Source of the DNA: Candidatus Omnitrophota bacterium
Lineage (GTDB): Bacteria; Omnitrophota; Gorgyraeia; Gygaellales; Profunditerraquicolaceae
Reading direction: 5' to 3'
Assembly (NCBI GenBank): GCA_026387315.1
Contig: JAPLLY010000049.1
Coordinates: 11,883 to 75,882, forward strand
Length of the DNA: 64,000 nt
Shown here: positions 1 through 64,000 of the stretch, one piece after another
How the letters are laid out: every line of letters starts with the position of its first letter
Numbering within the stretch: position 1 is the first letter of the stretch
Notes under the pieces: model-generated
The model's input: only the letters and a program-made list of their open reading frames with translations
Databases searched by the model: none
What the model was told of the DNA's origin: nothing
Made by a program: the position numbers and the translations under genes

Positions 1-2
1 GC

Positions 3-563
3 GCGGGGCCCAATAACTTTGATAGTAAATATTTGAAATACGAAGAGGTTAATTTTCTGGTGCGGGGAGCTAGTGATTGGAAAGATTACGGAAGGCTTGA
101 TCTTGAAGGCAATAATATGTTTTTTTTGCCCATCCGCAGCGGGATGAAAGTTGATGCTCTGCATCTTTTAGCAGGAGGCAATTATAGCAATAGCTATGAG
201 CACGATGGGTTAATGCGGTTATATGGAGACAAATATTTTTACGCTACTCTTACGGTTATTTTTGTTTATCAGGATGGCGTGTATCAAGAGCTTTGTGTTC
301 CGGTTTTCTGGGATTGGTTTCACATTGGCTCTGGCGCCTGGAGTAAGAATGGAGCAAGGATTAAGTCTTTGGGTGATAATCCGGTGCGTAAAGATTGCAA
401 TATGTTCCACATTAGTTTTGCCAACCCCAGGCCTTCGGAACCGCTAAAGAATATCCTGATTATGGACAGCTGGCTAGACGATCGTCCTTTTTCAGATGTT
501 TTTGCGGTGACCTTAAAGTCTCAAGATACACTGGAAGCAGAACCAAAAAAGGAAAAGTTATGA
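3..563 (+). CDS. hypothetical protein, C-terminal portion (frame open to left window edge)
   Basis: No in-frame stop lies between nt 3 and the TTG at 33, so the 176-aa track ORF is probably the tail of a longer protein. Its TGA overlaps the purD ATG (ATGA at 560-563). No family recognised. Confidence 0.5.
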   Translation, partial: AGPNNFDSKYLKYEEVNFLVRGASDWKDYGRLDLEGNNMFFLPIRSGMKVDALHLLAGGNYSNSYEHDGLMRLYGDKYFYATLTVIFVYQDGVYQELCVPVFWDWFHIGSGAWSKNGARIKSLGDNPVRKDCNMFHISFANPRPSEPLKNILIMDSWLDDRPFSDVFAVTLKSQDTLEAEPKKEKL

Positions 564-1834
564 GGATTTTAGTGGTTGGTTCAGGCGGCCGGGAGCATGC
601 GTTAGTTTGGAAGATTACGCAATCTAAATTGGTGGATAAGGTTTTCTGCGCTCCGGGCAACGGCGGAATAGCTCAAATTGCCGAAGGTATTGATATTCAA
701 GCTGATGATATTTTTGGATTGCTGGAATTTGCTAGAAAAGAAAAAATTGATCTTACTGTGGTAGGGCTGGAGAAGGCCTTAGCTTTAGGCCTGGTTGATG
801 AATTTACCAAAGCGGGCTTAAAAATTTTCGGGCCAAATAAATTAGCCGCGAATTTAGAGTCCAGTAAAGTTTTTTCCAAAGAGCTGATGGCTAGATATAA
901 AGTGCCAACTGCTGATTTTAAGATTTTCGACAGCCCGGATGCGGCAAATAAATATATTGAAAAAATAGGCGCTCCTTGCGTAGTTAAAGCTGATGGATTA
1001 GCCGCGGGTAAAGGGGTGGTAGTGGCCAAAACAGTTGATGAAGCTAAGTCTGCCGTGATTTCGATGATGCAAGATAAGGTTTTTGGTGACGCCGGCAAAA
1101 AGATAATTATTGAAGAGTGCCTGATGGGCCAGGAGGCTTCGATTTTGGTGATTACAGATTCTAAAGCAGTGGTGGTTTTAGCTAGCGCTCAGGATCATAA
1201 AAGAATATTTGACCATGACCAGGGCGCAAATACCGGGGGAATGGGCGCGTATTCACCGGCGCCAATTGTTAGTACGGATATTTTAAAAGAGGTGATGGAT
1301 AAAATAATTTATCGCGCCATTGACGGTTTAGCTCAAGAAGGAATTGATTACCGGGGAGTATTATATGCCGGTATAATGTTAACTAAAGAAGGTCCGCGAG
1401 CCTTAGAATTCAACGCGCGTTTTGGGGATCCGGAGGCCCAGGCCATCTTGCCCAGGCTAAAGTCCGATTTAGTGGAACTGATGCTGGCAGCCAGCGTGGG
1501 AAAGCTTTCTAAAATTGGGGCTTTAGAATGGGACAAGCGCGCCTGCGTGTGTGTAGTTTGCACCGCGGCAGGTTATCCGGGGGATTATGCTAAAGATAAA
1601 GAGATTAGCGGTTTAGATCAGGTTGCTAAATTAGACGATCTGGTTGTTTTTCATTCCGGTACTAAAAGGATTGGGGATAAAATTTTAACTAGCGGCGGCA
1701 GAGTTTTAGGGGTAACCGGATTAGGCGCGACCATTAAAGAAGCCATAAATAAGACTTACCAGGCAGTGGAGAAAATTAAATTCGAAGGGATGCATTATCG
1801 CAAGGATATAGGATACAAAGCATTAAAATCTTAA
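560..1834 (+). CDS. purD: phosphoribosylamine--glycine ligase
   Basis: 424 aa. MRILVVGSGGREHALVWK N-terminus, ATP-grasp core (GLAAGKGVVVA, EECLMGQEASILV) and C-terminal GGRVLGVTG are typical of PurD. Confidence 0.95.
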   Translation: MRILVVGSGGREHALVWKITQSKLVDKVFCAPGNGGIAQIAEGIDIQADDIFGLLEFARKEKIDLTVVGLEKALALGLVDEFTKAGLKIFGPNKLAANLESSKVFSKELMARYKVPTADFKIFDSPDAANKYIEKIGAPCVVKADGLAAGKGVVVAKTVDEAKSAVISMMQDKVFGDAGKKIIIEECLMGQEASILVITDSKAVVVLASAQDHKRIFDHDQGANTGGMGAYSPAPIVSTDILKEVMDKIIYRAIDGLAQEGIDYRGVLYAGIMLTKEGPRALEFNARFGDPEAQAILPRLKSDLVELMLAASVGKLSKIGALEWDKRACVCVVCTAAGYPGDYAKDKEISGLDQVAKLDDLVVFHSGTKRIGDKILTSGGRVLGVTGLGATIKEAINKTYQAVEKIKFEGMHYRKDIGYKALKS

Positions 1835-1917
1835 ATAAGCCCTAAGTCGTAAGTTGTAAGCCATAAGACGTAAGCTTACAGCTTAAAACTTACAGCTTAA
1901 AGCTTTTATTATTTTTT
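1835..1917 (+). terminator. family-E TAAGC-repeat hairpin plus T-run (putative purD terminator)
   Basis: Mirror-symmetric run of TAAG/GTAAG units centred on GTAAG|CTTAC (1870-1879), followed by CTTTTATTATTTTTT. Confidence 0.5.
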
Positions 1918-1936
1918 AACTTTCGAGGAGGTATTT

Positions 1937-2422
1937 ATGGCTAAAGCAATCAGTATTCTCATGGGAAGCCAGTCGGATTTAGAAACAGTTAATGAAACGA
2001 TTAATGTCTTAGAAGAATTTAAGGTAGGTTTTGAAGTTAAGGTTTTATCCGCGCACAGAACACCTAAAGAGGTGGCCCACTATGTGGAGTCAGCTCCTCA
2101 AAGCGGAACCAAGGTTTTTATTGCTGCCGCCGGAATGTCCGCGGCTTTAGCCGGGGTAGTCGCCGCGCATACCATTTTGCCGGTAATCGGCATACCGATT
2201 GAAACTAAAAATTTAAAAGGCCTGGATTCTCTCTTATCAACCGTACAGATGCCTCCAGGGGTTCCCGTGGCTTGCATGTCTATTGGTAAGGCCGGGGCAA
2301 AGAATGCCGCGCTTTTTGCTTTGGCGATACTGGGTATCAATGATACTAAAATCAGCGTTCAGCTGGTTAATTATAAAAAAAAGATGCGCCTTAAGATCAC
2401 ACAAACTAAAATTAAACTATGA
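1937..2422 (+). CDS. purE: N5-carboxyaminoimidazole ribonucleotide mutase
   Basis: 161 aa. Carries the PurE motifs GSQSDL, SAHRTP, AAGMSAALAGVVAA and PVIGIP. SD GAGGAGG lies upstream. Confidence 0.9.
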   Translation: MAKAISILMGSQSDLETVNETINVLEEFKVGFEVKVLSAHRTPKEVAHYVESAPQSGTKVFIAAAGMSAALAGVVAAHTILPVIGIPIETKNLKGLDSLLSTVQMPPGVPVACMSIGKAGAKNAALFALAILGINDTKISVQLVNYKKKMRLKITQTKIKL

Positions 2423-3480
2423 GTTTAACCAAAATTATTAAGATTAATCCCGCAGATCCTCAAGAGGAATCTATCCGTCAGGCAGCCAAAGTTTTAATTG
2501 ATGGTGGATTAGTGATTATTCCTACTGAGACGGTTTACGGGATTGCGGCGAATGCCTTGAATAAAAAGGCGCTGGAAAGGCTTTATAAGATAAAAAACCG
2601 GCCTCAGGATAAACCTTTTTCCATTTTGATCGCCCAAGAACATCAGGCGCGGGAACTGGCTCGCGATGTTCCCGTAGTAGCCTATAAATTGATGCATAAA
2701 TTTTGGCCGGGCCCGTTAACCGTGATATTAAAATCCGCCAGCCAGGGTAAAGTGGGTTTACGCATGCCGGATGATCTAGTGGCTTTAGCGATTATTAACC
2801 AGTCGGCAGTTCCCTTGGCCTGCCCCTCCGCGAATATTTCAGGTAAGCCAGCGCCGGCTAATTTTGAGCAAGCGATTAAAGATATGGATGGTTTGGTGGA
2901 TTTAGCGATTGATGCCGGTTTGACTAAAGTTGGCTCGGAGTCTACCGTGGTTGACCTAAGCATTGAACCGCCGCAGATAACCAGGAGCGGAGCGATTAAG
3001 GATGAAGAGATCCTGGCGATAATACAATCTAAGGATGTGCTTTTTGTTTGCACGGGAAACTCCTGCCGTTCGGTGATGGCAGAGGCGTATTTAAAGAAAC
3101 TTTTGCAAAAACAGCACAGAACGGATATCCAGGTTTCCTCCGCCGGAGTGATGGCCATGGCAGGCATAGGCGCCAGTGTAGAAACGCGGGAGGTCTTGGC
3201 AAAGGAGGGTATGGATGTCGAAGGCCATCGCAGCCAAAGAGTAACCCGGGAATTAGTGAGCCAGTCAGATATTATTTTGGTGATGGAGGATGCGCATGAG
3301 GATAAAATCCTGCAGCTTGCTCCGGAGGCAAAAAATAGACTTTTTTTATTAAAGGAATTTGCTAAAATAAATGACAGTAATTTGAATATCGCTGATCCTG
3401 CCGGGAGTTCTCTAGAGTTTTATCAGGACACTTTTTTAACGATTAAAGATGCCGTAGAAAGGATAAGTAAAATATTATGA
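2419..3480 (+). CDS. tsaC: L-threonylcarbamoyladenylate synthase (YrdC/TsaC domain) fused to a low-molecular-weight protein phosphatase domain
   Basis: The N-terminal ~200 aa form a YrdC fold (PTETVYGIAANA, KNRPQDKPFSIL, WPGPLT, SANISG). The C-terminal ~150 aa carry the LMW-PTP P-loop VCTGNSCRSVMAE and DP motifs. The ATG overlaps the purE stop (ATGA). Confidence 0.85.
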   Translation: MSLTKIIKINPADPQEESIRQAAKVLIDGGLVIIPTETVYGIAANALNKKALERLYKIKNRPQDKPFSILIAQEHQARELARDVPVVAYKLMHKFWPGPLTVILKSASQGKVGLRMPDDLVALAIINQSAVPLACPSANISGKPAPANFEQAIKDMDGLVDLAIDAGLTKVGSESTVVDLSIEPPQITRSGAIKDEEILAIIQSKDVLFVCTGNSCRSVMAEAYLKKLLQKQHRTDIQVSSAGVMAMAGIGASVETREVLAKEGMDVEGHRSQRVTRELVSQSDIILVMEDAHEDKILQLAPEAKNRLFLLKEFAKINDSNLNIADPAGSSLEFYQDTFLTIKDAVERISKIL

Positions 3481-3553
3481 GTCCCGCACCTTCTAATTAT
3501 TCTACTAAAGCCATAGGGTTTAAAGAATTAAATAAGAAAGAAGGTGCGGGGTG
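3481..3553 (+). repeat. family-A inverted-repeat element (CCCGCACCTTCT ... AGAAGGTGCGGGG) carrying the rpiB SD and GTG start
   Basis: The 5' arm 3483-3494 is the perfect complement of the 3' arm 3539-3550. The tsaC TGA (3478-3480) abuts the 5' arm. The GTG start of rpiB (3551) is formed by the last G of the 3' arm. Confidence 0.8.
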
Positions 3554-4009
3554 AACAAGCTATTGATTGCTTCAGACCATGCCGGATTTGTTTTGAAAGA
3601 AAAAATAAAAGCCTATCTTCAAAAGAAGGCAATCAGCGTAAAAGATTTAGGCACTTATTCTTTAGAGCGCTGCGATTATCCGGTGTATGCTTATGAATTA
3701 GCTAAAAATATTTCTTTAGGTAAATTCAAACGTGGCATATTAATTTGTAAAAGCGGTGTTGGTACTTCGATTGTAGCCAACAGATTGCCGGGGGTACGCG
3801 CCGCGCTTTGCGATAATCTTAAGATCGCTAAGCTTAGCCGTCAGCATAATGACAGCAATGTTCTGGTTTTGGGGTCGGCATTTGTAAAAGCGGATTTAGC
3901 CAAAAGAATGGTTTCATCTTGGTTAAATACCAAGTTTTTAAGGGGTAGGCATTTAAGGAGAATAAAATTAATTAACCAGATCGATAAAAACATAGATACC
4001 CCGCGCTAA
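3551..4009 (+). CDS. rpiB: ribose-5-phosphate isomerase B
   Basis: 152 aa. The sequences IASDHAGFVLKE, ICKSGVGTSIVANR and NVLVLG are typical of RpiB/LacAB. Confidence 0.9.
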   Translation: MNKLLIASDHAGFVLKEKIKAYLQKKAISVKDLGTYSLERCDYPVYAYELAKNISLGKFKRGILICKSGVGTSIVANRLPGVRAALCDNLKIAKLSRQHNDSNVLVLGSAFVKADLAKRMVSSWLNTKFLRGRHLRRIKLINQIDKNIDTPR

Positions 4010-4046
4010 TTGGAATTACGCGGGTGTTGTCTAGGTAGACAAGGAG
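3996..4046 (+). repeat. family-C double-hairpin intercistronic element
   Basis: Hairpin 1 is ACCCCGCGC-TAATTGGAATTA-CGCGGGTGT with the rpiB TAA (4007-4009) in the loop. Hairpin 2 is TTGTCT-AGGT-AGACAA (4027-4042). AAGGAG (4041-4046) follows. Confidence 0.75.
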
Positions 4047-4055
4047 TTGCGCAAA

Positions 4056-5297
4056 GTGAAACATTTAGAAGATGTGGACCCGGAGATTTTCGCGGCGATT
4101 CAAAAAGAATTAGCCCGTCAGAATAATAATTTAGAGCTGATTGCCTCGGAGAATTTCGCTTCTTTGGCGGTTTTGGAGGCGCAGGGTTCAGTGTTAACCA
4201 ATAAATACGCTGAAGGGTACCCTGATAAACGTTGGTATGGCGGATGCGAATATGTGGATATTGTGGAGAGCCTGGCAATCGCGCGGGTCAAAAGCATTTT
4301 TGGCGCGGAACATGCCAATGTCCAGCCGCATTCCGGCTCGCAGGCGAATATGGCAGTGTATTTCGCGGCGATTAATCCGGGGGATACGGTTTTGGCGATG
4401 GATTTATCCGCCGGAGGGCATCTTACGCATGGCCATCCGCATAATTTTTCCGGTAAATTTTATAAAATAGTGGGTTATGGTGTGGATAAGAAAACCGAGA
4501 CCTTGGATTATGATCTGATTATGGAATTAGCTAAGCTGCATAGGCCTAAGATGATTTTGGCCGGGGCTTCGGCATATCCCCGGACAATTGATTTTAAAAA
4601 ATTCCGCCAGATTGCCGATGTCGTGGGGGCGTATTTGTTCGTGGATATGGCGCATATTGCCGGCTTGGTGGCCGCGGGTTTACATCCATCACCAGTGCCT
4701 TATGCGGAGTTTGTTACTTCTACGACGCATAAGACTTTACGCGGCCCGCGCGGAGGATTCATCTTATGTAAAAAAGAATTTGCTAAAAAGATTGACAGCC
4801 AGATTTTTCCCGGAATTCAGGGCGGGCCATTGATGCATGTGATTGCCGCTAAGGCCGTAGCCTTTGGCGAGGCGATGACCGCGGAATTTAAACAGTATCA
4901 GCTGCAGTTGTTGAAAAATGCCGTGGAGTTAGCGGGTGCTTTAGAGAAAAAAGGTTTTCGTATTGTTTCCGGAGGCACGGATACGCATTTAATGCTGGTA
5001 GATTTAAATGCCAAAAATGTCACCGGGGCGGATGCTTCAAAAATTCTAGGTGAAGTTAATATTACGGTGAATAAGAACCTTATTCCTTTTGATTTAAAGA
5101 GCCCGGCCGTTACCAGCGGCATCCGGCTGGGTACCGCGGCAATAAGTACCCGTAAAATGCAAGAGGCCCAGATGCGCCAAATTGCCGGGCTAATTAATGA
5201 CGCGCTGGAAAATCCGGCTAATCCGGAAAAATTAGCGCAACTGAAAAAAGAGGTAGTTGCCCTAACCAAGAAATTTCCATTATATACGGAGTTATAA
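4056..5297 (+). CDS. glyA: serine hydroxymethyltransferase
   Basis: SHMT motifs are [30 protein letters not shown]. The track start TTG 4047 directly abuts the SD AAGGAG. GTG 4056 has normal spacing, so I prefer it; 4047 is the alternative. Confidence 0.93.
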
Positions 5298-5758
5298 TGA
5301 GAAAAAAGACTATTGCGCGGCGCCGGCCCACTTGGGATGAATATTTTTTAGAGATGGCAGGGTTAGTGGCCAAGCGTTCTACCTGTTTGCGCCGCAGTGT
5401 GGGGGCAGTTTTAGTCAGGGAGAAAAGAATTTTGGCTACCGGTTACAATGGCGCGCCCAGTGGATTAAAACACTGCGTGGAAGTTGGCTGCTTGCGTTTA
5501 AAATTAAAAATTCCTTCGGGAGAGCGCCATGAATTATGCCGCGCCCTGCATGCCGAGCAGAACGCGCTTATTCAGTCGTCTTTGCACGGCATCAGTGTTA
5601 AAGGCGCCACATTATACGCCACTAATCAGCCGTGCGTGATTTGCGCTAAAATGCTGATTAACGCCGGGATAAAAGAAATCGTCATCGCCCAAGGTTACCC
5701 GGATAAGCTGGCCATGGATTTTTTAAAGCAGGCAAAAATTAAAATAAGGAAAATATAA
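5297..5758 (+). CDS. comEB: deoxycytidylate (dCMP) deaminase, ComEB-like
   Basis: 153 aa. Zinc-binding HAEQNAL and PCVICAKML motifs are present. The start overlaps the glyA stop (TAATG). Confidence 0.85.
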
Positions 5759-5794
5759 AATGCGGTCCCCGTCTTGCGGAAAGGTGACTGAAAA

Positions 5795-5833
5795 GAAAGG
5801 TGACTGTCACGTTTTTTGTGACTGTCACCTTTC
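5795..5833 (+). terminator. hairpin after the dCMP deaminase gene
   Basis: GAAAGGTGACTGTCAC-GTTTTTT-GTGACTGTCACCTTTC, with one central mismatch. A TATAAT at 5837-5842 follows, so it may also overlap the nrdR promoter. Confidence 0.45.
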
Positions 5834-5873
5834 CAGTATAATAGTATTGAATAATAAGAAAGGAATAGCTTAG

Positions 5874-6341
5874 GTGAGGTGTCCTTCTTGCGGAAATAAA
5901 GAAGATAAGGTGGTGGATTCCCGCGCTACAGCCGAGGAGTCAGCCGTCAGGCGCAGAAGAGAGTGTTTAAAGTGCGGCAAGCGGTTTACTACCTATGAAT
6001 ACGTGGAAGAGGTTTCTTTGCTGGTGATTAAGAAAGACGGCCGCCGAGAGGCCTTTGACCGCAAAAAGATTTTGGCTGGCATAATTCGCGCTTGCGAGAA
6101 AAGGCCGGTGAGCGTGGAGAAGATGGAAAATGTGGTTACCCAGGTTGAGCACTCCATCCAGAAAAAAAGCGATCGGGAAGTTCTAGCCAGCCGGATCGGC
6201 GAGCTGGTTATGGAGAAACTAAAATTAATTGACGACGTAGCCTACGTGCGCTTTGCTTCCGTATATCGCCAGTTTAAAGATGTGGGCCAATTCATGGTGG
6301 AGTTAAAGGATATTTTGGGCAAAGATAAAAAGAAGAGATAA
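5874..6341 (+). CDS. nrdR: transcriptional repressor NrdR
   Basis: 155 aa. N-terminal zinc ribbon MRCPSCG...CLKCGKRFTTYE plus an ATP-cone (VIKKDGRREAFDRKKI). Confidence 0.95.
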   Translation: MRCPSCGNKEDKVVDSRATAEESAVRRRRECLKCGKRFTTYEYVEEVSLLVIKKDGRREAFDRKKILAGIIRACEKRPVSVEKMENVVTQVEHSIQKKSDREVLASRIGELVMEKLKLIDDVAYVRFASVYRQFKDVGQFMVELKDILGKDKKKR

Positions 6342-6430
6342 GGGCTAGTTGGTCCTGAAAACACCCAAGCCACCCGCTAGCTGCGCATTTTGAGTTTGCC
6401 CAGAATAAGGTGCGGAAGTAAAGGTGGGAG

Positions 6431-6465
6431 GGGGCAGTTCTTGAATGAGGGCTGCCCCTTTTTTA
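6431..6465 (+). terminator. rho-independent terminator after nrdR
   Basis: GGGGCAG-13 nt-CTGCCCC followed by TTTTTTATTT. Confidence 0.6.
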
Positions 6466-6519
6466 TTTAGTTAGATTTTGCTAGCTCTTACGTCTATTGG
6501 CAGTAGAAGGAGGAATAAA

Positions 6520-7023
6520 ATGACTGATTTGATACCTATCGAATTGATATCAACCAAGATTTTGATATTAAGAGGGAAAAGAGTAATGTTGGATAAGGAT
6601 CTTGCTAAACTTTATGCTGTGCCTACAAAGGTTCTAAATCAATCTGTAAAAAGAAATATAAGGCGCTTCCCGATTGATTTTATGTTTCAATTAACAAAGT
6701 TAGAAAAATTGGAACTGGTCACAATTTGTGACCGGTTCAGGCTTTTGAAACATTCGACTGTTGAGCCTTATGTTTTCACAGAACAGGGCGTAGCGATGTT
6801 ATCAAGTGTGTTAAATAGCGAAAGAGCCATTTTGGTGAATATCCAGATTATGCGCGCATTCACTCAATTGCGCAGAATGCTTTTAACTAATGTAGATCTC
6901 AAGCGTAAAATTGAAGAAATGGAGCGTAAATATGATAAGCAATTCTTGATTGTTTTTAAAGTTATAAAGGAGCTCTTGGAGCCTCAGCCTATCCCTAATA
7001 AACCACCAATTGGATTCCGTTAA
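6520..7023 (+). CDS. ORF6N/ORF6C (KilA-N-like) DNA-binding protein
   Basis: RGKRVMLDKDLAKLYAVPTKVLNQSVKRNIRRFPIDFMFQL and FTEQGVAMLSSVL are typical of the ORF6N domain. ATG 6520 follows GGAGGA; the track start 6478 is less likely. Confidence 0.8.
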   Translation: MTDLIPIELISTKILILRGKRVMLDKDLAKLYAVPTKVLNQSVKRNIRRFPIDFMFQLTKLEKLELVTICDRFRLLKHSTVEPYVFTEQGVAMLSSVLNSERAILVNIQIMRAFTQLRRMLLTNVDLKRKIEEMERKYDKQFLIVFKVIKELLEPQPIPNKPPIGFR

Positions 7024-7033
7024 GTCAACACAG

Positions 7034-7231
7034 ATGAATATCGGGGAACAAATAGCGCAATTAAGGCATAAGGCAAGAATGAGCCAATTGGAACTGGCTA
7101 AGAAAGTCTCTACCAGCAGAACCGCTATAGCCCGCTATGAAAGTGGAGATTACAATAGATATAACGTGGGTACTTTGGCCAGAATCGCCCGGGCTTTGCA
7201 TAAGAGACTGAAAATATCATTTTCTGCTTAG
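7034..7231 (+). CDS. XRE-family helix-turn-helix regulator (possible controller protein)
   Basis: IGEQIAQLRHKARMSQLELAKKVSTSRTAIARYESG is a classic Cro/C1 HTH. ATG 7034 is preferred over the track start 7010. Confidence 0.75.
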   Translation: MNIGEQIAQLRHKARMSQLELAKKVSTSRTAIARYESGDYNRYNVGTLARIARALHKRLKISFSA

Positions 7232-7241
7232 CTTCTCGTAA

Positions 7242-7278
7242 TTACATCTTCCACAAAATGTAAAGCCATAAATTACAT
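7242..7278. promoter_or_regulatory. three TTACAT/ATGTAA half-sites between the XRE gene and the DpnI-like gene
   Basis: TTACAT (7242-7247), ATGTAA (7258-7263) and TTACAT (7273-7278), spaced 10 and 9 nt apart. Operator-like arrangement. Confidence 0.3.
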
Positions 7279-7455
7279 TGAAACCATGTCAAAAGAGAGT
7301 AAAATAAAAGTATCAAATATAGAAGTTAAGCAGGTAAATATATGATAGATGATCTAGAGTGGTATCGTTTGAAGGGGGAACTGCCACGTAAAAATAATTA
7401 AAACATTCGCTAGGAATAGCGGAGGTTTCTTGTTTTTTGAGGAGTAATTTTATAA

Positions 7456-8226
7456 ATGAAATTGGCTTTTAATAAACAGATTGCGCAGTCATATCACAGT
7501 GTTTCTCAGAAAATTCGTGTAATGGCGGAAGATTGGGTTAGCCGCGAAATCTTTTGTCCCGCCTGTGGTTGTAACATTAAACATTACGAAAATAACAGAC
7601 CTGTTGCTGATTTCTTTTGTTTAGATTGTAAAGAAGAATTTGAGTTAAAAAGTAAAAAGGATTCTATTGGTAACAAAATTGTAGATGGCGCGTATAGAAC
7701 GATGATTGAGCGGCTGCAAAGTAATAATAATCCTAATTTTTTCTTTCTAAATTATCACCTAAGAAGTTTTGAGGCCATAAATTTTTTCGTTATACCAAAG
7801 CATTTTTTTGTACCGCAGATAATTGAGAAAAGAAAACCTCTCGCTTTATCGGCAAGAAGAGCCGGTTGGATTGGATGTAATATTCTTCTGCAAAGAATCC
7901 CAGTTTCAGGAAGAATATTTTTGGTTAAGAACGCCCATGTTGAGTCGAAACAAAAAGTTCTTCGGGATTGGAAAAAGACCTTATTTTTAAGAGAAGAAAA
8001 AGATATAAAATCAAAAGGTTGGATTATTGATGTAATGAATTGTATCGAGCAGTTGGCCAAAAAAGAATTTACTCTTGATGAAGTTTATAATTTTGAAGCT
8101 GTTTTGCAGACCAAACACCAGAGCAATAGGCATATTAAAGACAAAATCCGCCAGCAGTTGCAGGTGCTTAGAGATAAAGGTTATTTGGAATTCGTTAGAA
8201 AAGGGCAATATAGAGTAATAAAGTAG
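7456..8226 (+). CDS. DpnI-like methyl-directed type IIM restriction endonuclease
   Basis: 256 aa. Long collinear matches to DpnI as I remember it: YCPxCG...NRPVADFxCxxCxEEFELKSKK, DGAYxTMxxRxQxxNNPNFFFL, RKPLAxxARRAGWIGCNI, GRIFLV, and a C-terminal winged helix HIKxKIRQQLQxLRDK. Confidence 0.85.
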   Translation: MKLAFNKQIAQSYHSVSQKIRVMAEDWVSREIFCPACGCNIKHYENNRPVADFFCLDCKEEFELKSKKDSIGNKIVDGAYRTMIERLQSNNNPNFFFLNYHLRSFEAINFFVIPKHFFVPQIIEKRKPLALSARRAGWIGCNILLQRIPVSGRIFLVKNAHVESKQKVLRDWKKTLFLREEKDIKSKGWIIDVMNCIEQLAKKEFTLDEVYNFEAVLQTKHQSNRHIKDKIRQQLQVLRDKGYLEFVRKGQYRVIK

Positions 8227-8241
8227 ATTAAGGAATTAATT

Positions 8242-8484
8242 ATGAATTTAGCTTTAAAAATACCCGCGTTTAGCGTGAAATTATTTTTGTGGTTGTCTCT
8301 TCCATTCAGTGATGATAATTTCGTGGTGGTTTGTAAAGGATACGGTGACGATTGGGATTATTATACCGGTTTATATTGGTATGAGGATAAAGATTTGGAA
8401 ACATGCTGGTATGAGGATTATCAAATTTGGTTATCCATAAATAAATCTTTTATCAAGAAATATTTATGGACGAAAATAAAGTAA
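8242..8484 (+). CDS. hypothetical W/Y/D-rich small protein
   Basis: 80-aa ORF 16 nt after the DpnI-like stop. No recognisable family. It occupies the position that dpnD holds in the pneumococcal DpnI cassette. Confidence 0.4.
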   Translation: MNLALKIPAFSVKLFLWLSLPFSDDNFVVVCKGYGDDWDYYTGLYWYEDKDLETCWYEDYQIWLSINKSFIKKYLWTKIK

Positions 8485-8564
8485 ATAAAAAAATATTATG
8501 TAATGAAAATGCGTTATTACCGCCATTGCTTAGCAATTTTATAGACTAGAGGGAAAGGGAAATT

Positions 8565-8726
8565 ATGGAAGATATTATTTGTCCTAAATGTAACGATGTG
8601 ATTAGGCCTGATAATGATTGGGATTTTATGGATGGTGAAAAACGTAAAATATCTTGTTTTTGTGGGCATAAATTCGTAGTTATTATCGAGCGGCCGATTG
8701 AATACTATATACTAGAGTCGGCATAG
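8565..8726 (+). CDS. 53-aa zinc-ribbon protein (not in the ORF track, below the size cut-off)
   Basis: ATG preceded by GGGAAAGGGA. Translation MEDIICPKCNDV...ISCFCGHKFVVIIERPIEYYILESA has CxxC...CxC. A paralogous 3' fragment lies at 9704-9779. Confidence 0.45.
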   Translation: MEDIICPKCNDVIRPDNDWDFMDGEKRKISCFCGHKFVVIIERPIEYYILESA

Positions 8727-8801
8727 TAGAAAGCTTTGTCTGTAAATTTTTAAAAATAGAAACGTTCAGAATTTAAATCTAAGTCTCTGAGAGGTAATAC
8801 A

Positions 8802-9668
8802 ATGTCATTTTCAGAAAACATTAAATTACAAGTAAAAGAAAAAGCTGCTTTTCGTTGTTGTAGGTGTCAGAATATAGGCATAGATGTTCATCATATTACT
8901 CCAGAAAAAGATGACGGACTCGATGATATTAGTAATGCAGCTCCTTTATGTCAGAATTGCCATGATCAATTTGGCGACAATCCTTCGAAACGAAAAGAGA
9001 TGGTTCAGATGAGGGATTGGTGGTATAAAAAATGCGAAATCAAATATTCAGCGCAGGATGTTATGTTGATGAGAGAAATGGTTTCAAAATTGGAAGAGAT
9101 TAAACATGGTAGCCAATCAGGAATTAATGAGTTAAAGCAAATTTTGAGAAATATACACAACAAAACTACTGATAAAGTAATTGATAAGCTATCTCGAGAA
9201 ACTGCTGATGCTACTGCTTCTGCAATAGTAAATAGCATTGATGCGATAGAACTTAGTCAGAAGCCATTCTTCTACGTTTATTACCTAGAAGAAGATTATT
9301 CATATCAAACTTCCATGAAAGGTAGAAACTTTAAAAATAAATGGTTTACATTGGAAGAAGATGGAAAAATGACAATAAAAAAAGGCTATGTATGGGATGG
9401 GTGCCCTCCAAAATATAAGATACGTGATCTTTATATCGGATTACAAGAAGGCTGTATAAATTTTGAAACAGGGAAAAGCAAAACTTATTATGCGTCTTTA
9501 GTTCACGATGTCTTTTATCAATTTAGCGTAGACATTAGATCGCTTGTTAGCCGTGGGGATGTCGACTACGAATTTTATTTACTGCTAAAGAGAGATAAAT
9601 TTACTTTCGCAGCACTTTATTACTTTAACGTACGATTATTTGGCTGGGTATGGTGGAATAGGAATTAA
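8802..9668 (+). CDS. HNH endonuclease fused to a C-terminal domain resembling DUF1353
   Basis: The N-terminus CCRCQNIGIDVHHITPEKDDGLDDISNAAPLCQNCHDQF is an HNH motif. The C-terminal GYVWDGCPP...SLVHDVFYQ resembles DUF1353; that assignment is tentative. Confidence 0.8.
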   Translation: MSFSENIKLQVKEKAAFRCCRCQNIGIDVHHITPEKDDGLDDISNAAPLCQNCHDQFGDNPSKRKEMVQMRDWWYKKCEIKYSAQDVMLMREMVSKLEEIKHGSQSGINELKQILRNIHNKTTDKVIDKLSRETADATASAIVNSIDAIELSQKPFFYVYYLEEDYSYQTSMKGRNFKNKWFTLEEDGKMTIKKGYVWDGCPPKYKIRDLYIGLQEGCINFETGKSKTYYASLVHDVFYQFSVDIRSLVSRGDVDYEFYLLLKRDKFTFAALYYFNVRLFGWVWWNRN

Positions 9669-9703
9669 GTATAGTGTTCCCTAATTTCCCTGATTTCAAA
9701 GTA

Positions 9704-9779
9704 ACTTGTTCCTGTGTGACATCAATTCTTAGTTATCATAGAGAGGCCGATTGAGTATTACGTGTCAGAGGCAAATTAG
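9704..9779 (+). pseudogene. frameshifted 3' remnant of a paralog of the 8565-8726 zinc-ribbon gene
   Basis: It reads ..TCSC then, after a 1-nt shift, HQFLVIIERPIEYYVSEAN*. The intact copy reads SCFCGHKFVVIIERPIEYYILESA*. Confidence 0.5.
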
Positions 9780-9856
9780 AAAAAAATAACGGTTGTTTTT
9801 TTTTGCATGCAGCGGCCGGAATCGCTGTGTAGGAAAGAATTGTTTTAGTAATTTGC

Positions 9857-10069
9857 GTGGAGACAAAAATGAAGATAAATAAATGTACGGAATGCGGGGG
9901 CGAAGACTTTTTTATTGAAGAAATGATTATTCATAAAGCTTCTCTTTATGCAGAAGATAAAGAATTGACCGTTTACAAAGAACAGACGTCCGGAATAGAA
10001 AGAATATATTGCACAAATTGTGATACAGAGTATTCGGAAGACGATTTTAAAAAAATAAATTTCAGATAG
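9857..10069 (+). CDS. small zinc-ribbon protein
   Basis: KCTECGG ... YCTNCD pairs of cysteines. An ATG at 9869 after GGAG is an alternative start. Confidence 0.5.
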   Translation: METKMKINKCTECGGEDFFIEEMIIHKASLYAEDKELTVYKEQTSGIERIYCTNCDTEYSEDDFKKINFR

Positions 10070-10129
10070 TGCTAATAATTCCGAGAGCTATTCCGGAGAT
10101 ATGCTACATAATTATTAGATCGATCTTTA

Positions 10130-10440
10130 GAACTAAGTAATGAGCGTCCGCTGAATGAATCGGGATAAGTCAGATAAGCAGACGCTTTCGCGCGCCAAGA
10201 TAAGCTCTTTGTAATCTAGCTGATTGAGATGTATCAGCCACAGCAATTTCCTGTTTAGCTGTGTAGCCTGGAGTGAGGATAAAGGAGCAATCCTTAAGCC
10301 TAAGCCACTCAACAAACCCGCCTTGCAAACCCGCCTTGGGCGGGGAGGCAAATCAGCAGACCGTAATGTGAATGAACCCGGATGTAGCCTCGTCACTCTA
10401 ATAAGTAGAGATGACCTCTTGAAAGTGGAGGGAAATCTAA
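10130..10440. other. GC-richer non-coding block with multiple short hairpins (candidate structured RNA or decayed gene)
   Basis: Hairpins seen: GCTGAT-8-ATCAGC, CACAGC-12-GCTGTG, CCCGCC-TTG-GGCGGG. Tandem AAACCCGCCTTG x2 (10314-10339). The only ORFs are low-complexity and overlap on both strands. Confidence 0.2.
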
Positions 10441-10876
10441 TAACTACTCTTTAAGGTAACAGGAAAACATAAGAATGGTTCTACTCGGGGTAGCAGGGAC
10501 GGTATGCTGGAAAAGATTAAAAAGGGAACTTGGGAGAGCCATTATAGCACAAGACATCTTCATATAAGGCAAAAACCGAAGTTGAGGAAATATTTAAAGA
10601 GATATTAGAGGTTACTCTTTCTCGTCAAGATAATAAAAGATAGCTTTTGGTGTTTTTTCTTTTTTTTAACGCGTTGATGATGGTTGGACTGAGCGTTCCA
10701 AGCTCAATAGAGGAAGAAGAAGAAACATTGACAAATAGTGATTTTTTGTATAACCTGTTATTTTTTAGGTAGACATTGGTTTTTATAAGCGGTTTTTCTC
10801 TCATAAAAAAAGTATATCATAATTTTAATATAAAACAAGGGCAATAAATAGAAACGGTCACTAGCTTTATTGAACC

Positions 10877-10893
10877 GTCGACAGTTTGTCGAC
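10877..10893. promoter_or_regulatory. perfect 7-3-7 inverted repeat GTCGACA-GTT-TGTCGAC upstream of the PLD gene
   Basis: Located 31 nt upstream of ATG 10924. Candidate operator. Confidence 0.3.
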
Positions 10894-10923
10894 AACTGAA
10901 ATTACTTTATAAATAACCAAAAA

Positions 10924-12516
10924 ATGAGACAACGTTGTTTTAAAATAGTATTTTTTATTATCCTTGCTTTGGCGTGTACAGCGAGTGCGGGGATTTTTTA
11001 TTGTTATGCTGAAGCTGTAAAAACACAGGGACAGTCCCCTGCGGGGACAGTCCCTGTTATGGGGACGCAGGCATTCGTTGAAGACTTAAGCGGGGATAAG
11101 TATTTTCCTGGGGTTAAAGAGGCTTTAGCAAAGGCGAAAAGCTCGATATATATGATGATGTATCTTGTAAATTTTGATGAAAAATCAAAGAAGTCTTTGG
11201 TTAATCAACTAGTTGATGAATTAGTTAACGCGAATAAACGGGGAGTCAAGGTAAAGGTAATCCTGGACCAGAATATTAGTTATATTAATTTGGGAAAGGG
11301 AAATGGTGAATGGGAGAGGGAAGAGAAAAATGAACCCTTGTTTTTATACCTAAAGAAGAATGGGATAGAGGTGTATTATGATAATCTTTTTATAACTACT
11401 CATAGTAAGGTTATGATTATTGATGAAGAAACAGTGATTTTGGGGAGCGCCAACTGGACGATGTCTTCTTTGAAAAGGAATTGGGAGGGGTCTTGTCTAA
11501 TCAGATCTAAAGAACTAGCCAAAGAATTCCTAAAAGATTCTGCTTCGATCTCCATAGATTATGAGGCAAGTATTCTTGACGAAGAAAGAAAGCCGCCGGT
11601 GCTGTTGAATCAGTATCTACTAAGGACTCCATCTTTAGTTCCCCATATGCTTACGAGTAATGATAAAGGGGCGTTTGATGTATATATGCTCTTATTGCGA
11701 AACTATGATAGTAATGCAGAAGGGAAGGTAGAAGTTGATTATAAGGTTTTTAGCCAGGAATTAGGTTATGATAAAAAATTGACTTATCGTTCAGCCAGTA
11801 AGAAAATAATGGGGGCTTTAGCGCGGCTTGAGCAGAGATATCAGCTTATTCTGCGTCAGAAGAGGCCCGCAAAAGGCCCTAATGTAATATTATTGGATTA
11901 TCCTAATAAAAGTCCGTATGTTTTATCTCGGGATGAGTATTTTTCTATTCCGGATGAATATTGGAAATATGGCTGGAATAAGAAGTTTTTATTTCGGGAG
12001 AGCTATTGTTATTTTATCGCGCGCTGTAAAGCAGGCGGCGTGAAAGGGCATATTTGGCGCGAGCATATAATCGGCTTAAGTAAGGAGTTTAATATAAACA
12101 GGAATACGATAGCAACGGGGATGCAATCTTTAAGAATGCTAAATATAATCGAGATTGACTATGCTCCCTATCTTCCTGAGGAAAATTTTAGGCATAGGGA
12201 AGCAAGTTTATTTAAATTGTTTAGGCTTTATTCTCCGGAGATTTTAGAAAAGGATAAGCAGAGGGTGAGAGAGTTATATGGTAAGAGCCGTTTTGAAGAA
12301 GCTGAAAGATTCGCCAAGATAGTTTTTAAAGGTAATGATACTCAAGTCATTGAAGATATTATCAAGAAAATAGATGAATATGGCGCTAAGCAGGTTAAGG
12401 ATGCTTTTAAGACTGTTTCTTTGAAGTCCATAGATAATCCGAAAAGAAGTTACAAATATGTAGTGGGGGTGCTTCAGAGTAGAGCTGAGGAAGCGGAAAA
12501 GGAGGAGTTAAGATGA
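10924..12516 (+). CDS. single-HKD phospholipase-D-family nuclease fused to two winged-helix-like modules and a DnaD-like C-terminus
   Basis: N-terminal hydrophobic anchor or signal (FKIVFFIILALACTASA). HKD motif HSKVMIIDEETVILGSANWT. Central and C-terminal replication-initiator-like wHTH segments (GLSKEFNINRNTIATGMQSLRMLNIIEI). The tail NPKRSYKYVVGVLQS resembles the DnaD/DnaB_2 motif. Confidence 0.75.
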   Translation: MRQRCFKIVFFIILALACTASAGIFYCYAEAVKTQGQSPAGTVPVMGTQAFVEDLSGDKYFPGVKEALAKAKSSIYMMMYLVNFDEKSKKSLVNQLVDELVNANKRGVKVKVILDQNISYINLGKGNGEWEREEKNEPLFLYLKKNGIEVYYDNLFITTHSKVMIIDEETVILGSANWTMSSLKRNWEGSCLIRSKELAKEFLKDSASISIDYEASILDEERKPPVLLNQYLLRTPSLVPHMLTSNDKGAFDVYMLLLRNYDSNAEGKVEVDYKVFSQELGYDKKLTYRSASKKIMGALARLEQRYQLILRQKRPAKGPNVILLDYPNKSPYVLSRDEYFSIPDEYWKYGWNKKFLFRESYCYFIARCKAGGVKGHIWREHIIGLSKEFNINRNTIATGMQSLRMLNIIEIDYAPYLPEENFRHREASLFKLFRLYSPEILEKDKQRVRELYGKSRFEEAERFAKIVFKGNDTQVIEDIIKKIDEYGAKQVKDAFKTVSLKSIDNPKRSYKYVVGVLQSRAEEAEKEELR

Positions 12517-12857
12517 TGCAATTTTTGGTCAGGTGGGGAATTGGCGCGTTGTCGATTTTTATTGTCGCGCACATTGTCAGGGGTATCGAGGTTTCCAGCA
12601 CCGCTACTGTCCTGGTGATTGCTCTGGTCTTGGGGATTATTAACGCTTTCTTGAGGCCTTTGATTATTCTGATTACTCTGCCGATTAATATCGTTACTTT
12701 AGGGGTATTTACCCTTTTTATCAACGGCGCTCTTTTTCTTCTGGTGTCTAAAATTGTCAAAGGCTTCGTGATTACGGGTTTCTGGCCGGCTTTTTGGGGC
12801 TATATCCTTTTCAGCATTATTAGTTTCTTGTTAAGCCTTTTAGTTGTTTCTGTTTAA
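12513..12857 (+). CDS. phage-holin-IV/DUF360-like four-TM membrane protein
   Basis: 114 aa with four hydrophobic helices. GIINAFLRPLIILITLPINIVTLGVFTLFINGALFLLVS is typical of this family. The ATG overlaps the PLD-gene TGA (ATGA at 12513-12516). Confidence 0.7.
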   Translation: MMQFLVRWGIGALSIFIVAHIVRGIEVSSTATVLVIALVLGIINAFLRPLIILITLPINIVTLGVFTLFINGALFLLVSKIVKGFVITGFWPAFWGYILFSIISFLLSLLVVSV

Positions 12858-12883
12858 ACCTAGGGAACGTTTTGGGTTATTTT

Positions 12884-12927
12884 AGATTCTTCGCCCGCCA
12901 CAGAATTAATGGCGGGCTCAGAATGAC
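12884..12927 (-). repeat. family-D nested hairpin (GTCATTCTGAG...-type, reverse orientation)
   Basis: ATTCT...AGAAT outer stem around a GCCCGCCA-9 nt-TGGCGGGC inner stem. Confidence 0.6.
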
Positions 12928-12936
12928 GAAAGGGAA

Positions 12937-13689
12937 ATGTCTAAATATTACACTGGCAGAAAAACCAAAAATTTATTTGATCCTCACAGTAAATTCCCCT
13001 TTAGGTTAAGCCGTTCTAAAATCGAACTATTCATGAATTGCCCGCGGTGCTTCTACTTGGATAGAAGATTAGGGGTGGGGCAGCCGCCAGGGTATCCGTT
13101 TACTTTAAACTCCGCGGTAGATAAATTGTTGAAGAAAGAATTTGATATCTATAGAGAAAAGCAGGCAGTCCATCCGCTTATGGAAAAGAATGGCATTAAG
13201 GCGGTTCCTTTTAGACACGAAAAGCTTAATTCTTGGCGGGATGCTCTGCATGGCGGGATAGAGTATTTACACGCGCCGACAAATCTTTTATTTTCAGGCG
13301 GAATAGATGATCTCTGGGTTTCAGCGGATGGCCAGCTATTTATCGTGGATTACAAGAGCACTTCCAAGGAAGAAGAGGTCAATATTGACGCGGATTGGCA
13401 GATCTCCTATAAGAGGCAGATGGAGATATACCAGTGGTTGTTCAGGAGAAATGTTTTTGTTGTGTCTTCAACGGGTTATTTTGTGTACTGTAACGGATTG
13501 ACCGATAGGGATGAATTTGGGGCTAAGCTGGATTTTAATATCAAGATCATACCTTATATTGGGGATGACAGTTGGATAGAGGGTACAATATTAGATCTAC
13601 ATAAGTGTTTAATGAGCGATATAGTTCCGGTAAGCGGCCAGGATTGCGATTTTTGTAAGTATGCCCAGGGAAGAAAAAGTGTGGAGTAA
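12937..13689 (+). CDS. Cas4-like PD-(D/E)XK nuclease with predicted Fe-S cysteines
   Basis: GGIDDLWV...FIVDYKST (D..D/ExK) and QMEIYQWL (QxxxY). Cys pairs CPRC near the N-terminus and CDFC at the C-terminus. Confidence 0.75.
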   Translation: MSKYYTGRKTKNLFDPHSKFPFRLSRSKIELFMNCPRCFYLDRRLGVGQPPGYPFTLNSAVDKLLKKEFDIYREKQAVHPLMEKNGIKAVPFRHEKLNSWRDALHGGIEYLHAPTNLLFSGGIDDLWVSADGQLFIVDYKSTSKEEEVNIDADWQISYKRQMEIYQWLFRRNVFVVSSTGYFVYCNGLTDRDEFGAKLDFNIKIIPYIGDDSWIEGTILDLHKCLMSDIVPVSGQDCDFCKYAQGRKSVE

Positions 13690-13737
13690 AGAGAAGGCCG
13701 CCTGGCACATTGTTTTTTTATCTAATGGGGGTAAGAT

Positions 13738-14091
13738 ATGTTTGAACTAAAACACCAAAAAATAGCTCCGGCTCCGGTATTCATAAAAAGGTTATTTATA
13801 TTTATTGGAATTGCCATTCTTTTGATCCTATTCGCTTTGTTTATTGGTATCGCCGGATATCATTGGATCGCTGGTTTTAGTTGGGTTGACGCGTTACTAA
13901 ACGCGTCAATGATCTTAGGCGGCATGGGCCCGGTTAATCCGCTGGTTAACGCCGGCGCGAAAATATTTGCCTCCGTATACGCTCTTTTTAGCGGCCTGGT
14001 ATTTATCGCGGTAATGGGAATTGTTTTTTCGCCAATTGTGCACAGAATGCTGCATAAATTTCATATCGATGACAGAGATTTACAGAAATAA
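13738..14091 (+). CDS. small 2-TM pore-loop (ion-channel-like) membrane protein
   Basis: TM1, then FSWVDALLNASMILGGMGPVNP, then TM2. This mirrors a K+-channel pore module, but the filter is MILGGMGPV instead of TVGYGD. Confidence 0.5.
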   Translation: MFELKHQKIAPAPVFIKRLFIFIGIAILLILFALFIGIAGYHWIAGFSWVDALLNASMILGGMGPVNPLVNAGAKIFASVYALFSGLVFIAVMGIVFSPIVHRMLHKFHIDDRDLQK

Positions 14092-14094
14092 TAA

Positions 14095-14233
14095 AGATAC
14101 CGCTCAAAAACTTGCGGCGCATATTAAAAAACTGGGGCAGTGCCGGAAGTGCCGGGGTATGTATCCTCCGGTGGTCAGCGGCGGCGCGGTGGTGTTAGTG
14201 CAGGCGCCTCATCGGAATTCCGGGGGCAGCTGA
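14095..14233 (+). pseudogene. possible decayed N-terminal fragment of a family-4 uracil-DNA glycosylase
   Basis: LAAHIKKLGQCRKCRGMYPPVVSGG..LVQAPHRNSGG loosely follows the UDG4 pattern CxxCxL...VxGxG...VGExPGxxEDxxG. It has no start codon of its own and is truncated. Confidence 0.25.
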
Positions 14234-14239
14234 TTAGAA

Positions 14240-14299
14240 TGGAAACTGTTTGATTGGAAACCGTTTGATTGTTGATTGTGCGCGGTTAAGTGGTATAAT
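14240..14299 (+). promoter_or_regulatory. tandem 15-mers plus extended -10 promoter upstream of azoR
   Basis: TGGAAACTGTTTGAT (14240-14254) and TGGAAACCGTTTGAT (14255-14269), then TTGATT (14272-14277), 16 nt, and TGgTATAAT (14291-14299). Confidence 0.4.
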
Positions 14300-14338
14300 A
14301 ATTTTAAAAATTAAGGCTATAGAGAGACGGAGGCAGGC

Positions 14339-14959
14339 ATGAAAAAACTTTTGCATATTATTGCCACGCCGCGCGCGGAGGAATCGCGCACATTGCAAGT
14401 ATCAGAGGCCTTCCTTAAAACTTTTAAGGAAAAACATTTGGATTGGGTTATTGATGAGCTGGATCTCTCTAAAGAAGAATTGCCTTCTCTTACCGTAAAG
14501 CGTTTAGATGGTAAATACATGCTTGCGGGAGGAAAAGACCTTAATGGAGAAATGAAAGAGGCTTGGCAGGAGATTGTCGTCCAGATCGAGCGGTTTATGT
14601 CGGCGGACGCCTACCTTATCAGTACTCCGATGTGGAATTTTAGTATTCCTCACAGATTAAAGCATTATCTGGATGTAATTTTACAGCCCAAATACCTGTT
14701 TCGTTATACGCCGACGGGAGTTGAGGGATTGGTGAAGAATAAAAAGCTAGTGGTAATCACCAGCCGTGGCGGCGACTATACAGATACCATGCGCAGCGCT
14801 GATTTTCAAGAGCCATATCTTCGGTTTGTTTTTGGTTTCATGGGTATTCAAGATATTACTTTTATTAATGCGCAACCCATGGATATGGGAGAGCCAGTGC
14901 AGGCGCAAAAAATAAAAGAAGCGCAAGAGGCGGCAAAAAAGATCGCCGCGCGATTGTAA
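14339..14959 (+). CDS. azoR: FMN-dependent NADH-azoreductase
   Basis: 206 aa. Flavodoxin-like N-terminus KKLLHIIATPRAEESRT, with PMWNFSIP and SRGG motifs. Confidence 0.85.
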   Translation: MKKLLHIIATPRAEESRTLQVSEAFLKTFKEKHLDWVIDELDLSKEELPSLTVKRLDGKYMLAGGKDLNGEMKEAWQEIVVQIERFMSADAYLISTPMWNFSIPHRLKHYLDVILQPKYLFRYTPTGVEGLVKNKKLVVITSRGGDYTDTMRSADFQEPYLRFVFGFMGIQDITFINAQPMDMGEPVQAQKIKEAQEAAKKIAARL

Positions 14960-14973
14960 AACCAGGGGGAGCA

Positions 14974-15387
14974 ATGATTGAGATGGAGTTAAGTAAGATT
15001 GTGATTGATGAGAAGAGGCATGATCAGTTGATTGCTTTAAAAGAAAAGGGGGGCACTAGGGTTTTACCGATTATTATTGGTTTAAATGAAGCCTCAGCCA
15101 TAAAATTAAAGATCAGCGGTTTTAATCCTCCGCGGCCATTGACCCATGATTTAATTTTTATGATTATTAAGGATTTTGAGGCGACCGTGGAAAAAGTTAT
15201 TATTGATAAGTTAGAAGAGAATACTTTTCACGCTAAGATTATTATTAAAACTGCCGGCGGTATTTTAAAGGCCATTGATGCCCGGCCAAGTGATAGTATC
15301 GCTTTGGCGGTGAGGTTTCACGCGCCGATCTTAGTTGAAGATGAGATTATCAAGCAGTATGAGCTGTTTAATAAAGAAAAAACTTAA
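14974..15387 (+). CDS. bifunctional nuclease family protein (DUF151)
   Basis: RPLTHDL and IDARPSDSIALAVR..APILV are signature segments. Confidence 0.85.
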   Translation: MIEMELSKIVIDEKRHDQLIALKEKGGTRVLPIIIGLNEASAIKLKISGFNPPRPLTHDLIFMIIKDFEATVEKVIIDKLEENTFHAKIIIKTAGGILKAIDARPSDSIALAVRFHAPILVEDEIIKQYELFNKEKT

Positions 15388-15393
15388 AATCCT

Positions 15394-15423
15394 GGGGACG
15401 GTTCTCGTAAGAGAACCGTCCCC
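15394..15423. terminator. family-B hairpin GGGGACGGTTCTC-GTAA-GAGAACCGTCCCC
   Basis: Perfect 13-bp stem, 7 nt after the upstream stop codon. Confidence 0.6.
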
Positions 15424-15431
15424 CTGTTCCT

Positions 15432-16877
15432 ATGCTTAAATTTAGCCTAAAAGATAAAAATATCTTAAACCCGATTTATAATTTCGCTAAAATAAAGAAA
15501 GTAAAATTATATCTGGTGGGCGGAGCTTTGCGGGATTTAATTTTAGATAGAACCAGGGAGAATCCGGATTTTGATTTTTGTTTAAAGAGAGGCGCTTTAA
15601 GTTTTGGCCGTAAGTTGGCTAAAGAATTAAGATGCGCCTTTGTAATTTTAGACCAAGAGCATGCTGCCTGCCGTTTAGTTAAGAAGATAGATAAGAAGAT
15701 TCATACCTTTGATTTTTCGGATTTCCGCGCCGCGACTTTAGAAAAAGACCTCCTGCACCGGGATTTTACCATAAACTCCATGGCCGTGGCCTTAGAGGAT
15801 GTATTTAAGCGCCAAGATTTAGATACTTCGATTATTGACCCGTATTCCGGTAGAGTTGATCTTAAAGCTAAAATAATCAAGGTTACCGGGCCCGGCTCTT
15901 TTAAGGAAGACCCCTTAAGGATCCTGCGGGCTTTTAGTTTTAGCTGTACGCTTGGTTTTGATTTAGATCCAGCAACATTACGCTTGGCCAAAAAAGAAAA
16001 AAATAAGATTGCCCTGGTATCCAGCGAACGTATTCGTGAAGAATTATTTAAGATTCTGGACAGTTCAACGGCTTATGTTTCTTTGGTCAGCCTGGATAAG
16101 CTAAGGATTTTAGAGATTATTTTTCCGGAAATCAAGCCGATGCGCGGGATCGGGCAGGGGCCCTACCATCATCTGGATGTCTGGCAGCACTCTTTAGAAA
16201 CTTTGAGTCAATTTGAGCTAATTATTAAGGGGGCCAAAAAGGCTGCTGGGATAGATGATTATTTGCGGGAGGAAATCGCGGGTTCGCGTAGAAGATCCAG
16301 CCTTTTAAAATTAGCTTGTATTTTGCATGATATCGGCAAGCCTAAGGCTTTGCGCCGGGAAAAAGGAAAAATTATTTTCCATGGGCATGAAAGAATAGGT
16401 TTAGGCCTAATGCGCGTAATTTCGCGCAGATTAAAATTATCTAATGATGAGGGGCGCGTTTTAGAAAGGATTGTGCTCTGGCATCTAAGGCCGGGGTATC
16501 TGGCGAATAACCCGCATCCAACTGAGCGGGCGATTTTTCGTTATTTTCGCGATACCGGCAATGAGGCTTTAGCCGTGCTGCTATTATCTTTGGCTGATCA
16601 GCGTGCCACTAAAGGGCCGCAGGCCACAGCGCTATCTCGCCTGCGCCATGAGAAGACAGTTAAGGCTTTGATCCGTAAATTATTAAAGCAAAAAGACCAA
16701 AAGAAAATCGAGCGTTTTTTAAACGGTAATCATCTTATGCGTAAATTTAAATTGCCGGCTTCGCCTCTGATTGGTAAACTGTTAATGGAACTGGAGGAGG
16801 CTCAGGCCATCGGTAAGATTAAGAATAAGCAAGAGGCTTGGCAGCTAGCCGCTAAACTAATCAAATTGCGGAAATGA
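15432..16877 (+). CDS. cca: CCA-adding enzyme / tRNA nucleotidyltransferase with HD domain
   Basis: GGALRDLILDR, RDFTINSMA and ILHDIGKP (HD) motifs. Confidence 0.85.
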   Translation: MLKFSLKDKNILNPIYNFAKIKKVKLYLVGGALRDLILDRTRENPDFDFCLKRGALSFGRKLAKELRCAFVILDQEHAACRLVKKIDKKIHTFDFSDFRAATLEKDLLHRDFTINSMAVALEDVFKRQDLDTSIIDPYSGRVDLKAKIIKVTGPGSFKEDPLRILRAFSFSCTLGFDLDPATLRLAKKEKNKIALVSSERIREELFKILDSSTAYVSLVSLDKLRILEIIFPEIKPMRGIGQGPYHHLDVWQHSLETLSQFELIIKGAKKAAGIDDYLREEIAGSRRRSSLLKLACILHDIGKPKALRREKGKIIFHGHERIGLGLMRVISRRLKLSNDEGRVLERIVLWHLRPGYLANNPHPTERAIFRYFRDTGNEALAVLLLSLADQRATKGPQATALSRLRHEKTVKALIRKLLKQKDQKKIERFLNGNHLMRKFKLPASPLIGKLLMELEEAQAIGKIKNKQEAWQLAAKLIKLRK

Positions 16878-19306
16878 AAAAATTTATTCTAATCGCTTTA
16901 ATCCTGCTTCTAATTCTTTTTAGCGCCACAGTATATTTGAATAAAGTATTTTTACCGAAGAAGATAAAATCACTAATTGTTTCTACGCTGGCCAAACAGA
17001 CCGGCAAGAATGTCACTCTAAAATCTCTGGAATTTAGCATATTCAAGGGGTTGGTTTTGCGTGACCTGGTGATTGTCGACAGCCAGAATGTGATTTTAAG
17101 TACTCCCCAGGCGGCTTGCACAATTTTTATTTGGCCGCTTTTTAAGAAGCAGGTTATTATCCCCAGCATAAATCTTAAAGCCCCGTATATTTTCTTGGAG
17201 CGCCGTCCGGATAACAGTTTTAACTTGCAGGATTTCTTTGCTCCCCAGGTACCCGCGAAAAAATCAGATTTTAGTGTCGCGGTTTTTAAGCTTACTATTG
17301 CCAATGGTAATCTTGTTTTTCAGGATGATACTCTGGCGGTTAAATCCAAAAAAGAAATCAAGAATATCCAGTTTAGCCTGCAGTTGGGTTTACCGGTAAA
17401 ATTAAAGTTTAATCTCTCCGCTCAACTCGTTAATCAGCCGCCGGTTTTTATTAATGCCTCGGGTGAATACAAAATTCTAAGCCAGGAGCTGATGGTTAAT
17501 CTTGCGCTTAAGGATTTATCCACTCAGGAATTTAGGGATTATTATAGTGATTTAGGTGATTTGGTTTCCGGATTAATAAACTTGCAGGCTCAAGCTGATC
17601 TTAAAAATAAAATACTGCAAGTTAACCTTACTGCGCAAGGAGACAATCTAATTTTTGTGAAAGATAATTTAAAGGCTAAATTAAATACCAGCCTGCAAAC
17701 CAAAATTGACTACAATTTAGAAACTAAAAAACTTGAGTTTAACGGCGCCTGCGATATTCAACAGGCGGATATCGCGGGCTTAGAGTTTTTAGGCCAAGTA
17801 AAGAATCTGAATGGAAAGGTTGTTTTTAATCAGTATTCTTTAATCGCGGATAATTTAAAAGCGGAGTTGTTAGGGGTGCGTTTTGAGATTAAACTGGGGA
17901 TTAAAGATTTTAGCGCTCGGGCGTTAAATATAAATACGGATTTTGATCTTGGTATTCTCCCTGTTATTGCTAAGGATAAATTTAATTTTTCTCTGATTAA
18001 TTCGGCTAGCGGTAGAGCGGCCTTGTCTGTAAAAATTCAGCCGGATCACCAGGGTGTTTGGGGAGCGCAGGGCAGCCTGGATATTACCGGCGCGGGTTTA
18101 AAGCTGGATAAAGTGGTTAGCCCGATTGAGAATATCGCCGCCAGGCTTGAATTTAGCCAAGAAGGTTTAAGTTGGCTGGATACAAAATTTAAATATCAAG
18201 GAGTAAATTACCAGACCAGTGGCACGGTTTCTGATTTTACTGCTCCGAAGGTAAAGTTAAAACTTTATTCTGAAGATTTATCCGTGGCCGGAGATTTTGA
18301 TCTTTTGGGTAAGAAAATCAAGGTTACCCAGTTTAAAGGTAAATATCTTGATTCGCAGTTTTTAGTTAGCGGTGATATTGATCAATCTGATCCGGTTAAG
18401 CCGCAGGTGGATTTAACCGGCAGAATTAATTTGGAGTTGAGTAATTTAAATAAGTTATTGGAGAAAGCTTACCCGGCAATAAAAGCGAGCTCGCCCTTAG
18501 GCCGGCTGGATACGGAATTTAACCTGAAGGGGCCAGCTGTAGATTTTAAAAACTGTTACTTGCAGGTAAAATCTACGAGCAGTAGTTTTTCTTTATATGG
18601 CTTAAAGGCAACGGATTTTTCCTTGGATTTTTTACAGGAACAAGGGATAGCTAAGATTTCTGCTATCTATATGGCTTTTTATGATGGAATAATCCGGGGC
18701 TCGGGCGCGTTAAATTTTAATTCCAAGGATCTTGTCTATCAGTTAGAGTTAGGGGCTAGCGGGGTTGATTTGGGAAAACTTAATTTGGATACGCCCTCTA
18801 AAAATAAAAATATCGCTGGAATTTTCCTGGGAGAGGTTAAGCTTAATGGGGCGGGCAGTGATTTGAATAAACTTGATGGAGCGGGCAGCTTCGCGGTCAG
18901 CGAAGGAAAGCTGGGGGAGTTAAATTTACTTCAAGGATTAGGCCAATTGTTACTGGCTAAGGATCTGGGTAACATTGGATTTACAGGATGCGTTTGCGCT
19001 TTTTCGCTAAAGAATAAATTTGTTTATACGGATAATTTGAAATTAACCAGCAGCATGGTTAATCTTGCTGGCCCTGTAAAAATTGGTTTTGATAGTTCCT
19101 TAGAAGGGGCTTTAGATGTGGAGATATTAAGTGGGATGGTTCCTTTGGGTGGTACATTTAAGGACGTCACTACCGCGATTATTGGCCAGGGTGGTAAATT
19201 TGGCGTAATTAAATTAAGCGGTACGCTGGGTCAGCCAAGGTATGCTTTTAAGGCGGCGGTAGGTAATATTATTCAGGGGCTGGCGAATATGTTTCTTAAA
19301 AAATAA
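16874..19306 (+). CDS. AsmA-like / DUF748-type envelope biogenesis protein
   Basis: 810 aa. N-terminal TM anchor followed by a long beta-rich repetitive body (LxLxxGxL, NLxG patterns) as in AsmA/TamB-like proteins. The start overlaps the cca stop (ATGA). Confidence 0.6.
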   Translation: MKKFILIALILLLILFSATVYLNKVFLPKKIKSLIVSTLAKQTGKNVTLKSLEFSIFKGLVLRDLVIVDSQNVILSTPQAACTIFIWPLFKKQVIIPSINLKAPYIFLERRPDNSFNLQDFFAPQVPAKKSDFSVAVFKLTIANGNLVFQDDTLAVKSKKEIKNIQFSLQLGLPVKLKFNLSAQLVNQPPVFINASGEYKILSQELMVNLALKDLSTQEFRDYYSDLGDLVSGLINLQAQADLKNKILQVNLTAQGDNLIFVKDNLKAKLNTSLQTKIDYNLETKKLEFNGACDIQQADIAGLEFLGQVKNLNGKVVFNQYSLIADNLKAELLGVRFEIKLGIKDFSARALNINTDFDLGILPVIAKDKFNFSLINSASGRAALSVKIQPDHQGVWGAQGSLDITGAGLKLDKVVSPIENIAARLEFSQEGLSWLDTKFKYQGVNYQTSGTVSDFTAPKVKLKLYSEDLSVAGDFDLLGKKIKVTQFKGKYLDSQFLVSGDIDQSDPVKPQVDLTGRINLELSNLNKLLEKAYPAIKASSPLGRLDTEFNLKGPAVDFKNCYLQVKSTSSSFSLYGLKATDFSLDFLQEQGIAKISAIYMAFYDGIIRGSGALNFNSKDLVYQLELGASGVDLGKLNLDTPSKNKNIAGIFLGEVKLNGAGSDLNKLDGAGSFAVSEGKLGELNLLQGLGQLLLAKDLGNIGFTGCVCAFSLKNKFVYTDNLKLTSSMVNLAGPVKIGFDSSLEGALDVEILSGMVPLGGTFKDVTTAIIGQGGKFGVIKLSGTLGQPRYAFKAAVGNIIQGLANMFLKK

Positions 19307-19321
19307 CGGTGATAAAAACCA

Positions 19322-19444
19322 GGGGACGGTTCTATTCTTTCTTGATCTACCTGTGTAGACCTACGCGGTCTACATATATGTAGAAGACCGCGTAGGTCTA
19401 CGTGGTTCGCGAGAATGACGGTATTAAAAAATAGAACCGCCCCC
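19322..19444. repeat. family-B hairpin split by a nested 47-nt palindrome
   Basis: Outer arms are GGGGACGGTTCTATT (19322-19336) and AATAGAACCGCCCC (19430-19444). The inner 17-bp stem is GTAGACCTACGCGGTCT (19355-19371) with AGACCGCGTAGGTCTAC (19385-19401) around TACATATATGTA. Confidence 0.75.
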
Positions 19445-19463
19445 GTGATTCTAAAGCAGGGGG

Positions 19464-19886
19464 GTGATGATGAAAGCTTATACTCAGGAATTAATTTTTA
19501 ATACCAAGAATCGCCAGGAGTTTATTAATATTACCGATCAAGTCCAGGAGGCTTTAGCTAAAAGCGGGATTAAAGAAGGGCTTTGTCTGGTTAATCCCAT
19601 GCATATTACCGCCAGTGTTTTTATTAATGACGATGAAAGGGGATTGCATCAGGATTTTTACGTTTGGCTTGAGAAGCTGGCCCCATTTGGCAAAGATAAA
19701 TATAAACATAATTTAACTGGTGAGGATAATGCGGATGCGCATCTTAAGCGTATAGTTATGGGCAGAGAAGTAGTGGTGGCTGTAACTGGAGGTAAATTAC
19801 ATTTCGGCCCTTGGGAGCAGATTTTTTACGGAGAGTTTGACGGCCAAAGAAGAAAACGCGTTTTGGTCAAGATAATCGGTGAATAG
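19464..19886 (+). CDS. yjbQ: YjbQ/UPF0047 family (secondary thiamine-phosphate synthase)
   Basis: 140 aa. [19 protein letters not shown] and [13 protein letters not shown] are characteristic. Confidence 0.9.
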
Positions 19887-19889
19887 CTA

Positions 19890-22085
19890 ATGCGAAAAAT
19901 ATTTATATTAAACTCAATAACCTTTCTGGCGGCATTTCTTTTATTTCAAATCGAATTAATTATATCCAAGATATTGCTTCCGGATTTCGGAGGCAGTTAT
20001 TTGATCTGGGGCGCTTGTGTGGTTTTTTTTCAGGCCGCACTATTCTTGGGGTATTTTTTTTCCTATATTGTACTCAGGAAGATCGGGATAAAACGCTTCA
20101 AGCCGTTTTATTTAGTTTTATTCTTTTTGCCGTTATTAGCTTTTCCCGGGAAAAGTTTACCGGTGATCAACCCCGTTAATTTAAACATTGCCCTGGTGCT
20201 GAATGTTTTCCGGCATCTTTTTTTCTCAATTGGCGGGGTTTTCTTTGTGTTATCTACCAGTAGCGTAATATTGCAATCCTGGCTGGGGGGTTCGGATTTA
20301 GTCGAAAAAAATAATCCTTATGCCCTCTTTGCCTTGTCTAATTTAGGATCTTTTGCGGCGCTAATTACCTATCCATTTTTATTTGAAATATTTCTGGATT
20401 TAGGTCAGCAGCTTTTGTTATGGAGAGTGATCTATTTTTTACTTTTAGGGTTAATTGTTTTGGCGGCATTGACAATTAAGGTTAATCAGGAGAACAGGAT
20501 AAACAAGGCCTGGAGCATGAATGGAATTTTGTGGCAGGATTGTTTTAGGTGGCTGCTTTTCAGCGCTGCCGGAGTAATTATGTTTCTCTCTGTGACTAAC
20601 ATCTTTACCTATGAGATTGCTCCTATACCTTTATTATGGGTGGTGCCTTTATGTATTTATCTTGTTTCCTTTGTCTTAAATTTTAAACGCAAGCCCTGGA
20701 GACCGGCTTGGGTGGTAGATAAATTTTACCTAACTTTTGCCTACAGCGTAGTTTTGTTCTTTATCACCTTAATGAGAATCTTGCCTTTTATTGTGGAAGT
20801 AATTCTTGCCTGTTTATTTTTATTTCATTTCTGCATGTTTTGCCAGTATCAATTAGATAAAACTAAACCGGCCAACCTGGATAACTTGCCTTTATTTTAT
20901 TTAATTATATCTTTGGGTGGATTTATCGGAGGACTTTTTACTACCTGGGCCATGCCGCTTATTTCGGTTTCAGTTTCTGAATACCTGTTGGCGCTGGCGG
21001 TAATCGCCTGGGCTTTGGCGATCGGCACTAAATATCAGAGGCTGGGTTGGCGCAACATATTTCTTGTCGCTTATGTTTGTATAATGCTTATGGCTTGGCC
21101 GCTCTTCTTTAGGGGATATAATCTATTTGGAATAATTATTATCCTTTTGTTTTTTCAAATCTGTTATTCCAATTTAATAAAAAATCCACGCGCATTTTTA
21201 TTAAATATTCTTTTGATATTGTTGATTACGCCTCTCATCTATTCATTCTGGACCAAAAATAATTATCTTTATAAGCATCGTAATTATTACGGAGTATATA
21301 GAGTTTATGAGGAAAACGGTATAATTGTCCTGATGAATGGAACGACTATCCATGGCGCTCAGTTTAAAGATAAGGAAAGAGAAAATCAACCCCTAGCTTA
21401 TTATCATAAGCTTACTCCCGTCGGCAGATTACTGAGCAGCCCCAGCGTGGGGAAAAATATTGGTGTCATTGGTTTAGGTACGGGTGGACTGGCTGTTTAT
21501 GCCCGGGATGGCCAAGAGATTGATTATTTTGAGATTGATCCGGATATGTATTTTATTGCGCAAAATTTGTTTACTTTTCTTAAACATACCAAGGCCAAAG
21601 TAAATTTTATTTTTGGTGATGCCAGGCTTGCTATCAAAGAAGTGCCGGCTAAGCGTTATAATGTTTTAGTGGTAGATGCTTTTAGCGGGGATGCGATTCC
21701 GGTGCATCTTTTAACTACTGAAGCGATAAATGAATACAGGAAGCATTTAGCGGAGAAGGGGATAATCTTGTTCCATATTTCAAATAGATATCTTGATTTT
21801 ATTCCCGTTTTATTTAGTAACGCGAATTATTTAAATGCCTATGCCTGCTATAAAAGCAATCGAGAGGTATTCAGGAATGATATTTTTGGTACCAGCTGGT
21901 TTGCCATAAGTTGGGATAGCGGTTCTTTTAGCAAGTTAGTGACCGAATTTAAATGGAGTAAGTATGTTCCCGGGAAAGACAGGCTGATTCGGCCCTGGAC
22001 CGATAAATATTCAAGTATGCTTTTAATTATGAGGCTGAATGATTTGTTGGATTCCATCAGATATTTTAAACCTTTTTACTGGTAG
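19890..22085 (+). CDS. polytopic membrane domain fused to a spermidine-synthase-like methyltransferase fold
   Basis: About 450 aa of TM helices, then VIGLGTGGLA, DYFEIDP and VVDAFSGDAIPVHLLT (spermidine synthase-like). Confidence 0.75.
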   Translation: MRKIFILNSITFLAAFLLFQIELIISKILLPDFGGSYLIWGACVVFFQAALFLGYFFSYIVLRKIGIKRFKPFYLVLFFLPLLAFPGKSLPVINPVNLNIALVLNVFRHLFFSIGGVFFVLSTSSVILQSWLGGSDLVEKNNPYALFALSNLGSFAALITYPFLFEIFLDLGQQLLLWRVIYFLLLGLIVLAALTIKVNQENRINKAWSMNGILWQDCFRWLLFSAAGVIMFLSVTNIFTYEIAPIPLLWVVPLCIYLVSFVLNFKRKPWRPAWVVDKFYLTFAYSVVLFFITLMRILPFIVEVILACLFLFHFCMFCQYQLDKTKPANLDNLPLFYLIISLGGFIGGLFTTWAMPLISVSVSEYLLALAVIAWALAIGTKYQRLGWRNIFLVAYVCIMLMAWPLFFRGYNLFGIIIILLFFQICYSNLIKNPRAFLLNILLILLITPLIYSFWTKNNYLYKHRNYYGVYRVYEENGIIVLMNGTTIHGAQFKDKERENQPLAYYHKLTPVGRLLSSPSVGKNIGVIGLGTGGLAVYARDGQEIDYFEIDPDMYFIAQNLFTFLKHTKAKVNFIFGDARLAIKEVPAKRYNVLVVDAFSGDAIPVHLLTTEAINEYRKHLAEKGIILFHISNRYLDFIPVLFSNANYLNAYACYKSNREVFRNDIFGTSWFAISWDSGSFSKLVTEFKWSKYVPGKDRLIRPWTDKYSSMLLIMRLNDLLDSIRYFKPFYW

Positions 22086-22091
22086 GATTGT

Positions 22092-23024
22092 ATGATAAAG
22101 ATAAAAAATACGAAAATTAAAGTGGTGATGGGGGATATTACTGAGCTGCGGGTTGATGCTATTGTTAATGCCGCGAATAATCAATTGCTGATGGGTGGGG
22201 GAGTGGCGGGGGTAATTAAAAAAAAAGGCGGTAAGATTATTGAAGAGGAGGCGCTCAGTAAGGGGCCCGTTGAGATCGGAGGAGCCATTGCCACCGGCGC
22301 GGGAGAGCTGGCGGCAAAATATATCATTCATGCTGTAACTATGGGCATGGATTTTCAAACCGATGAAATAAAAATTCGTAACGCCTGTAAAAATTCACTG
22401 GATTTAGCCGAAGAGTTAAAGATTGGTTCAATTGTTTTTCCGGCTTTAGGCTGTGGCACTGGTGGTTTTCCGTTTTTAGCCTCCGCAAAGATTATGGCGC
22501 AAGAAGTATTAAAACATCTGCGCCAGGAGGCCACTTCTTTAAAAGAAATTATCTTTTGTCTTTATAATCAGGAGGCATTAGAAGTTTTTAAGCAAGGTGT
22601 CTTAGGTTATTTAGAGTATGTGGCTGCAAAATTATCCGGCGGGCCTTATGTGACGGTAGACGCGATTATTGAATTGCCCGAAGGTATTGTGATTATCAAG
22701 CGCGGTAACCCGCCTTTTGGCTGGGCTTTGCCCGGAGGTTTTGTGGATTACGCTGAAAGCTTAGAAGACGCGGTAATCCGAGAGGCCAAAGAAGAAACGA
22801 ATTTAGATTTAACTCAAGTGAAACAGTTTCATACTTATTCAGACCCCGCGCGTGATCCCCGATTTCACACTATCGGCACGGTTTTTACCGCTAAAGCTAA
22901 AGGAACCCCCAAAGCCGGAGATGACGCCGCGGATATCAAAGTGATTAAAATAAGCGAAATCAAGAATCTTGATTTCGCCTTTGACCATAAAAAAATCCTT
23001 CAGGATTATTTAGAATCAAAATAA
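22092..23024 (+). CDS. macro domain - NUDIX hydrolase fusion protein
   Basis: Macro domain: [44 protein letters not shown] box: [24 protein letters not shown]. Confidence 0.85.
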
Positions 23025-23026
23025 TA

Positions 23027-23080
23027 AAAAAGGGGATAGGTTTTTCTCTCAAGCTTGAGAAAAATCTATCCCTTTTTTTA
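23027..23080. terminator. bidirectional terminator between convergent genes
   Basis: AAAAAAGGGGATAG...CTATCCCTTTTTTT with an inner TCTC-AAGCTT-GAGA. It is shared by the macro-NUDIX gene (+) and the helicase (-). Confidence 0.6.
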
Positions 23081-24958
23081 GCCCTCGCGCAGCTGTTTTT
23101 CGGCGTCGACGATATCGCGGTTAATTACGCGGATGGTTTCTTTGATTTTATCCTTGAGCAGGTAAGAGGCAACCGGAGCCTGGGCAATCTCTCTTAAGAC
23201 CTGTACGCTCATCCTGAAATAGCGCACTACCTCGCCTTCATCACAATCTGTAAATTGTAAAGTCTTATCGAAATTTGTCCCGCGCAGCCAAGCTTCCATG
23301 CTGGAGCAGAGGTGAAAATAGGGCAGTTTACTAAAAGGATAAATTTTATAACGGCGTTCTTTATTCTTGACGCGGTCATAGGTTTCTTCGCAGGTTCTTT
23401 TTAAGTGCCCGGTGGATTTTGAGATACTTGTGGGCATACGTTGATTTTTACGCGGCTCAAAGACCACGGATGCCGCGACTACCCCCAGCCCGAATTCATC
23501 CAGTTGTTCCAGGATATTTTCCGCGTATAATTCTGCCAAAACCAGTTCATAGCCATAAATAGTTTTGGCGAATTTTCCTTTATCCGTGAGTTTTCCGTCG
23601 TGAATATATCCTAAGTCTTTGAGCAGCCTAAGCTTTGCATCCAGAAGGTTTAAGGCTTGTTTTTGTTCATTTTTACGAGACTGATAATAGTGCAGAGAGA
23701 GGGGGTAAATCTTAAACAGTTCATCCTGGTATTTTTCGTAAAGATTAAGGATCGTGGCGTAGGAGGTATTTAGCTGGCTTTTTACTTCTTCAGGATTGCC
23801 AAAAATGATCCTGCGCACCTCTTCGAAATTTATTCTTTGCGGGTTAATGCGCGTATAGACAAAGCCTTCTTGGTCTATACCGCGCCGGCCGGCGCGCCCG
23901 GCCATTTGAAAGAAATCGCGGGTTTTTAGATTGCGCACGTAGGTGCCGTAAAATTTACGCAGGCCGTCAAACATCACCGAACGGCTGGGCATATTTATCC
24001 CTAAGGCAAAGGTTTCGGTGGTAAAGATAACTTTAAGCAGGCGGCTGGTAAAAAGGCGTTCGATTACTTCTTTTAGGGTGGGCAGCATTCCGGCATGATG
24101 GTAGGCAATGCCGCGCTGCACTAATGGATAAAGCAGCTGCGCTGATTGCTCATTTTTTAAATTAAATCTCTCCAGCAACTCTTCATACATCTGGGTGATG
24201 GCGTGGGTTTCTTGGGCGTTAAGAAATTTGAATCCGTATAAATCAAAAGCCAGCTCTTCGGCGCGCTTGCGGGAAAAAACAAAATAAATCGCCGGCAGGC
24301 CTTCTTTTTCCTGGACATAGCTAATTAGCGATTGCAGGCGGTTGGGTTTGCTGGAACGCAGGCGTTTAAGCTGGTCGAGATTATCCACTACTTCGTTAGC
24401 GCACTGGAAACTAAAATGTAAAGGTACTGGCCGGCGCTCTTCGATAACTACTTTTACGGTTTTGTTATGGATAGATTCGATCCAGGCGGCAAATTGTTTG
24501 ATATTCGGAATAGTTGCCGATAATCCCAAAAGATTCATGTGTTTGGGCAGAAAGATTAATGATTCCTCCCAGACCGTGCCGCGCTCAGGATTGTCAATGT
24601 AATGGATTTCATCAAAGATGATCCAGGAGTATTTATCCAGGCTGGCCGGTTCATCCAGGATTTTGTTGCGGAAGATTTCGGTAGTCATGATTAAAATAGG
24701 AGCTTGCGGGTTAATTGAAACATCCCCGGTAAGAATTCCGATATTATCCTGGAATTGGCCTTTAAAGTCGCGGAACTTTTGATTGGAGAGGGCTTTAATC
24801 GGCGCGGTGTAGATTACTCCTAAATTGTTGCAAATAGCGCCGCTGATAATGTATTCGGCAATCGCTGTTTTTCCGGCTCCGGTAGGAGCTGAGACAATTA
24901 CCGAATGGCCGTTATTTATGTGGTCTATAGCTTCTTGTTGGAAACGGTCGTAAATCAT
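23078..24958 (-). CDS. Ski2-like DEAD/DEAH-box superfamily-2 helicase
   Basis: Motifs APTGAGKT (I), FDEIHY (II), SAT (III), QMAGRAGRRG (VI), with a C-terminal DSHCT-like region. This is the only minus-strand gene in the window. Confidence 0.85.
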   Translation of the reverse strand: MIYDRFQQEAIDHINNGHSVIVSAPTGAGKTAIAEYIISGAICNNLGVIYTAPIKALSNQKFRDFKGQFQDNIGILTGDVSINPQAPILIMTTEIFRNKILDEPASLDKYSWIIFDEIHYIDNPERGTVWEESLIFLPKHMNLLGLSATIPNIKQFAAWIESIHNKTVKVVIEERRPVPLHFSFQCANEVVDNLDQLKRLRSSKPNRLQSLISYVQEKEGLPAIYFVFSRKRAEELAFDLYGFKFLNAQETHAITQMYEELLERFNLKNEQSAQLLYPLVQRGIAYHHAGMLPTLKEVIERLFTSRLLKVIFTTETFALGINMPSRSVMFDGLRKFYGTYVRNLKTRDFFQMAGRAGRRGIDQEGFVYTRINPQRINFEEVRRIIFGNPEEVKSQLNTSYATILNLYEKYQDELFKIYPLSLHYYQSRKNEQKQALNLLDAKLRLLKDLGYIHDGKLTDKGKFAKTIYGYELVLAELYAENILEQLDEFGLGVVAASVVFEPRKNQRMPTSISKSTGHLKRTCEETYDRVKNKERRYKIYPFSKLPYFHLCSSMEAWLRGTNFDKTLQFTDCDEGEVVRYFRMSVQVLREIAQAPVASYLLKDKIKETIRVINRDIVDAEKQLREG

Positions 24959-25005
24959 GATTCTTATTATAAGCGAAAATCCAGCAACCGCAATATAAAA
25001 ATCAA

Positions 25006-25074
25006 GGGGACGGTTCTACTTTTCAGAAACAAAGGGGACGGTTCTATTTTTTACAAAAAAATAGAACCGTCCCC
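25006..25074. repeat. family-B half copy plus a full hairpin in a divergent intergenic region
   Basis: Half copy GGGGACGGTTCTAC (25006-25019). Full hairpin GGGGACGGTTCTATTTTTT-AC-AAAAAAATAGAACCGTCCCC (25034-25074). Confidence 0.7.
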
Positions 25075-25147
25075 AGGTTTTCATTGATTTATCTAATAAA
25101 AATAGTAGAATGAATTAAATAGGTTAAATTAATCAAGGAGGGTAAAG

Positions 25148-25708
25148 TTGAAATACTTTAAAGCTATTTTGGTTTTGGGGATATTAGTTTTTGGCGGTTA
25201 TTTATACGCTTCAGATTTAGACCCGCGTTTTCATTCCAAAGAAGAGGTCAAATGGAAATTACCTTTTGGCGCAAGTTATGATTACAGTAATATTTTAGTT
25301 ACCCGGGCTGTAGATGGGGATACGCTGGTTCTGGAAAATAATGAACGGGTGCGCTTAATCGGCATTGATACCCCGGAGATGCACGAATCTAATAAGCTCT
25401 ACCGCGATGCACAGCGTTCGGGGCAGGATGTTGCAACCATTAAGCAGCTAGGTAAGCAGGCTTACGAATTTACTAAGAAACTTGTTGAAGGCAAACGCGT
25501 AAGATTGGAATTTGATGTAGAAAGATTCGATAAATATAAAAGAATTCTGGCTTATGTTTATTTACTCGATGGAACATTTGTAAATGCCAAGATTGTCCAG
25601 GAGGGTTATGCTTCGTTAATGACTTATCCGCCGAATGTAAAATACGCGGATGAGTTTTTAAAATTATATACCCAGGCGCGCCAAAATCAGCGCGGGCTTT
25701 GGAAATAA
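25148..25708 (+). CDS. secreted thermonuclease (staphylococcal-nuclease-like)
   Basis: Signal-like N-terminus. AVDGDTLVLENNERVRLIGIDTPE and ILAYVYL..G..VN..IV.EGYA motifs. Confidence 0.85.
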   Translation: MKYFKAILVLGILVFGGYLYASDLDPRFHSKEEVKWKLPFGASYDYSNILVTRAVDGDTLVLENNERVRLIGIDTPEMHESNKLYRDAQRSGQDVATIKQLGKQAYEFTKKLVEGKRVRLEFDVERFDKYKRILAYVYLLDGTFVNAKIVQEGYASLMTYPPNVKYADEFLKLYTQARQNQRGLWK

Positions 25709-25830
25709 ACACCCCGCGCTTATGGGAATTGCGCGGGTGTTCCCTCGCGGGAAAATTGCGCGGGTGTGCCTTTGTGGGCAAACACCCGGCCCAATTGGAT
25801 GGGCCGGTGTACACTTTCTGTGCAAGGAGG
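25709..25830 (+). repeat. cluster of three family-C hairpin-1 variants ending in the aroC SD
   Basis: ACACCCCGCGC..GCGCGGGTGT (25709-25740), a partial copy at 25742-25768, ACACCCGGCCC-AATTGGAT-GGGCCGGTGT (25782-25810), and AAGGAGG (25824-25830). Confidence 0.7.
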
Positions 25831-25835
25831 AACTT

Positions 25836-26882
25836 ATGTTAAGATGCTTAACTGCGGGAGAATCACATGGCAAAGGAATGGTGGCCATCCTGGAGGGGCT
25901 TTGCGCCGGGCTGGCGGTGGATGTATCGGCTATAAATAAAGAATTAAAACGCCGGCAGTCCGGATTCGGGCGGGGCAGGCGGATGCGGATAGAGAATGAC
26001 CGGGTAGAGATTATCTCGGGTTTAAAAAATAACCGTACTCTGGGGAGCCCGATTACTTTATTGATTAAAAATAAAGATGCCAGTATTGAAAAGCTGCCTA
26101 AGGTGGTTGCCGGGCGGCCGGGCCATGCGGATTTAGCGGGGTTGTTGAAATATGGTTTTACGGATATCCGGGAAGTATTAGAACGCGCTTCAGCGCGCAG
26201 CACGGCAGCTACGGTGGCTTTGGGAGCTTTGTGCAAGAGGTTCTTGGATGAGTTTGGAATTGTAATTACTAGCAGGGTTCTTTCGGTTGGCGGTGAGTCT
26301 ACTAAACAGGGAATAATTTCCAAAATAACCGAAGCGATTGAAAATAAAGATACCGTAGGAGGAATCTTTGAAGTTGTGGCCGCAAACGTTCCCGTGGGGC
26401 TGGGAAGCTATGTGCAGGCTGACCGTAGGCTGGACAGCCGCTTAGCTGCCGGGATTATCTCTATCCCGGGGATTAAATCCTTTGAGGTCGGACTGGGGGC
26501 CGGATATGCGGTTAGTTTTGGCTCAGTAGTGCATGACGCGATTTATCATTCCAAGTCCAAGGGGTATTTTCGCCTGACTAATAATGCCGGCGGTATTGAG
26601 GGCGGGATATCTAACGGGCAGGAGATTATTTTGCGGGCTTGTATGAAGCCGATCTCTACATTGATGCGTCCGCTGGATTCGATAAATATCCAGACCAAAA
26701 AATCTGCTAAGGCCGCGGTTGAGCGTTCGGATATATGCGTAGTTGAATCTGCCGGCGTAGTGGCTGAATCGGCATGCGCCTTGGTTTTGGCTGAGGCTTT
26801 TTTGGAAAAGTTTGGCGCGGATTCTCTGGAGGATATTAAAAACACTTATACAAACTATAAGAAAAGAATAACGCGTGCTTAA
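25836..26882 (+). CDS. aroC: chorismate synthase
   Basis: MLRCLTAGESHGKGMVAILEG, GRRPGHADL, SARSTAA. The track start 25722 translates the repeat cluster. ATG 25836 follows AAGGAGG. Confidence 0.93.
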   Translation: MLRCLTAGESHGKGMVAILEGLCAGLAVDVSAINKELKRRQSGFGRGRRMRIENDRVEIISGLKNNRTLGSPITLLIKNKDASIEKLPKVVAGRPGHADLAGLLKYGFTDIREVLERASARSTAATVALGALCKRFLDEFGIVITSRVLSVGGESTKQGIISKITEAIENKDTVGGIFEVVAANVPVGLGSYVQADRRLDSRLAAGIISIPGIKSFEVGLGAGYAVSFGSVVHDAIYHSKSKGYFRLTNNAGGIEGGISNGQEIILRACMKPISTLMRPLDSINIQTKKSAKAAVERSDICVVESAGVVAESACALVLAEAFLEKFGADSLEDIKNTYTNYKKRITRA

Positions 26883-27162
26883 TTTAGATTATCATAATAT
26901 AAAGGTTGGGAGATATGGGAAGACTAACCAGATAGTTGTTAAGGGGGAGGTTACTAATAATAGCGGCAGGCCTTATAGCGCGGTGGCGGTGCGCGTGGTT
27001 ATTTTTATCAAGAGTATAACAATAGCTAATGTGGTGTTTACGATTAATGGCCTGCTTAACGGGAGCAGTAAGGAATTTGAGAAGGTTTTAGATGATCTGG
27101 AGTATGAGCAGGTAGCTAAAGATATTACCCGTTGTGAGATGTATACTGAAAGCGCGTACTGA
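26875..27162 (+). CDS. hypothetical protein
   Basis: 95-aa ORF overlapping the aroC stop. No family recognised. Confidence 0.35.
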   Translation: MLNLDYHNIKVGRYGKTNQIVVKGEVTNNSGRPYSAVAVRVVIFIKSITIANVVFTINGLLNGSSKEFEKVLDDLEYEQVAKDITRCEMYTESAY

Positions 27163-27234
27163 TCTTTTGAAAAAATATATTGTGAGATAATGCCGCCCTT
27201 TTCGTCTATTGGAGTAGAAAGGGGTGAAGAAGAG

Positions 27235-27492
27235 ATGGAAGAAAACGTAATCAGCGTCAGCCGCATCTATAAGCTGGATACCGATTCCAAGCTTAAGGCT
27301 TTTGCGGATGTTTCATTTTCGGGAGTCCTGATTAAAGGTTTTAGCGTGGTAGATGGCGTAAAAGGGTTATTTGTGAGTATGCCGCGCCATCAAGGTAAAG
27401 ATGGCAAATGGCGAGACACAGTAACTCCTTCGACCAAAGAGCTAAAGCAGCAGTTAAGTGAAGTTGTTCTGGAAGCGTACAAGGGTAGTTAA
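27235..27492 (+). CDS. spoVG: SpoVG family protein
   Basis: KLKAFADVSFSGVLIKGFSVVDGVKGLFVSMP...GKDGKWRD is typical of SpoVG. The start is taken at ATG 27235; the track start is 27190. Confidence 0.85.
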   Translation: MEENVISVSRIYKLDTDSKLKAFADVSFSGVLIKGFSVVDGVKGLFVSMPRHQGKDGKWRDTVTPSTKELKQQLSEVVLEAYKGS

Positions 27493-27499
27493 AAACAAT

Positions 27500-27539
27500 G
27501 GGGACGGTTCTATTTTTTTCGAAAAATAGAACCGTCCCC
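27500..27539. terminator. family-B hairpin after spoVG
   Basis: GGGGACGGTTCTATTTTT-TTCG-AAAAATAGAACCGTCCCC. Confidence 0.6.
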
Positions 27540-27552
27540 TAGATTTCCAATA

Positions 27553-27729
27553 TGAACCCAGCATCTTCTAATTATTCATCATTCTTTAAAGCAATAAGAT
27601 TTAAGAGAATAAGTATAAGCAGAATACTGAATACGATAGAAGGTGCTGGGTGAACCCCGCACCTTCTAGATATTCCATTATTAAAGCCATATGGTTTAAT
27701 GAATTAAATAAAAAAGAAGGTGCGGGGTG
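27553..27729 (+). repeat. two tandem family-A elements ending on the aroK GTG
   Basis: Copy a has arms 27557-27569 and 27638-27650, the variant CCCAGCATCTTCT/AGAAGGTGCTGGG. Copy b has arms 27655-27667 and 27715-27727. TGAA sits at 27553, 27651 and 27728. Confidence 0.8.
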
Positions 27730-28248
27730 AATATTTATCTTATTGGATTCATGGGTACTGGTAAGACTTCTGTTGGCCGCCAGTTGGCTAAAGAGAAGGA
27801 ATGGAATTTTATCGATTTGGATGAGCTGATAGAATTAAAACAACAGCGCAGGATTGTGGATATTTTTGCTCAGGAGGGTGAGCCGTATTTTCGTAAAATT
27901 GAGAAAAAATTCTTAAGGCAGGTTTGCTCTCAGAAAAAATTCGTAGTGGCTTGCGGCGGGGGAGTAGTTTTAGATCCGGACAATATCAAGCTGATGAAGA
28001 AAACCGGGATTTTAATCTGTCTTTGCGCTGCCGGCGAGGTGATTTTAAAAAGAGTCTCTACCAGCGCGTCGCGCCCGATTTTAAATGTTGCCAAGCCCCG
28101 GGAGCGTATAGAACTTTTGCTAAAAATGCGCGCGCCTTATTATATACAAGCGGATAAAACAATTGATACCTCCAAACTTTCGATAAAAGAGGCGGTAACT
28201 AAGATTATTAAAATAGTTTCTTCTGGGGCCGTAAGTAGAAAAAGGTAG
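27727..28248 (+). CDS. aroK: shikimate kinase
   Basis: IYLIGFMGTGKTSVGR Walker A, and GGGVV. Confidence 0.9.
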   Translation: MNIYLIGFMGTGKTSVGRQLAKEKEWNFIDLDELIELKQQRRIVDIFAQEGEPYFRKIEKKFLRQVCSQKKFVVACGGGVVLDPDNIKLMKKTGILICLCAAGEVILKRVSTSASRPILNVAKPRERIELLLKMRAPYYIQADKTIDTSKLSIKEAVTKIIKIVSSGAVSRKR

Positions 28249-28262
28249 AATAACAGGAAAAA

Positions 28263-29354
28263 ATGACTGAACTTGAAGCATTTGTAGGGTTAAACCTTAT
28301 TTCTAATATTGGCAGCGTAAGGCTAAGCAAGTTACTGGAAGTTTTTGGCAAGCCACAAGAAATATTTAGCGCGAAGTATGAACATTTGGCTTCTATTTTT
28401 GGGATAGGGAGCCAAATCGCGTCTGGCATTGTTTCTTTTAAAAAAGAGAATATAGAAAAAGAACTTTTTTCTTCTGAGAAACTGGGTATTAAAATTCTTA
28501 CCTTAAACGATAAGGATTATCCGGAAAATTTAAGGCAGATTCCCGGGGCGCCGATTGTGCTTTATGTTTTAGGCAGTATAATCGCGCAGGATAACTTAGC
28601 GATTGGTATTGTGGGTTCGCGCCGCGCCTCATTTTACGGTTTAAGCAACGCAGAAATTTTTGCCTCTCAATTATGTGCCCAAGGCATAACCATTGTTTCC
28701 GGGATGGCCCGTGGGGTGGATACTTACGCGCATCGTGGAGCCTTAAAAGCCAAGGGGCGCACTATCGCGGTAATGGGCAGCGGTTTTAGCCATATTTATC
28801 CGGCGGAGAACGCGGATTTAGCCAAAGATATTGCTCTATCCGGAGCAGTAATTTCGGAATTTCCCATGGAAACAAAACCCTTGCCGGGAAATTTTCCCCG
28901 GCGTAATCGCTTAATTAGTGGTTTAAGTTTAGGTGTTTTAATCACCGAAGCAGCCAGGAATAGCGGGGCTTTAATTACCGCGGATTTTGCTTTGGAACAA
29001 GGCAGGGAGGTTTTTGCTTTACCCGGCAGGATAGATTCGGTTGGCTCAATGGGAGCTAATGCCTTGCTTAAACAAGGAGCAAAAATAGTTACTTGTTGTG
29101 ATGATATTCTTGAGGAATTGAATTTAGCTGCGTCAAACATGAAAAAAATAGAACCTGAGGTAAAAAAGCAAGAAATTGCCTACGGAAAAGAAGAAAGCCG
29201 GCTTTATGAACACATAACCCAGCATCCGGTAGCCATAGATGATTTAGTGCAGAAGTCATCGTTCAGCAGCAGCCAGGTCTTGAGTTTAATTTTAAAATTA
29301 CAGTTTAAGAAACTAATTAAAGCATTGCCGGGAAAACAATTTATCAGAAATTAA
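28263..29354 (+). CDS. dprA: DNA processing protein DprA
   Basis: GSRRAS.YG, SGMARGVDTYAHRGAL, FPRRNRLISGLS. Confidence 0.9.
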   Translation: MTELEAFVGLNLISNIGSVRLSKLLEVFGKPQEIFSAKYEHLASIFGIGSQIASGIVSFKKENIEKELFSSEKLGIKILTLNDKDYPENLRQIPGAPIVLYVLGSIIAQDNLAIGIVGSRRASFYGLSNAEIFASQLCAQGITIVSGMARGVDTYAHRGALKAKGRTIAVMGSGFSHIYPAENADLAKDIALSGAVISEFPMETKPLPGNFPRRNRLISGLSLGVLITEAARNSGALITADFALEQGREVFALPGRIDSVGSMGANALLKQGAKIVTCCDDILEELNLAASNMKKIEPEVKKQEIAYGKEESRLYEHITQHPVAIDDLVQKSSFSSSQVLSLILKLQFKKLIKALPGKQFIRN

Positions 29355-29412
29355 ATACCCAATTCCGACACCGGGAGTCGGAATTGGGTATTATGTAAAA
29401 AGGGAGATAAAG

Positions 29413-29979
29413 ATGGATATTCGGATTAATAAAGAAAAGGGCTGTATTGAAGCAATTTTTTATTATCGGGATTATCATCACAAATTAGGTTTTTTACTTT
29501 CTATTTTTCTACTTATTTTTGGTTTGCCGTTTTTAATTGATGGAATCCGTCATCATGCATTTGGCACTACTTCTTTTTTCTTAATGCTCTTATCGCCTTT
29601 CTTTTTAGGTTTATTATGGGCTATCATTGGAAAGCAAAAATTATTTATTTCTCAAGACAAGATTGAGATGAGTGAACTCATAGGAAATTTTGTTTATCGT
29701 AAAAAGACTTTCTCAACAAGCGAAATTGAGAGTATGCATCTTCATTGCGGTGTTGTGCATGATTGTAGAGAGGAAACAGAAGAGGTTGTTTTTGAAGGTT
29801 TAGTTTTTACTATAAGAGGCGGCAAACAACTGAAACCTTTTAATTATCTTAATAAAGCAGATTCACGATATTTACAAGAAGAGATAAAAAGTTTTCTAAA
29901 CTTAACAATATCTGTTAATTGTTCTTGTGCGAATCTAAAAATACCCCATTCCGACTCCCGGTGTCGGAATGGGGTATAA
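29413..29979 (+). CDS. hypothetical 2-TM membrane protein
   Basis: 188 aa with two hydrophobic helices. The last 12 codons (IPHSDSRCRNGV) are a translation of REP2. Confidence 0.45.
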   Translation: MDIRINKEKGCIEAIFYYRDYHHKLGFLLSIFLLIFGLPFLIDGIRHHAFGTTSFFLMLLSPFFLGLLWAIIGKQKLFISQDKIEMSELIGNFVYRKKTFSTSEIESMHLHCGVVHDCREETEEVVFEGLVFTIRGGKQLKPFNYLNKADSRYLQEEIKSFLNLTISVNCSCANLKIPHSDSRCRNGV

Positions 29980-30640
29980 AACGATAATGCCTTTAAGAAA
30001 AGAAATGTTAGTTACGGGAGAGGTGTATCATATTTTTAATAAAAGTATAGCCGGATTTAAGATATTTAACAATCAAGCTGATTTTTCAAGAATTGTGGAT
30101 GTAATTAGTTATTATCAGAAAGAGAAACAACCAATCAGTTTTTCTAACTTTATTAAGATAAAACATGGTTTTTCTCAGAAGAGTCTGACTGAAGGAATAG
30201 TTGTAGAAATAATTGCTTATTGTATTATGCCGACACATATACATTTGATTCTCAAGCAGTTAAAAAATAATGGAATAACAGCTTTTATCGGCAACATTTT
30301 AAATAGTTATACGCGATATTTTAATATTAAGTATAATAGGAAAGGTCCGTTATGGCAGGGGCGGTTTAAGAATGTAATAGTTGAAAATGAGGAGCAACTT
30401 CTTCATCTGACCCGGTATATACATTTAAATCCTGTAACCGGATATTTGGTTAATAAGCCCGAAGAATGGAGCGCTTCTTCTTACAAAGAATATTTATCGG
30501 GAGATAGTGTCGAATATCCAATTTGTAACTATTCAGATTTTTTACCAATGGTTGATTTCTCTTACAAAAAATTTGTTGATGATCATATTTCTTATCAGAA
30601 AGAAGTGGTAAAAATAAAAGATTTAATTGTTGAAAATTGA
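29969..30640 (+). CDS. REP-associated tyrosine transposase (IS200/Y1-like, RAYT)
   Basis: YHIFNKS..., IIAYCIMPTHIHLIL (HUH-type HxH), WQGRFK, LTRYIHLNPV. ATG 29987 is an alternative start outside REP2. Confidence 0.8.
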   Translation: MGYKTIMPLRKEMLVTGEVYHIFNKSIAGFKIFNNQADFSRIVDVISYYQKEKQPISFSNFIKIKHGFSQKSLTEGIVVEIIAYCIMPTHIHLILKQLKNNGITAFIGNILNSYTRYFNIKYNRKGPLWQGRFKNVIVENEEQLLHLTRYIHLNPVTGYLVNKPEEWSASSYKEYLSGDSVEYPICNYSDFLPMVDFSYKKFVDDHISYQKEVVKIKDLIVEN

Positions 30641-30707
30641 GTTTTATCAATTCCGACCCCCGGAGTTGGGAGGTTGAGATTTGCTGGGGGAAATTATGGA
30701 GAATTAA

Positions 30708-32732
30708 ATGAGTAAGAATCTAGTGATTGTTGAGTCACCGACTAAGGCCAAAACCATCAGTAAGATTCTGGGTGATGATTTTCGGGTAGTTTCATCGATG
30801 GGGCATATTATTGATTTGCCGGCGAAAAAGCTCGGGGTGGATGTAGAAGATAAATTTAAACCGGTATATGTGGTAATTCCGGGCCGGAAAAAAATATTAG
30901 CGCAATTAAAAAAAGAAGCTAAGGGGAAAGAAAATATCTATATTGCTACCGACCCTGACCGGGAAGGCGAGGCAATTGGCTGGCAGATAAAAGAAAAATT
31001 ATTTAAAGGTAAAAACGTTTTAAGGGTAAGTTTTCATGAGATTACTCCGCATGCCGTGGCAGAGGCTTTTAAAAACGCGCGGGAGTTTGACGTTAAAATG
31101 ATTGAGGCTCAGGTTGGCCGCAGGGTTCTGGACCGGATGGTGGGATATTTTTTGAGCCCCTTGCTTTGGAAAAAAATTGCCCGCGGCTTAAGCGCTGGGC
31201 GCGTGCAATCCGTGGGATTAAGGTTAATTGTGGAAAGGGAGCGGCAGATTCAGAAGTTTACCGCTAATGAATATTGGGAGATTTCCGTGGAATTATTTAA
31301 GCCTAAAGTTTCGGGCCAAAGTAATTTTTGCGCTAAGCTGGATAAAATTGATAATCAGAAAGTAGAGATTTCACGTAACCAGGATGCTCAAAGTATTTGT
31401 GATCAGTTAAAGGGCAAAGAGTTTAGAGTTTTAGAGATTAAAAAAACAGAAAAAAAGCGTTATCCTCCGGCTCCGTTTATTACCAGCACTCTGCAGCAGG
31501 AGGCGTTTAATAAGTTTAGGTTTAACGCTTCCAAGACGATGTTAATCGCCCAGCAGCTTTATGAAGGTATTGACATTGGCGAGGATAATCCCGTAGGTTT
31601 AATTACTTATATGCGCACGGATTCACCTAATGTTGCCGCGGAGGCAATCCAAGAGGCGCGTGAGCATATTGGAAGAAGTTTTGGCAAAAATTTTATTCCG
31701 GATAAACCAAATGTTTATAAAGCCAAGAAGTCCGCGCAGGAAGCGCATGAGGCAATCCGCCCCAGTTATATTTGCCGGTCACCGGAAGCAATAAAGGATT
31801 TTCTTAATCATGATCAAATACGGCTTTATGAGCTTGTCTATAATCGTTTCTTAGCCAGCCAGATGAAGCCGGCGGAGTTTTTGGCAACCGCGGTGGATAT
31901 TTTAGCGGATAAACCCAGCCCCTGTCCGCAGGGGCTGGGTAAATATTTATTCGTTGCCAGCGGCAGCCGCTTGGTTTTTGAGGGTTTTCTGGCCGCTTAT
32001 AATAAAATCCAGGCAGAAGAAAAAGAAGACTTTGATGAGGAGAAAGAAAAAGCTAAGAATGTAATTCCTCCCTTAGAGCAGGGTGAACTGCTCGGCTTAA
32101 AAACTCTTACTCCTTCGCAGCATTTTACCAAGCCTCCGCCCAGGTTTTCGGATAGCTCATTAATTAAGGCTTTGGAAGAGGAGGGAATTGGCCGGCCTTC
32201 GACCTACGCGCCGATTATTTATACGATTATTTTACGTGATTATGTCCGCCGGATCAAAGGCTACCTTAATCCTTCGGAGCTGGGCATTAAGGTAAATGAT
32301 ATGCTGGTAGAATATTTTCCTAAGATTATTGACGTAAAATTTACGGCGGCAGTTGAAGAAAAACTGGATGAGGTTGCGGAAGGCACGCTTAGCAGGGTCA
32401 AGATATTAGAAGATTTTTATTTACCTTTTAAAGAGAGCCTGGATTTTGCTCAAGCCAACATCGTCAAGGAGATTATCACTACGGACCAGCTTTGTGATAA
32501 ATGCGGTAAGCCTTTAATTGTAAAGTGGGGAAGGCGCGGTAAATTTTTAAGCTGTTCTGCTTTTCCGGAGTGCAAGAATTCAAAGTCGATTACTTCAGGG
32601 GTTAAGTGTGGAGTTGAAAATTGCCCTGGAGAGTTAATCGAGCGCCACTCTAAACGCGGGGTTTTCTACGGCTGCTCAAATTTTCCTAAATGTACTTTTA
32701 CTTCGCGCGACTTACCAGAAAATAAAGAGTAA
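30708..32732 (+). CDS. topA: DNA topoisomerase I
   Basis: LVIVESPTKAKTI, TDPDREGEAI, LITYMRTDS and C-terminal Cys4 zinc fingers. Classic dprA-topA neighbourhood. Confidence 0.95.
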   Translation: MSKNLVIVESPTKAKTISKILGDDFRVVSSMGHIIDLPAKKLGVDVEDKFKPVYVVIPGRKKILAQLKKEAKGKENIYIATDPDREGEAIGWQIKEKLFKGKNVLRVSFHEITPHAVAEAFKNAREFDVKMIEAQVGRRVLDRMVGYFLSPLLWKKIARGLSAGRVQSVGLRLIVERERQIQKFTANEYWEISVELFKPKVSGQSNFCAKLDKIDNQKVEISRNQDAQSICDQLKGKEFRVLEIKKTEKKRYPPAPFITSTLQQEAFNKFRFNASKTMLIAQQLYEGIDIGEDNPVGLITYMRTDSPNVAAEAIQEAREHIGRSFGKNFIPDKPNVYKAKKSAQEAHEAIRPSYICRSPEAIKDFLNHDQIRLYELVYNRFLASQMKPAEFLATAVDILADKPSPCPQGLGKYLFVASGSRLVFEGFLAAYNKIQAEEKEDFDEEKEKAKNVIPPLEQGELLGLKTLTPSQHFTKPPPRFSDSSLIKALEEEGIGRPSTYAPIIYTIILRDYVRRIKGYLNPSELGIKVNDMLVEYFPKIIDVKFTAAVEEKLDEVAEGTLSRVKILEDFYLPFKESLDFAQANIVKEIITTDQLCDKCGKPLIVKWGRRGKFLSCSAFPECKNSKSITSGVKCGVENCPGELIERHSKRGVFYGCSNFPKCTFTSRDLPENKE

Positions 32733-32764
32733 GATATTGATAGCTTGGGAGTGGAGCGGCTTGC

Positions 32765-32799
32765 GTCATTCTGAGGAAGCAAAGCGGCCGAAGAATCTC
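32765..32799 (+). repeat. family-D element
   Basis: GTCATTCTGAGGAAGCAAAGCGGCCGAAGAATCTC. Confidence 0.6.
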
Positions 32800-32846
32800 G
32801 TTGGTAATTGACATTAGGGCACAGCCTGAATATCGCAGGAGAAAAC

Positions 32847-34676
32847 ATGAAGAAGAAAAGACTGTTAATTCTATTATTAGTTTTATTTTTTCCAGTTTCT
32901 ATATTTGCGGAAATAATTGTACTTAAGTCTGGCAAAACAGTAGAAGGAAAATTCATTGAAAAGACAGATAAGTATATAAAGATAGATTTTCAAGGCGTCC
33001 CATTGATATATTATATTGATGAGATTGAGAGTATTGATGGGGTAATACAAAACTCGCCCTTAATAAAAGAAAAAAAATCATCACAAGAAAATAATACTGC
33101 TTCAGGTGAAGTAGGAATCAAGATAGTGAATATAAAAAGCAATGAATTATTTAAGGATAGAAGTATGAATTCTATTATTTATTACCAAGATGGGAGGGTA
33201 CTAGAGGTAAAAATAGTAAGCAGGGTTAAAGATTCGGTGGTTTTGGAGGTAATGCCTGGTGTAGATGCCAGAATAGATATGAAGGGCATTGATTCAATAG
33301 AGACAATTGTTCCAAATTTGCTTAACAACGTCTATATTAATGAAAATTACGGCATTTCTATGAGGGGGCCGAAAGATTGGGTTATGGTTACTCCGGAAGG
33401 TTATTATAAAGAAGCGATAAAATGGGATAAAAGCCAGCTGGTGTATTTTCATAAACATCCGATTGAAGAGTATAGGCTTAAGGGCAAAATTGATTCATTC
33501 ATTAGTGTGGTGGTAGATGAAGATCATCCATCTATAAATACTGCTTGGGATTATGCCCAGCAAAGAGCGCGACTTTTTAAAAAAGCGCTGCCGGATATTC
33601 TAATAGATGGGCCGATAGAAATTGATTTAAACGGTAGAAAATGGGTAAAATTAGGAATACAATCACGATTAGAGCCGTTTAATATGAGACAATTAAATTA
33701 TTTTTTGTTCCGTGGGAAAGCGATATTCTGGATCTCTTTTGGTGATACTCCCGATGATTTTGAGCGGGAGTTGCCTGTTTTTCAAGAGTCATTGAATAGC
33801 CTGGAGCTGATTGAGGTTGGAGGCATTAATAGAGTAAAGCAAAATTTCACTTCAACAAAAGAAAAAGCATTGTTTCATGAAAATAATTGGGCCCCTATCG
33901 ATTCTAAGGCCGCGGAAGAATATTTAAATCACGGAGTTGCCTCCGATAAACAAAGTAATTTTTCCAAAGACATCTGCGACTATACTAAAGCTATTGAAAT
34001 TAATCCTAAAAATGAAGAAGCTTATCATAACCGTGGGTCTATCTATGTTAGACAAGGTAACTTTTCTCAAGCCATCTTTGATTTTACCAGAGCTATTGAA
34101 ATAAACCCTAACAATGCAGAGTCCTATAACAACCGCGGGTTTGTCTATGCTAACCAGGGTAGTTTCATCCAAGCCATATCTGATTTTGCTAAAGCTATCA
34201 AAATTAATCCTAACTTTGTAGAGGCTTATCAAAATCGCGGGCTTGCCTACGTTCAACAAGATAACCTGCCTCAAGCTATATCTGATTATACTAAAGCCAT
34301 TGAAATTGACCCTAGTTATGTAATAGCTTATAATACCCGTGGGCTTGCCTATAGCAAGCAAGGAAACTTTACTCAAGCTATTTCTGATTATACTAAAGCC
34401 ATTGCAATAAAACCTAATTACATAGATGTTTATTTTAATCGCGGGATTATTTTCTTAGAGCAAGGTAATTTACCTCACGCCATCTCCGACTTAACCAAGG
34501 TTGTTGAAATAAATCCTAATGATGCAAGGGCTTACCGCAACCGTGCGCTTGCCTATTATGCGGAAAAAGAATATGACTTGGCTTGGGCAGATGTGCATAA
34601 GGCAGAAGAGCTAGGATTGGCTGTGAATCCTGAAATCCTTAACACACTTAAGAAAGCATCGGGGAGGGATAAATAG
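32847..34676 (+). CDS. secreted TPR-repeat protein
   Basis: ATG 32847 after AGGAG gives the signal peptide MKKKRLLILLLVLFFPVSIFA. The C-terminal third holds about 8 tandem 34-aa TPR units (AISDYTKAIEI.P....AY.NRG). Confidence 0.8.
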   Translation: MKKKRLLILLLVLFFPVSIFAEIIVLKSGKTVEGKFIEKTDKYIKIDFQGVPLIYYIDEIESIDGVIQNSPLIKEKKSSQENNTASGEVGIKIVNIKSNELFKDRSMNSIIYYQDGRVLEVKIVSRVKDSVVLEVMPGVDARIDMKGIDSIETIVPNLLNNVYINENYGISMRGPKDWVMVTPEGYYKEAIKWDKSQLVYFHKHPIEEYRLKGKIDSFISVVVDEDHPSINTAWDYAQQRARLFKKALPDILIDGPIEIDLNGRKWVKLGIQSRLEPFNMRQLNYFLFRGKAIFWISFGDTPDDFERELPVFQESLNSLELIEVGGINRVKQNFTSTKEKALFHENNWAPIDSKAAEEYLNHGVASDKQSNFSKDICDYTKAIEINPKNEEAYHNRGSIYVRQGNFSQAIFDFTRAIEINPNNAESYNNRGFVYANQGSFIQAISDFAKAIKINPNFVEAYQNRGLAYVQQDNLPQAISDYTKAIEIDPSYVIAYNTRGLAYSKQGNFTQAISDYTKAIAIKPNYIDVYFNRGIIFLEQGNLPHAISDLTKVVEINPNDARAYRNRALAYYAEKEYDLAWADVHKAEELGLAVNPEILNTLKKASGRDK

Positions 34677-34716
34677 GTTCATTTTGTACTGAAGTAAAGG
34701 AGCATTATAAAAGAAC

Positions 34717-34757
34717 GTCATTCTGAAGAAGACGCCATAGGCGGCTGACGAGAATGA
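34717..34757 (+). repeat. family-D element
   Basis: TCATTCT...AGAATGA outer stem around GACGCC-ATA-GGCGGC. GATGACGGAAGA direct repeats follow at 34766 and 34807. Confidence 0.6.
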
Positions 34758-34826
34758 AATCTTAAGATGACGGAAGAGCAATTTTAAGAGACTGAGATTC
34801 AGTTTGGATGACGGAAGAAATTGATT

Positions 34827-35696
34827 ATGGAAAAATACATAGAGAAGTTTGTGCGCTATCTGGAAATTGAAAAAAACTATTCTAGCCATACGGTTATAAA
34901 TTATAAACTAGACCTTCAAGGGTTTAATAAATTTATTGCCGGGACACAGTTAGAAAAAATTGGTTATTTGGATTTAAGAAAATATCTGGCAGTTTTAAAA
35001 GAAAAGGATTTTGCGAATCGTACGGTCGGCCGCCGGCTTTCGGCGTTGCGCAGTTTTTTTAGATTCCTCTGCCGCGAAGGGTATATTAAAACTAACCCCA
35101 TTCTTATGCTTTCCAGCCCTAAGTTAGAAAAACATCTGCCCTCATTTATGACTGAGGATGAGGTTGGCCGGCTTATCGAATCGGCTTTTGCCAAAACCCA
35201 AAAAGATCTTTTAGGCCTGCGTGATCGGGCAATTTTGGAAGTATTTTATTCCAGCGGTTTGCGTATTTCGGAGTTAGTAGGATTAAACTTAGAGGATATT
35301 GATTTTATCAGTGGTATTCTTAAAATAAGAGGTAAGGGGAAAAAGGAAAGGATCGTGCCCATCGGAGAAACCGCGCTGGCTACGGTTAAGAAGTATTTGG
35401 AGAAAAGAAAAAAACAGACAGAAGCCCTATTTTTAAATAATCACCACCGGCGCATTACCACTCGCGGAGTTCGTTTTTTAGTAGTAAAATATATTAATGC
35501 CTCCGGAATTAAGCCGGGAGTTTCCGCGCATACTTTTCGGCATTCATTTGCCACACATCTTCTAAATCATGGGGCAGATTTGCGCACAGTGCAGGAGCTT
35601 CTGGGCCATGCGAGTTTATCTTCAACCCAGATCTATACGCATATGACCACGGATAAATTAAAGAGTGTTTATGATAAGGCGCATCCACATGCTTGA
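34827..35696 (+). CDS. xerC: site-specific tyrosine recombinase XerC/XerD
   Basis: RDRAILEVFYSSGLRISE, HTFRHSFATHLL, GHASLSSTQIYTH. The track start is TTG 34821. Confidence 0.9.
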   Translation: MEKYIEKFVRYLEIEKNYSSHTVINYKLDLQGFNKFIAGTQLEKIGYLDLRKYLAVLKEKDFANRTVGRRLSALRSFFRFLCREGYIKTNPILMLSSPKLEKHLPSFMTEDEVGRLIESAFAKTQKDLLGLRDRAILEVFYSSGLRISELVGLNLEDIDFISGILKIRGKGKKERIVPIGETALATVKKYLEKRKKQTEALFLNNHHRRITTRGVRFLVVKYINASGIKPGVSAHTFRHSFATHLLNHGADLRTVQELLGHASLSSTQIYTHMTTDKLKSVYDKAHPHA

Positions 35697-35741
35697 AAAA
35701 CTAAAAAAACTGAAGAACTAAGAAACTGAAAAACTAAAGAG

Positions 35742-37001
35742 ATGTTTATAATTTATGATCTGGTATTCTTAATTTTTACGTTAGTTTATTTTCCGTGTTA
35801 CCTTTTGCGTGGGAAACTTAACTCTGGATTTCTTAGGCGCCTGGGTTTTCTACCGGCTCGCTTGAATTTGGATAGGCCGATCTGGATTCATGCTGTAAGC
35901 GTGGGTGAAGCTATTGCCATCAAAAGGCTCTTGAGCCAGTTAAGACAGTCCTATCCCTGTAAAAAGTTGGTTATTTCCACGGTGACGGCCACCGGAAATA
36001 AAATTGCCCAAGGTTTAGTTAAGGACGGGGACTTCTTGACTTATCTGCCCTTGGATTTTAGTTTTATCGTCAAGCGCGTCTTAAAAAGGATTAATCCCTG
36101 CATGTTTATTATTGCTGAGACTGAAATCTGGCCGAATTTGATTATCTGCCTGGATAAACTGCAGGTTCCGGTAATTACGGTTAATGGCAGGATTTCGGAT
36201 AGCTCTTATGGCGGATATCGGTTAATAAAATTTTTTATCCGGCCGATTTTAAGGATGGTCAAACAATTTTGCGTGCAGAGCGATCTCGATGCTTTGCGTT
36301 TAGAAAGTTTAGGCGTAGATAAACAAAGAATTCAGGTTACCGGAAACGTAAAATTTGACATTAACTTAGACCCGATAGCCCAGATAAATGTTTTAAACTA
36401 TCGGGCCAAGCTTTGGTTGGGGCAACTTGATAAATTATTAGTTTGTGGAAGCACGCACCCTGGCGAAGAAGAATTAATTTTTGCTTCTTATCAAGAGCTC
36501 TTGTTGATTTTCCCGAAGCTGAAACTTCTTATTGCCCCGCGGCATCCCGAGCGGAGTAAAGAGATTTCTAGATTAGCAGCTGATAGCGGTTTTATGCCAG
36601 TGCTTATTTCCAGTATATCCTGCCCAACCTGTATTAACCGTCCCGTATTTATTTTGGATACTATCGGGGAATTGCTTAATTATTATTCCGCGGCGGATAT
36701 TGTTTTTGTCGGAGGGAGTATGATGAAGAGAGGCGGCCACAACATTCTTGAGCCGGCGAGCTTAAAGAAACCGGTAATTTTCGGCCCTTACATGTTTAAC
36801 TTCCGGGATATTAGTGAATTATTCCTGGCCAACCAAGCTGCGCTTGTGGCTGGGGATAGCCAAGAGTTAACTGATAAAGTGAAAGAAATCTTAAACAGCA
36901 GCCTTTTGGCTAAGGGGCTAGTTGAGCGCGCTTACGAGATAATTATCAAAAATCGCGGGGCAACGGATAAGAATATTCAGATTATTAAACAATTAAGCTA
37001 A
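35742..37001 (+). CDS. waaA: 3-deoxy-D-manno-octulosonic acid (Kdo) transferase
   Basis: PIWIHAVSVGEA, ETEIWPN, GGSMMKRGGHNILEP. Confidence 0.9.
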   Translation: MFIIYDLVFLIFTLVYFPCYLLRGKLNSGFLRRLGFLPARLNLDRPIWIHAVSVGEAIAIKRLLSQLRQSYPCKKLVISTVTATGNKIAQGLVKDGDFLTYLPLDFSFIVKRVLKRINPCMFIIAETEIWPNLIICLDKLQVPVITVNGRISDSSYGGYRLIKFFIRPILRMVKQFCVQSDLDALRLESLGVDKQRIQVTGNVKFDINLDPIAQINVLNYRAKLWLGQLDKLLVCGSTHPGEEELIFASYQELLLIFPKLKLLIAPRHPERSKEISRLAADSGFMPVLISSISCPTCINRPVFILDTIGELLNYYSAADIVFVGGSMMKRGGHNILEPASLKKPVIFGPYMFNFRDISELFLANQAALVAGDSQELTDKVKEILNSSLLAKGLVERAYEIIIKNRGATDKNIQIIKQLS

Positions 37002-37102
37002 GACAGCCTGCGCTAATTGGTATTGCGCCGGTGTTGTCTAGGTAGACAAGACACCCCGCGCTAAGCGGAATTGCGCGGGTGTTGTGTTCGTACACAAGGA
37101 GG
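37002..37102 (+). repeat. two tandem family-C modules ending in the greA SD
   Basis: Module a spans 37002-37050 with TTGTCTAGGTAGACAA. Module b spans 37051-37102 with the covariant hairpin TTGTGT-TCGT-ACACAA (37082-37097) and AAGGAGG. Confidence 0.75.
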
Positions 37103-37108
37103 TCAAAT

Positions 37109-37579
37109 ATGTCTGAAGATATTTATTTAACTCAGGAAGGTTATGAAAAATTAGTTAATGAGTTGGAGCATTTGAAAACAGTTAAGCGCCGCGTACTTTC
37201 TAAAGCTATCGGCGAAGCCCGCGCACATGGAGACATTAGTGAGAATGCGGAGTATGACGCGGCCAGGGATGCGCAGGCTCATAATGAAAAACAGATTGTT
37301 CAGCTGGAGGACAAGCTGGCGCGCGTGCGCATACTGGATAAAAATATTCCTAAGGATGAAGTTTTAATCGGAGCTAAAGTAAAATTAATGGATATGGATA
37401 CTCAGGAAGAGTTGGAATATACTTTAGTTTCGGAGCTGGAGGCGGACTATAATCAGGGAAAAATTTCAGTGAGTTCTCCGGTAGGGGAAGGATTATTGGG
37501 GCACAAGGAAAACGAAATTGTCCAAATCAATATTCCCGCCGGTTCCATAAAATATAAGATTATTAAGATATCGCGTTAG
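37109..37579 (+). CDS. greA: transcription elongation factor GreA
   Basis: MSEDIYLTQEGYEKL...AIGEARAHGDISENAEYDAA. The track start 37079 lies inside the repeat. Confidence 0.95.
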   Translation: MSEDIYLTQEGYEKLVNELEHLKTVKRRVLSKAIGEARAHGDISENAEYDAARDAQAHNEKQIVQLEDKLARVRILDKNIPKDEVLIGAKVKLMDMDTQEELEYTLVSELEADYNQGKISVSSPVGEGLLGHKENEIVQINIPAGSIKYKIIKISR

Positions 37580-37587
37580 GATTTTTT

Positions 37588-37755
37588 ATGTTAGCTAAGA
37601 TCGGCCATTTAAAAGTAGAGATTTTTAAGATTAAAAACAGGGCGGGGTTTGCCGCGGTTTGTTTTGAGCATCTTACGGAAGGAGCAACCGCGCAGGAGGC
37701 CTACGCTCGCATAGTTAAAGCTTTGCGTAGGAGTAATCGTAAACAGGCAGGGTAA
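37588..37755 (+). CDS. possible 55-aa hypothetical protein (below the ORF-track cut-off)
   Basis: ATG 9 nt after the greA stop. MLAKIGHLKVEIFKIKNRAGFAAVCFEHLTEGATAQEAYARIVKALRRSNRKQAG. No family recognised. Confidence 0.25.
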   Translation: MLAKIGHLKVEIFKIKNRAGFAAVCFEHLTEGATAQEAYARIVKALRRSNRKQAG

Positions 37756-37761
37756 AATATT

Positions 37762-38247
37762 TTGGACGCTAAAATAATACAGGATTTAAAATTTATGCGC
37801 TTGGCTATTGCTAAGGCGGTCGAGGGTATAAGAAAAGGACAGTCTCCTTTTGGCGCTTGCATTGTGAAGAATAAGCAGATTATTGCCTGCAGCCATAATC
37901 TGGTTTGGAAAAACAATAATATTACCGCGCATGCTGAGATGGCGGCAATTGGTTCTGCCTGTAAAGCGCTGGAAACAATAGATTTGTCTGGCTGCACTAT
38001 TTATTCAACTTCTGAGCCGTGCCCGATGTGTTTTTCTGCCTGCCATTGGGCCAGGATTTCACGTATTGTTTTTGGTTGCGCGATAAAAGATGCCAAGAAT
38101 TTTGGTTTTAATGAAATGGGGATTTCCAATTTTAAGTTGAAGAAATTAATTAAAAGTAAAATTAAAATTACCTCAAGGTTAGCGGTAAAAGAAAATATCG
38201 CGCTTTTTGAATTTTGGCAAGAGCAGGCAAAAACCCGTGTTTATTAA
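37762..38247 (+). CDS. CDA-fold nucleoside/guanine deaminase (TadA/GuaD-like)
   Basis: HAEMAAI and PCPMCFSAC zinc motifs. Confidence 0.8.
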   Translation: MDAKIIQDLKFMRLAIAKAVEGIRKGQSPFGACIVKNKQIIACSHNLVWKNNNITAHAEMAAIGSACKALETIDLSGCTIYSTSEPCPMCFSACHWARISRIVFGCAIKDAKNFGFNEMGISNFKLKKLIKSKIKITSRLAVKENIALFEFWQEQAKTRVY

Positions 38248-38290
38248 TTATTGCGCTCGGCACATCATACTTTAAAGAGTAATTCGAATT

Positions 38291-39013
38291 ATGCTAGAAA
38301 TAAAATTAAGACAATCTGGAAATTGTATTATTCTGGATTTATGCGGCCGCATAGACGTGGATTCAGCTAATCTGGTGGAGGTGGTCGGCCAATGTGTGCG
38401 CGACGGATATGTGGATATTCTTTGTAATTTAGAAGATATCCAGGTAGTAGATTATATGGGTATTTCGGTGGTAGTGATTGCCTATAAAGAGGTGGTTAAT
38501 CATCAGGGCAGGATGAAGTTTGTAAATATCCCGGCGCAGCTGCGAAGCGTATTCGCAATTTCCGGCATGGACAGGGTAATTGAAATTTATGTTTCTGAAG
38601 ATTTGGCTCTAAATAGTTTTAAGGAAGATAAGATTATTGAGAATATTAAAAAGATGCAGCTTCGCCGCAGGTTTAAACGCCTGCCGATTGATTTAAAAAT
38701 AGAGTTAAAATCTAATCGGGACAGTTCCCCCGACTGCCTTAAAGCCGAGATATTTAATTTAAGCGCCATAGGGGCTTTTATATTTGGTTGTGGTAAATTT
38801 AAACTGCAAGACGAAGTAACTCTTAAAATGAAGCTTGCGCCAAAGCCGGAGGTGTTGGAGTTGGAAGCGCGGGTAGTTTGGGTTCCGGATAGGGGGGTGC
38901 AGCCGCATGAGTATCCGGGAATCGGAGTAGAATTTTCTAATCTCTCCGCCCAAAATCAGCAAAAACTAATTGAGTTTATCGACCGAAACATTTCCTTTAG
39001 CTCATCGGATTGA
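38291..39013 (+). CDS. STAS (anti-sigma-antagonist-like) domain fused to a PilZ c-di-GMP-binding domain
   Basis: The N-terminus has a SpoIIAA-like STAS layout (ILDLCGRIDVDSANLVE...VDYMGISVVV...AISGMD). The C-terminus has RRRFKR and NLSAIGA (RxxxR / DxSxxG-type PilZ motifs). Confidence 0.75.
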   Translation: MLEIKLRQSGNCIILDLCGRIDVDSANLVEVVGQCVRDGYVDILCNLEDIQVVDYMGISVVVIAYKEVVNHQGRMKFVNIPAQLRSVFAISGMDRVIEIYVSEDLALNSFKEDKIIENIKKMQLRRRFKRLPIDLKIELKSNRDSSPDCLKAEIFNLSAIGAFIFGCGKFKLQDEVTLKMKLAPKPEVLELEARVVWVPDRGVQPHEYPGIGVEFSNLSAQNQQKLIEFIDRNISFSSSD

Positions 39014-39029
39014 CCTAAGTCAAATAAAC

Positions 39030-39205
39030 ATAAGCTTTCCGGCTTTTGCTTCCGGCACGAAGATTTTCGCCGTGTGCGGCGGTTTACGTCTCGCTACGGC
39101 GTGTTCCTTACGCTAAAAAGACATCGCCTACGCTCGACGTAATTCCTTGCACACAACTGGCGAAAATCTTCTAATTGTGCCTCCAGCAAAAGCCGGAAAG
39201 CTTAT
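39030..39205. repeat. 176-nt long inverted repeat (element X1)
   Basis: Perfect 20-bp termini ATAAGCTTTCCGGCTTTTGC (39030-39049) and GCAAAAGCCGGAAAGCTTAT (39186-39205). A further perfect 13 bp: GAAGATTTTCGCC (39059-39071) with GGCGAAAATCTTC (39159-39171). Confidence 0.7.
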
Positions 39206-39222
39206 AAATTAATATGCTATTA

Positions 39223-39385
39223 GCGGGTGGCGAGCCTTGGCTTGAGCAGCATCTCAAAAATTCGAGCGGGCACGGTTGCCCCTAATATATGTCTTGGCAG
39301 AGCGAGAATTTTTGCCGAAGCGAAGATTTTCCTCGCAGGGGAAAATCGAGCGGTGCGGCGAGAGACAAGGCTCGACAGGACCCGC
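39223..39385. repeat. second long imperfect inverted repeat (element X2), motif-related to X1
   Basis: GCGGGT..CGAGCCTTG (39223-39239) pairs with CAAGGCTCG..ACCCGC (39366-39385). The inner hairpin is GATTTTCC-7-GGAAAATC (39325-39347). It shares GAAGATTTTC and GTGCGGCG with X1. Confidence 0.6.
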
Positions 39386-39456
39386 GTAAGTTAATAATAT
39401 TTTACAATAAATTACCTATCCCCTTGTCATTCTTAAGTTTTTACCTTTGAAATCAT

Positions 39457-39485
39457 TTGCCTGGAGGCCTCGGGTATGATATTAT
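39457..39485 (+). promoter_or_regulatory. candidate sigma70-type promoter for lpxK
   Basis: TTGCCT, 17 nt, TATTAT, placed 24 nt upstream of ATG 39509. Confidence 0.3.
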
Positions 39486-39508
39486 AAAGGCAATGCTAGA
39501 GTAAAATT

Positions 39509-40570
39509 ATGTTTTTAACCAGAGATTATCTTTATAACTTAGTTACCGGTAAAATAAAAGGCCCTCAGGGGGTGTTTTTAAGGGGGTGCTTGTTTGTTCT
39601 TTCTTTAGTTTATGGTTTAGTTGTAGTTATTTTGGCCGGCTTTTATAGAATGAGGCCGGCGCGTTTTAGCGCTAAAGTAATTAGTGTGGGCAATATTACT
39701 TTGGGAGGTACTGGCAAAACTACTTTGGTAGAGTATTTAAGCGCTAAATTAAGTTCGGCAGGTAATAAAATCGCGGTGTTAAGCCGGGGCTATAAACGAG
39801 ATTCCCGGCGGCCAGGCGCCCAAGGCCTGGGTGATGAGCCGGCGATGCTTGCGAAGAAACTTCCGTTGGTGCCGGTTATAGTTGATAAGAACAGAATAAA
39901 GGCAGCGCAAGCGGCAATCCGGGATTATGCCTTAGATACATTGATACTTGATGATGGCCTGCAGCAGTGGAAGATATTTAAAGATTTAGAAATAGTGACG
40001 ATTGATGCGCAAAATCCTTTTGGTAATTATCGCATGCTTCCAGCAGGTTTTTTGCGCGAGCCTTTATCTGCCTTAAAACGCGCGGATATTTTTGTATTGA
40101 CTCAAAGCCGTTCTGGCCCGGAGCTGGGAGGTTTGACGGCTAAATTAAAGCGTATAAACTCCCGGGCCTTGATTGTGGAATCAAGGCATGAGCCTACGGG
40201 GATTAGCCGGCTTGATCAACCGGATGAGCTTTTAAGCCCAGAGTTTCTTAGGGGCAAGATGGTGGTGATATTCTCTGGTATCGGTAACCCTGATGGGTTT
40301 AGAAATTGTGTTTGCGGGTTGGGAATTAAGGTCGCCAAGTTTTTTAGATTTCCGGATCACCATGATTATACGCAAGCGGATATTTTGCGCATTATTAGAG
40401 AGGCTAAGGAAAATAATCTGGATACCATTATTACCACGCAAAAAGACGCTGTAAAAGTTAGGGAGTTGGGGATTAAGGGCTCAGCGATACTGGTTTTGGA
40501 GATAAAACTAAGTATAACTAAAAATGAAGCAGAATTTAATCGCAGATTACTTAAGTTGTATTCTTTTTAG
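39509..40570 (+). CDS. lpxK: tetraacyldisaccharide 4'-kinase
   Basis: VISVGNITLGGTGKTT, SRGY, GDEP. Confidence 0.9.
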   Translation: MFLTRDYLYNLVTGKIKGPQGVFLRGCLFVLSLVYGLVVVILAGFYRMRPARFSAKVISVGNITLGGTGKTTLVEYLSAKLSSAGNKIAVLSRGYKRDSRRPGAQGLGDEPAMLAKKLPLVPVIVDKNRIKAAQAAIRDYALDTLILDDGLQQWKIFKDLEIVTIDAQNPFGNYRMLPAGFLREPLSALKRADIFVLTQSRSGPELGGLTAKLKRINSRALIVESRHEPTGISRLDQPDELLSPEFLRGKMVVIFSGIGNPDGFRNCVCGLGIKVAKFFRFPDHHDYTQADILRIIREAKENNLDTIITTQKDAVKVRELGIKGSAILVLEIKLSITKNEAEFNRRLLKLYSF

Positions 40571-42476
40571 GGTAGTAGGCTTTTTCACATTTTTTCTACC
40601 CTTAAATTTCAGCCTTTTTTTAGGCAGGAGGCTAGGGGATTTGATTTATTTATTTGACCGGCGGCACCGGGCAATTGCCTACGCTAATATTAGAAAGACT
40701 GTTTCTGATAATCTGGATTGCGCCTCTAGCGCCAGGATTACGCGTAAGAGTTATCAGTCCTTTGGCCAGAATTTGATTGAGATTTCTTCTCTTCCGCGGG
40801 TAAATAAGCGGTATTTGCAAAAGTATATTCAGATTGAAAATAAGGATTGTATTCAGGAAGCTTTTAATCGGGGTAAGGGGGTAATTTTTCTTATTGTGCA
40901 TGAGGGCAATTGGGAGCTTTCCAATATTATTTGCGCGAATTTAGGTTTTCCTTTTATTTTGTTTGTGCGCGATCAAGGCTTCCCCAGGTTAAACGCCTTG
41001 CTTAATACTTATCGGCTTAAGCAGGGGGCAAAAATTATTCATAAAAACACCGGAGTCAGGCAGTTAATCCAGGTGCTTAAGAATAATCAGTCAATCGGTA
41101 TGACTGTAGATCAGGGAGGTAAAGGCGGCCTGTTGGTTAATTTCTTGGGTAAAGAAGCTTCGATGTCTACGGGCGCGGTTAAATTAGCGTTAAAATATGG
41201 TTGCGCGATAATTCCTGTTTTTTATACGCGGGTCAAAGGGCCCTATATCAAAGTAATTCTGGATCAGGTCTTTACGGTAACTTCAAGCGCGGATCCCCAA
41301 GACGATTTGCGCCAGAATCTGCAAAGGTTAATCAGTATTTATGAAAAATATATTCGTCAATATCCCCATGAATATCTTTGGACCTATAAGATATACAAGT
41401 ATGGTAAAGAAAGAGAGGTTTTAATCATTACTGATACCAAGACTGGGCATTTGCGCCAGTCTGAAGGGGCAGCTAAGTTAATTAGCCAGCAGTTAGCTGT
41501 CCGGGGAATAAAAACCCATTTGTCCGTTCAGGAGGTAAAATTCCGCTGGCCCTTATCCGGATTTATTTTGAGTTGGGTGTCTAGGCTTAGCGGTAAGTAC
41601 CCAGGCCGGGGCAGTGGCATGCGTTATTTACGTTATGCTTTAACCCCGCAAAGTTGGCAGAGCTTAATGAGTTTTAAACCGGATATTATTATTTCCGCTG
41701 GAGGCATAATCAGCGCGGTAAATTATCTTTTGGCTAAAGAAAATCAGGCTAAATCCGTAGTTTTGATGCGGCCGGCTAATTTAAATATAAAGAAATTTAA
41801 TTTAGTGATTATTTCTCGTCATGATCAGCCTATTCAGAGAAGCAATGTGGTGATTACCGAGGGAGCGCTTAATTTAATTGATGCGGACTATTTAAGCCAA
41901 AAGACTAAGAGTTTAGCGTGTTCCGGGCTTTTTAAAGGGCCGTTGCTTCATCCTTGTATCGGAGTATTAATTGGCGGCAATAGCAAGAGGTTTTCTCTGG
42001 GGCCTGAGCTAGTATTGGATTTAGCCGGAGAAATTAAAAAATCTGCCGAAGGCCTAAACGCGGATATCTTAATTTCTACTTCCCGCCGTAGTTCTGCTGA
42101 AGTGGAGGAGGTGATTAAAAATGAATTTACCAATTATGCGCGTTGTAAACTTTTAGTTATCGCCCGGCTTAATAATAATCCGGATGTCGTAGGCGGAATA
42201 CTGGGATCAAGCAGCCTAATTGTTAGTTCTCCGGAGAGTATCTCCATGATCTCTGAGGCGGTCTGTGCGGAAAAATACGTGGTAGTTTTTAACTCCGTTA
42301 ACCTTAGCCTTAAGCATCAGCGTTTCCTAAAAAACTATCAGGAAAAAGGATATATATATAGAGAAGAGGTTAAGTATTTATCCATATGTATTAATCAGCT
42401 TTTGCGAAATAAGCCGCAAATTAATTCTCCAAAAGATAATTTAAAAGTTCTAGAGGGGCTAAATAAAATATTATAA
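40524..42476 (+). CDS. lipid A late acyltransferase (LpxL/HtrB-like) fused to an ELM1/DUF1022-like domain
   Basis: The N-terminal ~290 aa contain HEGNWEL (LPLAT HxxxxD-type region) and a MSTGAVKLA segment. The C-terminal ~350 aa resemble the ELM1 family (ITDTKTGHLRQSEGAA...). Confidence 0.7.
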   Translation: MKQNLIADYLSCILFRVVGFFTFFLPLNFSLFLGRRLGDLIYLFDRRHRAIAYANIRKTVSDNLDCASSARITRKSYQSFGQNLIEISSLPRVNKRYLQKYIQIENKDCIQEAFNRGKGVIFLIVHEGNWELSNIICANLGFPFILFVRDQGFPRLNALLNTYRLKQGAKIIHKNTGVRQLIQVLKNNQSIGMTVDQGGKGGLLVNFLGKEASMSTGAVKLALKYGCAIIPVFYTRVKGPYIKVILDQVFTVTSSADPQDDLRQNLQRLISIYEKYIRQYPHEYLWTYKIYKYGKEREVLIITDTKTGHLRQSEGAAKLISQQLAVRGIKTHLSVQEVKFRWPLSGFILSWVSRLSGKYPGRGSGMRYLRYALTPQSWQSLMSFKPDIIISAGGIISAVNYLLAKENQAKSVVLMRPANLNIKKFNLVIISRHDQPIQRSNVVITEGALNLIDADYLSQKTKSLACSGLFKGPLLHPCIGVLIGGNSKRFSLGPELVLDLAGEIKKSAEGLNADILISTSRRSSAEVEEVIKNEFTNYARCKLLVIARLNNNPDVVGGILGSSSLIVSSPESISMISEAVCAEKYVVVFNSVNLSLKHQRFLKNYQEKGYIYREEVKYLSICINQLLRNKPQINSPKDNLKVLEGLNKIL

Positions 42477-42482
42477 TAAAGT

Positions 42483-42544
42483 AAAACAGGGGACGGTTCT
42501 CTTAAAAAAAGAGAACCGTCCCCGCGATTTAAGAAAGAAGGCGC
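42483..42544 (+). repeat. 62-nt unit (family-B hairpin plus a family-A 3' arm variant), copy 1
   Basis: Identical to 44686-44747. Contains GGGGACGGTTCTC-TTAAAAAAA-GAGAACCGTCCCC (42489-42523) and AAGAAAGAAGGCGC. Confidence 0.85.
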
Positions 42545-42547
42545 GGG

Positions 42548-44650
42548 GTGAAAATACTTCAGATATTACCTGAGTTGAATGTCGGGGGAGTAGAGACCGG
42601 TACACTGGATCTTTCCAAGCATTTGGTACGCCTGGGGCATAAATCGGTAGTGGTTTCTGCCGGCGGAGCTTTGGTTGAAGAGCTAAAGACAGACGGCGCT
42701 AAACATTACACCTTGGCGGTAAATAAAAAATCCATTATTTCAATGTTTAAATTAATTCCGATGTTGGTTGAAATAATTAATAAGGAAGAGATTGACATCG
42801 TGCATGCCCGCTCAAGGGTGCCGGCCTGGATTGCTTATTTTGCCTGCCGCCGCAGTCGGGCAATATTTGTCACTACCTGTCATGGCTATTATAAAAAACA
42901 TTTTTTTAGCGTAGTTATGGGTTGGGCAAAAAGAGTGATTGTCTTAAGCAATGTGATTGCCAGGCATATGATCGAAGATTTTTCCCTGCCCCATGAACGC
43001 ATTAAGCTTGTGCCGCGCAGCGTAGACCTGGGAAAATTTAAATACTTGGATCCTAAAACCAAAAGAAAAGAGGATTTTAATGTCGGAATTATCGGCAGGA
43101 TTACTCCTTTAAAGGGGCACTTGCATTTTATCAAAGCGATGGCGCGTATTTACAGGTTGGTTCCCCGTTTAAAGATTTGGATTGTCGGAGATGCCCCAGT
43201 TTCTAAGGAAGCGTATAAGGAGGAACTGCAGATTTTAGTGCGTAGGCTTGGGCTATGGCATTGCACGGAGTTTCTGGGTACGCAGCGGGATATTCCCGGA
43301 ATATTGGAACATCTGGATTTAGTGGTTTTAGCTACGACTACTCAGGAAGCCTTCGGCAGGGTAGTGATTGAGGCGCAAGCTGCGGGTGTTCCGGTGGTAG
43401 CGACTAAAGTCGGAGGGGTGATTGATATTATCGAGGATGGCAAAAATGGCCTTTTAGTGCCTCCGGCGGATGCTAAAAGTATGGCCGAGGCCGTTATGCG
43501 TATTTTTAAGGATACGCAATTTGCCAGGGAGTTAGCAGAAAATGCTTATATTAAAGTTAAAGAAAAATATAATGTGGAGTTGATGGTTAAGAATACTTTA
43601 GATGTTTATCGGGAAGCCTTAAATAATTTTAAGATCCTGGTGATTAAACTTAGCTCTTTAGGGGATGTGATTCTTTCTACGGCCTCACTCAGGGCAATCC
43701 GGGAAAAATTTCCGTCAGGGGCCCAAGGTAATTACAAAATAAGTTTTCTTGTTGGTGAGGAGTCTAAAGATATCCTCTTGAGAAGCCCGTATATTGATGA
43801 GTTGCTGGTTTGCGATTTAAAAAATAAAGATAAGGGCCTGGCGGGTTTATGGGGAGTTGGCCGTATTTTAAGGAAAAAGAATTTTGACCTGGTTATTGAC
43901 CTGCAGAACAGCCGCGCCAGCCATATCTTAGCCGCCTTGAGCGGTTGTATTCATCGTTATGGTTATAATAATAAGAAATTTTCTTTCCTGCTTAATCATG
44001 CTATCTGTGACCAGAAATCGCCAGTTGACCCGGTGACTCACCAATTTAGAGTCTTAAAGATGTTGGGAATTGACCTGTTAAATAATGCCTTGGAGCTTTG
44101 GCCCTCTAGTGAAGATGAAAAAGCGGTGGATGAGCTCCTGAATGCCCAGTGGCTAAGCCAGGCGCAGAAGGTGGTGGGAATTAATATTAGCGCGTCTAAA
44201 AGGTGGAGCACTAAGTTTTGGCCGTTGGAATATTTGATTTGCCTCTGCGAAGAACTGGGATTAAAAGATATTCGCGTAATTATCACCGGAACGCAAGAGG
44301 ATCAAGCGCTGGCGGGCAGGTTGATTAATTCCTTAAAAAATACCAAGGTTATCAATGCCTGCGGTAAAACTAGTATTAACGAATTAGCCGTGTTAATTAA
44401 AAAATGCCAGGTTTTTATTTCCGCGGATTCTTCGCCTTTGCACATTGCTTCCGCGGTTGGCACTCCGTTTATTGCTTTATTCGGCCCGACTGACGCGCGC
44501 CGGCATTTGCCGCCCGGAAAAGATTATATTGTGCTTAATAAAGAGTTGCAGTGTAGCCCTTGTTATAAAACTAAATGCCGCACTAAGCGCTGCATGGCGC
44601 AGATTAGCCCCGCGGAAGTGTTTGAGGCGGTAATGAAGTTACTTAAGTGA
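42548..44650 (+). CDS. GT4 glycosyltransferase fused to a GT9 (heptosyltransferase-family) domain
   Basis: N-terminal half: GGVETGTLDL, EAFGRVVIEAQAAGVPVVATKVGG (GT4 EX7E region). C-terminal half: KLSSLGDVILST, GINISASKRWSTKFWP, DSSPLHIASAVGTP (GT9). Confidence 0.85.
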   Translation: MKILQILPELNVGGVETGTLDLSKHLVRLGHKSVVVSAGGALVEELKTDGAKHYTLAVNKKSIISMFKLIPMLVEIINKEEIDIVHARSRVPAWIAYFACRRSRAIFVTTCHGYYKKHFFSVVMGWAKRVIVLSNVIARHMIEDFSLPHERIKLVPRSVDLGKFKYLDPKTKRKEDFNVGIIGRITPLKGHLHFIKAMARIYRLVPRLKIWIVGDAPVSKEAYKEELQILVRRLGLWHCTEFLGTQRDIPGILEHLDLVVLATTTQEAFGRVVIEAQAAGVPVVATKVGGVIDIIEDGKNGLLVPPADAKSMAEAVMRIFKDTQFARELAENAYIKVKEKYNVELMVKNTLDVYREALNNFKILVIKLSSLGDVILSTASLRAIREKFPSGAQGNYKISFLVGEESKDILLRSPYIDELLVCDLKNKDKGLAGLWGVGRILRKKNFDLVIDLQNSRASHILAALSGCIHRYGYNNKKFSFLLNHAICDQKSPVDPVTHQFRVLKMLGIDLLNNALELWPSSEDEKAVDELLNAQWLSQAQKVVGINISASKRWSTKFWPLEYLICLCEELGLKDIRVIITGTQEDQALAGRLINSLKNTKVINACGKTSINELAVLIKKCQVFISADSSPLHIASAVGTPFIALFGPTDARRHLPPGKDYIVLNKELQCSPCYKTKCRTKRCMAQISPAEVFEAVMKLLK

Positions 44651-44685
44651 GCAAGTAAAATGAGGTAATGCGCTAGTGAACGGGG

Positions 44686-44747
44686 AAAACAGGGGACGGT
44701 TCTCTTAAAAAAAGAGAACCGTCCCCGCGATTTAAGAAAGAAGGCGC
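44686..44747 (+). repeat. 62-nt unit, copy 2
   Basis: Nucleotide-identical to 42483-42544 by direct comparison. Confidence 0.85.
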
Positions 44748-44755
44748 AAAAGGGG

Positions 44756-44833
44756 TGAGCCCCGCACCTTCTTATTATTCAAGCATTAAAGGCTTATGGT
44801 TTAAATGAATTAATAATAGGAAGGTGCGGGGTG
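44756..44833 (+). repeat. family-A element ending on the GT4 GTG start
   Basis: Arms at 44760-44772 and 44818-44831. Flanking TGAG at 44756 and 44832. Confidence 0.8.
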
Positions 44834-45931
44834 AGGGTACTTTTTATCGCTAATCATCTTAATGTGGGAGGCATATCCAGCTATCTGTTGACTTTAGCCG
44901 GCGGATTAAAACAAAAAGGCCATCAGGTTTATCTGGTTTCCGGAGGCGGAGAATTAGAGGATAAATTTATCCAGGCAGGGGTAACGCTTTTGAAGGCGCC
45001 CCTGAAAACCAAGAATGAGATTAGCCCCAAGATTATTTTTAGTTTTTGGAAATTAAGAAAAGCAGCCCGAAAATTTAATATCGATTTAATTCATTCGCAT
45101 AGCCGTACGACGCAAGTCTTGGGGGATTTATTGAGCCGTTCTTTAGCTAAGCCGCATATATTTAGCTGCCATGGTTTTTTTAAGCCAAGATTATCACGCC
45201 GGTTATTTCCTTGTTGGGGGCAAAAAGTAATCGCGGTCAGCCAGCAGGTCAAGGAGCATCTCATTTGTGATTTTAAACTTGATGCGCAAAAGATCAGTGT
45301 AATCCATAACGGCATAGATACTAAAAATTTTGGAGATTTTTCGTCCAGGGATAATACGCGCGCGGAGTTAGGTGTGCCGGCTGATTTTTTAGTGGGTATT
45401 ATTGCCCGTTTATCCGAGGTTAAAGGCCACATTTATCTTATCCAGGCAATGCTGGAAGTTATAAAAAATTTTCCCAACGCTAAGTTGTTGATTGTTGGCC
45501 AGGGTAAAACCAGGGGAGCGTTGATTAAAGAAACCCAAGATTTAGGGTTAGAGAGTAGTATCATATTTATTCCGGAAACCAAAAATACTAAACACCTTCT
45601 GGCGGCCATGGATATTTTTGTTATGCCTTCATTACAGGAGGGTTTAGGGTTAGCTTTGATGGAGGCCATGGCCCAGGGAGTGGCTGTAGTGGGTTGCGCC
45701 GTAGGCGGAATCAAGACCCTGATTCAGGATAAAGTGAATGGTTTATTAGCCGCTCCGGCTGACGCGCCGGCTCTGGCGCGGGCAATTATTACTTTGCTTG
45801 GTGATTCCGGGCTGCGCCGAGCTTTAGGCGCCCGGGCTCGTGAATTTATCATGGCTAATTTTTCTCAAGAAGAAATGGTGGATAAAACGGAAAAAGTTTA
45901 TCAGCAGTCTCTAAAGACACCCGGCGCTTAG
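44831..45931 (+). CDS. GT4-family glycosyltransferase
   Basis: GGISSYLLTLA, EGLGLALMEAMAQGVAVVGCAVGG. Confidence 0.85.
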   Translation: MRVLFIANHLNVGGISSYLLTLAGGLKQKGHQVYLVSGGGELEDKFIQAGVTLLKAPLKTKNEISPKIIFSFWKLRKAARKFNIDLIHSHSRTTQVLGDLLSRSLAKPHIFSCHGFFKPRLSRRLFPCWGQKVIAVSQQVKEHLICDFKLDAQKISVIHNGIDTKNFGDFSSRDNTRAELGVPADFLVGIIARLSEVKGHIYLIQAMLEVIKNFPNAKLLIVGQGKTRGALIKETQDLGLESSIIFIPETKNTKHLLAAMDIFVMPSLQEGLGLALMEAMAQGVAVVGCAVGGIKTLIQDKVNGLLAAPADAPALARAIITLLGDSGLRRALGARAREFIMANFSQEEMVDKTEKVYQQSLKTPGA

Positions 45932-45964
45932 CGGATTTGCGCCGGTGTTGTCTAGGTAGACAAG
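45916..45964 (+). repeat. family-C module
   Basis: ACACCCGGCGC-TTAGCGGATTT-GCGCCGGTGT with the GT4 TAG (45929-45931) in the loop, then TTGTCTAGGTAGACAA. Confidence 0.75.
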
Positions 45965-45969
45965 CACAA

Positions 45970-47007
45970 ATGAGCGAAAAACCAGAAGCCAAACGCGTCC
46001 TTATTTTTAACGTTAACTGGTTAGGGGATGTTTTATTTTCTAGCGCTGCCATTAGGAATATCCGTAGAAATTATCCGGATAGTTATATTGCCTGCGTAAT
46101 TCCCAGCCGCTGTTATCCCATATTAAAAGGCAATCCGCATTTAGACGAGGTGATCATTTTTGACGAGCAGGATAGGCATAAGGGGGTGCTGGAGAAACTT
46201 AACTTTGTCAGCCTATTGAAGAAAAAAGAATTTGATCTGGTTTTCTTATTGCATCGATCGTTTAGCCGCACGCTGATCTGCCGTTTAGCCGGAATTAAGC
46301 AGAGGATTGGCCACTATACTAAGAAGCGCGCGTTTCTTTTGACTAAAAAAATAGTTCCTCCTAAAAAAGATTCTCTGCACCGCATAGATTATTATCTGGA
46401 TGTGATTGAAAAAGCGGGCTTGCGCGTTGAAGACCGCTATTTAGATTTCTTTTTTAGCCCTGGCGATGAGGAACATGTCGATAAATTTTTCAAGAAAAAT
46501 TCAATTAAACAGGATGATTTTGTGGTGGCGATAAATCCCGGAGGCAATTGGATACCTAAGCGCTGGCCGCTGGATTATTGGGCGCGCTTAGCGGATAGAT
46601 TAATTAGTGAAATTGGCGCCAAAGTAATTGTCACCGGCAGTATCTCGGATTTACTGTTGGCCAGTCAAATTAAAGATGCGATGAGGCAGCCGCCTTTAAT
46701 TGCTTGCGGGGTTTTTAACCTAAAACAGTTAGGGGCATTAGCTAAGAAAGCTGAGTTATTTATTACCGCCGATACCGGGCCTTTGCATATTGCCAATGCC
46801 GTAGGAGCTAAAAAAATAATCGCGATTTTCGGCCCGACAGCTCCCAGTGTCACCGGGCCGTATCCGTCTACCAATGTCGTTATTTTGCAAAAAGATGTTG
46901 GCTGCCGGATACCTTGCTACAAAGTGAATTGTTCGGATAATCGTTGTATGCGGGAAGTTACTCCGGATGATGTTTTAACAGAGGCTAAGAAGGTTCTAAA
47001 TAGATGA
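45970..47007 (+). CDS. GT9-family LPS heptosyltransferase
   Basis: VNWLGDVLFSSAAI, INPGGNWIPKRWP, TADTGPLHIANAVG. The start is taken at ATG 45970; the track start 45937 lies inside the repeat. Confidence 0.85.
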   Translation: MSEKPEAKRVLIFNVNWLGDVLFSSAAIRNIRRNYPDSYIACVIPSRCYPILKGNPHLDEVIIFDEQDRHKGVLEKLNFVSLLKKKEFDLVFLLHRSFSRTLICRLAGIKQRIGHYTKKRAFLLTKKIVPPKKDSLHRIDYYLDVIEKAGLRVEDRYLDFFFSPGDEEHVDKFFKKNSIKQDDFVVAINPGGNWIPKRWPLDYWARLADRLISEIGAKVIVTGSISDLLLASQIKDAMRQPPLIACGVFNLKQLGALAKKAELFITADTGPLHIANAVGAKKIIAIFGPTAPSVTGPYPSTNVVILQKDVGCRIPCYKVNCSDNRCMREVTPDDVLTEAKKVLNR

Positions 47008-49094
47008 AGATCCTTTTGGTTACCTTGAGTAATATTGGAGACTGTATTTTAACTCTGCCAGTTTTAGACCGCTTACGTGAAAAATACCCACAAGCTAAGA
47101 TTACCTGCCTGGTGCCTGCTCGGCCTAAAGAAATATTTATAAATAATCCTGCCGTGGATTCGGTAATTATCTTTGATAAACACGCTAGATTAAAAGAGAA
47201 GATTAAATTATTCTTTTCTTTAAGCCAAGAAGGGTTTGATCGGGTTGTCGATTTGCGCAATAGTTTTTTTGGCGCTTTTTTGCCGGCCAAGAAAAGGAGC
47301 GCGCCTTTACGCTTGATTCCTAAGCGGATTAAACATATGAAGGATAGGCATCTGTTCCGGGCCAATCTTTCGAGCGCTTCTTTTAAACCTAAGGGGTTTT
47401 CTTCATTAATTGCCGCGGTTTCTGATCAGCAATTTATTAATGGGATATTAAGTGAAAATAAAATTAATCGCGATAAATTAATTGTAATCTCTCCTGGGGC
47501 AAGAAGCCAAACTAAACGCTGGGATCAGCAGAATTTTAGCCAGCTTTGTGAAATACTTATTCAGCAGGGTTGGCAGGTTGTTTTAGCCGGGGATACAGCA
47601 GATCAGCCCATTTGCGGTTATATCCAAGAAGATTGCGGCGGCAAGACCTTAGACCTTAGCGGCAAAACTACTATTGGACAACTGGCGGTTTTACTTAAAG
47701 AAGCGCGGCTTTTAATTACTAATGATAGCGCGGTCATGCATCTAGCTAGTTATTTAGATGTGCCGGTGGTTGCCATATTCGGGCCTACTGATGAAAAAAA
47801 ATATGGGCCCTGGTCGCAAAATTGCGCCGTAGTCAAGAAAGATATTTTCTGCCGGCCTTGTGAACAAGCCCAGTGCCGTTTTGGCACGTTGGCATGTTTG
47901 ACTTGTATAAACCCAGAAGATGTTTTTAACCAGGTTAAACTTTTGTTGTGTCATTGCGAGGAGGCCCGCCAACGGCGGGGCGACGAAGCAATCTCGATAG
48001 CTAAGAATAAAGGGGACGGTTCTGTCTTTCAGAGTATAGAGCATGAAAAAAGAACCGTCCCCGGGATTTTATATCGCAGGATTCTTATCGCGCGTACTGA
48101 CCGCTTAGGGGATGTGCTTTTATCTACGCCGGTGATTAAGGCTTTGAGGCAGAAATTTCCTCAAGCCTATATTTCAATGCTGGTTTCTCCTTACACCAAA
48201 GATGTGCTGGATGGCAATCCGGCTTTAGATGAAATAATAACTTTTGATAAAGATGTAAAAAATAAAGGTTGGCTGGCCGGGCTTAAGTTCGCTATGGGTT
48301 TACGGAAAAAGAAATTTGATTTGGCGATAGTTTTACATCCGGTTACCCGCGTACATTTACTAATTTTTCTAGCCGGGATACCTAAACGTTTGGGATATGA
48401 CCGTAAATTTGGATTCCTGTTTACCCATAGAATTAAACATACTAAACAATGTGGGCAAAAACATGAATCAGAGTTTGCTTTGGATTTAATAAGGTATTTG
48501 GGGATAGAGCCAGTTGATAAAACTTTATTTATGCCGGTAAAACAAGAATCTGAAAAATGGGTGAAGGTTTTATTTAGCCAGGCTGGAATCAAGGATAGCG
48601 ATAAGCTATTAATAATTCATCCGACGGCAAGCTGTCCTTCCAGGATTTGGCCGGCAGAGAGGTTTGCGGAAGTCGCAGACAGGCTTGCCCAGAAATATGG
48701 TTTTAAGGTATGTATTGTCTCTGGGCTGAAAGATACTCAAAAGGTACAGGAAGTTATCAAAAATATGCGCGTCCAGGCGTTGAACTTGGCTGGAAAGACT
48801 TCGATTAGCCAGTTAGCCAGCTTATTAAAAAGAAGCCAGTTATTTATTTCTACGGACTCCGGGCCGATGCATATGGCATCAGCCTTAGGTGTACCGGTGA
48901 TTACGATTTTTGGGCGCAACCAAGCCGGGCTTAGCCCGCGGCGCTGGGGCCCCTTAGGAGCAAAGAACAGGGTTTTGCATAAAACCGTAGGCTGTATTAT
49001 CTGCCTGGCGCACAACTGCCAGAAAGATTTCGCTTGCCTTAAAGCCACGACTGTTAAGGATGTGCTTGGAGCCGCGGAGGAGATTTTAAAATAA
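47004..49094 (+). CDS. tandem GT9-GT9 heptosyltransferase-family fusion protein
   Basis: Two complete GT9 units (aa 1-310 and 355-696; LSNIGDCILTLP / TDRLGDVLLSTP; NDSAVMHLASYL / TDSGPMHMASAL). They are joined by a linker encoded by family-D and family-B repeats. Confidence 0.7.
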   Translation: MKILLVTLSNIGDCILTLPVLDRLREKYPQAKITCLVPARPKEIFINNPAVDSVIIFDKHARLKEKIKLFFSLSQEGFDRVVDLRNSFFGAFLPAKKRSAPLRLIPKRIKHMKDRHLFRANLSSASFKPKGFSSLIAAVSDQQFINGILSENKINRDKLIVISPGARSQTKRWDQQNFSQLCEILIQQGWQVVLAGDTADQPICGYIQEDCGGKTLDLSGKTTIGQLAVLLKEARLLITNDSAVMHLASYLDVPVVAIFGPTDEKKYGPWSQNCAVVKKDIFCRPCEQAQCRFGTLACLTCINPEDVFNQVKLLLCHCEEARQRRGDEAISIAKNKGDGSVFQSIEHEKRTVPGILYRRILIARTDRLGDVLLSTPVIKALRQKFPQAYISMLVSPYTKDVLDGNPALDEIITFDKDVKNKGWLAGLKFAMGLRKKKFDLAIVLHPVTRVHLLIFLAGIPKRLGYDRKFGFLFTHRIKHTKQCGQKHESEFALDLIRYLGIEPVDKTLFMPVKQESEKWVKVLFSQAGIKDSDKLLIIHPTASCPSRIWPAERFAEVADRLAQKYGFKVCIVSGLKDTQKVQEVIKNMRVQALNLAGKTSISQLASLLKRSQLFISTDSGPMHMASALGVPVITIFGRNQAGLSPRRWGPLGAKNRVLHKTVGCIICLAHNCQKDFACLKATTVKDVLGAAEEILK
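47950..48062 (+). repeat. family-D (47950-47995) and family-B (48012-48062) elements read in frame inside the GT9-GT9 ORF
   Basis: GTCATTGCGAGGAGGCCCGCCAACGGCGGGGCGACGAAGCAATCTC, then GGGGACGGTTCT-27 nt-AGAACCGTCCCC. Translated as CHCEEARQRRGDEAIS...KGDGSVFQSIEHEKRTVPG. Confidence 0.8.
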
Positions 49095-49095
49095 A

Positions 49096-49151
49096 GGGGA
49101 CGGTGATTGGGCAACCAACGATTGGGCAACCACGAGGGTTGCCCCTACGTT
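49096..49151 (+). repeat. degenerate family-B half plus a second REP type (GGGCAACC-ACGA-GGGTTGCCC)
   Basis: GATTGGGCAACCA appears twice. The 28-mer GGGCAACCACGAGGGTTGCCCCTACGTT (49124-49151) recurs identically at 49485-49512, inside the next gene. Confidence 0.75.
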
Positions 49152-49159
49152 AAAGGATT

Positions 49160-49747
49160 ATGCGTGAAGGTTCTGACAGTAGGAATCGCAGATCGATTCG
49201 TTTGGCGGATTATGATTATTCGCGGGCAGGGTATTATTTTGTAACGGTATGCGTAAATGAACGTCGGAATTTATTTGGTGATATTGATGGCGGGAAAATA
49301 ATGTTAAATGGTGTGGGTATAATGGTTGAAGACAACTGGAATAAATTGCAACAACGGTTTAAATTTATTGAATTGGATGAATTTATCGTAATGCCGAATC
49401 ATTTACATGGTGTGATCGTAATTGTAGGGGCGCCCCTTGTGGGCGCCCAAAATGGTGATGTCGTTACAGATGATGGTGATGATGGGGCAACCACGAGGGT
49501 TGCCCCTACGTTGGGAGATGTCATCGGCGCGTTTAAATCAATTACCACAAATGAATATATTCGAAATGTCAAAAATAAAAATTGGTTATCGTTTAATAAA
49601 TATTTCTGGCAGCGCAATTATTATGAACGCGTTATCCGCGATGATAACGATTTAAATCGAATCCGTGAATATATCGTTAATAATCCGGCAAAATGGGAAG
49701 AAGATGAATATTATGTGGATAATTATGGGCTGGATGCTAGCGGATAA
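49160..49747 (+). CDS. IS200/Y1-transposase-like (RAYT-family) protein with an internal REP-encoded insert
   Basis: YYFVTVCV, MPNHLHGVIVI, WQRNYYERVIRD. The insert ...DDGDDGATTRVAPT is encoded by the REP 28-mer. Confidence 0.8.
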   Translation: MREGSDSRNRRSIRLADYDYSRAGYYFVTVCVNERRNLFGDIDGGKIMLNGVGIMVEDNWNKLQQRFKFIELDEFIVMPNHLHGVIVIVGAPLVGAQNGDVVTDDGDDGATTRVAPTLGDVIGAFKSITTNEYIRNVKNKNWLSFNKYFWQRNYYERVIRDDNDLNRIREYIVNNPAKWEEDEYYVDNYGLDASG

Positions 49748-49824
49748 AGGGGGTGGTTCTATTTTTAGAAAAATTTATGTTAGATTTAATTACTTCTTGC
49801 GTCTGTTATAGTAGGTGGTGACAA

Positions 49825-50338
49825 ATGAAGATTATTATTCCGGATGAAGTAATTGAGCGTAAGATTTTTTTGATACGCGGACATAAAGTCATGTTGAGTA
49901 ATCATCTTGCTCAACTTTATGGAATTACGACTAGCGCATTGACGCAATCAGTTAGGCGTAATATTGAAAGATTCCCAGAAGATTTTATGTTTTTATTAAG
50001 CCGGGAAGAAATTATGAACTTGTCACAAATTGTGATAAGTTCTAAACTAAAACACTCCCAATGTTTACGCTTTTACCGAACAAGGGGTGGCGATGCTCTC
50101 AAGCGTTCTACGCAGCAAAAAGGCCATACATGTGAATATCGCCATTATGAGGGCATTTGTGAAACTACGTAGGATTTTATCTTCGCATAAAGAGTTAACG
50201 CATAAATTAGAAGAGTTGGAACGGAGAATTGGAAAGCACGACGAGGCAATACAGGATATTTTTGAAGCGATCCGTCAATTAATGGAGCCGTCTAGCTTAA
50301 AAGAGAGGGTAGTGGAAGGTTTTCGTGCTGCAATTTAA
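49825..50338 (+). pseudogene. ORF6N/ORF6C gene disrupted by a frameshift (paralog of 6520-7023)
   Basis: Frame 1 reads ...RGHKVMLSNHLAQLYGITTSALTQSVRRNIERFPEDFMF...KLKHS. After the CCC run 50057-50059 the homologous sequence NVYAFTEQGVAMLSSVL...IMRAF continues in another frame to 50338. Confidence 0.7.
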
Positions 50339-50375
50339 TAGATTACAAGAATATTGTAATATAAAAAAATGGGAC

Positions 50376-50441
50376 CTATTGTTTCTGGACCGTGATCTTG
50401 CAGAGCTTTATGGAGTAGAAACAAAATATCTTAATCGGCAG
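50376..50441 (+). pseudogene. third ORF6N fragment (22 codons)
   Basis: LLFLDRDLAELYGVETKYLNRQ matches the ORF6N N-terminal motif. It is bracketed by AAAAAAATGGGACC direct repeats (50363-50376 and 50443-50456). Confidence 0.4.
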
Positions 50442-50523
50442 GAAAAAAATGGGACCGTTTCTATTTTCATATGGTTGCTCTTGGTAAATAAACTGCCAAA
50501 GTTGCCATAGGAATGAAAAAATT

Positions 50524-51270
50524 GTGATTCCAGCATACGACCTTAACAAAATTAAATTTGCCACCGATGAGGCGACATTTCAGCGCGCGGTGGGTTTATA
50601 TGAAAACGGTAAAGTGACAGAAGTTGAGGAGTGGGGCGGGAATTATACCGCGGCTGTCTTGGGAACAAGGCCCTATCGGGTTTCAGTATCGGCCCGTAAT
50701 TATAAACACGGAAGCTGTACTTGTTATCTTGGTGAAAAAGATACGCTTTGCAAACATATCGTGGCCTTATCACTTTATGCTGTTATGGATGGCCGCCCCT
50801 TAAGCGATAGAGACAAGGAACTTGATTTTCAAGTCGAGTGCAGTAAAGAGCAGAGAGCGATAAAAGAAGAAGAGTTAACTGTGGTTAAAAAATCCGTCAC
50901 TGAAGCCTTACGGTATATTAAACCATACAGCGGGCCGTCGCGCACCTGGTTTGCGAATCAGGATTCCTTGCGTGAAGGATGCAATAGGTTATCGGTGATT
51001 GTTTCTGATTTACCGGTTGATAAGCCAGCGGCGGAAGTTTTGGTAAAACTACTTTTGCGGCTGGATAAGAAATTACGCGTTGGCGGCGTAGACGACTCAA
51101 ACGGTATTGTTGGCGGGTTTATGAGCGAGGTAGTCCGGGTGCTTGAGGAGTCCGCGCAAGTTGACCCCAAATGCATTGAAGCGTTTAAGGCGCTTATTGG
51201 TATAGGGATTACCTGCTTTGGCTGGGAAGAACCGCTTATTCGTATTTTGGATGAAAAGCTCGAAAAATAG
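50524..51270 (+). CDS. SWIM zinc-finger protein
   Basis: CTCYLGEKDTLCKHIVAL is the CxCxnCxH SWIM signature. Confidence 0.7.
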   Translation: MIPAYDLNKIKFATDEATFQRAVGLYENGKVTEVEEWGGNYTAAVLGTRPYRVSVSARNYKHGSCTCYLGEKDTLCKHIVALSLYAVMDGRPLSDRDKELDFQVECSKEQRAIKEEELTVVKKSVTEALRYIKPYSGPSRTWFANQDSLREGCNRLSVIVSDLPVDKPAAEVLVKLLLRLDKKLRVGGVDDSNGIVGGFMSEVVRVLEESAQVDPKCIEAFKALIGIGITCFGWEEPLIRILDEKLEK

Positions 51271-51318
51271 AAACGGTCCCATTGTTTGCTGAGTCGATTT
51301 TGAAGACTAGAAAATAAA

Positions 51319-51368
51319 GGGGACGGTTCTGTTTTTTTTATTATAATAAAAAAAACAGAACCGTCCCC
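51319..51368. terminator. family-B hairpin with a long A/T extension
   Basis: GGGGACGGTTCTGTTTTTTTT-ATTATAAT-AAAAAAAACAGAACCGTCCCC. Confidence 0.6.
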
Positions 51369-51433
51369 AAGTTTTTAAGGGATTAGGGATGGGAAATATT
51401 TCTGTTTGATTTAACACTGAATTGTGTTAAAAT

Positions 51434-51491
51434 CATTAAGCCTTTGGCATTAAACATCAATGGCTTAATGTCCTGAGCGAAGCGAAGGATC
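51434..51491 (+). repeat. 9-bp hairpin followed by a family-D fragment
   Basis: CATTAAGCC-19 nt-GGCTTAATG (51434-51470), then GTCCTGAGCGAAGCGAAGGATC (51470-51491). Confidence 0.5.
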
Positions 51492-51498
51492 TACCTCT

Positions 51499-52428
51499 AT
51501 GTTTAACTTAAAGAAAATAAAAAGATATTCGATTAAAGAGCGCGCCAGCAAGGTGGATAAAGGGGATTTCGCGCTTAAGCCGGTTAAAGCTAGAAGCTTT
51601 TGCGATTTTTTGGATTCTTTACCCAATATTTTAAAAGCCAAAGACTTACGCGCGGTTTCCGCGGATATTGTCGCGGCGCGCAAGAAAAATAAAGGGGTAA
51701 TCTTGATGGCCGGGGCGCATGTCATTAAATGCGGGCTTAGCCCGGTATTAATTGAGCTGCTGGAAAAAAAAATAATTACTTGCATTTGCCTAAATGGCGC
51801 CGGGATCATCCATGATTTTGAGATTGCTTACCAGGGAAAAACTTCCGAAGACGTCGCGGCTAATCTTAAAGACGGCAAGTTTGGCATGGGCAAGGAGACC
51901 GCGGATTTTCTAAACTTCGCGGTTAAGGAAGGTGTCCAAGCGGGTTTTGGGTTAGGTTATGCTGTGGCTAATAAGCTGGCTGCTGCCGCGCTGGCGCACA
52001 AAGAATTAAGTCTGATCTATAATGCTTATATACGTAAGGTACCGGTCTGTGTTTTCATTGGAATTGGCACGGATATCATTCATCAGCATCGATCCTTCGA
52101 CGCCGCTTCGACTGCCGTGGGTTCGTTGCGGGATTTTCATATTTTGGTAGAAAACATCCGTTCTTTAAATCAGGGAGGGGTGGCGCTAAATTTTGGTTCG
52201 GCGGTGTTATTGCCGGAGGTATTTTTAAAGGCTTTAAATCTTGCCCGGAATTTAGGAAATAAGGTTAAAAATTTTACTTCCGCTAATTTTGATATGCTTT
52301 ATCAGTATCGAGCGGCGCAGAATGTGGTCAGCCGGCCCACTGCTTCCGGGGGTAAAGGCTATTATGTTATCGGCCACCATGAGATCATGCTCCCGCTTTT
52401 AGCGCAAAGCGTAATTGAGAAGATATGA
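51499..52428 (+). CDS. conserved hypothetical protein, weak deoxyhypusine-synthase-like pattern
   Basis: 309-aa clean ORF. GAHVIKCGLSPVLIELLEKKIITCICLNGAGIIHDFE resembles the DHS-family core. That assignment is tentative. Confidence 0.4.
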   Translation: MFNLKKIKRYSIKERASKVDKGDFALKPVKARSFCDFLDSLPNILKAKDLRAVSADIVAARKKNKGVILMAGAHVIKCGLSPVLIELLEKKIITCICLNGAGIIHDFEIAYQGKTSEDVAANLKDGKFGMGKETADFLNFAVKEGVQAGFGLGYAVANKLAAAALAHKELSLIYNAYIRKVPVCVFIGIGTDIIHQHRSFDAASTAVGSLRDFHILVENIRSLNQGGVALNFGSAVLLPEVFLKALNLARNLGNKVKNFTSANFDMLYQYRAAQNVVSRPTASGGKGYYVIGHHEIMLPLLAQSVIEKI

Positions 52429-52502
52429 CCCCGCACCTTCATTGTGTTTAGACATAGAAGGCGTAGGGTTAAAATTAATGAATAAAAAGAAGGTGCGGGG
52501 TG
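52426..52502 (+). repeat. family-A element between the upstream TGA and the heptose-kinase GTG
   Basis: TGA|CCCCGCACCTTC (52426-52440) ... AGAAGGTGCGGGG|TGA (52488-52503). Confidence 0.8.
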
Positions 52503-53513
52503 AGAAACCTAAAAAATATTATTCGGAAATTTAATCAAGCCAATATTCTGGTGGTGGGGGATTTGATCCTGGATGAATATATCTGGGGAAGCGTGGAGAG
52601 AATTTCTCCTGAGGCTCCGGTTCCTGTGCTTTGGGCCAAGAAGCGAACATTCGTTCCCGGAGGCACGGCTAACGTGGCAAATAATATTCGCTCTCTGGGC
52701 GGTAAAGTTACCTTGCTGGGAGTTACCGGAAGCGACGCCAATTCTAAAATCCTGCTTAGTGAATTAAAGAAAAGAAAAATTAATACTCAAGGTATTTTTG
52801 TGGAGAGTAATCGGCACACTACGGTTAAGACGCGCATCCTGGCCGGGCATCAGCAGGTAGTCCGGGTGGATTGGGAGCATACGCATGATCTACCCAAAGA
52901 GCTAAACGCGAAGATTTTGAAATTTATCCAAAAAAATATTAATTCTTTTGACGCGATTATTATTGAGGATTATGGTAAAGGAGTGATTAACATCGCTCTG
53001 CTAGAGGCGCTTATCCGGCTGGCCAAAACGCGTAAGAAAATTATTACCGTGGATCCTAAAGAAGAAAATTTTCAGTATTATCAATCGGTGAATGCCATTA
53101 CCCCTAACCGCAAAGAGCTGGAGAATGCGATCAGAAATCTTAAGATTAAAGATACCACTAACCGTTTAAAAATAAATACGGATAAACTATTTACGGATAA
53201 AGATGTGGATTCGGCTGCCCGGGAAATTTTAGAATACCTTAATCTTGATTCTATTCTGGTTACCTTAGGTGAGCAGGGGATGAAGTTGTTGGAGAAGAAT
53301 GGCCGCCTGACACATATTCCCACGGTAGCCCAGGAGGTTTTTGATGTATCCGGGGCAGGGGATACGGTAATCAGTACCTTTACTTTGGCTCTTTGCGCCG
53401 GTGCCTCCAAGTTAGAGGCAGCGCATATCGCTAATTTTGCCGCGGGAATCGTGGTGGGTAAATTAGGGACGGCGGTTACCAGTATAGGCGAACTTTTAGA
53501 AAGGGTAGGATAA
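52500..53513 (+). CDS. hldE: D-glycero-beta-D-manno-heptose-7-phosphate kinase (RfaE/HldE domain I only)
   Basis: ILVVGDLILDEYIWGSVERISPEAPVPVL, DVSGAGDTV (PfkB family). No adenylyltransferase domain is attached. Confidence 0.85.
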   Translation: MRNLKNIIRKFNQANILVVGDLILDEYIWGSVERISPEAPVPVLWAKKRTFVPGGTANVANNIRSLGGKVTLLGVTGSDANSKILLSELKKRKINTQGIFVESNRHTTVKTRILAGHQQVVRVDWEHTHDLPKELNAKILKFIQKNINSFDAIIIEDYGKGVINIALLEALIRLAKTRKKIITVDPKEENFQYYQSVNAITPNRKELENAIRNLKIKDTTNRLKINTDKLFTDKDVDSAAREILEYLNLDSILVTLGEQGMKLLEKNGRLTHIPTVAQEVFDVSGAGDTVISTFTLALCAGASKLEAAHIANFAAGIVVGKLGTAVTSIGELLERVG

Positions 53514-53514
53514 A

Positions 53515-54255
53515 ATGGATGTTATCGGGGTGATCCCGGCTAGATACTCATCGACCAGATTCCAGGCTAAGGTGCTGGCGGATATTATGGGCAAGCCCAT
53601 GTTGCAGCATGTTTGGGAGCGGGCTAAACAATCTCGAATGTTGGATGATTTGATTATTGCTTGTGATCATGAAATTATCCTGAAAGCGGCGGTTGGATTC
53701 GGGGCCAAAGCCGTAATGACTTCCAAGGAGCACGCCTGCGGCACCGACCGGATTAGCGAGGTAGTTAATCCCCTGGACGTAAAAATAATTATTAATATTC
53801 AGGCGGATGAACCGCTGGTTCATCCCATGATGATTGATAGCGTTGCCCGGGCATTATTGGAAGACAAAATGATCAATATGGTCACGCTGATGAAAAAGAT
53901 CGATGATGTTTTGGAACTGCTTGACCCGAATGTGGTAAAAGTCGTGGTGGATAAAAATAATTTTGCTTTGTATTTTTCGCGCGCGCCTATTCCGTATTTA
54001 GCGCCTAATGCCGAGATTGACCAGGTAACTTATTATAAACATATCGGCCTTTACGGTTACACCAAGGATTTTCTTTTTACTTATAAAAATCTCCCGGTTT
54101 CTAATCTTGAAAAAACGGAGAAATTAGAACAGCTGCGGGTTTTGGCCGAAGGTTTCAAAATTAAAGTAATTCAGACGCAATTTGACACTGTAGGCGTGGA
54201 TACTCCTAAGGATTTAGAGAGGGTTTTGTGGCAATTAAAGAAGGGGTTAAGCTAA
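53515..54255 (+). CDS. kdsB: 3-deoxy-manno-octulosonate cytidylyltransferase
   Basis: IPARYSSTRFQAKVLADIMGKPML, NIQADEPL, HIGLYGY. Confidence 0.95.
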   Translation: MDVIGVIPARYSSTRFQAKVLADIMGKPMLQHVWERAKQSRMLDDLIIACDHEIILKAAVGFGAKAVMTSKEHACGTDRISEVVNPLDVKIIINIQADEPLVHPMMIDSVARALLEDKMINMVTLMKKIDDVLELLDPNVVKVVVDKNNFALYFSRAPIPYLAPNAEIDQVTYYKHIGLYGYTKDFLFTYKNLPVSNLEKTEKLEQLRVLAEGFKIKVIQTQFDTVGVDTPKDLERVLWQLKKGLS

Positions 54256-54265
54256 AGGATCAGTA

Positions 54266-55078
54266 ATGCATCAGGTTAATCTGGGAAAGATAAAATTTGG
54301 CCAGGGGTATCCGTTGGTTTTGATCGCCGGGCCATGCGCTATTGAATCAGAAAGTTCCTGCCTGGCGGCAGCCGCGAAGATCAAAGATATTGCGGCCAGC
54401 TTAGATATACCGTTTATATTTAAATCTAGTTTTGATAAAGCTAACCGGCTTTCCGTAGATTCTTATCGTGGGCCGGGATTAAAGAAAGGGCTGGCGATTT
54501 TAAAGAAAGTAAAAGCTAAGCTCAGGGTTCCAGTTTTAAGTGATGTGCATTGTGTCCAAGATATTCCCGCGGCGGCGCAAGTACTGGATATTATTCAGAT
54601 ACCGGCATTTTTATGCCGTCAGACCGATATGGTCTTAGCTGCCGCCAGGACCGGTAAGGTAATAAATATTAAAAAAGGCCAGTTTCTCGCGCCCTGGGAT
54701 ATTCTGCCTATAATTAAGAAGGTTCAGAGTGTGGGTAATAAACGAATTTTGATCACCGAAAGAGGGGTAAGTTTTGGGTACAATAATTTAGTTACGGATT
54801 TGCGCGGCTTAGGAATTATGCGGCAATTTGGGTATCCGGTAATTTATGACGCTACGCATAGTGTGCAGCTTCCCGGCGGTTTAGGCGCTTGCTCAGGAGG
54901 CCAGACGGAATTTGTCGCCGGGTTATCCCGGGCAGCGGTGGCTTTTGGCTGCGATGGTTTATTTTTAGAGGTGCACCCTGATCCGAAAAATGCGCCTTGC
55001 GATGGTCCGAATATGATTAATTTTAAAGAACTGGAAGGCCTCTTAAAGCAAATAAAAAAGATTAGGCAGGCGCTATGA
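54266..55078 (+). CDS. kdsA: 3-deoxy-8-phosphooctulonate synthase
   Basis: LIAGPCAIES, FKSSFDKANR, IPAFLCRQTD, DATHSVQLPGG. Confidence 0.95.
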   Translation: MHQVNLGKIKFGQGYPLVLIAGPCAIESESSCLAAAAKIKDIAASLDIPFIFKSSFDKANRLSVDSYRGPGLKKGLAILKKVKAKLRVPVLSDVHCVQDIPAAAQVLDIIQIPAFLCRQTDMVLAAARTGKVINIKKGQFLAPWDILPIIKKVQSVGNKRILITERGVSFGYNNLVTDLRGLGIMRQFGYPVIYDATHSVQLPGGLGACSGGQTEFVAGLSRAAVAFGCDGLFLEVHPDPKNAPCDGPNMINFKELEGLLKQIKKIRQAL

Positions 55079-55175
55079 ACCCCGCACCTTCTGATTATTC
55101 ATCATTTTTTAAAGCATTAAGTTTTAAGGAGATAAATATAAGTAGAATACTGAATACAAAAGAAGGTGCGGGATG
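55076..55175 (+). repeat. family-A element (long-loop class) between the kdsA TGA and the kdsD ATG
   Basis: Arms at 55080-55092 and 55161-55172. The loop is closely similar to that of copy 27570-27637. The terminal G is changed to A, giving ATG. Confidence 0.8.
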
Positions 55176-56141
55176 AGAATGGATCTGATTAAGCGGGCCA
55201 AAGAGGTTTTGGAAATTGAAGCGCGGGCAATCCGTTTGTTAAAAGGCCGCTTAGGCCAAGGTTTTATTAAAGCTATAGAGTTAATCCTTAAGAGTAAGGG
55301 TAGGGTGGTAGTGAGTGGAATGGGTAAAACCGGAATTATCGCGCAAAAATTTTCCGCTACCCTGGCTTCTACGGGAACCCCCAGTTTATTTCTGCATACC
55401 GCGGAAGCAATTCATGGTGATTTAGGCAAGGTCACTGGCGATGATATCGTAATTATCCTTTCTAATAGCGGGGCAACTGAAGAGTTAAAGCAGCTTTTGC
55501 CGATACTCAAAAAAATAGGCGCGCCGATTATCTCGCTTACCGGAAATTCTAAATCCGTGTTGGCTAAATACAGCGATGTAGTTTTAGATGTTTCAGTTAA
55601 AAAAGAGGCTTGCCCGTTGGGCCTGGCTCCTACCGCTTCGACTACCGCGGCTTTGGCGATGGCGGACGCTCTGGCGGTATGTTTATTGGAACGTAAGGGT
55701 TTTAAAGAAAAGGATTTTGCTTTTTTTCATCCCGGGGGGGCTTTAGGCAGGCGTTTGCTTTTAACGGTCCAGGATATTATGCGCCAGGGGCAGGCCAATG
55801 CCATTGTGGGTGAGGATAAATTGGTGGCTCAAGTTTTATTGGCGATTACCCGCGCCCGGGCCGGCTCAGCCATCGTGGTGGATAAAAGCGGAAAACTAAA
55901 AGGAATTTTTACCGATGGAGATTTGCGCCGGCATTTGGCTTCTGATAAGAATTTATCGAGCCGGCTGATTAAAGAGGTAATGACTAAGAATCCTTGCGTG
56001 GTAAATAAAGATATGCTGGCGGCTGAAGCCATGCGGATATTGCAGGGCAAAAAAATCGATGAAGTCCCGGTGGTAGATAAATTCATGCATCCGGTGGGCT
56101 TATTGGATGTGCAGGACCTGCTTAAAGCAGGATTAATCTAA
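55173..56141 (+). CDS. kdsD: arabinose-5-phosphate isomerase (SIS + tandem CBS)
   Basis: VVSGMGKTGIIAQKFSATLASTGTPS, then two CBS modules. Confidence 0.9.
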   Translation: MRMDLIKRAKEVLEIEARAIRLLKGRLGQGFIKAIELILKSKGRVVVSGMGKTGIIAQKFSATLASTGTPSLFLHTAEAIHGDLGKVTGDDIVIILSNSGATEELKQLLPILKKIGAPIISLTGNSKSVLAKYSDVVLDVSVKKEACPLGLAPTASTTAALAMADALAVCLLERKGFKEKDFAFFHPGGALGRRLLLTVQDIMRQGQANAIVGEDKLVAQVLLAITRARAGSAIVVDKSGKLKGIFTDGDLRRHLASDKNLSSRLIKEVMTKNPCVVNKDMLAAEAMRILQGKKIDEVPVVDKFMHPVGLLDVQDLLKAGLI

Positions 56142-56145
56142 AAAT

Positions 56146-56688
56146 ATGTCCTGGGAATTGATCAAAGAAGAATTAAAAGCGCGTTTTAGAAAAGTCAAGC
56201 TGCTCCTTTTGGATGTAGACGGGGTCTTAACTGACGGTAGAATAATTTATGATTCTAGCGGTAAGGATTCTAAATTTTTTGATGTGCATGATGGGTTAGG
56301 CGTCTTTTGCCTGCATAAATTCGGAATTAATACCGTGATCATTACCGCTAAGAATTCTAAGGCGATTAGGCCGCGCGCAAAAGATATGCGGGTGGCCGAA
56401 GTTTTCGCGGATATTTTTCCCAAGGACGCGGTTTTAGATAAAATTCTTAAGAAATACCGCGTGAGTGCCCAGGAGATTTGTTTTGTGGGCGATGATCTGG
56501 TGGATTTATCGCTGATGCGCAAAATTGGCCTGCCGGTAGCTGTCGCCAATGCCTCCAGCGAAGTAAAAGAGGCAGCAATTTATGTAACTGATTGCCGGGG
56601 TGGCCGAGGAGCAGTCAGGGAGGTGGCCGAGCTAATTCTTAAATCGCAAGGCAAGTGGAAAGATGTTTTAGAGTTTTATGGAGCATAA
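56146..56688 (+). CDS. kdsC: Kdo-8-phosphate phosphatase
   Basis: LLLLDVDGVLTDG, GDDLVDL (HAD family, KdsC type). Confidence 0.9.
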   Translation: MSWELIKEELKARFRKVKLLLLDVDGVLTDGRIIYDSSGKDSKFFDVHDGLGVFCLHKFGINTVIITAKNSKAIRPRAKDMRVAEVFADIFPKDAVLDKILKKYRVSAQEICFVGDDLVDLSLMRKIGLPVAVANASSEVKEAAIYVTDCRGGRGAVREVAELILKSQGKWKDVLEFYGA

Positions 56689-57589
56689 AAAAATAGTTTC
56701 AACCTTTGCGTTTTTATTTCTTGCCTGCGTTCATCTTGCGGCAGCTGAGGTTAAAGATATAAAACCTCCCCTGGCAGTTAAAGATACCAAGGAATCTGAT
56801 CAACAGATCGGAGATTTTTCTCTTTCCGGATTCGGGGATAAAGGAAAGAAGTCCTGGGATCTTGCCGGCAAGTCCGCGGATATATTTAGTGAAGTGGTTA
56901 AGCTAAAAAAAGTAGTGGGTAATAATTACGCGCAGAATGATACGATTAATCTGACCGCGGATAATGGTGATTTTAACAAGCAAAGCGGCCTGGTGCATTT
57001 ACAGGATAATGTCGTAATTACTACTTCTAGCGGCTCAAAACTTACTACGGATACTCTGGATTGGGACCGCAAGCAGCAGATGGTTAGCACTCTGGATAAA
57101 GTTAATCTTGCCCGCCAGGATATGAATCTTTCCGGCCAAGGCGCCCAGGGGCAAACCGCGTTAAAACAGATTAAATTGGACAAGGATGTGCGGCTGGATA
57201 TCCAGGCGCGGGATTTGCAGGTTAATAAAAAAGAAAAGATTGTGATTGTTTGTGATGGGCCGCTGGATGTGGATTATGAAAAAAATGTTGCTATATTTAA
57301 TAATAATGTTAAAGTAGAAAAATCGGATTTAACAATTTACAGCGATAAAATGCAGGTTTATTTTACACCTAAGCAACAAGATAATACTTCGGTTCAAGGG
57401 CCGGCAGTTATCTCTAGTTCCGTCAATAAGATTGTCGCTTTAGGAAATGTGCGGATAATCCGCGGTGAAAATATCTCTTATAGCCAGGAAGCAATTTATA
57501 CTGCCCTAGATAAAAAAATAACTTTAACCGGTAAGCCCCAAATAATTATTTACCAAAGGGAGAATATCGATGCGGCTTCTGGAGACTAA
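56678..57589 (+). CDS. LptA/LptC (OstA-like) periplasmic LPS-transport protein
   Basis: Signal peptide. Repeated beta-jellyroll segments (ADNGDFNKQSGLVHLQDNVVI, NNNVKVEKSDLTIYSDKMQVYF). It sits between kdsC and lptB. At 303 aa it is larger than typical LptA. Confidence 0.65.
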   Translation: MEHKKIVSTFAFLFLACVHLAAAEVKDIKPPLAVKDTKESDQQIGDFSLSGFGDKGKKSWDLAGKSADIFSEVVKLKKVVGNNYAQNDTINLTADNGDFNKQSGLVHLQDNVVITTSSGSKLTTDTLDWDRKQQMVSTLDKVNLARQDMNLSGQGAQGQTALKQIKLDKDVRLDIQARDLQVNKKEKIVIVCDGPLDVDYEKNVAIFNNNVKVEKSDLTIYSDKMQVYFTPKQQDNTSVQGPAVISSSVNKIVALGNVRIIRGENISYSQEAIYTALDKKITLTGKPQIIIYQRENIDAASGD

Positions 57590-58292
57590 GGGCTTAGTTA
57601 AATCTTATGATGGCCGCGCGGTAGTCAAAGGCGTGGATATCACGGTTAAGCGCGGAGAGATTGTGGGGCTCTTGGGGCCTAATGGCGCTGGGAAGACCAC
57701 CACTTTTTATATGATCGTAGGCATCGTTTCTCCGAACAAGGGCACGATTGTTTTTGATAACCATGAGATTACCAACATGGCGATTCATGAACGCGCGCGT
57801 TTAGGTATCGGGTATCTGTCGCAAGAAGCTTCGATATTTCGTAAGCTGACGGTACAAGACAATATAAACGCGATTTTAGAAACTTTATCTTTGAGCCGGG
57901 CGGAGAGAAAACGCAGGCTGGCTTCTCTATTGGAAGAGTTAAATATCGCGCATTTAGCCAAAAATAAAGCCTATACTTTAAGCGGCGGAGAAAGAAGGCG
58001 CCTGGAGATTACCCGGGCATTGGTAACTAATCCTTCTTTTATTCTTCTGGATGAGCCTTTTTCCGGGATCGATCCTATAGTGGTTAATGAAGCGCAGGAG
58101 ATTATCAAAGAATTAAAAGCTAAGGGGTTGGGTATTTTATTGACTGATCATAACGTCCGCGAAACTCTAGCCATCACTGACCGGGCGTATTTAATTTCAG
58201 AGGGGGTAATTCTTATTTCAGGAACGGCGCATGAACTGATTAACCATCCGCAGGCCAGGCAGGTTTATCTGGGCGAGAAATTTCGCATGTGA
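57570..58292 (+). CDS. lptB: LPS export ABC transporter ATP-binding protein
   Basis: GLLGPNGAGKTTTFYMIVG, LSGGERRRLEI, ILLDEPFSGIDP. Confidence 0.95.
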   Translation: MRLLETKGLVKSYDGRAVVKGVDITVKRGEIVGLLGPNGAGKTTTFYMIVGIVSPNKGTIVFDNHEITNMAIHERARLGIGYLSQEASIFRKLTVQDNINAILETLSLSRAERKRRLASLLEELNIAHLAKNKAYTLSGGERRRLEITRALVTNPSFILLDEPFSGIDPIVVNEAQEIIKELKAKGLGILLTDHNVRETLAITDRAYLISEGVILISGTAHELINHPQARQVYLGEKFRM

Positions 58293-58369
58293 TTTCGCCT
58301 CGCTTTGGCGATTTGCGACGTTTGAGGGGAATTTAAAAAACCGAGGATAAGAAAAGAACAAAAAATGTC

Positions 58370-58398
58370 TTGACATTAGGCGTGCCATATGGCATACT
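58370..58398 (+). promoter_or_regulatory. promoter with an embedded palindromic operator for the Xre-RES pair
   Basis: TTGACA (58370-58375), 17 nt, CATACT (58393-58398). The perfect palindrome TGCCATATGGCA (58383-58394) overlaps the spacer and the -10. Confidence 0.45.
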
Positions 58399-58445
58399 TT
58401 AAGTGGAAAGAGAAATTAAAGTAAAAGTAGATGGAGGGATTTACA

Positions 58446-58799
58446 ATGACAGTTCTTCATATGCCTATTACAAAAGAGATTAAACAGGTAAGGGCTTCTC
58501 TAGGGTGTTCACAAGAGATCTTGGCGGACATTATAGGAATTGGAACAAGGACTATAGCGCGCTGGGAACACAATGAAAGCTATCCACACCAGCTCGCGAT
58601 AGAAAAACTCAAAAGAGTAGAAAAACTTATTCAAAAACTTTTGGGCGTTTTCCAACAGAAAGAGGCGATAGAGTGGCTCAATACATCGAATCAGTCTCTC
58701 GAAGGGCGAACCCCGCTGAAAGAAATCATGTATAACGGCGAAGGAATTGAAAAGATCATCAATCTCCTGGGCGCGATAGAATGGGGAATCGTTACTTAA
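58446..58799 (+). CDS. Xre-family antitoxin with a DUF2384 (MbcA/ParS-like) toxin-binding domain
   Basis: HTH SQEILADIIGIGTRTIARWE. C-terminal WLNTSNQSLEGRTPLKEIM..GEGIEKIINLL. ATG 58446 follows GGAGGG. Confidence 0.8.
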   Translation: MTVLHMPITKEIKQVRASLGCSQEILADIIGIGTRTIARWEHNESYPHQLAIEKLKRVEKLIQKLLGVFQQKEAIEWLNTSNQSLEGRTPLKEIMYNGEGIEKIINLLGAIEWGIVT

Positions 58800-58800
58800 T

Positions 58801-59310
58801 ATGCCGGAAAAGAAAAATAGTGGTGAGATAGAGAAGCGCTTTCTTGAAATAAAACCTATCCCACTGGACACTTCTTGTTACCGCGTAGTTTCCCAGAAAT
58901 ACGATGCGTTAAATACTAATGGGAGCTTATTATATCCTGGAAGATATAATAGCGGAGAATTTCTTGTTTTGTACGCGTCAGATTCCCGGGAAGTTTGCGC
59001 GGCCGAATTGGCGCGGAAGGCCGAGATTAGGACAAAGTTCATATACAAAATTGTTAAACTAAAGGTAAAGCTCAGGAAAGTATTCGATCTAACAAATGAA
59101 AAAAATCTCAAGGCGCTTGATATACAAGAAGATAATCTCATAGGCAGCAGCTGGAATTTTACTCAAGCATTAGCAAGTTTAGCTTACCGGAAAGGATATG
59201 AAGCCCTTCTTGTCCCTTCCGCGGCAGGGAAAGGGAATAACATCATTTTATTTCCAGGGAATTTTACCAAGGATTCTACGATCAAAAAAGAGGAAGAAGA
59301 AATTGTATAA
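58801..59310 (+). CDS. RES-domain toxin (NAD+-degrading MbcT/ParT-like family)
   Basis: YPGRYNS (R), VCAAEL (E) and LVPSAAG (S) give the R-E-S signature. The start is 2 nt after the antitoxin stop. Confidence 0.85.
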   Translation: MPEKKNSGEIEKRFLEIKPIPLDTSCYRVVSQKYDALNTNGSLLYPGRYNSGEFLVLYASDSREVCAAELARKAEIRTKFIYKIVKLKVKLRKVFDLTNEKNLKALDIQEDNLIGSSWNFTQALASLAYRKGYEALLVPSAAGKGNNIILFPGNFTKDSTIKKEEEEIV

Positions 59311-59316
59311 TGAATT

Positions 59317-59503
59317 AGAAGGCGTGGGGTTAAAATTAATTAATACGAAAGAAGGTGCGGGATAAATATTCGCTATTAAAGTCATCTGGTTTAAAGAACC
59401 CCTCACCTTCTTGATATTTAAATATAGAAAGGGGCAGGGGTTAGAATGAATGAACAAAAAGAAGGTGCGGGGTGAATTGAATAAGAAAGAAGGTGCGGGG
59501 TGA
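59317..59503 (+). repeat. pile-up of family-A arms upstream of tig
   Basis: 3'-arm copies at 59317-59329 (AGAAGGCGTGGGG), 59349-59362, 59459-59475 and 59488-59500. A degenerate 5' arm CCCCTCACCTTCTT lies at 59399-59412. Confidence 0.75.
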
Positions 59504-60326
59504 AAACCGAAGTTAAGAAATTGGATAGCACTAAGTGCGAAATTAATGTCGCGGTAAGCGGAGAGCTGGTTAAAAATAAATTTGATGGAGTTTTCGCTCA
59601 AATTGCCAAAGAGGCCAAGGTTCCGGGGTTTCGTCCGGGCAAAGCGCCCAGAGATATTCTAGAGAAACACTATGCTTCTAGCGCGCATGAACAAGTTTTA
59701 AAGGAATTGGTTCCGGATGTTTATAATCAGGCGATTGCCGCGGAAAAACTTGATGTCATCGAGTTACCGCAGATTACCGATGTAAAACTTGATCGCAGCA
59801 GCCTTTCTTTTAAGGCGATTGTCGAAGTTAGGTTGTTTCGGTTTCCAGCGATGAAGTTAAGAGGCAGATTGATTCGGTTAAAGAATCGCGTAAGGCTCAA
59901 ACCCTGGATGATAAATTTAGCCGTTCTCTGGGGTATCCTAACTTTAACGAGTTGGAGAAGGCGGTAGAAAGGCAGATCTTCATTACCAAGGAGAATCAAC
60001 AGCGCCAGCGGATTGAAAATGAATTAATTGAAAATATAACTAAGGGTTTGGAGTTTAAACTGCCGCAAGGGTTGGTGGAGCGTCAGACTGAGGATATGCT
60101 CAGACAGGCTAAAATCGACTTAGCGATGAAAGGTTTGCCGCGGAATAAAATCGATGAGCAGGAGAAATTGCTCTTAGAAGGAATCCAGCCTGAAGCCAAG
60201 AAGCAGGTTAAGATTTATTTAGTTTTATCTCAGATTGCTAAAAAAGAAAATATCGCTATTGATGACCATATGCCGGCTAAAGTAATGGAATTTTTGCTAA
60301 GAGAAGCGGAATGGGTGGTAGTTTAG
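59500..60326 (+). pseudogene. tig: trigger factor, frameshifted near 59830 and lacking the PPIase domain
   Basis: The N-domain (GFRPGKAPRDILEKHY) runs in frame 1 to about 59832. The homologous continuation VSSDEVKRQIDSVKESRKAQ...C-domain runs in another frame to 60326. The total is about 275 aa, with no FKBP segment. Confidence 0.7.
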
Positions 60327-60335
60327 AATTTATAA

Positions 60336-60380
60336 ATAAGCCGTAAGCGGTAAGCCTTAAGCTTATAACTTAAAGCTTAA
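60336..60380 (+). terminator. family-E TAAGC-repeat hairpin after tig
   Basis: ATAAGCCGTAAGCGGTAAGCCTTAAGCTTATAACTTAAAGCTTAAG. Confidence 0.45.
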
Positions 60381-60414
60381 GATTCTATTTAGGTTTTTAA
60401 AAGGAGGAGTAGAG

Positions 60415-61026
60415 ATGAATATAAAAAATCAAACTTTAGTGCCGATGGTTATTGAGCAGACTACCCGTGGCTTTGAACGTGCCTACGATATCTATTCACG
60501 TCTTTTAAAGGACCGTATTTTATTTATTGGCACGCCGATTGATGATTATGTGGCAAATTTGGTGATTGCCCAGCTGCTTTTTTTACAAATGGAAGATAAG
60601 GATAAAGATATTAATGTTTATATTAATTCACCCGGTGGTTCAGTGACTGCGGGGCTGGCCATCTATGATACCATGCAATTTATAAAATGCGATGTCGCTA
60701 CCTATTGCGTGGGCCAGGCAGCCAGTATGGGGGCGCTTTTATTATCGGCAGGCGCCAAGGGAAAGCGTTTTGTGCTTCCCAATTCCAGAGTGATGATTCA
60801 TCAGCCTTGGGGCGGGGTACAGGGAGCGGCCGCGGATATTTCTATTCAGGCTAAAGAGATTTTAAAACTGCGCGATCGGATTAATGAAATCCTGGCGCGT
60901 CATACTGGCCAGTCGTTAGACAAAATACAGAAAGATACGGATAGGGATTATTTCATGTCCGCTCAGGAATCCAAGGATTATGGCCTGGTTGATGAGGTAA
61001 TTTTACCGGAGACTAAAAAGAGTTAG
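60415..61026 (+). CDS. clpP: ATP-dependent Clp protease proteolytic subunit
   Basis: [33 protein letters not shown]. Confidence 0.95.
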
Positions 61027-61037
61027 TTGAGGGAAAG

Positions 61038-61109
61038 TTGTAAGCCATAAGCTGTAAGCTGTATAATAAACAAAGGGGACGGTTCTCTTTTAAAAAGAGA
61101 ACCGTCCCC
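61038..61109 (+). terminator. family-E half element followed by a family-B hairpin
   Basis: GTTGTAAGCCATAAGCTGTAAGCTGTA (61038-61064), then GGGGACGGTTCTCTTTT-AAAAAGAGAACCGTCCCC (61075-61109). Confidence 0.6.
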
Positions 61110-61137
61110 GGGATTTACACACGAGGAGGTTTTTACA

Positions 61138-62277
61138 ATGAAAAAAGAATATTTATTAACACCCGGCCCGACCCCTTTACCGCCACAAGTAAGTTTGGCG
61201 ATGGCTAAACCGATTATCCACCACCGCACGCCGCAGTTCCAGGAGATTCTAAAAGAGGCGAGCGCAGGGTTGAAATGGGCGTTTCAGACGGCTAATGATG
61301 TTTTTATTATCTCTTCTTCAGGAACCGGAGCGATGGAGGCAGCGGTAATCAATTTGGTTTCTGGCGGTGATACTGTTTTAGTGGTTCAAGGCGGTAAATT
61401 CGGAGAAAGATGGACTGAGATTGCCAAGGCTTATGGGATTAGCCTGGAGATTATTAATGTGGAGTGGGGAAAAGCAGTCAGCCCCGCGGAAATAAACCAA
61501 AGGTTAAAATCCAACCCGCAGATAAAAGCGGTATTTACGACTTTATGCGAAACTTCAACCGGAGTGGATAATGATATCCAGGCAATTGCCGCGGTGGTAA
61601 AAGAGACCTCCGCGGTTTTAGTAGTTGACGCGATTAGCGGGCTGGGAGCGGTGGATTTAAAAACTGATGCCTGGGGGGTGGATGTGGTAGTTGCCGGATC
61701 GCAGAAAGGTTTTATGCTGCCTCCGGGATTAGGTTTTATTTCGCTTAGCCCCCGCGCCTGGAAATTAGTGGAGGCTTCCAAGTCCAGCCGTTATTATTTG
61801 GATTTAAGGAAGGCCAAGAAGGCCCTGGATAAAAATGATACGCCGTTTACCTCTTCCATTACTTTGATTATCGCTTTAAATGAAGCTTTAAAGATCATGC
61901 GGCAGGATGGTTTAGAAAACATATTTAAGCGCCACCGGAGTATGGCCGATGCCACTCGCGCCGCTATGGGAGCGCTGGGCCTGGAGTTATTTGCCCCGCT
62001 GGCAGCTTCGGATGGGGTGACGGCAGTCAAGGTGCCTAGCGGTATCGACGGAGAGAAGTTAGTAAAAACCATGCGTGATACTTATGGGGTGACCATTGCC
62101 GGCGGCCAGGCTGAACTTAAGGGTAAAGTTTTTCGTATCGCGCATATGGGGTTTATTACTGAATCTGATATTATTATGGGGTTGTCCTGTTTGGAAAAAG
62201 TGCTTACTCAGATGGGTTATAAATTCGCGTTAGGCGCGGGCATTAGAGCAGCCGAAGAGGTATTTCTAAAGGGATAG
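61138..62277 (+). CDS. class V (AGXT/serine-pyruvate type) aminotransferase, candidate phosphoserine aminotransferase
   Basis: LLTPGPTP, VVAGSQKGFMLPPG (PLP lysine region). It lies directly upstream of serA. Confidence 0.8.
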   Translation: MKKEYLLTPGPTPLPPQVSLAMAKPIIHHRTPQFQEILKEASAGLKWAFQTANDVFIISSSGTGAMEAAVINLVSGGDTVLVVQGGKFGERWTEIAKAYGISLEIINVEWGKAVSPAEINQRLKSNPQIKAVFTTLCETSTGVDNDIQAIAAVVKETSAVLVVDAISGLGAVDLKTDAWGVDVVVAGSQKGFMLPPGLGFISLSPRAWKLVEASKSSRYYLDLRKAKKALDKNDTPFTSSITLIIALNEALKIMRQDGLENIFKRHRSMADATRAAMGALGLELFAPLAASDGVTAVKVPSGIDGEKLVKTMRDTYGVTIAGGQAELKGKVFRIAHMGFITESDIIMGLSCLEKVLTQMGYKFALGAGIRAAEEVFLKG

Positions 62278-62283
62278 ATTCTT

Positions 62284-62345
62284 CATAAGCTATAAGCCGT
62301 AAGCTGTAGGCTGTAAGCTTAAAACTTACAGCTTATAACTTTTGT
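62284..62345 (+). terminator. family-E hairpin plus T-run
   Basis: The core CTGTAAG-CTTAAAA-CTTACAG (62311-62331) sits within TAAGC repeats, followed by CTTTTGTTTT. Confidence 0.5.
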
Positions 62346-62406
62346 TTTGAATATTTGGATTTAGAATTTAGTGTTTAAGTTTTAAAATAAAATAAGGAGT
62401 ATACAG

Positions 62407-63993
62407 ATGATCAAAATCTTAGTCAGCGACGCGTTAAGCGAGGAAGGTTTAAGGGTTTTTAATGATTCTAAAGAGTTCACCGTTGATGTAAAAACAGACC
62501 TCAAGCCCGATGCTTTAAAAGAAATTATCAAAGATTATGATGCTTTGGTGGTGCGCAGCGCGACTAAAGTGACCAAAGAAATAATCCAGGCAGCAGCTCG
62601 GCTTAAGGTTATCGGCCGGGCCGGTGTTGGCCTGGATAACGTGGATTTGGAAGCCGCCACCGCAAAAGGGATTATTGTAATGAATACCCCGGCGGGAAAT
62701 ACCATCTCTACCGCTGAGCATACCTTGAGCATGATATTGGCTTTATCCAGGAATATCGCACAGGCCAACGCCTCAATGAAAAAGGGGGAGTGGAAGCGTT
62801 CTAAATTTATGGGGGTGGAGCTATATAACAAGGTTTTAGGCATTGTGGGGTTTGGCCGGATTGGTTCGGAAGTCGCCAAGCGCGCGCTATCCTTTGGCAT
62901 GAAAGTTTTAGCGTATGATCCGTTTTTATCCGCCCAAGTCGCTGAAAGTATCGGGGTAGAGATCGCGGAATTAAAAAAAGTGCTGCAAGAGTCTGATTAT
63001 ATTACCGTGCATACTCCGTTAACCGATGAAACCAGGCATATGATTTCGGATAAAGAGTTTGGCATTATGAAAAAAAACGCGCGGATTGTAAATTGCGCGC
63101 GAGGCGGGATTATTGATGAGCTGGCTTTAGTCAGGGCGGTAAAAGAGGGCAAGGTAGCCGGCGCGGCGATGGATGTTTTTGAAAAAGAGCCGCTAGCCGC
63201 AGATAGTGAATTGCTAAAACTAGATAATGTTATTACTACTCCGCATCTTGGCGCATCTACCGAAGAAGCGCAGATTAATGTCGCCATTGAAGTTGCTGAA
63301 ATTGTGCGTGACGCGCTTTTAGGGAAGGGAATCCGAAATGCCGCGAATTACCCTTGTTTAGACGCGGAGGCCTGCAATATTCTTAATCCTTATATTAATT
63401 TGGGAGAGAAATTAGGAATGTTTGCCGCGCAATTAGTTGAAGGCAGGTTTTTAGAGTTAACTATAAGTTATAGCGGCCAGATTACTAAATATAATTTAAC
63501 TCCGGTGACCATGGCTTTGGTTAAGGGCATGCTTACTCCGATATTAAAGGAAACGGTTAATTTTGTTAACGGCGTATCTTTACTTAAAGAAAGAGGAATA
63601 AAACTGCTTGAGTCAAAATCCGGACAGGAAGGCGAATTTGTAAATCTTATTCAGCTAGAGATTAAAACAGATAAAGAAACTAAGTCGATTCTGGGAACAC
63701 TTTCCGGTAATAAGCAGCCCAGGATTGTTAAAATTGACGATTATTATTTGGATCTGCATCCGGCCGGTGAAATGATTTTTATCCGTAACCTGGATAAGCC
63801 GGGTTTAATTGGAAATCTTGGCACATTAATGGGAAAAAACGGCATAAACATTGCTGCCATGGCCCTGGGCCGCAACAAGCCTGGAGATAAAGCAATTAGT
63901 GTCTGGAGCGTGGATAATCAAGTCAGCTTGGAAATTCAGGATAAAATAAAACAATTGGAAAATATTCTCACCGTAAAGATAATCCGGACATGA
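62407..63993 (+). CDS. serA: D-3-phosphoglycerate dehydrogenase (long form with ASB and ACT domains)
   Basis: GIVGFGRIGSEVA, NCARGGIIDE, TPHLGAST. The C-terminal ACT region is (FIRNLDKPGLIGNLGT). Confidence 0.95.
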   Translation: MIKILVSDALSEEGLRVFNDSKEFTVDVKTDLKPDALKEIIKDYDALVVRSATKVTKEIIQAAARLKVIGRAGVGLDNVDLEAATAKGIIVMNTPAGNTISTAEHTLSMILALSRNIAQANASMKKGEWKRSKFMGVELYNKVLGIVGFGRIGSEVAKRALSFGMKVLAYDPFLSAQVAESIGVEIAELKKVLQESDYITVHTPLTDETRHMISDKEFGIMKKNARIVNCARGGIIDELALVRAVKEGKVAGAAMDVFEKEPLAADSELLKLDNVITTPHLGASTEEAQINVAIEVAEIVRDALLGKGIRNAANYPCLDAEACNILNPYINLGEKLGMFAAQLVEGRFLELTISYSGQITKYNLTPVTMALVKGMLTPILKETVNFVNGVSLLKERGIKLLESKSGQEGEFVNLIQLEIKTDKETKSILGTLSGNKQPRIVKIDDYYLDLHPAGEMIFIRNLDKPGLIGNLGTLMGKNGINIAAMALGRNKPGDKAISVWSVDNQVSLEIQDKIKQLENILTVKIIRT

Positions 63994-64000
63994 TCAGAAA

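Follow-up and report, generated by a model that had tools for sequence, protein, structure and literature searches.

A family of short inverted repeats located at gene starts in Omnitrophota is very probably a non-autonomous, MITE-like mobile element, which duplicates TGAA in A|TGAA start codons and would let translation restart at a GTG or ATG of its own. It was analyzed in a 64-kb stretch of DNA from Candidatus Omnitrophota bacterium, hereafter the window, and in related loci. The initial annotation of the window had offered two readings of the repeat. The first, a MITE-like element that makes a TGA-type duplication and rebuilds the Shine–Dalgarno sequence (SD) and start, is supported by the start placement, the flanks, and the empty sites. 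The second, a putative device that sequesters the ribosome-binding site (RBS) or couples translation, is compatible with the first as the route by which insertion is tolerated.

A Hairpin-Forming Repeat

The motif AGAAGGTGCGGGG was matched 19 times in the window at two or fewer mismatches, against 1.29 matches expected, and none of 100 shuffled windows contained as many as 19 matches. Seven complete inverted-repeat copies and several lone 3′ arms are present, and the covariance model retrieved 7 full copies, every one of which scored better in the gene sense. The terminal inverted repeats are 13–14 nt long, with CCCCGCACCTTCT as the 5′ arm and AGAAGGTGCGGGG as the 3′ arm, and they pair in 71 of 71 aligned copies. 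The element measures 62–123 nt, typically approximately 80 nt, and its sole coding content is a mini-ORF of at most 40 codons. RNA folding of the window copies predicted hairpins with energies between −31 and −49 kcal/mol (z-scores between −2.3 and −6.7); a thermometer reading was dropped because such stems are far too stable. In copies chosen without regard to arm perfection, 11 compensatory double changes and 12 wobble changes were counted, and 15 pairs were broken; one row (L102) that was out of register was left out. Most related copies were retrieved by a pattern requiring perfect arms, so that ascertainment accounts for part of the arm conservation seen across species. The interiors of the element are not conserved, and both length and peptide sequence vary freely. 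No Rfam family reached the gathering score on the element.

Copies and Remnants in the Window

All features described here lie on the + strand. The motif had been said to end on the start of seven genes, and the ORFs begin at its last base at all seven, giving GTG starts at 3551, 27727, 42548, 44831, 52500, and 59500 and an ATG start at 55173. The genes served were assigned by Pfam to RpiB, shikimate kinase, a GT4+GT9 fusion, GT4, a PfkB-family kinase, a KdsD-like protein (SIS+CBS), and Trigger_N, of which profile position 1 aligns with residue 1 of the tig product. The six complementary 5′ arms listed in the initial annotation were all located, and a seventh, with one mismatch, was added to them at 59399–59411. 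The TGA(N) direct repeats bracketing complete copies and the ATGA overlaps at 560, 2419, 12513, 16874, and 47004 proved real as well, and the upstream TGA adjoins the 5′ arm at three sites, where 3480, 52428, and 55078 are the last bases of the upstream ORFs.

The complete copy before rpiB (3477–3554; 77.9 bits, −30.8 kcal/mol) has its 5′ arm at 3482–3494 and its 3′ arm at 3539–3551, where the rpiB GTG is located. Its mini-ORF runs from ATG (3477) to TGA (3552–3554) and encodes MSPAPSNYSTKAIGFKELNKKEGAG, while its left TGA (3478–3480) is the stop of the Sua5/LMWPc gene (2419–3480). The orthologous site in related locus L025 is filled. Two copies are stacked before aroK and have one TGAA in common. 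The older, of the 102-nt type (27552–27653; −32.9 kcal/mol), contains an intact 33-codon mini-ORF and belongs to the same subfamily as the 55075 copy; its arms (27557–27569 and 27638–27650) exhibit the compensatory change reported earlier, with one compensatory pair and one G–T wobble. The copy directly before aroK (27650–27730; −37.6 kcal/mol) is the best match in the window (86.2 bits), with arms at 27655–27667 and 27715–27727, the aroK GTG at 27727, and a mini-ORF of 26 codons from GTG (27650) to its own TGA.

At the GT4-GT9 gene, a lone 3′ half GCGATTTAAGAAAGAAGGCGCGGGGTGA (42523–42550) provides the SD and the GTG (42548); the 5′ half is missing, and a family-B hairpin lies immediately upstream. 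L007 and L101 carry the element at this site, which is empty in L086. The GT4 gene is preceded by a complete copy (44755–44834; −48.7 kcal/mol) that was matched by the covariance model, of which the arms (44760–44772 and 44819–44831, ending on the GTG at 44831) extend into a pairing that reaches 31 nt. Its flanks are TGAG/TGAG, a stop at codon 18 breaks its mini-ORF, and the orthologous sites in L045, L007, L101, and L086 are filled. A degenerate older 3′-arm remnant, GCGATTTAAGAAAGAAGGCGCAAAAGGGGTGA (44726–44758), lies upstream, and its GTGA is the target of the 44755 copy, which indicates a stacked insertion.

The complete copy before the PfkB-family (heptose) kinase gene (52425–52503; −30.9 kcal/mol), also a covariance-model match, has arms at 52429–52441 and 52488–52500 with the kinase GTG at 52500. 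One base is missing from its left junction (ATGA|CCCCGC), which reduces the duplication to TGA and puts the mini-ORF out of frame. L031 and L050 carry a copy at this site, which is empty in L045. Before kdsD, a complete 102-nt-type copy (55075–55176; −36.7 kcal/mol; covariance-model match) has arms at 55080–55092 and 55161–55173 and an intact mini-ORF of 33 codons, MNPAPSDYSSFFKALSFKEINISRILNTKEGAG; the final arm base is A, and the kdsD start at 55173 is therefore ATG. The orthologous site is empty in L031 and is filled in L093 by a copy with an unrelated interior. Upstream of tig, remnants of older copies (59311–59365, with 3′-arm-like segments at 59317–59329 and 59350–59362) are followed by a complete copy (59394–59475; 64.4 bits; arms 59399–59411 and 59460–59472), of which the left ATG has decayed to AAG. 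An extra tandem 3′ half ATTGAATAAGAAAGAAGGTGCGGGGTGA (59476–59503) gives tig its SD and GTG (59500), and this arm stays unpaired in the predicted fold. The tig site in L093 is empty and reads ATGAAAACC.

Flanking Duplications and Empty Sites

The flanks were TGAA/TGAA in 67 copies, while TGAG was matched by TGAG in five of eight copies and TGGA by TGGA in three of five. Left and right flanks covary, as a non-TGAA right flank is almost never found with TGAA on the left (Fisher p = 7e-7), and the flanking identity noted in the window persists in the larger sample. A TGA target duplication had been proposed; duplication is borne out, but it usually comprises 4 nt (TGAA), the 3-nt TGA form being confined to a minority of copies.

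Empty sites, which had been suggested as a check in relatives, were found for the GT4-GT9 gene (L086), the kinase gene (L045), kdsD (L031), and tig (L093). They are native ATGA overlaps reading …ATGAA…, with the ATG exactly at the position of the filled-site GTG or ATG. Relatives at 85% DNA identity have no element at kdsD, tig, and the kinase gene, and nothing else is altered there. The idea that insertion occurs at ATGA stop–start overlaps agrees with these native overlaps, but the target is better described as the A|TGAA start context, since a long upstream ORF adjoins only 34 of 104 copies. The interiors at the kdsD site are unrelated between the window and L093, and the two copies in L007 are 94% alike, which points to turnover or re-insertion.

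Tandem or stacked units were observed at 27552–27730, at 59311–59503, and in L086, and degenerate 3′ arms stand directly before the left ATG in several loci as well as at 44726 and 27552 in the window. Decay is asymmetric: lone 3′ arms remain as RBSs of genes, and lone 5′ arms are almost absent. Because the element recreates [G/A]TGAA at its 3′ end, new copies would land before old ones, and the displaced copies would decay.

A different mode of movement, without a cut-and-paste DDE transposase, is rather unlikely. It would involve either an HUH enzyme (RAYT/TnpA) acting on a REP/REPIN- or IS200/IS605-like element, such that a single-strand hairpin bringing its own TGAA is inserted on the 3′ side of a TGAA tetranucleotide, or template switching, by which the repeat spreads between TGAA sites through microhomology. 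The element is indeed one long hairpin whose complementarity is kept via compensatory changes, and disagreeing flanks almost always have the consensus TGAA at the right: among 14 TG-type non-TGAA left flanks, six were without an identical right flank, which was TGAA in five and an unrelated 4-mer in one. Such mismatches could also fit an element that brings its own TGAA, but mutation of the left copy, which is unconstrained, explains them. Furthermore, the matched TGAG/TGAG and TGGA/TGGA flanks, which account for 8 of the 13 copies with TGAG or TGGA at the left, are predicted by a true target duplication and are unexpected from an element-borne tetranucleotide.

The search for a mobilizing enzyme bears on the same alternative. 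Neither the window nor approximately 870 kb of related DNA yielded an autonomous element or a transposase with matching ends, which would suit a route that needs no such partner; however, a second Pfam scan detected no RAYT- or TnpA-like gene among 10 window ORFs either. Pfam likewise found no transposase among the window ORFs checked, and an all-against-all blastn of the loci gave synteny only, with no IS-like or long repeats. Arm pairs 0.5–3.5 kb apart yielded two candidates for an autonomous partner, both chance matches: L061 is an unrelated actinomycete locus, and L066 4269–6563 consists of chance matches inside mnmE and folC. As for the origin of the ends, GAAGGTGCG resembles the IS5 terminal repeat, but this likeness was set aside as probably without mechanistic meaning, owing to its opposite orientation relative to the element ends, and Tn3-type and IS3-type origins, with GGGG and TG..CA ends, were set aside as unlikely on end sequence. 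An IS1380/piggyBac-like origin, with CC ends and a 4–5-bp duplication, is a candidate lead. An integron attC-like reading was dropped as no cassette organization was seen.

Spread Across Genomes

The two-arm pattern was found in at least 109 stretches of species-representative genomes, and the approximately 870 kb of DNA from related loci contained 138 arm pairs. The element is present in at least 44 genomes at species level, almost all of them labeled Omnitrophota; approximately 44 of the genomes matched by the pattern are labeled as Omnitrophota or PVC-group MAGs. Matches in Nocardioides, an actinomycete, and a Saccharibacteria MAG were set aside as chance, lying in GC-rich or coding DNA with no flanks. 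The placement at gene starts holds in this larger sample: in 89 of 104 oriented copies, the terminal [G/A]TG opens an ORF that is 100 aa or longer or that runs off the end of the locus, and most of the remaining copies stand before rpmJ, rpmC, or rpsF. In the window, the element accounts for 6 of 11 GTG starts, and by our estimate about one quarter of the ATG(A/G)(A/G)-type starts are occupied. A Moraniibacteriota MAG contains the same arms in frame inside ORFs, for example lepA, and these common arms hint at a broader element superfamily.

The same gene is occupied in several species whose proteins are only 60–85% identical, as observed for GT4, rpiB, rpmJ, and the kinase. This occupancy would be expected from a host cis-regulatory device under selection, namely a uniform hairpin-gated RBS with a leader mini-ORF, through which the translation of many genes would come to depend on a shared trans-acting factor or on translation upstream; mobility would then account for its origin alone. 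The preservation of arm pairing through double changes, the retention of the in-frame mini-ORF above chance, and the presence of copies in ribosomal-protein and LPS genes agree with such a device. We nevertheless regard it as distinctly improbable. The 85%-identical relatives dispense with the element at three genes with no other change, the genes served are functionally unrelated, and the interiors are not conserved. Lone 3′ arms show that the 5′ arm is dispensable, and the arms within Moraniibacteriota ORFs lie where an RBS role is impossible. The same-site occupancy itself is partly re-insertion, in related loci that were chosen for perfect arms.

Mini-ORF and Proposed Translation Mechanism

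The initial annotation overlooked the mini-ORFs: of the six copies it listed, four (3477–3554, 27552–27653, 27650–27730, and 55075–55176) hold intact frame-0 mini-ORFs of 25–33 codons (MNPAPS…KEGAG and stop), and the other two frames are full of stops. The mini-ORF start overlaps an upstream TGA, and its own TGA overlaps the start of the downstream gene. Of the 104 copies, 60 belong to the length class that yields the latter overlap (p = 4e-7), and lengths peak at 68, 71, and 74. Within this class, 35 of 60 copies have an open frame 0, compared with 9.8 ± 2.9 among shuffled sequences, and the other two frames are open in 4 and 0. Over all copies, the mini-ORF is intact in 33 of 104, and since this is only about one third, termination–reinitiation at the overlap is not required everywhere. 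The open frame and the conserved N- and C-terminal residues might suggest a gene family for a functional small peptide with the inverted repeat as a by-product, but this is highly implausible: so few copies retain an intact mini-ORF, and the residues that are conserved correspond precisely to the codons of the two complementary arms. Changes in the arms compensate for each other in the nucleotide sequence, synonymous sites included (CCC to CCA and GCG to GCT in the 27552 copy), and the interior peptide varies freely in sequence and length.

The base before the left TGAA is A in 79 of 104 copies, and an SD-like motif is located upstream of the left ATG in 56–68% of copies, compared with 16% of random positions and 56% of native window starts. 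Judged by these features, the left ATG looks like a native gene start. The following course of events is very probable. The element inserts into the first bases of a gene at A|TGAA (also TGAG or TGGA) with duplication of four, sometimes three, bases. The original SD and ATG stay at the left, now opening the mini-ORF ATG AAC CCC GCA CCT TCT… into the element, and the last element base (G or A) together with the duplicated TG makes up the GTG or ATG at which the gene newly starts. The AGAAGG of the element, 6 nt upstream of the new start, could then serve as the new SD. In the favored length class, the mini-ORF stops at a TGA overlapping the new start (GTGA or ATGA). Pairing of the two arms is predicted to sequester the new SD and start in a hairpin with a folding energy of approximately −25 kcal/mol or lower. 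Ribosomes that set out from the native start, or that finish translating an overlapping upstream gene, may cross the 5′ arm and melt this hairpin, and would then re-initiate, or permit initiation, at the new start. Expression of the gene would in this way remain coupled to its original translation signals. The stem begins 5 nt past the left ATG and should hinder initiation there, unless it is opened by upstream ribosomes or ribosomes bind co-transcriptionally.

A wider reading appears doubtful as a whole, namely that insertion is mechanistically aimed at translation starts and not merely filtered by selection, that a uniform hairpin-gated SD and GTG module took over many initiation regions of Omnitrophota, and that a lineage in the candidate phyla radiation (CPR) went in-frame. 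If it were true, a large share of the native initiation regions of Omnitrophota would have been replaced, including those of ribosomal-protein, LPS, and chaperone genes, and one factor could tune the translation of hundreds of genes together, the candidates being upstream translation, a helicase, an RNA-binding protein, and temperature. A related lineage of the element would then have taken the in-frame insertion route in CPR bacteria.

For a mobile element that supplies translation starts, several consequences follow. Gene calling is affected, as the element gives rise to GTG starts and to small ORFs that are spurious or are missed. The inference of native RBS usage in this uncultured phylum is also affected, as are views on how initiation regions evolve. 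If the hairpin gate is functional, the expression of many unrelated genes would be linked.

Comparison with Known Systems

The features observed are those of a MITE: terminal inverted repeats, target-site duplication, small size, multiple copies, no transposase gene, and presence or absence at orthologous sites. Correia/NEMIS, ERIC, RUP, and Nezha elements resemble it in being small and multi-copy with terminal inverted repeats, target-site duplication, and no transposase, and in forming a long RNA hairpin, being co-transcribed with neighbors, and exhibiting empty/filled polymorphism. These families insert between genes, for example at TA, and may introduce promoters, terminators, or RNase III sites; none is known to split a start codon and replace both SD and start. 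Unlike in REP/REPIN elements, which make no target duplication and are linked to a RAYT gene, covarying flanking duplications are present here and no RAYT-like ORF was found among the window ORFs examined. A curated cis-regulatory RNA or leader attenuator is likewise not indicated, as there was no Rfam match, the genes are unrelated, and the sites are polymorphic between close relatives.

Literature on Omnitrophota repeats and on MITEs tied to start codons or coupling contained no description of this family. The initial annotation had recognized no described family with such behavior; the mycobacterial MIRUs, however, for which insertion at start codons and the coupling of an internal ORF are described (PMC12548453, PMC3184786), are the closest precedent. 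According to these accounts, which draw on Supply et al. 1997, MIRUs are short (40–100 bp), mobile, dispersed repeats located in operons, and their internal ORF couples to the downstream gene by a 4-nt overlap (PMC12548453). As far as they are described there, MIRUs have in common with the Omnitrophota element the start-codon insertion, the internal ORF with a 4-nt overlap of the downstream start, tetranucleotide direct repeats on both sides, tandem units, sites that are empty in some species and filled in others, imperfect inverted repeats, and no known transposase. The likeness is one of organization; the Omnitrophota element occurs in another phylum and has another base composition. It further differs in that its ends form a near-perfect 13–14-nt inverted repeat pairing the new SD and start into a strong hairpin, in that both the SD and the initial base of the start codon come from the element itself, in that the ORF is kept in only about one third of copies, and in that the family spans at least 44 species-level genomes instead of one genus. 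As the hosts are Omnitrophota with approximately 42% GC, common descent with MIRU is unlikely, and the element is regarded as an analogue, not a member. It is probably a second, independent, and far wider-spread case of a mobile element that survives via start-codon insertion with its own translation signals.

Rickettsia palindromic elements and other in-frame repeat insertions are mobile palindromic repeats that owe their survival to being translated without breaking the host frame (PMC3184786). The Moraniibacteriota relatives, translated in frame within ORFs such as lepA, resemble them, whereas the Omnitrophota copies precede the protein as a separate mini-ORF ending on the new start and are not fused to it. 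Leader-ORF coupling is known from natural −4 overlaps and from the synthetic "bicistronic design" (PMC12548453), in which, as in the present element, a short ORF contains the downstream SD and ends with ATGA or GTGA on the downstream start. By functional analogy only, ribosomes would unfold local structure and be delivered to the gene in both. The Omnitrophota cassette differs in being a self-propagating repeat for which the structure to unfold is its own terminal hairpin, and it may be viewed as a natural counterpart of that design.

Element Copies at Gene Starts in the Window

The observation of the initial annotation, an inverted-repeat element ending on the starts of seven genes, is confirmed. 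The 13-mer AGAAGGTGCGGGG matched the window 19 times with up to 2 mismatches (1.29 expected), a number reached in 0 of 100 shuffles. The ORF table gave GTG starts at the motif end at 3551, 27727, 42548, 44831, 52500, and 59500 and an ATG start at 55173, and Pfam identified the genes as had been proposed: RpiB, shikimate kinase, a GT4+GT9 fusion, GT4, a PfkB kinase, a SIS+CBS KdsD, and Trigger_N, whose profile aligned from residue 1 of the tig product. Inspection of the sites located the complementary 5′ arms 45–70 nt upstream at all six places claimed, with TGAA, TGAG, or TGA direct repeats bracketing the copies, and the upstream ORFs ending at 3480, 52428, and 55078 stop directly at the arm. 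A covariance model derived from copies in related loci detected seven complete copies (3477, 27552, 27650, 44755, 52425, 55075, and 59394), all scoring higher on the gene-sense strand; lone 3′ arms are located at 42536 and 59488, and 3′-arm remnants at 59317 and 59350. On folding, each copy was predicted to form a hairpin (−31 to −49 kcal/mol) in which AGAAGG and the start codon's first base are buried.

Target-Site Duplication and Empty Sites

In the larger sample (loci of related MAGs are given L numbers), the consensus of 104 oriented copies was A-TGAA-[C/T]CCCGCACCTTCT...AGAAGGTGCGGG[G/A]-TGAA. The terminal [G/A]TG was the exact start of an ORF in 89 of the 104, counting ORFs of at least 100 aa plus those cut by the locus end; the short exceptions were mostly real small genes, namely rpmJ (four MAGs), rpmC, and rpsF. 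The terminal base pair of the element (C..G 64, T..A 26, C..A 8, T..G 5) covaries, so that copies supplying ATG have T at the 5′ end. Flank identity also held in this larger sample, with TGAA/TGAA in 67 copies, TGAG/TGAG in 5 of 8, and TGGA/TGGA in 3 of 5, while a right-flank TGAG never accompanied a left-flank TGAA (left–right covariation, Fisher p = 7e-7). Covariation of this kind is the mark of a target-site duplication that covers gene positions 2–5; a minority of copies, including the kinase copy of the window, exhibited a 3-nt TGA duplication. In three loci (L019 2332–2399, L087 1491–1572, and L098 3048–3130), the flanks are inverted rather than direct, which makes a longer palindrome with no adjoining start codon; these may represent a different subfamily or insertion mode.

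The base preceding the left TGAA was A in 79 of 104 copies, and the sole further preference in the flanks was a purine-rich patch 11–14 nt upstream. An SD-like tetramer stood upstream of the left ATG in 56–68% of copies versus 16% at random positions, matching the 56% of native window starts that have one. Judged from these sequence features, the left ATG is the putative old start of the gene. Just 34 of the 104 copies directly adjoin a long ORF on their upstream side, indicating that the target is the start codon and not specifically a stop/start overlap.

Orthologous junctions among the fetched loci provided clean empty/filled pairs. The GT4-GT9 site is empty in L086 (...GGGTATT|ATGAATATATTACAA, a native ATGA stop/start overlap), filled in L101 and L007, and occupied by the 3′ half only in the window. 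The kinase site is empty in L045 (GAAAATAT|ATGAAGAGC) and filled in the window, L031, and L050. The kdsD site is empty in L031 (92% protein identity), filled in the window and L093, and reduced to a 3′ remnant in L050. At the tig site, L093 is empty and has an SD of its own (AAGAAAGGGATCAA|ATGAAAACC), and the window and L050 have GTGAAAACC. In every case, the GTG/ATG of the element aligned with the ATG of the empty site, which upholds the predicted start positions. L031 and the L045/L093 contig share 85% DNA identity, and their alignment is interrupted exactly at the element borders.

A Mini-ORF within the Element

Translation of the six copies listed by the initial annotation revealed a feature that it had not noticed: in four, frame 0 is an intact mini-ORF of 25–33 codons (e.g., MSPAPSNYSTKAIGFKELNKKEGAG and MNPAPSDYSSFFKALSFKEINISRILNTKEGAG), of which the ATG/GTG overlaps the upstream TGA and the TGA overlaps the downstream GTG/ATG. 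The other two frames of these copies contain many stops; the frame-broken window copies are 44755 and 52425. The compensatory change that had been reported for the 27552 copy is present and falls at synonymous mini-ORF sites (CCC to CCA and GCG to GCT). Copy lengths peak at 68, 71, and 74, and the length class in which the mini-ORF ends on the new start comprises 60 of 104 copies (p = 4e-7). Within this class, frame 0 was open in 35 of 60 copies and the other frames in 4 and 0, as compared with 9.8 ± 2.9 of 60 for frame 0 with shuffled interiors (maximum 21 in 2000 shuffles). Because the interiors are otherwise poorly conserved, the coding-like constraint concerns being translatable rather than the peptide sequence.

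Turnover and Arm Evolution

At the kdsD site, the window copy, of the longer 102-nt type, and the 72-nt-type copy of L093 have unrelated interiors, and the former resembles the other 102-nt copy of the window. The two copies of L007 are 94% alike, while same-site copies in other species are only ~70% alike. These comparisons indicate either repeated insertion at the sites or within-genome homogenization of copies. Degenerate 3′ arms were seen immediately ahead of the left ATG/GTG in L007, L028, L045, L078, L098, and at 44726 of the window. The element recreates the [G/A]TGAA target at its own 3′ end and hence can stack; in the window, the 27552/27650 pair and the tig leader are stacks with a decayed older copy upstream and a younger one gene-proximal. 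Lone 3′ arms persist as the RBS and start of genes, and lone 5′ arms are nearly absent. An internal degenerate 3′-arm copy, AGAAGGYGYRGGGTT, was seen in many copies (window 52455–52470 and 59317–59329, and many loci in alignment A1), and may have been left by stacked insertions or may offer the 5′ arm another sequence to pair with.

The related loci were chosen by perfect arms and are hence uninformative on arm conservation. In 21 copies free of this selection, namely the window copies and 14 additional hits of the model, 11 of the changed arm pairs were compensatory doubles, 12 had changed to or from a wobble, and 15 were broken, the doubles including CACGCACC/GGTGCGTG (L025), CCAGCCCCTCCT/AGGAGGGGCTGG (L024), and CCCGCCCTTTCT/AGAAAGGGCAGGG (L078). 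This split indicates that arm complementarity is maintained, which could occur at the RNA level, at the DNA level during mobilization, or through co-evolving subfamily ends.

Distribution

With one genome per species, at least 109 stretches matched the two-arm pattern CCCGCACCTTC-N40-70-GAAGGTGCGGG, in at least ~44 species-level genomes, the sources of which were groundwater, lakes, marine water, peat, and deep mines. Among the matches listed, nearly all were from MAGs labeled Candidatus Omnitrophota, Planctomycetes, or Phycisphaerae. Three sources gave chance matches that had no such flanks: Nocardioides, an actinomycete, and a Saccharibacteria MAG.

The Moraniibacteriota MAG JAPLXF01 contains 63–66 nt hairpins with the arms of the element (CCCGCACCTTCC/GGAAGGTGCGGG), in frame within long ORFs (L005 1559–1621, L011 1243–1305, and L026 94–159), which encode PAPS...GRCG and have TAAA-like flanks. 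The host ORF in L026 is lepA/EF4, in which residues 28–53 form an insertion when compared with solved EF4 structures. These hairpins resemble Rickettsia palindromic elements. Arms located within ORFs cannot act as an RBS, which argues that the arm sequence belongs to element mobility rather than host regulation.

Other Features of the Window and Loci

A second dispersed hairpin family (family B, GGGGACGGTTCT...AGAACCGTCCCC) has perfect stems of 15–25 nt; most members directly follow genes, and the family has a terminator- or REP-like appearance (25034–25074, 27500–27539, 42489–42523, 44692–44726, 48012–48062, 51319–51368, 61075–61109, and about 19313–19453). A near-identical ~55-nt duplicate at 42489–42543 and 44692–44746, consisting of a family-B hairpin plus GCGATTTAAGAAAGAAGGCGC, precedes two neighboring glycosyltransferase genes and suggests that a terminator-plus-RBS module was duplicated or converted locally. 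The trigger factor is split at 59500–60326 into a Trigger_N ORF (59500–59967) and an overlapping Trigger_C ORF (59952–60326) without a PPIase domain, and alignment of the tig orthologues in L093 and L050 is confined to the first 110 residues. A group II intron D1-D4 RNA family match (66 bits) at 10220–10371 has no reverse-transcriptase ORF beside it, the next ORF being a PLD-like protein. A low-GC stretch (33–39%) at about 6400–10000 contains ORFs of the ORF6N, DpnI-like, and HNH-endonuclease types and was probably acquired as an islet for restriction or defense. Two related ATACCC(C)A(A)TTCCGAC hairpins (29354–29392 and 29941–29977) flank the ORF 29413–29979, a 29-nt inverted repeat pair with a 118-nt spacer lies at 39030–39205, and TAAGCTGTAAG-type palindromes at 1850–1899 and 62300–62335. 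In L066, a GTP cyclohydrolase I-like ORF of 525 aa (2468–4045, minus strand) has an apparent intein-like insert.

Proposed Mechanism and Comparison with Known Systems

The results show a mobile element with inverted repeats that, on entering A|TGAA starts, duplicates their TGAA and brings along an SD and a start; this supports and sharpens the MITE reading of the initial annotation. The alternative offered there, an RBS-sequestering or translational-coupling device, is retained in another role: putative translational coupling is likely the means by which insertion is tolerated. The hairpin would block the new RBS, and ribosomes that start at the retained native start, or terminate at an overlapping upstream gene, would translate the 5′ arm, which forms codons 3–6 of the mini-ORF, and melt the hairpin. 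Those in the favored frame would stop on GTGA/ATGA and then re-initiate; in frame-broken copies, translation would end within the AT-rich loop, and the 3′ arm would even then be free. The native SDs of the window belong to the GGAGG type, so that AGAAGG is a weaker SD, which fits a reliance on coupling.

No Rfam family matched the element, no autonomous partner was found in the window and ~870 kb of related DNA, and the literature searched held no description of such repeats in Omnitrophota. MIRUs are described as mobile repeats with tetranucleotide direct repeats, imperfect inverted repeats, empty/filled sites, start-codon insertion, and an internal ORF coupled to the gene by a −4 overlap (PMC12548453; PMC3184786). 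The Omnitrophota element operates as MIRUs are described to, but differs in its host range, in its near-perfect terminal repeats predicted to sequester the new RBS, and in itself supplying the SD and first start base. Apart from an autonomous partner, it also has the structural features of a MITE. The element family is new and widespread, and of a known, MIRU-like and MITE-like kind.

Follow-up and report, generated by a model that had tools for sequence, protein, structure and literature searches.

Downstream of nrdR, in a 64,000-nucleotide stretch of DNA from a Candidatus Omnitrophota bacterium (the window), several nuclease genes are packed into an AT-rich block (positions 6466-13689), and the question is what kind of locus they form. 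The initial annotation had described this block as "a defence island or a decayed integrative element" between nrdR and azoR. The window proteins were compared by tblastn with the loci of 80 Omnitrophota species. The BFN-domain gene directly follows nrdR in about 65 of these 80 species and the gene of the CCA-adding enzyme comes next, and nucleotide homology with most relatives ends at positions 6342-6408. The two edges of the variable interval are the following:

6426..6463, + strand, nrdR terminator (17-bp stem, then a T-run), left edge
14974..15387, + strand, BFN-domain (DUF151) gene (PF02577 in relatives), conserved right flank

The terminator had been proposed at 6431-6465, and a hairpin with a T-run is indeed seen. 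As nrdR abuts BFN in most species, the block is not core synteny and is retained as accessory DNA; its right boundary is displaced, because synteny delimits the variable interval as 6342-14973, with azoR inside. Judged from these gene orders, the nrdR-to-BFN interval is very probably a chromosomal gene-turnover hotspot in one clade of Candidatus Omnitrophota. All the compared genomes are metagenome-assembled and the contigs of the nearest relatives (L001, L002, L004 and L058) break within the hotspot, so that the comparisons are partly incomplete. The block 6466-13689 contains no phage structural gene, as first stated, and likewise no integrase, recombinase, replication or transfer gene; no tRNA gene was detected, nor were att-like repeats flanking the block.

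The left part of the interval contains the following features:

6520..7023, + strand, ORF6N (KilA-N-type) DNA-binding protein, older hotspot resident (Pfam ORF6N, E 4e-29)
7010..7231 (probable start 7034), + strand, XRE-family helix-turn-helix regulator, first gene of a genome-specific cassette (HTH_31, HTH_3)
7456..8226, + strand, DpnI-family type IIM restriction endonuclease (Pfam DpnI, 1.3e-79; DpnI_C, 9.2e-32)
8242..8484, + strand, orphan 80-aa ORF with two Cys only (singleton cluster)
8565..8726, + strand, 53-aa Cys4 zinc-ribbon protein (CPKC...CFC motif)
8802..9668, + strand, HNH endonuclease::DUF1353-like fusion gene (HNH, E 2.5e-7)
9704..9779, + strand, frameshifted pseudogene repeating the C-terminal half of gene 8565-8726 (direct repeat D1)
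9857..10069 (probable start 9869), + strand, Cys4 zinc-ribbon ORF (CTEC...CTNC motif)
10220..10371, + strand, group II intron relic, D1-D4 segment (RF02003)

The ORF6N protein, with a called start at 6520, displays 93% amino acid and 90% nucleotide identity with the gene following nrdR in the relative L003, and this homology stops at 7026. From there to about 10900 extends a region (Module A) that was found in no relative. GC content falls from about 0.47 in nrdR to 0.31-0.37 across 6500-10000 and 10500-12500. For 6466-10069 it is 0.342, versus 0.421 ± 0.019 (minimum 0.376) in 3.6-kb windows elsewhere in the window, and the tetranucleotide distance is 0.339 versus 0.161 ± 0.021 (maximum 0.213). 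Module A itself has a GC content of 0.34, about 4 sd low, and its tetranucleotide usage is about 8 sd off.

The ORF6N and XRE domain calls hold in Pfam. The former protein also matches the PADLOC candidate PDC-S05 (E 9e-58) and a PHROG 'anti-repressor'; the latter matches HTH_31 and HTH_3 (E 1e-9 to 6e-10) and, weakly, the R-M 'Control_protein' profile (E 5e-6), and its gene is without counterpart at the nrdR locus of relatives. Located upstream of the DpnI gene, the XRE regulator may control it; that ORF6N and XRE regulate the cassette is a guess.

The enzyme noted as DpnI-like is confirmed over its full length: it matches R.DpnI (PDB 4ESJ) by phmmer with an E-value of 5.3e-90 (residues 1-254) and the PADLOC model mREase_II with 6.6e-116 (residues 1-255 of 256), and it retains the CxxC...CxxC and ADF...EFELK motifs. 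Sequence comparison identifies the ORF as an intact DpnI orthologue, the one recognisable intact defence gene of the cassette. It remains a singleton when 15 billion proteins are clustered at 90% identity, and its gene has a GC3 of 0.315. From what is known of the family (PMC3424567, PMC4117772), we infer a specificity for Gm6ATC (m6A-methylated GATC); the enzyme would cut incoming Gm6ATC DNA, for example Dam-methylated phage or plasmid DNA. It would need no partner methylase because the host, as we propose, leaves GATC unmethylated. No adenine-methylase motif was found within the 64-kb window, where GATC is only mildly under-represented (161 observed, 228 expected), a deficit that is uninformative.

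The rest of Module A is made of solitary or decaying sequences. Two of the "three tiny Cys4 ORFs" first described stand (8565-8726 and 9869-10069), the third (8242-8484) having two cysteines, matching nothing in Pfam, PADLOC or PHROGs and being a singleton at 90% identity. The 8565..8726 protein has copies at least 90% identical on three further contigs, and ORF 9857..10069 gives sub-threshold zinc-ribbon matches only. Direct repeat D1 (8667-8732 and 9720-9785, 71% identity) gives the translations HQFLVIIERPIEYYVSEAN* versus HKFVVIIERPIEYYILESA*. The HNH domain is present as annotated, not alone but with a DUF1353-like domain fused C-terminally (HNH from residue 1 to about 155, DUF1353-like from about 155 to 288). 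The first half shares 50-65% identity with a widespread family of stand-alone HNH proteins (about 183 residues), which is solitary and has unrelated neighbours. The second half has a match to phrog_1158 (E 1.7e-13) and a weak one to DUF1353, and is 60% identical to a separate 138-aa gene located upstream of the PLD gene in L081, L082, L090 and L145. The full fusion is found in this genome only and probably arose by a deletion joining a free-standing HNH gene to the adjoining DUF1353-like gene. The 850-nt gap, previously taken as non-coding, contains the intron fragment, which matches the full RF02003 model (1-138) with 66.4 bits, above the gathering score of 49 (E 4e-13 to 5e-14), and coincides with a local rise of GC to 0.42; Intron_gpII (D5/D6) gave no match even at E <= 10, and there is no RT ORF. 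This fragment, the zinc-ribbon pseudogene, the fusion and the UDG pseudogene described below are marks of decay.

The right part of the interval contains the following features:

10924..12516, + strand, PLD protein: signal peptide, single-HKD PLD domain, RepE-like tandem winged helix and helical tail (PLDc_2, E 5.6e-26)
11026..11058, + strand, 33-nt hairpin-forming element (GGGACAGTCCC twice) in the PLD linker, with copies elsewhere
12513..12857, + strand, 4-TM membrane protein, PF04020 ('Phage_holin_4_2'; YvlD/holin family; E 1.3e-29, full length)
12937..13689, + strand, stand-alone Cas4-like PD-(D/E)XK nuclease with four Cys (PDDEXK_1, E 5.6e-12)
13738..14091, + strand, 117-aa membrane protein, TM117 (no family assigned)
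14069..14233, + strand, UDG pseudogene, retaining the N-terminal region of a family-4-type uracil-DNA glycosylase (frame broken after about 45 aa)
14339..14959, + strand, FMN-dependent NADH-azoreductase-like gene, azoR (NCBIfam azoreductase subfamily, E 3e-33, below cut-off)

The HNH, PLDc_2, Phage_holin_4_2 and PDDEXK_1 domain calls all hold. The region 10921-14193 (Module B) is an old resident, because sister genomes carry it at core-like identity (79-93% aa). Compared with L081, identities are 82% for PLD, 91% for Cas4-like and 93% for holin, and those of the flanking core genes are 92% (BFN), 87% (CCA) and 79% (an 810-aa gene). The composition from PLD to the Cas4-like gene is borderline. 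The PLD gene has a GC content of 0.38, under the window mean, and given this value a foreign origin at an earlier time is possible; the holin-like, Cas4-like, TM117 and azoR genes are ordinary (0.41-0.44). The description as AT-rich thus suits about 6466-12500 and not the holin-like and Cas4-like genes.

The holin-like protein belongs to a 90%-identity cluster with 134 members in Omnitrophota; no endolysin gene lies near its gene, and its L081 homologue comes after the Cas4-like gene. The latter, which is also at the hotspot in L081, L167 and L169, encodes a probable Fe-S nuclease with at least 8000 homologues, the best 120 clusters being 66-91% identical over full length in Omnitrophota and CPR. 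It scores 30 bits against the cas4 model TIGR00372 (cut-off 65), and the window contains no CRISPR array. TM117 (12 members in its 90%-identity cluster) shares 91% identity with its counterpart just ahead of UDG in L169, and the UDG remnant is 83-85% identical in nucleotides to the start of the intact UDG genes of L002 and L169. The azoR gene stands where L169 has the 3' part of UDG and an S4 gene. It is beside nrdR in none of the 80 species and is also missing from L081, L167 and L169; its protein is a singleton at 90% identity. These comparisons identify azoR as a separate recent insertion.

The PLD protein had been described as a "PLD-family nuclease with DNA-binding modules", and this description holds. 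Sequence searches place it in an Omnitrophota family, with 181 homologues at E <= 1e-5 and no fewer than 280 loci in metagenomes, in whose alignment the motifs H160-x-K162-x4-D167 and GSxN are invariant; its C-terminal module is represented by 730 clusters at 50% identity. The best structural matches are Nuc (1BYR), Zucchini and NucT, and the model of residues 216-530 (pLDDT 87.7) resembles RepE54 and Rep (TM 0.54-0.62, E 1e-4). An N-terminal hydrophobic segment is found in 100 of 108 homologues. Since the charge is +2.4 before this segment and net negative after it, prediction puts the N-terminus inside and most of the protein outside, with no further TM segments; the protein is probably an exported nuclease. 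Copies of the 33-nt element that are 94-100% identical form intergenic elements in other Omnitrophota (just 3' of nrdR in L001, L010 and L168; also in L027 and L085), and its insertion is visible in columns 60-90 of the PLD alignment.

The closest relatives, with core proteins 84-97% identical to those of the window, carry other cargo in the same slot. L003 has ORF6N, RadC, RecQ, a toxin-antitoxin pair and a type III R-M system, while L001 and L058 have a helix-turn-helix gene and RecQ. One contig of L168 combines RadC, RecQ, ORF6N, a type I R-M system and PLD. L081 displays HsdR, DUF1353, PLD, Cas4-like and holin before BFN. In L169, an N6-methyltransferase and a DpnII-family endonuclease are directly 3' of nrdR, followed by Cas4-like, TM117, UDG, S4 and BFN. 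ORF6N, PLD, Cas4-like and TM117 are each common to different relatives, beside different cargo. The slot therefore holds horizontally shuffled accessory DNA rich in defence-type genes (type I, type III and DpnII-type R-M in relatives), so that the "defence island" half of the initial proposal stands and the "integrative element" half, lacking integrase, att-like repeats and tRNA gene, is not supported. The inference of defence from four nuclease folds was overstated: the Cas4-like protein is conserved, stand-alone and without CRISPR context, and PLD is probably exported.

We consider with good confidence that the island is a mosaic of three layers. The first is the genome-specific low-GC cassette at about 7026-10900, with the DpnI gene, XRE and solitary or decaying mobile DNA; the second, the older block 10921-14193, inherited in the clade with its genes locally reshuffled; the third, azoR, a separate insertion over the 3' part of UDG. 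Because integrase and att sites are absent, the most probable route of cargo exchange is homologous recombination and not a site-specific integrase, the conserved flanks being nrdR/ORF6N at the left end and PLD/Cas4-like/BFN at the right.

Concerning the PLD protein, an unlikely alternative is a cytoplasmic restriction endonuclease of the BfiI/END type, with a PLD nuclease at the N-terminus and a module for DNA recognition at the C-terminus, or a nicking replication initiator of a mobile element; the N-terminal hydrophobic helix would then be a mere membrane tether. A modular PLD-plus-sensor architecture is known in the defence nucleases BfiI, SauUSI and END (PMC12191111), four family members weakly match RE_NgoFVII, several give hits to HTH_11, HTH_36 or Rep3_N, the C-terminal fold is like that of iteron-binding initiators (RepE54 and Rep), and the genomic context is island-like. 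Against this alternative stand the predicted topology, the leader, which is the same in family variants that have no HKD domain or two, and the nearest structural relatives (Nuc, NucT and Zucchini), which are secreted or membrane-anchored (PMC5714352). Neither a methylase partner nor iteron-like repeats were seen, and the family was found on none of 2.9 million viral contigs.

This last result also opposes the quite improbable reading of 6466-13689 as a single decayed integrative element, either what remains of a prophage or an integrative conjugative/mobilizable element, inserted 3' of nrdR. The phage-type regulators, the holin-family gene, the low GC, the intron relic and HNH gene (typical passengers of mobile elements) and a large serine recombinase at most 8 kb from PLD at seven other loci speak for it. 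The missing integration, structural and transfer functions noted above, the unequal ages and distributions of the parts among relatives and the different cargo beside each shared gene speak against a single element; the block is instead composite, its parts having three histories or more.

We regard as highly improbable that the HNH::DUF1353, zinc-ribbon, PLD-winged-helix and holin-like genes, which the initial annotation could assign to no named system, form one new defence system in which a DNA sensor or nuclease triggers membrane permeabilisation by the holin (abortive infection). In favour of this reading, these genes share one strand and a span of 4 kb, with an ATGA overlap of the PLD stop and holin start (12513-12516), a DUF1353-like gene directly precedes PLD at five loci (L081, L082, L090, L145 and the window; 36-82% PLD identity), many genomes have R-M and AbiE genes around PLD, and PLD domains are part of known defence proteins (matches to DrmC and MkoB/C, E 1e-8 to 1e-15). 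But co-occurrence fails, as the neighbours vary over 86 PLD loci with a 54-aa ORF, absent here, as sole conserved partner, the HNH half comes from a solitary family, no homologue of the zinc-ribbon ORFs is present at PLD loci, 850 nt and the intron relic part HNH from PLD, and a signal peptide ill suits a cytoplasmic sensor-nuclease. Among loci with both genes, holin directly follows PLD in this genome only, and the join is a breakpoint: homology to the L081 PLD gene runs to 12499 and that of the sequence upstream of holin begins at 12497, and in L081 and L167 it is the Cas4-like gene that follows PLD.

The locus is thus, in all likelihood, an ordinary defence-type island with a DpnI-type enzyme rather than a new defence system built of several nucleases.

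The left flank of the island, formed by the genes p353, p152, glyA, dCMP deaminase and nrdR (5874-6341, followed by a strong terminator-like hairpin at 6426-6463), is conserved throughout the 80 species loci against which the window proteins were searched with tblastn. These loci were the best 80 recovered with the window NrdR protein, and all come from Omnitrophota MAGs or from mislabelled "Planctomycetales" MAGs. In about 65 of the 80 species, the gene encoding a BFN-domain (DUF151) protein, which starts at position 14974 of the window, is found approximately 50 to 250 bp after nrdR in the tblastn results, and the gene of a 481-aa CCA-adding-type enzyme (CCA) comes next after it. With the exception of ORF6N in the related locus L003, tblastn detected none of the island proteins, including the azoreductase-like protein azoR, near nrdR in these species. 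Because BFN directly follows nrdR and the island proteins are missing there in the relatives, the variable interval was defined as 6342-14973 (8.6 kb). The block is not conserved core synteny, since nrdR abuts BFN in these approximately 65 species and the cargo varies. The initial annotation had delimited an island at 6466-13689; the island is real, but the variable interval is wider and takes in azoR.

Nearly all genes of the window are on the + strand. The main genes detected by profile searches, besides the DpnI gene at 7456-8226, are as follows.

6520-7023, + strand: ORF6N protein (E 4e-29; PADLOC candidate PDC-S05)
7010/7034-7231, + strand: XRE helix-turn-helix protein (Pfam HTH families)
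8802-9668, + strand: HNH protein (Pfam HNH)
10924-12516, + strand: PLD protein (PLDc_2, 5.6e-26)
12513-12857, + strand: PF04020 "holin" (1.3e-29, positions 1-104 of 105)
12937-13689, + strand: Cas4-like protein (PDDEXK_1, 5.6e-12; TIGR00372 30.4 bits for a cut-off of 65)

These searches upheld most of the domains first proposed (ORF6N, XRE, DpnI, HNH, PLD, holin-like and Cas4-like). With Pfam at relaxed thresholds, the small ORFs and the TM117 gene gave only noise-level zinc-ribbon matches. The gene content after nrdR was compared with that of close relatives, whose core proteins are about 84-97% identical to those of the window (percentages in brackets are amino acid identities to the window proteins).

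L003: ORF6N (93%; nucleotide homology ends at 7026), RadC, HTH, RecQ, toxin-antitoxin, type III Mod/Res
L001 and L058: HTH, RecQ
L002: intact UDG
L168 (single contig): RadC, RecQ, ORF6N, HsdM/S/R, PLD (82%)
L081 and L082: HsdR, 138-aa DUF1353-like protein, PLD (82%), Cas4-like (91%), holin (93%), DUF6036, 226-aa protein, ABC-F, BFN, CCA
L167: LOG, PLD (79%), Cas4-like (88%), HtrA, BFN, CCA
L169 (366-kb contig, core proteins 89-95%): N6-methyltransferase and DpnII-family endonuclease, then after other genes PIF1 helicase and Cas4-like (91%), then after others TM117 (91%), UDG, S4, BFN, CCA

From these gene orders, the slot between nrdR/ORF6N and PLD/Cas4-like accepts a type I, a type III or a DpnII-type restriction-modification (R-M) system or, in the window, the XRE-DpnI pair. 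The window block is indeed an accessory island located at a hotspot of recombination, and it is a mosaic that corresponds neither to one element nor to one system.

The composition of the DNA also separates the parts of this mosaic. After the nrdR hairpin, the GC content goes down from about 0.47 and lies at 0.31-0.37 as far as about position 10000, displays a bump of 0.42 at 10000-10500, remains at 0.32-0.39 until about 12500 and then comes back to 0.41-0.46. The segment 6466-10069 has a GC content of 0.342, as against 0.421 +/- 0.019 (minimum 0.376) for the other 3.6-kb windows, and its tetranucleotide distance to the rest of the window is 0.339, as against 0.161 +/- 0.021 (maximum 0.213). 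From PLD to Cas4-like, the tetranucleotide distance is borderline (0.252, as against 0.184 +/- 0.025 with a maximum of 0.254), and in the holin-like, Cas4-like, TM117 and azoR genes both GC and GC3 are ordinary. The composition of 6466-10069 is atypical and that of 12513-14959 is not; the AT-rich character initially attributed to the block holds for 6466-10069 and until about 12500, but not for the holin-like, Cas4-like, TM117 and azoR genes. The identities to L081 of PLD (82%), Cas4-like (91%) and holin (93%) are similar to those of the core proteins BFN (92%), CCA (87%) and an 810-aa protein (79%), which indicates that the PLD/Cas4-like/holin block diverged together with the genome. Among about 15 billion proteins, none reaches 90% identity to the DpnI, 80-aa ORF or azoR protein, and none of these three has a counterpart in any fetched locus. 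The azoR gene stands where L169 has the 3' part of UDG and the S4 gene, and positions 14069-14233 contain the remnant of a truncated family-4-type UDG gene that is intact in L002 and L169. Elsewhere in the window and separate from the island, a tandem array at 33981-34417, in which a 102-nt unit is repeated about 4.3 times (72% matches), is included in a 622-aa ORF, and its translated consensus resembles TPR-type repeats.

The alternatives of a defence island or of a decayed integrative element had been put forward at first. The accessory island stands, whereas the marks of an integrative element are lacking: no integrase or recombinase is encoded by the ORFs of 6342-14973, no tRNA gene and no phage structural gene occur in the window, and only short chance-level repeats, none of them att-like, span the block. 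A prophage, an ICE, an IME or an integrase-borne island is unlikely because integrase, att repeats and tRNA target are all missing. Since these are lacking, exchange of the cargo by homologous recombination between the conserved flanks would be the most economical mechanism. Among ten ORFs submitted to PADLOC, only the DpnI-like gene gave a full-length system match. The clustering of nuclease folds had further suggested a system of HNH, zinc-ribbon, PLD and holin-like genes; no link of PLD to HNH, zinc-ribbon or holin genes was found across 86 loci carrying PLD homologues, and the HNH proteins are solitary. The initial proposal is partly supported: the island is confirmed and a novel multi-nuclease defence system is not, which is a caution that clustered nuclease folds alone do not make a defence system.

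The DpnI gene displays matches to Pfam DpnI (1.3e-79, residues 1-180), to DpnI_C (9.2e-32, residues 186-253) and to the PADLOC model mREase_II (6.6e-116). Its product aligns over residues 1-254 with the pneumococcal R.DpnI (4ESJ, E 5.3e-90); the motifs CPxCG...CxxC, PVADF and EEFELKSKK are identical in this alignment, and the Cys4 and catalytic motifs are kept. The assignment of the catalytic residues is based on PMC3424567 and on our reading of the alignment. No methylase gene adjoins the DpnI gene and no methylase-like ORF with a [DNS]PP[YFW] motif was detected in the 64-kb window; GATC depletion was uninformative as a proxy for the methylation state. From these sequence matches, the product of 7456-8226 is assigned to the DpnI/Dam-replacing family as a type IIM methylation-dependent endonuclease with a predicted Gm6ATC specificity, and it is the sole clear intact defence function of the island.

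Directly after nrdR, the locus L169 (3668-5459; JGI contig Ga0494756_0000002) encodes an N6-adenine-type methyltransferase and a DpnII-family endonuclease. In Streptococcus pneumoniae, alternative DpnI and DpnII cassettes occupy one locus (PMC3812788, PMC3573125). By analogy with pneumococcus, the DpnI gene of the window and the methylase/DpnII genes of L169, at the same site, look like complementary GATC cassettes, and the slot next to nrdR may function as a locus for complementary cassettes of the DpnI/DpnII type in a candidate phylum. The slot does not alternate strictly between two states, since it also holds type I or type III R-M systems in other relatives. A methyltransferase with 76% identity to the methylase of the L169 GATC cassette is encoded in another Omnitrophota genome (L023, 11289-12164), where it lies between BFN and CCA. 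No DpnII-type endonuclease was detected alongside, and this methylase may be an orphan that occupies a second site of insertion.

The HNH gene is composed of two parts. Residues 1 to about 155 are 50-65% identical to a widespread family of free-standing HNH proteins of about 183 aa, present in several phyla and sometimes fused to DarT or STAS domains, and the two homologues whose neighbourhoods were examined are solitary among unrelated genes and IS110 transposases. Residues from about 155 to 288 are 60% identical to the product of a separate 138-aa gene located directly upstream of PLD in L081, L082, L090 and L145; for this C-terminal domain, phrog_1158 gave a match at E 1.7e-13 and DUF1353 a weak one at E 6e-4 to 0.1. 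The 288-aa HNH::DUF1353 architecture was found only in the window genome, and the simplest reading is that an in-frame deletion joined an inserted HNH gene to a resident DUF1353-like gene. Among homologues of the HNH region at 8802-9270 (P0157, P0166, P0170, P0178, P0183 and P0192), several metagenomic proteins of about 353 aa combine the HNH domain with DarT (PF14487), a single-stranded DNA thymidine ADP-ribosyltransferase, and others combine it with STAS domains.

Of the three small ORFs first described as Cys4 proteins, two are true Cys4 zinc ribbons and the third is not. Just 3' of the HNH gene, at 9704-9779, the C-terminal half of the 53-aa zinc-ribbon gene 8565-8726 recurs as a frameshifted duplicate, and the HNH::DUF1353 ORF is thus bracketed by an intact and a decayed copy of one small gene. 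The 850-nt gap, first regarded as non-coding, holds a fragment of a group II intron: the D1-D4-4 model (RF02003) gives a complete match at 10220-10371 (66.4 bits for a gathering score of 49, E about 1e-13). A sensitive Rfam scan of 9650-10950 gave no match to domains V/VI (RF00029) even at E <= 10 and nothing further, and no reverse transcriptase ORF was detected. The relic resembles bacterial group II introns of the RF02003 subclass by its full-length match above the gathering score; unlike functional introns, it contains neither domains V/VI nor an intron-encoded reverse transcriptase, so that it is a non-functional stump. BLASTN against 166 loci and the window recovered no related copies of the gap sequence, and the stability of the fold of 10130-10480 is unremarkable (z = -1.5).

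The holin-like protein (PF04020) is a conserved chromosomal membrane protein in Omnitrophota, with a cluster of 134 members at 90% identity. It belongs to the PF04020 family and was considered as the holin of a phage lysis cassette, but no lysin, spanin or structural phage genes are found near its gene, it has no PHROG match, and a prophage context is lacking. The gene order PLD-holin-Cas4-like is peculiar to the window genome, the order in L081 being PLD-Cas4-like-holin. Homology of PLD ends at 12499 and the homology upstream of holin starts at 12497; with the L081 order, this break shows that the ATGA overlap of PLD and holin, first interpreted as translational coupling, is a rearrangement junction. 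The Cas4-like protein contains the motifs IVDYK and QxxxY and four cysteines (C35, C38, C238 and C241) with a 2+2 spacing, unlike the 1+3 spacing usual in Cas4. It belongs to a stand-alone family of at least 8000 homologues, in which the top 120 clusters show full-length identities of 66-91% and which occurs in Omnitrophota and CPR bacteria. Neither a CRISPR array nor cas genes were found in the window or in L081, L167 and L169. A Cas4 equivalog is rejected on the TIGR00372 score, which is below the cut-off, and on the lack of a CRISPR-cas neighbourhood; such strong sequence conservation suggests a housekeeping-type role in DNA processing.

The PLD protein (530 aa) has 181 homologues at E <= 1e-5, all of about 500 aa and with full-length identities of 35-91%; those with a source name all come from Omnitrophota. 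The family is present in at least 280 metagenome loci, on chromosomal contigs of up to 1.87 Mb, and is missing from the viral contigs of IMG/VR, where only distant domain-restricted matches were obtained. The residues H160, K162, D167, G174, S175 and N177 of the HKD and GSxN motifs are invariant in 34 homologues. The closest solved relatives of the catalytic domain are Nuc (1BYR), NucT (6EHI) and Zucchini/PLD6 (4GGJ). A single HKD motif (HxKx4D ... GSxN) would imply dimerisation to build the active site. A hydrophobic 15-mer (Kyte-Doolittle >= 1.8) is located in the first 35 residues of 100 of the 108 full-length members, but in none of the 120 members of either of two control families. About 2.4 positive charges precede this segment, the sequence after it is net-acidic, and there is no other TM segment; the signal peptide is a prediction from hydropathy and flanking charge.

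The C-terminal part was modelled apart because the PLD domain dominated the PDB matches of the full-length model. The AlphaFold model of the last 315 residues (216-530) has a pLDDT of 87.7 and a pTM of 0.85, and Foldseek aligned it over about 240 columns with RepE54 (7SGC, 1REP) and Rep (8AAN), with E values of 1e-4 to 3e-3 and target TM scores of 0.54-0.62. The module of 300 aa is thus RepE-like, and weak HTH_11, HTH_36 and Rep3_N matches in some members (Rep3_N in two of 34, E 0.017) agree with a winged-helix fold. A profile of this module recovered 730 clusters at 50% identity: most of them have one HKD domain, four have two, and some have none and still keep the signal peptide. What stays constant in the family seems to be the winged-helix module, which is predicted to be exported. 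Proteins P0422, P0447 and P0497 carry two HKD domains and P0429 and P0436 none, all with a signal peptide and the RepE-like module. In the variable linker after the signal peptide, the PLD coding region includes a 33-nt hairpin-forming element at 11026-11058 (GGGACAGTCCC twice). Copies 94-100% identical are intergenic and terminator-like in L001, L010, L027, L085 and L168, and lie just 3' of nrdR in L001, L010 and L168. The element looks like a small mobile palindrome that the PLD reading frame tolerates.

The gene order and an all-against-all clustering of neighbours at the 86 loci revealed no conserved neighbour of PLD, except a 54-aa ORF that immediately adjoins it in 35 of them (L083:9640-9804, L123:5035-5199 and 33 others) and is missing in the window. 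This ORF (MAEGGFLVKFDGKEVxRCYAVAFDYDEWQYTIN...) has no signal peptide and may be cytoplasmic; by analogy with NuiA or barstar, it could inhibit the nuclease, which is predicted to be exported, or confer immunity to it. Frequent neighbours in the 86 loci are AbiEi/AbiEii, R-M genes, HTH_36 and serine recombinases. A component of DISARM (DrmC) or Mokosh (MkoB/C) was rejected: NF038319 (DrmC) scored 54 bits for a cut-off of 133, the PADLOC matches were restricted to the domain, and no DrmA/B/D/E/MII or MkoA helicase/methylase partners were found in the window or at the 86 homologous loci. We infer that the PLD protein is probably an exported DNA-binding Nuc-like nuclease, usually encoded in accessory regions, and neither a cytoplasmic restriction enzyme nor a partner of the holin-like protein in one system. 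Its site of action would be the periplasm or the cell surface, where it could degrade foreign DNA before this enters the cytoplasm, or scavenge DNA from the host or the environment for these host-dependent nanobacteria.

A search of the literature on the PLD-RepE architecture and on Omnitrophota defence islands gave nothing specific. The protein may represent an undescribed class of exported nucleases of Omnitrophota, in which a RepE-like tandem winged helix is joined to a single-HKD domain of the Nuc/Zucchini type. We put forward this class, often with a 54-aa partner, and separately the DpnI/DpnII-type complementary cassette locus, as a tentative proposal that leans slightly to the doubtful side. 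The large family uncovered here (signal peptide, PLD nuclease, RepE-like winged helices) is the most novel residue of the analysis and is predicted to place a replication-initiator DNA-binding fold outside the cytoplasm. The interval between nrdR and BFN-CCA represents a concrete hotspot for the recombination of accessory and defence genes in the Omnitrophota, which as a phylum are known from metagenomes only, and permits the comparison of DpnI (m6A-dependent), DpnII-type, type I and type III restriction in near-isogenic backgrounds. The DpnI and DpnII-type cassettes at one site would extend the "complementary cassette / dam-replacing" paradigm of pneumococcus and Neisseria to a distant uncultivated lineage, and this reading predicts opposite GATC methylation states in co-existing populations.

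As in known defence islands and integration hotspots, the flanks (nrdR, BFN/CCA) are conserved and the content differs among close relatives, with an enrichment in R-M, toxin-antitoxin and Abi genes, an atypical composition and pseudogene debris. Unlike typical islands, this one has no integrase or mobility gene, comprises non-defence genes (azoR and UDG; HtrA and an ECF sigma factor in relatives) and includes the long-resident PLD and Cas4-like genes. The DpnI-type protein is a full-length orthologue of S. pneumoniae R.DpnI, with a PD-(D/E)XK catalytic domain and a C-terminal winged helix, and like R.DpnI and Neisseria Drg it is solitary, no methylase having been found beside it or in the 64-kb window. 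Like the Neisseria drg (dam-replacing gene) locus, which is low in GC (40.5% compared with 52%; PMC4269198), its gene belongs to an insert of low GC that occupies a fixed site in the chromosome, and as for the pneumococcal alternative cassettes, a GATC-type methylase and a DpnII-family endonuclease occupy this site in L169. It differs from the known dpn and drg systems by its host, an uncultivated member of the Omnitrophota, by an upstream XRE regulator instead of a dpnD-like second gene, and by a specificity and an activity that are assigned by homology.

The PLD protein shares with the iteron-type initiators (RepE/Rep_3) the tandem WH1-WH2 fold predicted for its C-terminal module; unlike them, it has a predicted signal peptide and a chromosomal gene, with no iteron-like repeats nearby. 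As in BfiI, NgoAVII, SauUSI and END, its PLD catalytic domain precedes a DNA-binding module and the context is that of a defence island (PMC12191111). In contrast to them, its leader peptide predicts export, its C-terminal module is of the RepE-type WH1-WH2 and not a B3, EVE, iEndoIII or helicase domain, and a cognate methylase is absent. In sequence and structure, it best matches the single-HKD enzymes Nuc (pKM101), NucT (Helicobacter pylori) and Zucchini/PLD6, which are secreted or membrane-anchored; an N-terminal signal or anchor segment is predicted here as well. Unlike these enzymes, its location and substrate are predictions from sequence. Nuc and NucT are single-domain proteins of about 150-180 aa, whereas the window PLD protein has about 300 additional residues (RepE-like tandem winged helix and helical tail), and the Omnitrophota PLD proteins are, unlike Nuc, NucT and Zucchini, often paired with a conserved 54-aa ORF.

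Follow-up and report, generated by a model that had tools for sequence, protein, structure and literature searches.

What is a gene for that opens with an export signal, continues with a nuclease and ends in what look like the DNA-binding parts of a replication initiator? The question was raised by a 530-aa ORF in a 64,000-nt stretch of DNA from a Candidatus Omnitrophota bacterium (contig JAPLLY010000049.1; this whole stretch is called the window below), whose end overlaps the start of a gene for a small holin-like membrane protein. A preliminary description had read the ORF as a chain of four parts (a hydrophobic anchor or signal, one HKD motif, two replication-organiser winged helices and a DnaD-like tail), had called its topology paradoxical, and had proposed that the nuclease and its membrane-protein neighbour followed the logic of an abortive-infection module. 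The features of the two genes are as follows:

10924..12516, + strand: 530-aa ORF of an accessory Omnitrophota family, encoding a signal peptide, a PLD nuclease of the Nuc type, tandem winged helices like those of RepE and a helical tail
10924..11013, + strand: Sec-type signal peptide or signal anchor (aa 1-30: MRQRCFK, a hydrophobic run, then CYA followed by E)
11062..11559, + strand: single-HKD PLD nuclease domain (aa 47-212; from Pfam PLDc_2, PDB sequence matches and Foldseek)
11401-11460, + strand: catalytic HxK(x)4D(x)6GSxN motif, inside the PLD domain
11596..12228, + strand: two winged helices in tandem (WH1 aa 225-332, WH2 aa 333-435), folded like the initiators of iteron plasmids
12229..12513, + strand: C-terminal tail of five helices, with an NPKRSY.YVVGIL motif, weakly DnaD/DnaB_2-like
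12497..12857, + strand: DUF360/Phage_holin_4_2 cassette, made up of a GGAGG leader (12497-12512) and a four-TM 114-aa ORF (12513-12857)

The 530-aa ORF is not a chance frame, since relatives match it at 38-91% identity over 90-99% of its length, and its family is large, with more than 1,100 cluster representatives at 50% identity. Its four-part architecture had been read largely correctly: the signal or anchor, the single-HKD nuclease of the Nuc type and the two Rep-like winged helices were all found, and the tail was weakly DnaD-like. Pfam PLDc_2 matched aa 65-204 at E 5.6e-26 (91.4 bits, against a cut-off of 27), and the HxK(x)4D(x)6G(S/T)xN motif was intact, as HSKVMIIDEETVILGSAN at aa 160-177, within the stretch HSKVMIIDEETVILGSANWT at aa 160-179. 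Across 111 sequences H160 and K162 were invariant, and D167, G174, S175 and N177 were at least 90% conserved.

Nuc is a periplasmic protein and NucT a membrane-associated one. Both were among the PDB sequence matches of the PLD domain, headed by Zucchini (E 4.6e-14), and Foldseek superposed the domain on Nuc (1byr) at E 8.8e-9 with a target TM of 0.75. With Nuc of plasmid pKM101 and NucT of Helicobacter pylori (6ehi), its best matches by Foldseek and sequence, the domain has in common the single-HKD PLD fold, and both of these proteins, which are nucleases and not lipid enzymes, bear an N-terminal export signal like the one predicted here. Nuc, moreover, is carried on a mobile element, as likewise here. 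At ~155-180 aa they consist of the catalytic domain alone, whereas this family adds 300 aa of RepE-like and weakly DnaD-like structure. Zucchini/MitoPLD (PDB 4ggj, 4ggk) also places a hydrophobic N-terminal anchor before a single-HKD nuclease domain, but it is a eukaryotic protein of the mitochondrial outer membrane and lacks a DNA-binding extension. The 530-aa protein has one HKD per chain, and two relatives (P0213 and P0217) that carry two HKD domains in one chain fit an active site made of two HKDs; the domain is predicted to homodimerise, with DNA as its probable substrate.

That two replication-organiser winged helices follow the nuclease was upheld by fold, though not by Pfam. An AF2 model of the C-terminal 300 aa (pLDDT 93.1, pTM 0.89) recovered a DNA-binding fold, namely RepE-like tandem winged helices, and the top 25 PDB matches of that model in Foldseek were, save one RNA polymerase III entry, RepE54 or Rep-DNA complexes (for the RepE/Rep matches, E ~4e-4, probability 1.0, TM 0.50-0.59 and 200-235 columns). 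BFVD matches of the same half included phage models labelled ‘replication initiator’ and ‘protein O’. No Pfam family, Rep_3 included, matched aa 205-530 at E up to 1, and a PDB profile search with the C-terminal half returned Crp/FadR-type HTH matches only, at E 0.14-0.4. The WH1-WH2 fold is common to RepE of mini-F and related iteron initiators (PDB 1rep, 8ac8, 8aan), and here both domains are basic, with a median pI of 9.25 for WH1 and 9.24 for WH2.

The DnaD-like character of the tail, in which NPKRSYKYVVGVLQS occupies aa 505-519, found weak support. Weak signals recurred below threshold, i.e., Pfam DnaB_2 (PF07261) in 7 of 54 tails (best E 9e-4) and a PHROG DnaD-like helicase loader in 13 of the 54 (best E 1.3e-3), and PHROG replication-initiation families matched 12, 9 and 7 of them; among PDB sequences, however, the tail had no DnaD match, and a profile search there gave spurious uS7 matches only.

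The hydrophobic N-terminal segment of the window protein was conserved across 109 relatives. Estimated heuristically and not with SignalP, the n-region was positively charged (net +2.2), the uncharged run had a median length of 20 aa and the C-flank was acidic (net -0.9), and a site obeying the (-3,-1) rule lay near residue 28 in 100 of the 109. On these sequence heuristics, export of the 530-aa protein is predicted. The oddity of topology that had been pointed out, a signal sequence and Rep-like modules on one chain, is real and persists in every architectural variant: each variant found with the C-terminal profile that had a complete N-terminus and a PLD domain kept the signal, whether arranged as SP-PLD-PLD-module (P0213, P0217) or SP-PLD-module, and four proteins (P0223, P0231, P0256, P0261) had a signal peptide and the Rep-like module without any PLD domain. 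The counterpoint is that RepE/DnaD-like modules otherwise work in the cytoplasm, and that standalone homologues of the module without a signal peptide exist (P0166, P0159, P0173, P0212 and a protein of an Arthrobacter plasmid); in P0166, stop codons lie upstream of the start.

The gene lies in an accessory island, and three further features are needed to describe it:

6342..14970, no strand: genome-specific accessory island of 8.6 kb, between nrdR (5874-6341) and a 137-aa gene plus the CCA-enzyme gene (14974-16877)
10220..10371, + strand: piece of a group II intron (D1-D4), matched by Rfam RF02003 at E 2.3e-12 and 66.4 bits (gathering score 49)
12937..13689, + strand: gene for a PD-(D/E)XK/Cas4-like nuclease; in L007 and L011, the closest relatives, it directly follows the PLD gene

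From nrdR to the CCA-enzyme gene the distance was 450-580 bp in five genomes of the same genus, against 9.09 kb here, and two further genomes carried other inserts at the same spot. The island, with a GC content of 0.33-0.39, holds an ORF6N/PDC-S05 gene, an XRE HTH gene, DpnI, HNH, the group II intron fragment, the PLD-Rep-like gene, DUF360, the PD-(D/E)XK gene, a gene for a membrane protein of 117 aa and one for a flavodoxin-like reductase. The intron fragment lies upstream of the PLD gene, in a gap of 850 nt without genes, and the ORF list showed no intron-encoded protein near it. Elsewhere, the family was present in 71 of 201 Omnitrophota genomes and in one of five sampled genomes of the same genus, there as a pseudogene; it was multi-copy and often pseudogenised, with up to 6 matches and fragments in some genomes. 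This genome has three copies, all adjoining defence or MGE genes (RadC, Mrr, RhuM, Bro-N, helicase-REase), and neighbours in other genomes included type I RM, AbiE, GmrSD, Fic and ORF6N/PDC-S05. The 530-aa gene is real but accessory, and its family is fast-turnover cargo of hypervariable defence and mobile islands in Omnitrophota. A core syntenic housekeeping gene was ruled out by the patchy distribution, the pseudogenes and the paralogues, and a conserved operon partner of known family by a tally in which no Pfam family occurred in more than 5 of 148 neighbours. The sole recurrent partner of the family was c2, an acidic protein of 52 aa, which is absent from the window.

From these parts an explanation can be put together. 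Sec would export the product by way of its conserved signal peptide or signal anchor; the Nuc/NucT/Zucchini-type domain would most likely work as a homodimer, a phosphodiesterase that needs no metal and cuts nucleic acid; and the basic C-terminal half, WH1-WH2 together with the helical tail, would most likely hold DNA for the nuclease. Given an export signal, a nuclease and a DNA-holding half, the enzyme would meet DNA not in the cytoplasm but in the periplasm or at the cell surface, and its target would be incoming or extracellular DNA and not the cell's own chromosome. This reading as a whole, i.e., a DNA-binding nuclease exported from the cytoplasm and carried as accessory island cargo, with DUF360 as no partner of it, is the one that we favour, with confidence a little above even.

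As to its biological role, a barrier to, or competition with, foreign DNA is our first suggestion, held with somewhat less than even confidence; the scavenging or processing of extracellular DNA is a more doubtful one, and other roles may account for the rest. A bolder and rather unlikely version would have the RepE-like WH1-WH2 pair and the DnaD-like helical domain recruited outside the cytoplasm to direct a secreted nuclease of the Nuc type to DNA. The outcome would be a barrier in the periplasm, possibly guided by sequence or structure, at which transforming DNA or that of mobile elements is destroyed before it gets into the cytoplasm, with c2 as its cytoplasmic inhibitor or immunity protein. 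If the export prediction is true, a large family in a poorly known and largely uncultured phylum would employ, outside the cell and joined to a nuclease, a fold so far seen only in replication initiators of the cytoplasm. Extracellular or incoming DNA would then be targeted in a new way, and the family, sited as it is in defence islands, would be a candidate for a layer of defence acting before DNA entry.

The defence-island context fits a cytoplasmic restriction-like enzyme equally well, and the best surviving alternative, in our estimate still quite unlikely, is a single-protein enzyme of restriction type that is tethered to the cytoplasmic face of the membrane and cuts invading DNA inside the cell, with the PLD nuclease followed by a C-terminal winged-helix DNA sensor. 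An N-terminal PLD with a variable C-terminal DNA sensor is a known defence design: BfiI, the PLD-wH type IV enzymes Aba4572I/CbaI (PMC11037411) and the END nucleases (PMC12191111) likewise join an N-terminal PLD nuclease to a C-terminal DNA-recognition module in a defence-island setting. The PLD part here matched DrmC and MkoB/C models, RM, Abi and TA genes abound in the neighbourhoods, and the signal-less standalone winged-helix modules adjoin RM and TA genes. The sensors of the known enzymes are a pseudobarrel, a DpnI-like wH or an EndoIII-like domain, whereas this family has a winged-helix pair resembling RepE, not the DpnI-type wH, plus a helical tail. No cognate methyltransferase was conserved alongside the family in the neighbour tally. 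The known enzymes are taken as cytoplasmic, because PMC11037411 and PMC12191111 mention no signal peptide for the PLD-wH and END enzymes; that location is not matched by the signal-peptide-like N-terminus conserved here (a heuristic estimate), and the positive-inside rule and the n/h/c organisation predict that the bulk of the protein lies outside the cytoplasm in ~90% of members, which argues against this alternative.

More improbable is an initiator, attached to the membrane, that serves the replication or mobilisation of an integrative element, in which the winged-helix pair would bind an origin, the DnaD-like tail would recruit helicase-loading factors and the PLD domain would nick and rejoin DNA through a phosphohistidine, in the manner of the poxvirus nicking-joining enzyme. 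The likeness to RepE and phage O-like initiators extends over nearly the whole C-terminal half, the DnaD and replication-initiation PHROG matches, if weak, recur, and the PLD profile matched a ‘virion nicking-joining enzyme’ chain. In six loci tRNA genes lie just upstream, with the family gene near the tRNA-proximal end of the island, and among the neighbours are a serine recombinase (L001) and an O-like initiator with HTH_36 (L005); an hhalign comparison of the C-terminal profile with the latter was insignificant, at a probability of 4%. Against an initiator, the family differs from RepE in lacking Rep_3 sequence membership, iterons and residence on a replicon, and in being fused behind a signal peptide and a nuclease. 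Iteron arrays adjoined the gene neither in the window nor in 61 flanks, and the full-length gene was not found in viral contigs or in the phage and plasmid collections: the viral contigs yielded PLD-only fragments as sole matches, the phage collection zero matches to the family, and the plasmid collection one distant match, the standalone winged-helix protein of the Arthrobacter plasmid, which adjoins a type ISP RM enzyme. Recombinase or conjugation genes did not recur alongside the family, many copies are fragments among unrelated cargo, and an N-in signal peptide is incompatible with a cytoplasmic initiator.

PLD domains may also have lipid as a substrate. That the domain here acts on membrane lipid (in a reaction of the cardiolipin or phosphatidyl-transfer type), with the C-terminal half in some role other than DNA binding, is nonetheless very improbable: it is closely tethered to the membrane in most homologues, one source labels a homologue ‘cardiolipin synthase’ and NCBIfam gave weak matches to cardiolipin synthases, but these fell far below the curated cut-offs, bacterial cardiolipin synthases have two HKD motifs, the best matches by sequence and fold were single-HKD nucleases, and the C-terminal domains are basic and Rep-like.

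There remained the holin-like neighbour. Both ORFs were confirmed in the ORF list, as was their ATGA overlap at 12513-12516, and the 114-aa product proved, as first described, to be a holin-IV/DUF360 protein with four predicted TM helices, matching Phage_holin_4_2/DUF360 (PF04020) over essentially its full length (E 1.3e-29; 103.3 bits, where 28.8 is the cut-off; positions 1-104 of the 105 in the profile). Members of PF04020 are mostly uncharacterised bacterial membrane proteins. The homology of the window to the nuclease genes of L007, L008 and L011 ends at about 12499, the junction, and from 12497 onward it matches the DUF360 leader that in L007 is located after the PD-(D/E)XK gene. The overlap thus arose because a DUF360 cassette with its own Shine-Dalgarno sequence took the place of the final codons of the nuclease gene. 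DUF360 lay near a family member in only 2 of ~60 loci, the window and L007 (82% identity), with differing gene order, as in L007 the PD-(D/E)XK gene stands between nuclease and DUF360; L011 (81% identity) has no DUF360 nearby, and PF04020 was not among the top families in the Pfam tally of 148 neighbours. Orthologues of the DUF360 gene in the sister genomes G095, G202 and G203 (91%, 83% and 66% identity) had unrelated neighbours, and G095 lacks the nuclease family altogether. In contrast to phage holins, the gene has no lysis cassette or endolysin nearby, and its orthologues lie among unrelated chromosomal genes.

DUF360 is thus a patchily distributed membrane protein, and its gene a separate small cassette on the 3' end of the nuclease gene in this genome, not half of a functional pair; as a conserved partner it was ruled out by jackhmmer over ~1,300 neighbour ORFs, the neighbourhood listing, the Pfam tally, the family survey and the junction alignment. 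A two-gene abortive-infection module, in which a membrane-anchored nuclease with a DNA sensor is translationally coupled to a holin-like pore protein, could point to the ATGA overlap, the strong PF04020 match and the defence-island setting, but since the neighbour is an accidental cassette junction and the two genes do not co-occur elsewhere, the proposed pair does not hold: as a conserved system it is already refuted, on grounds that the preliminary description had itself named, and in any form it is hardly credible. The lesson is that a single ATGA overlap is not ground for inferring ‘holin-coupled’ nuclease pairs, and that the real recurrent partner of the family is c2, not DUF360.

One small element of the gene is also worth recording:

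11025..11057, + strand: palindromic hairpin element of 31-33 nt, in frame (aa 35-45), in the linker between signal peptide and PLD domain

This linker had low confidence in the structure model, and the hairpin is an insertion relative to most homologues. Three copies of it occurred genome-wide, against 0 for a control pattern, and L008 has one copy, outside its nuclease gene.

The two overlapping open reading frames of the preliminary description were both present, and the motifs quoted in it lie at aa 160-179 and aa 505-519 of the longer product.

10924-12516, + strand: nuclease ORF, 530 aa
12513-12857, + strand: DUF360 ORF, 114 aa, overlapping the nuclease ORF in ATGA

Pfam placed PLDc_2 on aa 65-204 of the 530-aa protein (E 5.6e-26) and nothing on aa 205-530, and matched the shorter ORF over its full length to PF04020 (Phage_holin_4_2/DUF360; E 1.3e-29). 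NCBIfam and PADLOC detected only the PLD part of the 530-aa protein, through DrmC, NucT and cardiolipin-synthase models, all far under their curated cut-offs. A word-seeded search produced 187 related proteins, with source-given names that are nearly all Candidatus Omnitrophota; the top 120, most of them 480-540 aa long, cover 90-99% of the query with identities of 38-91%. Alignments of 35, then 111 members revealed conservation of the N-terminal hydrophobic segment, the HxK(x)4D(x)6GSxN catalytic motif (H160 and K162 being invariant) and the C-terminal 300 aa with its NPKRSY.YVVGIL tail; judged by sequence, the protein is a member of a large, conserved family. In GTDB species genomes, 307 encoding loci were located, the majority in Omnitrophota MAGs and a minority labelled Planctomycetia, Elusimicrobia, Auribacterota or Verrucomicrobia.

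The full-length AlphaFold2 model (111 sequences; mean pLDDT 86.8, pTM 0.77) begins with a helix (aa 5-22) and continues with a disordered linker (aa 23-46). Single-HKD nucleases are the nearest solved relatives of the PLD domain, both by sequence profile against PDB sequences (mouse Zucchini/MitoPLD, E 4.6e-14; Salmonella Nuc, 2.6e-13; H. pylori NucT, 1.6e-10) and by fold, where Nuc (1byr) was best (E 8.8e-9, TM 0.75), then Zucchini and NucT. The two winged helices of the preliminary description were borne out by the C-terminal half (aa 222-530), modelled separately from 55 sequences of the family loci (pLDDT 93.1, pTM 0.89): the mini-F initiator RepE54 or Rep-DNA complexes (8ac8, 8aan) made up 24 of its first 25 PDB matches, the sole non-Rep entry being one of RNA polymerase III (E 3.6e-4 to 4e-3, probability 1.0, target TM 0.50-0.59, 200-235 columns). 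Among predicted viral structures, the best matches were phage 'Replication initiator protein', 'Replication protein O', 'COG5527 initiation of plasmid replication' and HTH proteins, in alignments spanning 240-290 of the 309 residues. Across the family the winged helices are basic (median pI 9.25 for WH1 and 9.24 for WH2), and the PLD domain has a median pI of 6.0. That the five-helix tail is DnaD-like is plausible, given recurrent though sub-threshold matches among 54 members to Pfam DnaB_2 (seven, best E 9e-4), the PHROG 'DnaD-like helicase loader' (13) and three PHROG 'replication initiation protein' families (12, nine and seven); a search of the tail against PDB sequences returned no DnaD.

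Export features were scored in 109 complete relatives by ad hoc heuristics, rather than SignalP. The mean net charge before the hydrophobic run is +2.2; the uncharged run itself, with a median length of 20 aa, is often divided by an Arg into a core of 13-16 aa and a short c-region. The 15 residues that follow have a mean net charge of -0.9, and a (-3,-1)-rule site occurs near residue 28 in 100 of the 109, e.g., SYA↓E, CYA↓Q or CFA↓A. With the positive-inside rule, the positive n-region and negative C-flank predict an N-in, C-out orientation, by which the bulk of the protein would be exported, and the N-terminus is predicted to be a secretion signal. This heuristic pattern agrees with the hydrophobic anchor or signal originally proposed, and makes real the paradox, raised at the same time, of a secretion signal on one chain with DNA-binding modules. 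The C-terminal half was also used by itself in an exhaustive profile search, which matched 1,127 cluster representatives (525 at E <= 1e-10); among the best 148 matches having sequences, 109 have the HKD motif, and 89 of those are in addition complete at the start and strongly hydrophobic at the N-terminus. Proteins P0213 and P0217 (657-666 aa) combine a signal peptide, two tandem HKD/PLD domains and the Rep-like module, and their double HKD would provide within one chain the active site that a dimer is presumed to form. In P0223, P0231, P0256 and P0261, a typical short-core signal peptide is joined directly to the module, without a PLD. From these variants it follows that the export signal on the Rep-like module recurs, and is not the accident of one fusion. 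Counting against the export reading of the module are standalone forms without a signal: P0166, whose start is confirmed by upstream stops, P0159, P0173 and P0212, and a protein of 287 aa encoded on an Arthrobacter plasmid next to a type ISP RM enzyme.

Of the 201 Omnitrophota genomes sampled, 71 have the family (E <= 1e-10, PLD-only matches included), and several have 2-6 matches each, many of them fragments; the five other same-genus genomes of the sample yielded a single copy, a split pseudogene with TGA. In one Omnitrophota genome, at G025:C11:24552-44171, at least six full or fragmentary copies, some with in-frame stops, lie within 20 kb, which suggests local duplication and decay. The window's own genome (G000) has a second full-length paralogue of 28% identity, in the order YgjP/SprT, paralogue, unknown, helicase-REase, and a short form of 383 aa, for which the gene order is RadC, Mrr, RhuM, short form, c2, Bro-N, c9, tRNA-Ser (c2 and c9 being small island proteins). 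A tRNA gene lies upstream on the same strand in six loci, at 0.3-1.9 kb in five and at 6.8 kb in L001, whose tRNA gene adjoins a serine recombinase. Five same-genus genomes have 450-580 bp between nrdR and the CCA-adding-enzyme gene, room for the 137-aa gene, whereas the window has 9.09 kb (nrdR, 5874-6341; 137-aa gene plus CCA-adding-enzyme gene, 14974-16877), and a further two genomes have different inserts at this point (1.8 and 2.9 kb). This interval is thus an insertion hotspot in the genus (see also G230:C84 and G225:C49), and ~6342-14970 an 8.6-kb island at it, with a cargo of the nuclease gene, DUF360, a PD-(D/E)XK gene, DpnI, HNH and ORF6N.

On balance we favor an exported, probably dimeric Nuc-type enzyme, its DNA held by the Rep-derived winged-helix module, that is accessory cargo of defence/mobile islands. 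Secreted Nuc/NucT and PLD-plus-sensor restriction enzymes are the closest described designs, and no description of the signal, PLD and Rep-like architecture was found in the searchable literature. A restriction-type enzyme of PLD plus sensor at the cytoplasmic face, comparable to those that PMC11037411 and PMC12191111 describe, is an unlikely reading. An initiator of replication or mobilisation that is attached to the membrane and nicks DNA with its PLD domain is decidedly unlikely, since iteron arrays were not found flanking family genes, nor was the full-length gene found on viral contigs, phage records or plasmids. Action of the PLD domain on lipid is very improbable.

The preliminary description had paired the nuclease with the holin-like protein by the logic of abortive infection, a proposal that now has hardly any credence. 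ORFs were called in all retrieved loci and searched iteratively with the window's DUF360 protein, and DUF360 was near the nuclease gene only in the window and in L007 (nuclease 82% identical), where the two are not adjacent, the order being nuclease, PD-(D/E)XK, DUF360. In L011 (81%) the nuclease and PD-(D/E)XK genes are followed by ORF6N onward, with DUF360 absent, and the genes after three distant homologues on long contigs are GmrSD/Fic/type I RM, DUF3644/type I RM/RadC and RadC/AbiE/RM. When Pfam families were tallied for 148 neighbours lying within three genes, none occurred in more than five loci (ORF6N 5, AAA_14 5, AbiEii 4, DUF4143 4, ResIII 3, Fic 3 and PDDEXK_1 3 being the commonest), PF04020 was not among the families listed, and PADLOC reported PDC-S05, PDC-S01, AbiEi/AbiEii, SoFic and type I REase in family neighbourhoods. 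Among 26 genomes from the same taxonomic family, seven have DUF360; its orthologues in G095, G202 and G203 (91%, 83% and 66%) have neighbours unrelated to anything in the window's first 30 kb, and G095 has no nuclease-family member. The DUF360 'holin' is no partner of the nuclease, and travels alone.

The junction itself was informative. Nucleotide homology of the window to the nuclease genes of L007, L008 and L011 ends at 12499, and its match to the DUF360 gene of L007, both leader and ORF, starts at 12497. The end of the nuclease ORF reads ...GAAGCGGAAATAGGCTAA in L007 and L011; at the same point the window reads ...GAAGCGGAAA and then AGGAGGAGTTAAGATGATG, DUF360's own Shine-Dalgarno and start. 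The homology switch at ~12497-12499, together with this Shine-Dalgarno and start, identifies the ATGA overlap as the scar of a cassette insertion, and the cassette took the place of the final codons and the stop of the window's nuclease gene. The DUF360 gene acts like a 361-bp movable cassette with its own Shine-Dalgarno (window 12497-12857 vs L007:3552-3912), which lies after the PD-(D/E)XK gene in L007 and before it in the window. In G215, a 91% DUF360 orthologue lies 1.3 kb from a DpnI gene of 69% identity.

Besides c9, the only recurrent neighbour of the family is c2, a 52-aa acidic protein (pI ~4.5-4.7; consensus M.EGGFLVKFDGKEV.RCFAVAFDYD.W.YTIN...ITIEVE) with neither a signal peptide nor a Pfam family, which is absent from the window. 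Nineteen copies, in 18 of the retrieved loci, share the strand of a family member, ~10 of them within 150 bp; in the phylum sample it has 16 copies in 15 of 201 genomes, and nine of these copies are <1 kb from a family member on the same strand, eight of these within 250 bp. It may be a nuclease inhibitor, an immunity protein or an export chaperone. The second protein, c9, is basic, of ~65 aa (W.PVRI.KETDKAILV..K.WIPKS), has weak bPH_11 and phrog_8389 matches, and lies 0.06-2.5 kb from family members in six loci.

c2 copies: L001:7827-7979, L010:2310-2471, L083:7478-7642, G000:C52:47567-47725 (own genome), and others
c9 copies: L003:6808-7056, L059:3073-3291, L088:3652-3837 (own genome, C52)

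Two further elements were noted at the nuclease gene. The 850-nt gene-free gap upstream contains an Rfam group II intron D1-D4-4 match (10220-10371; 66 bits, E 2e-12), with neither an intron-encoded protein nor a domain V/VI match; it is probably a decayed or ORF-less intron fragment. The linker between signal peptide and PLD contains, in frame, a 31-nt palindromic hairpin (CAGGGACAGTCCCCTGCGGGGACAGTCCCTG; window 11025-11057), also present at G000:C52:38068-38098, G000:C59:24375-24405 and, in the intergenic DNA of a relative, L008:350-390; it seems to be one of a set of small dispersed hairpins, here tolerated in coding sequence.
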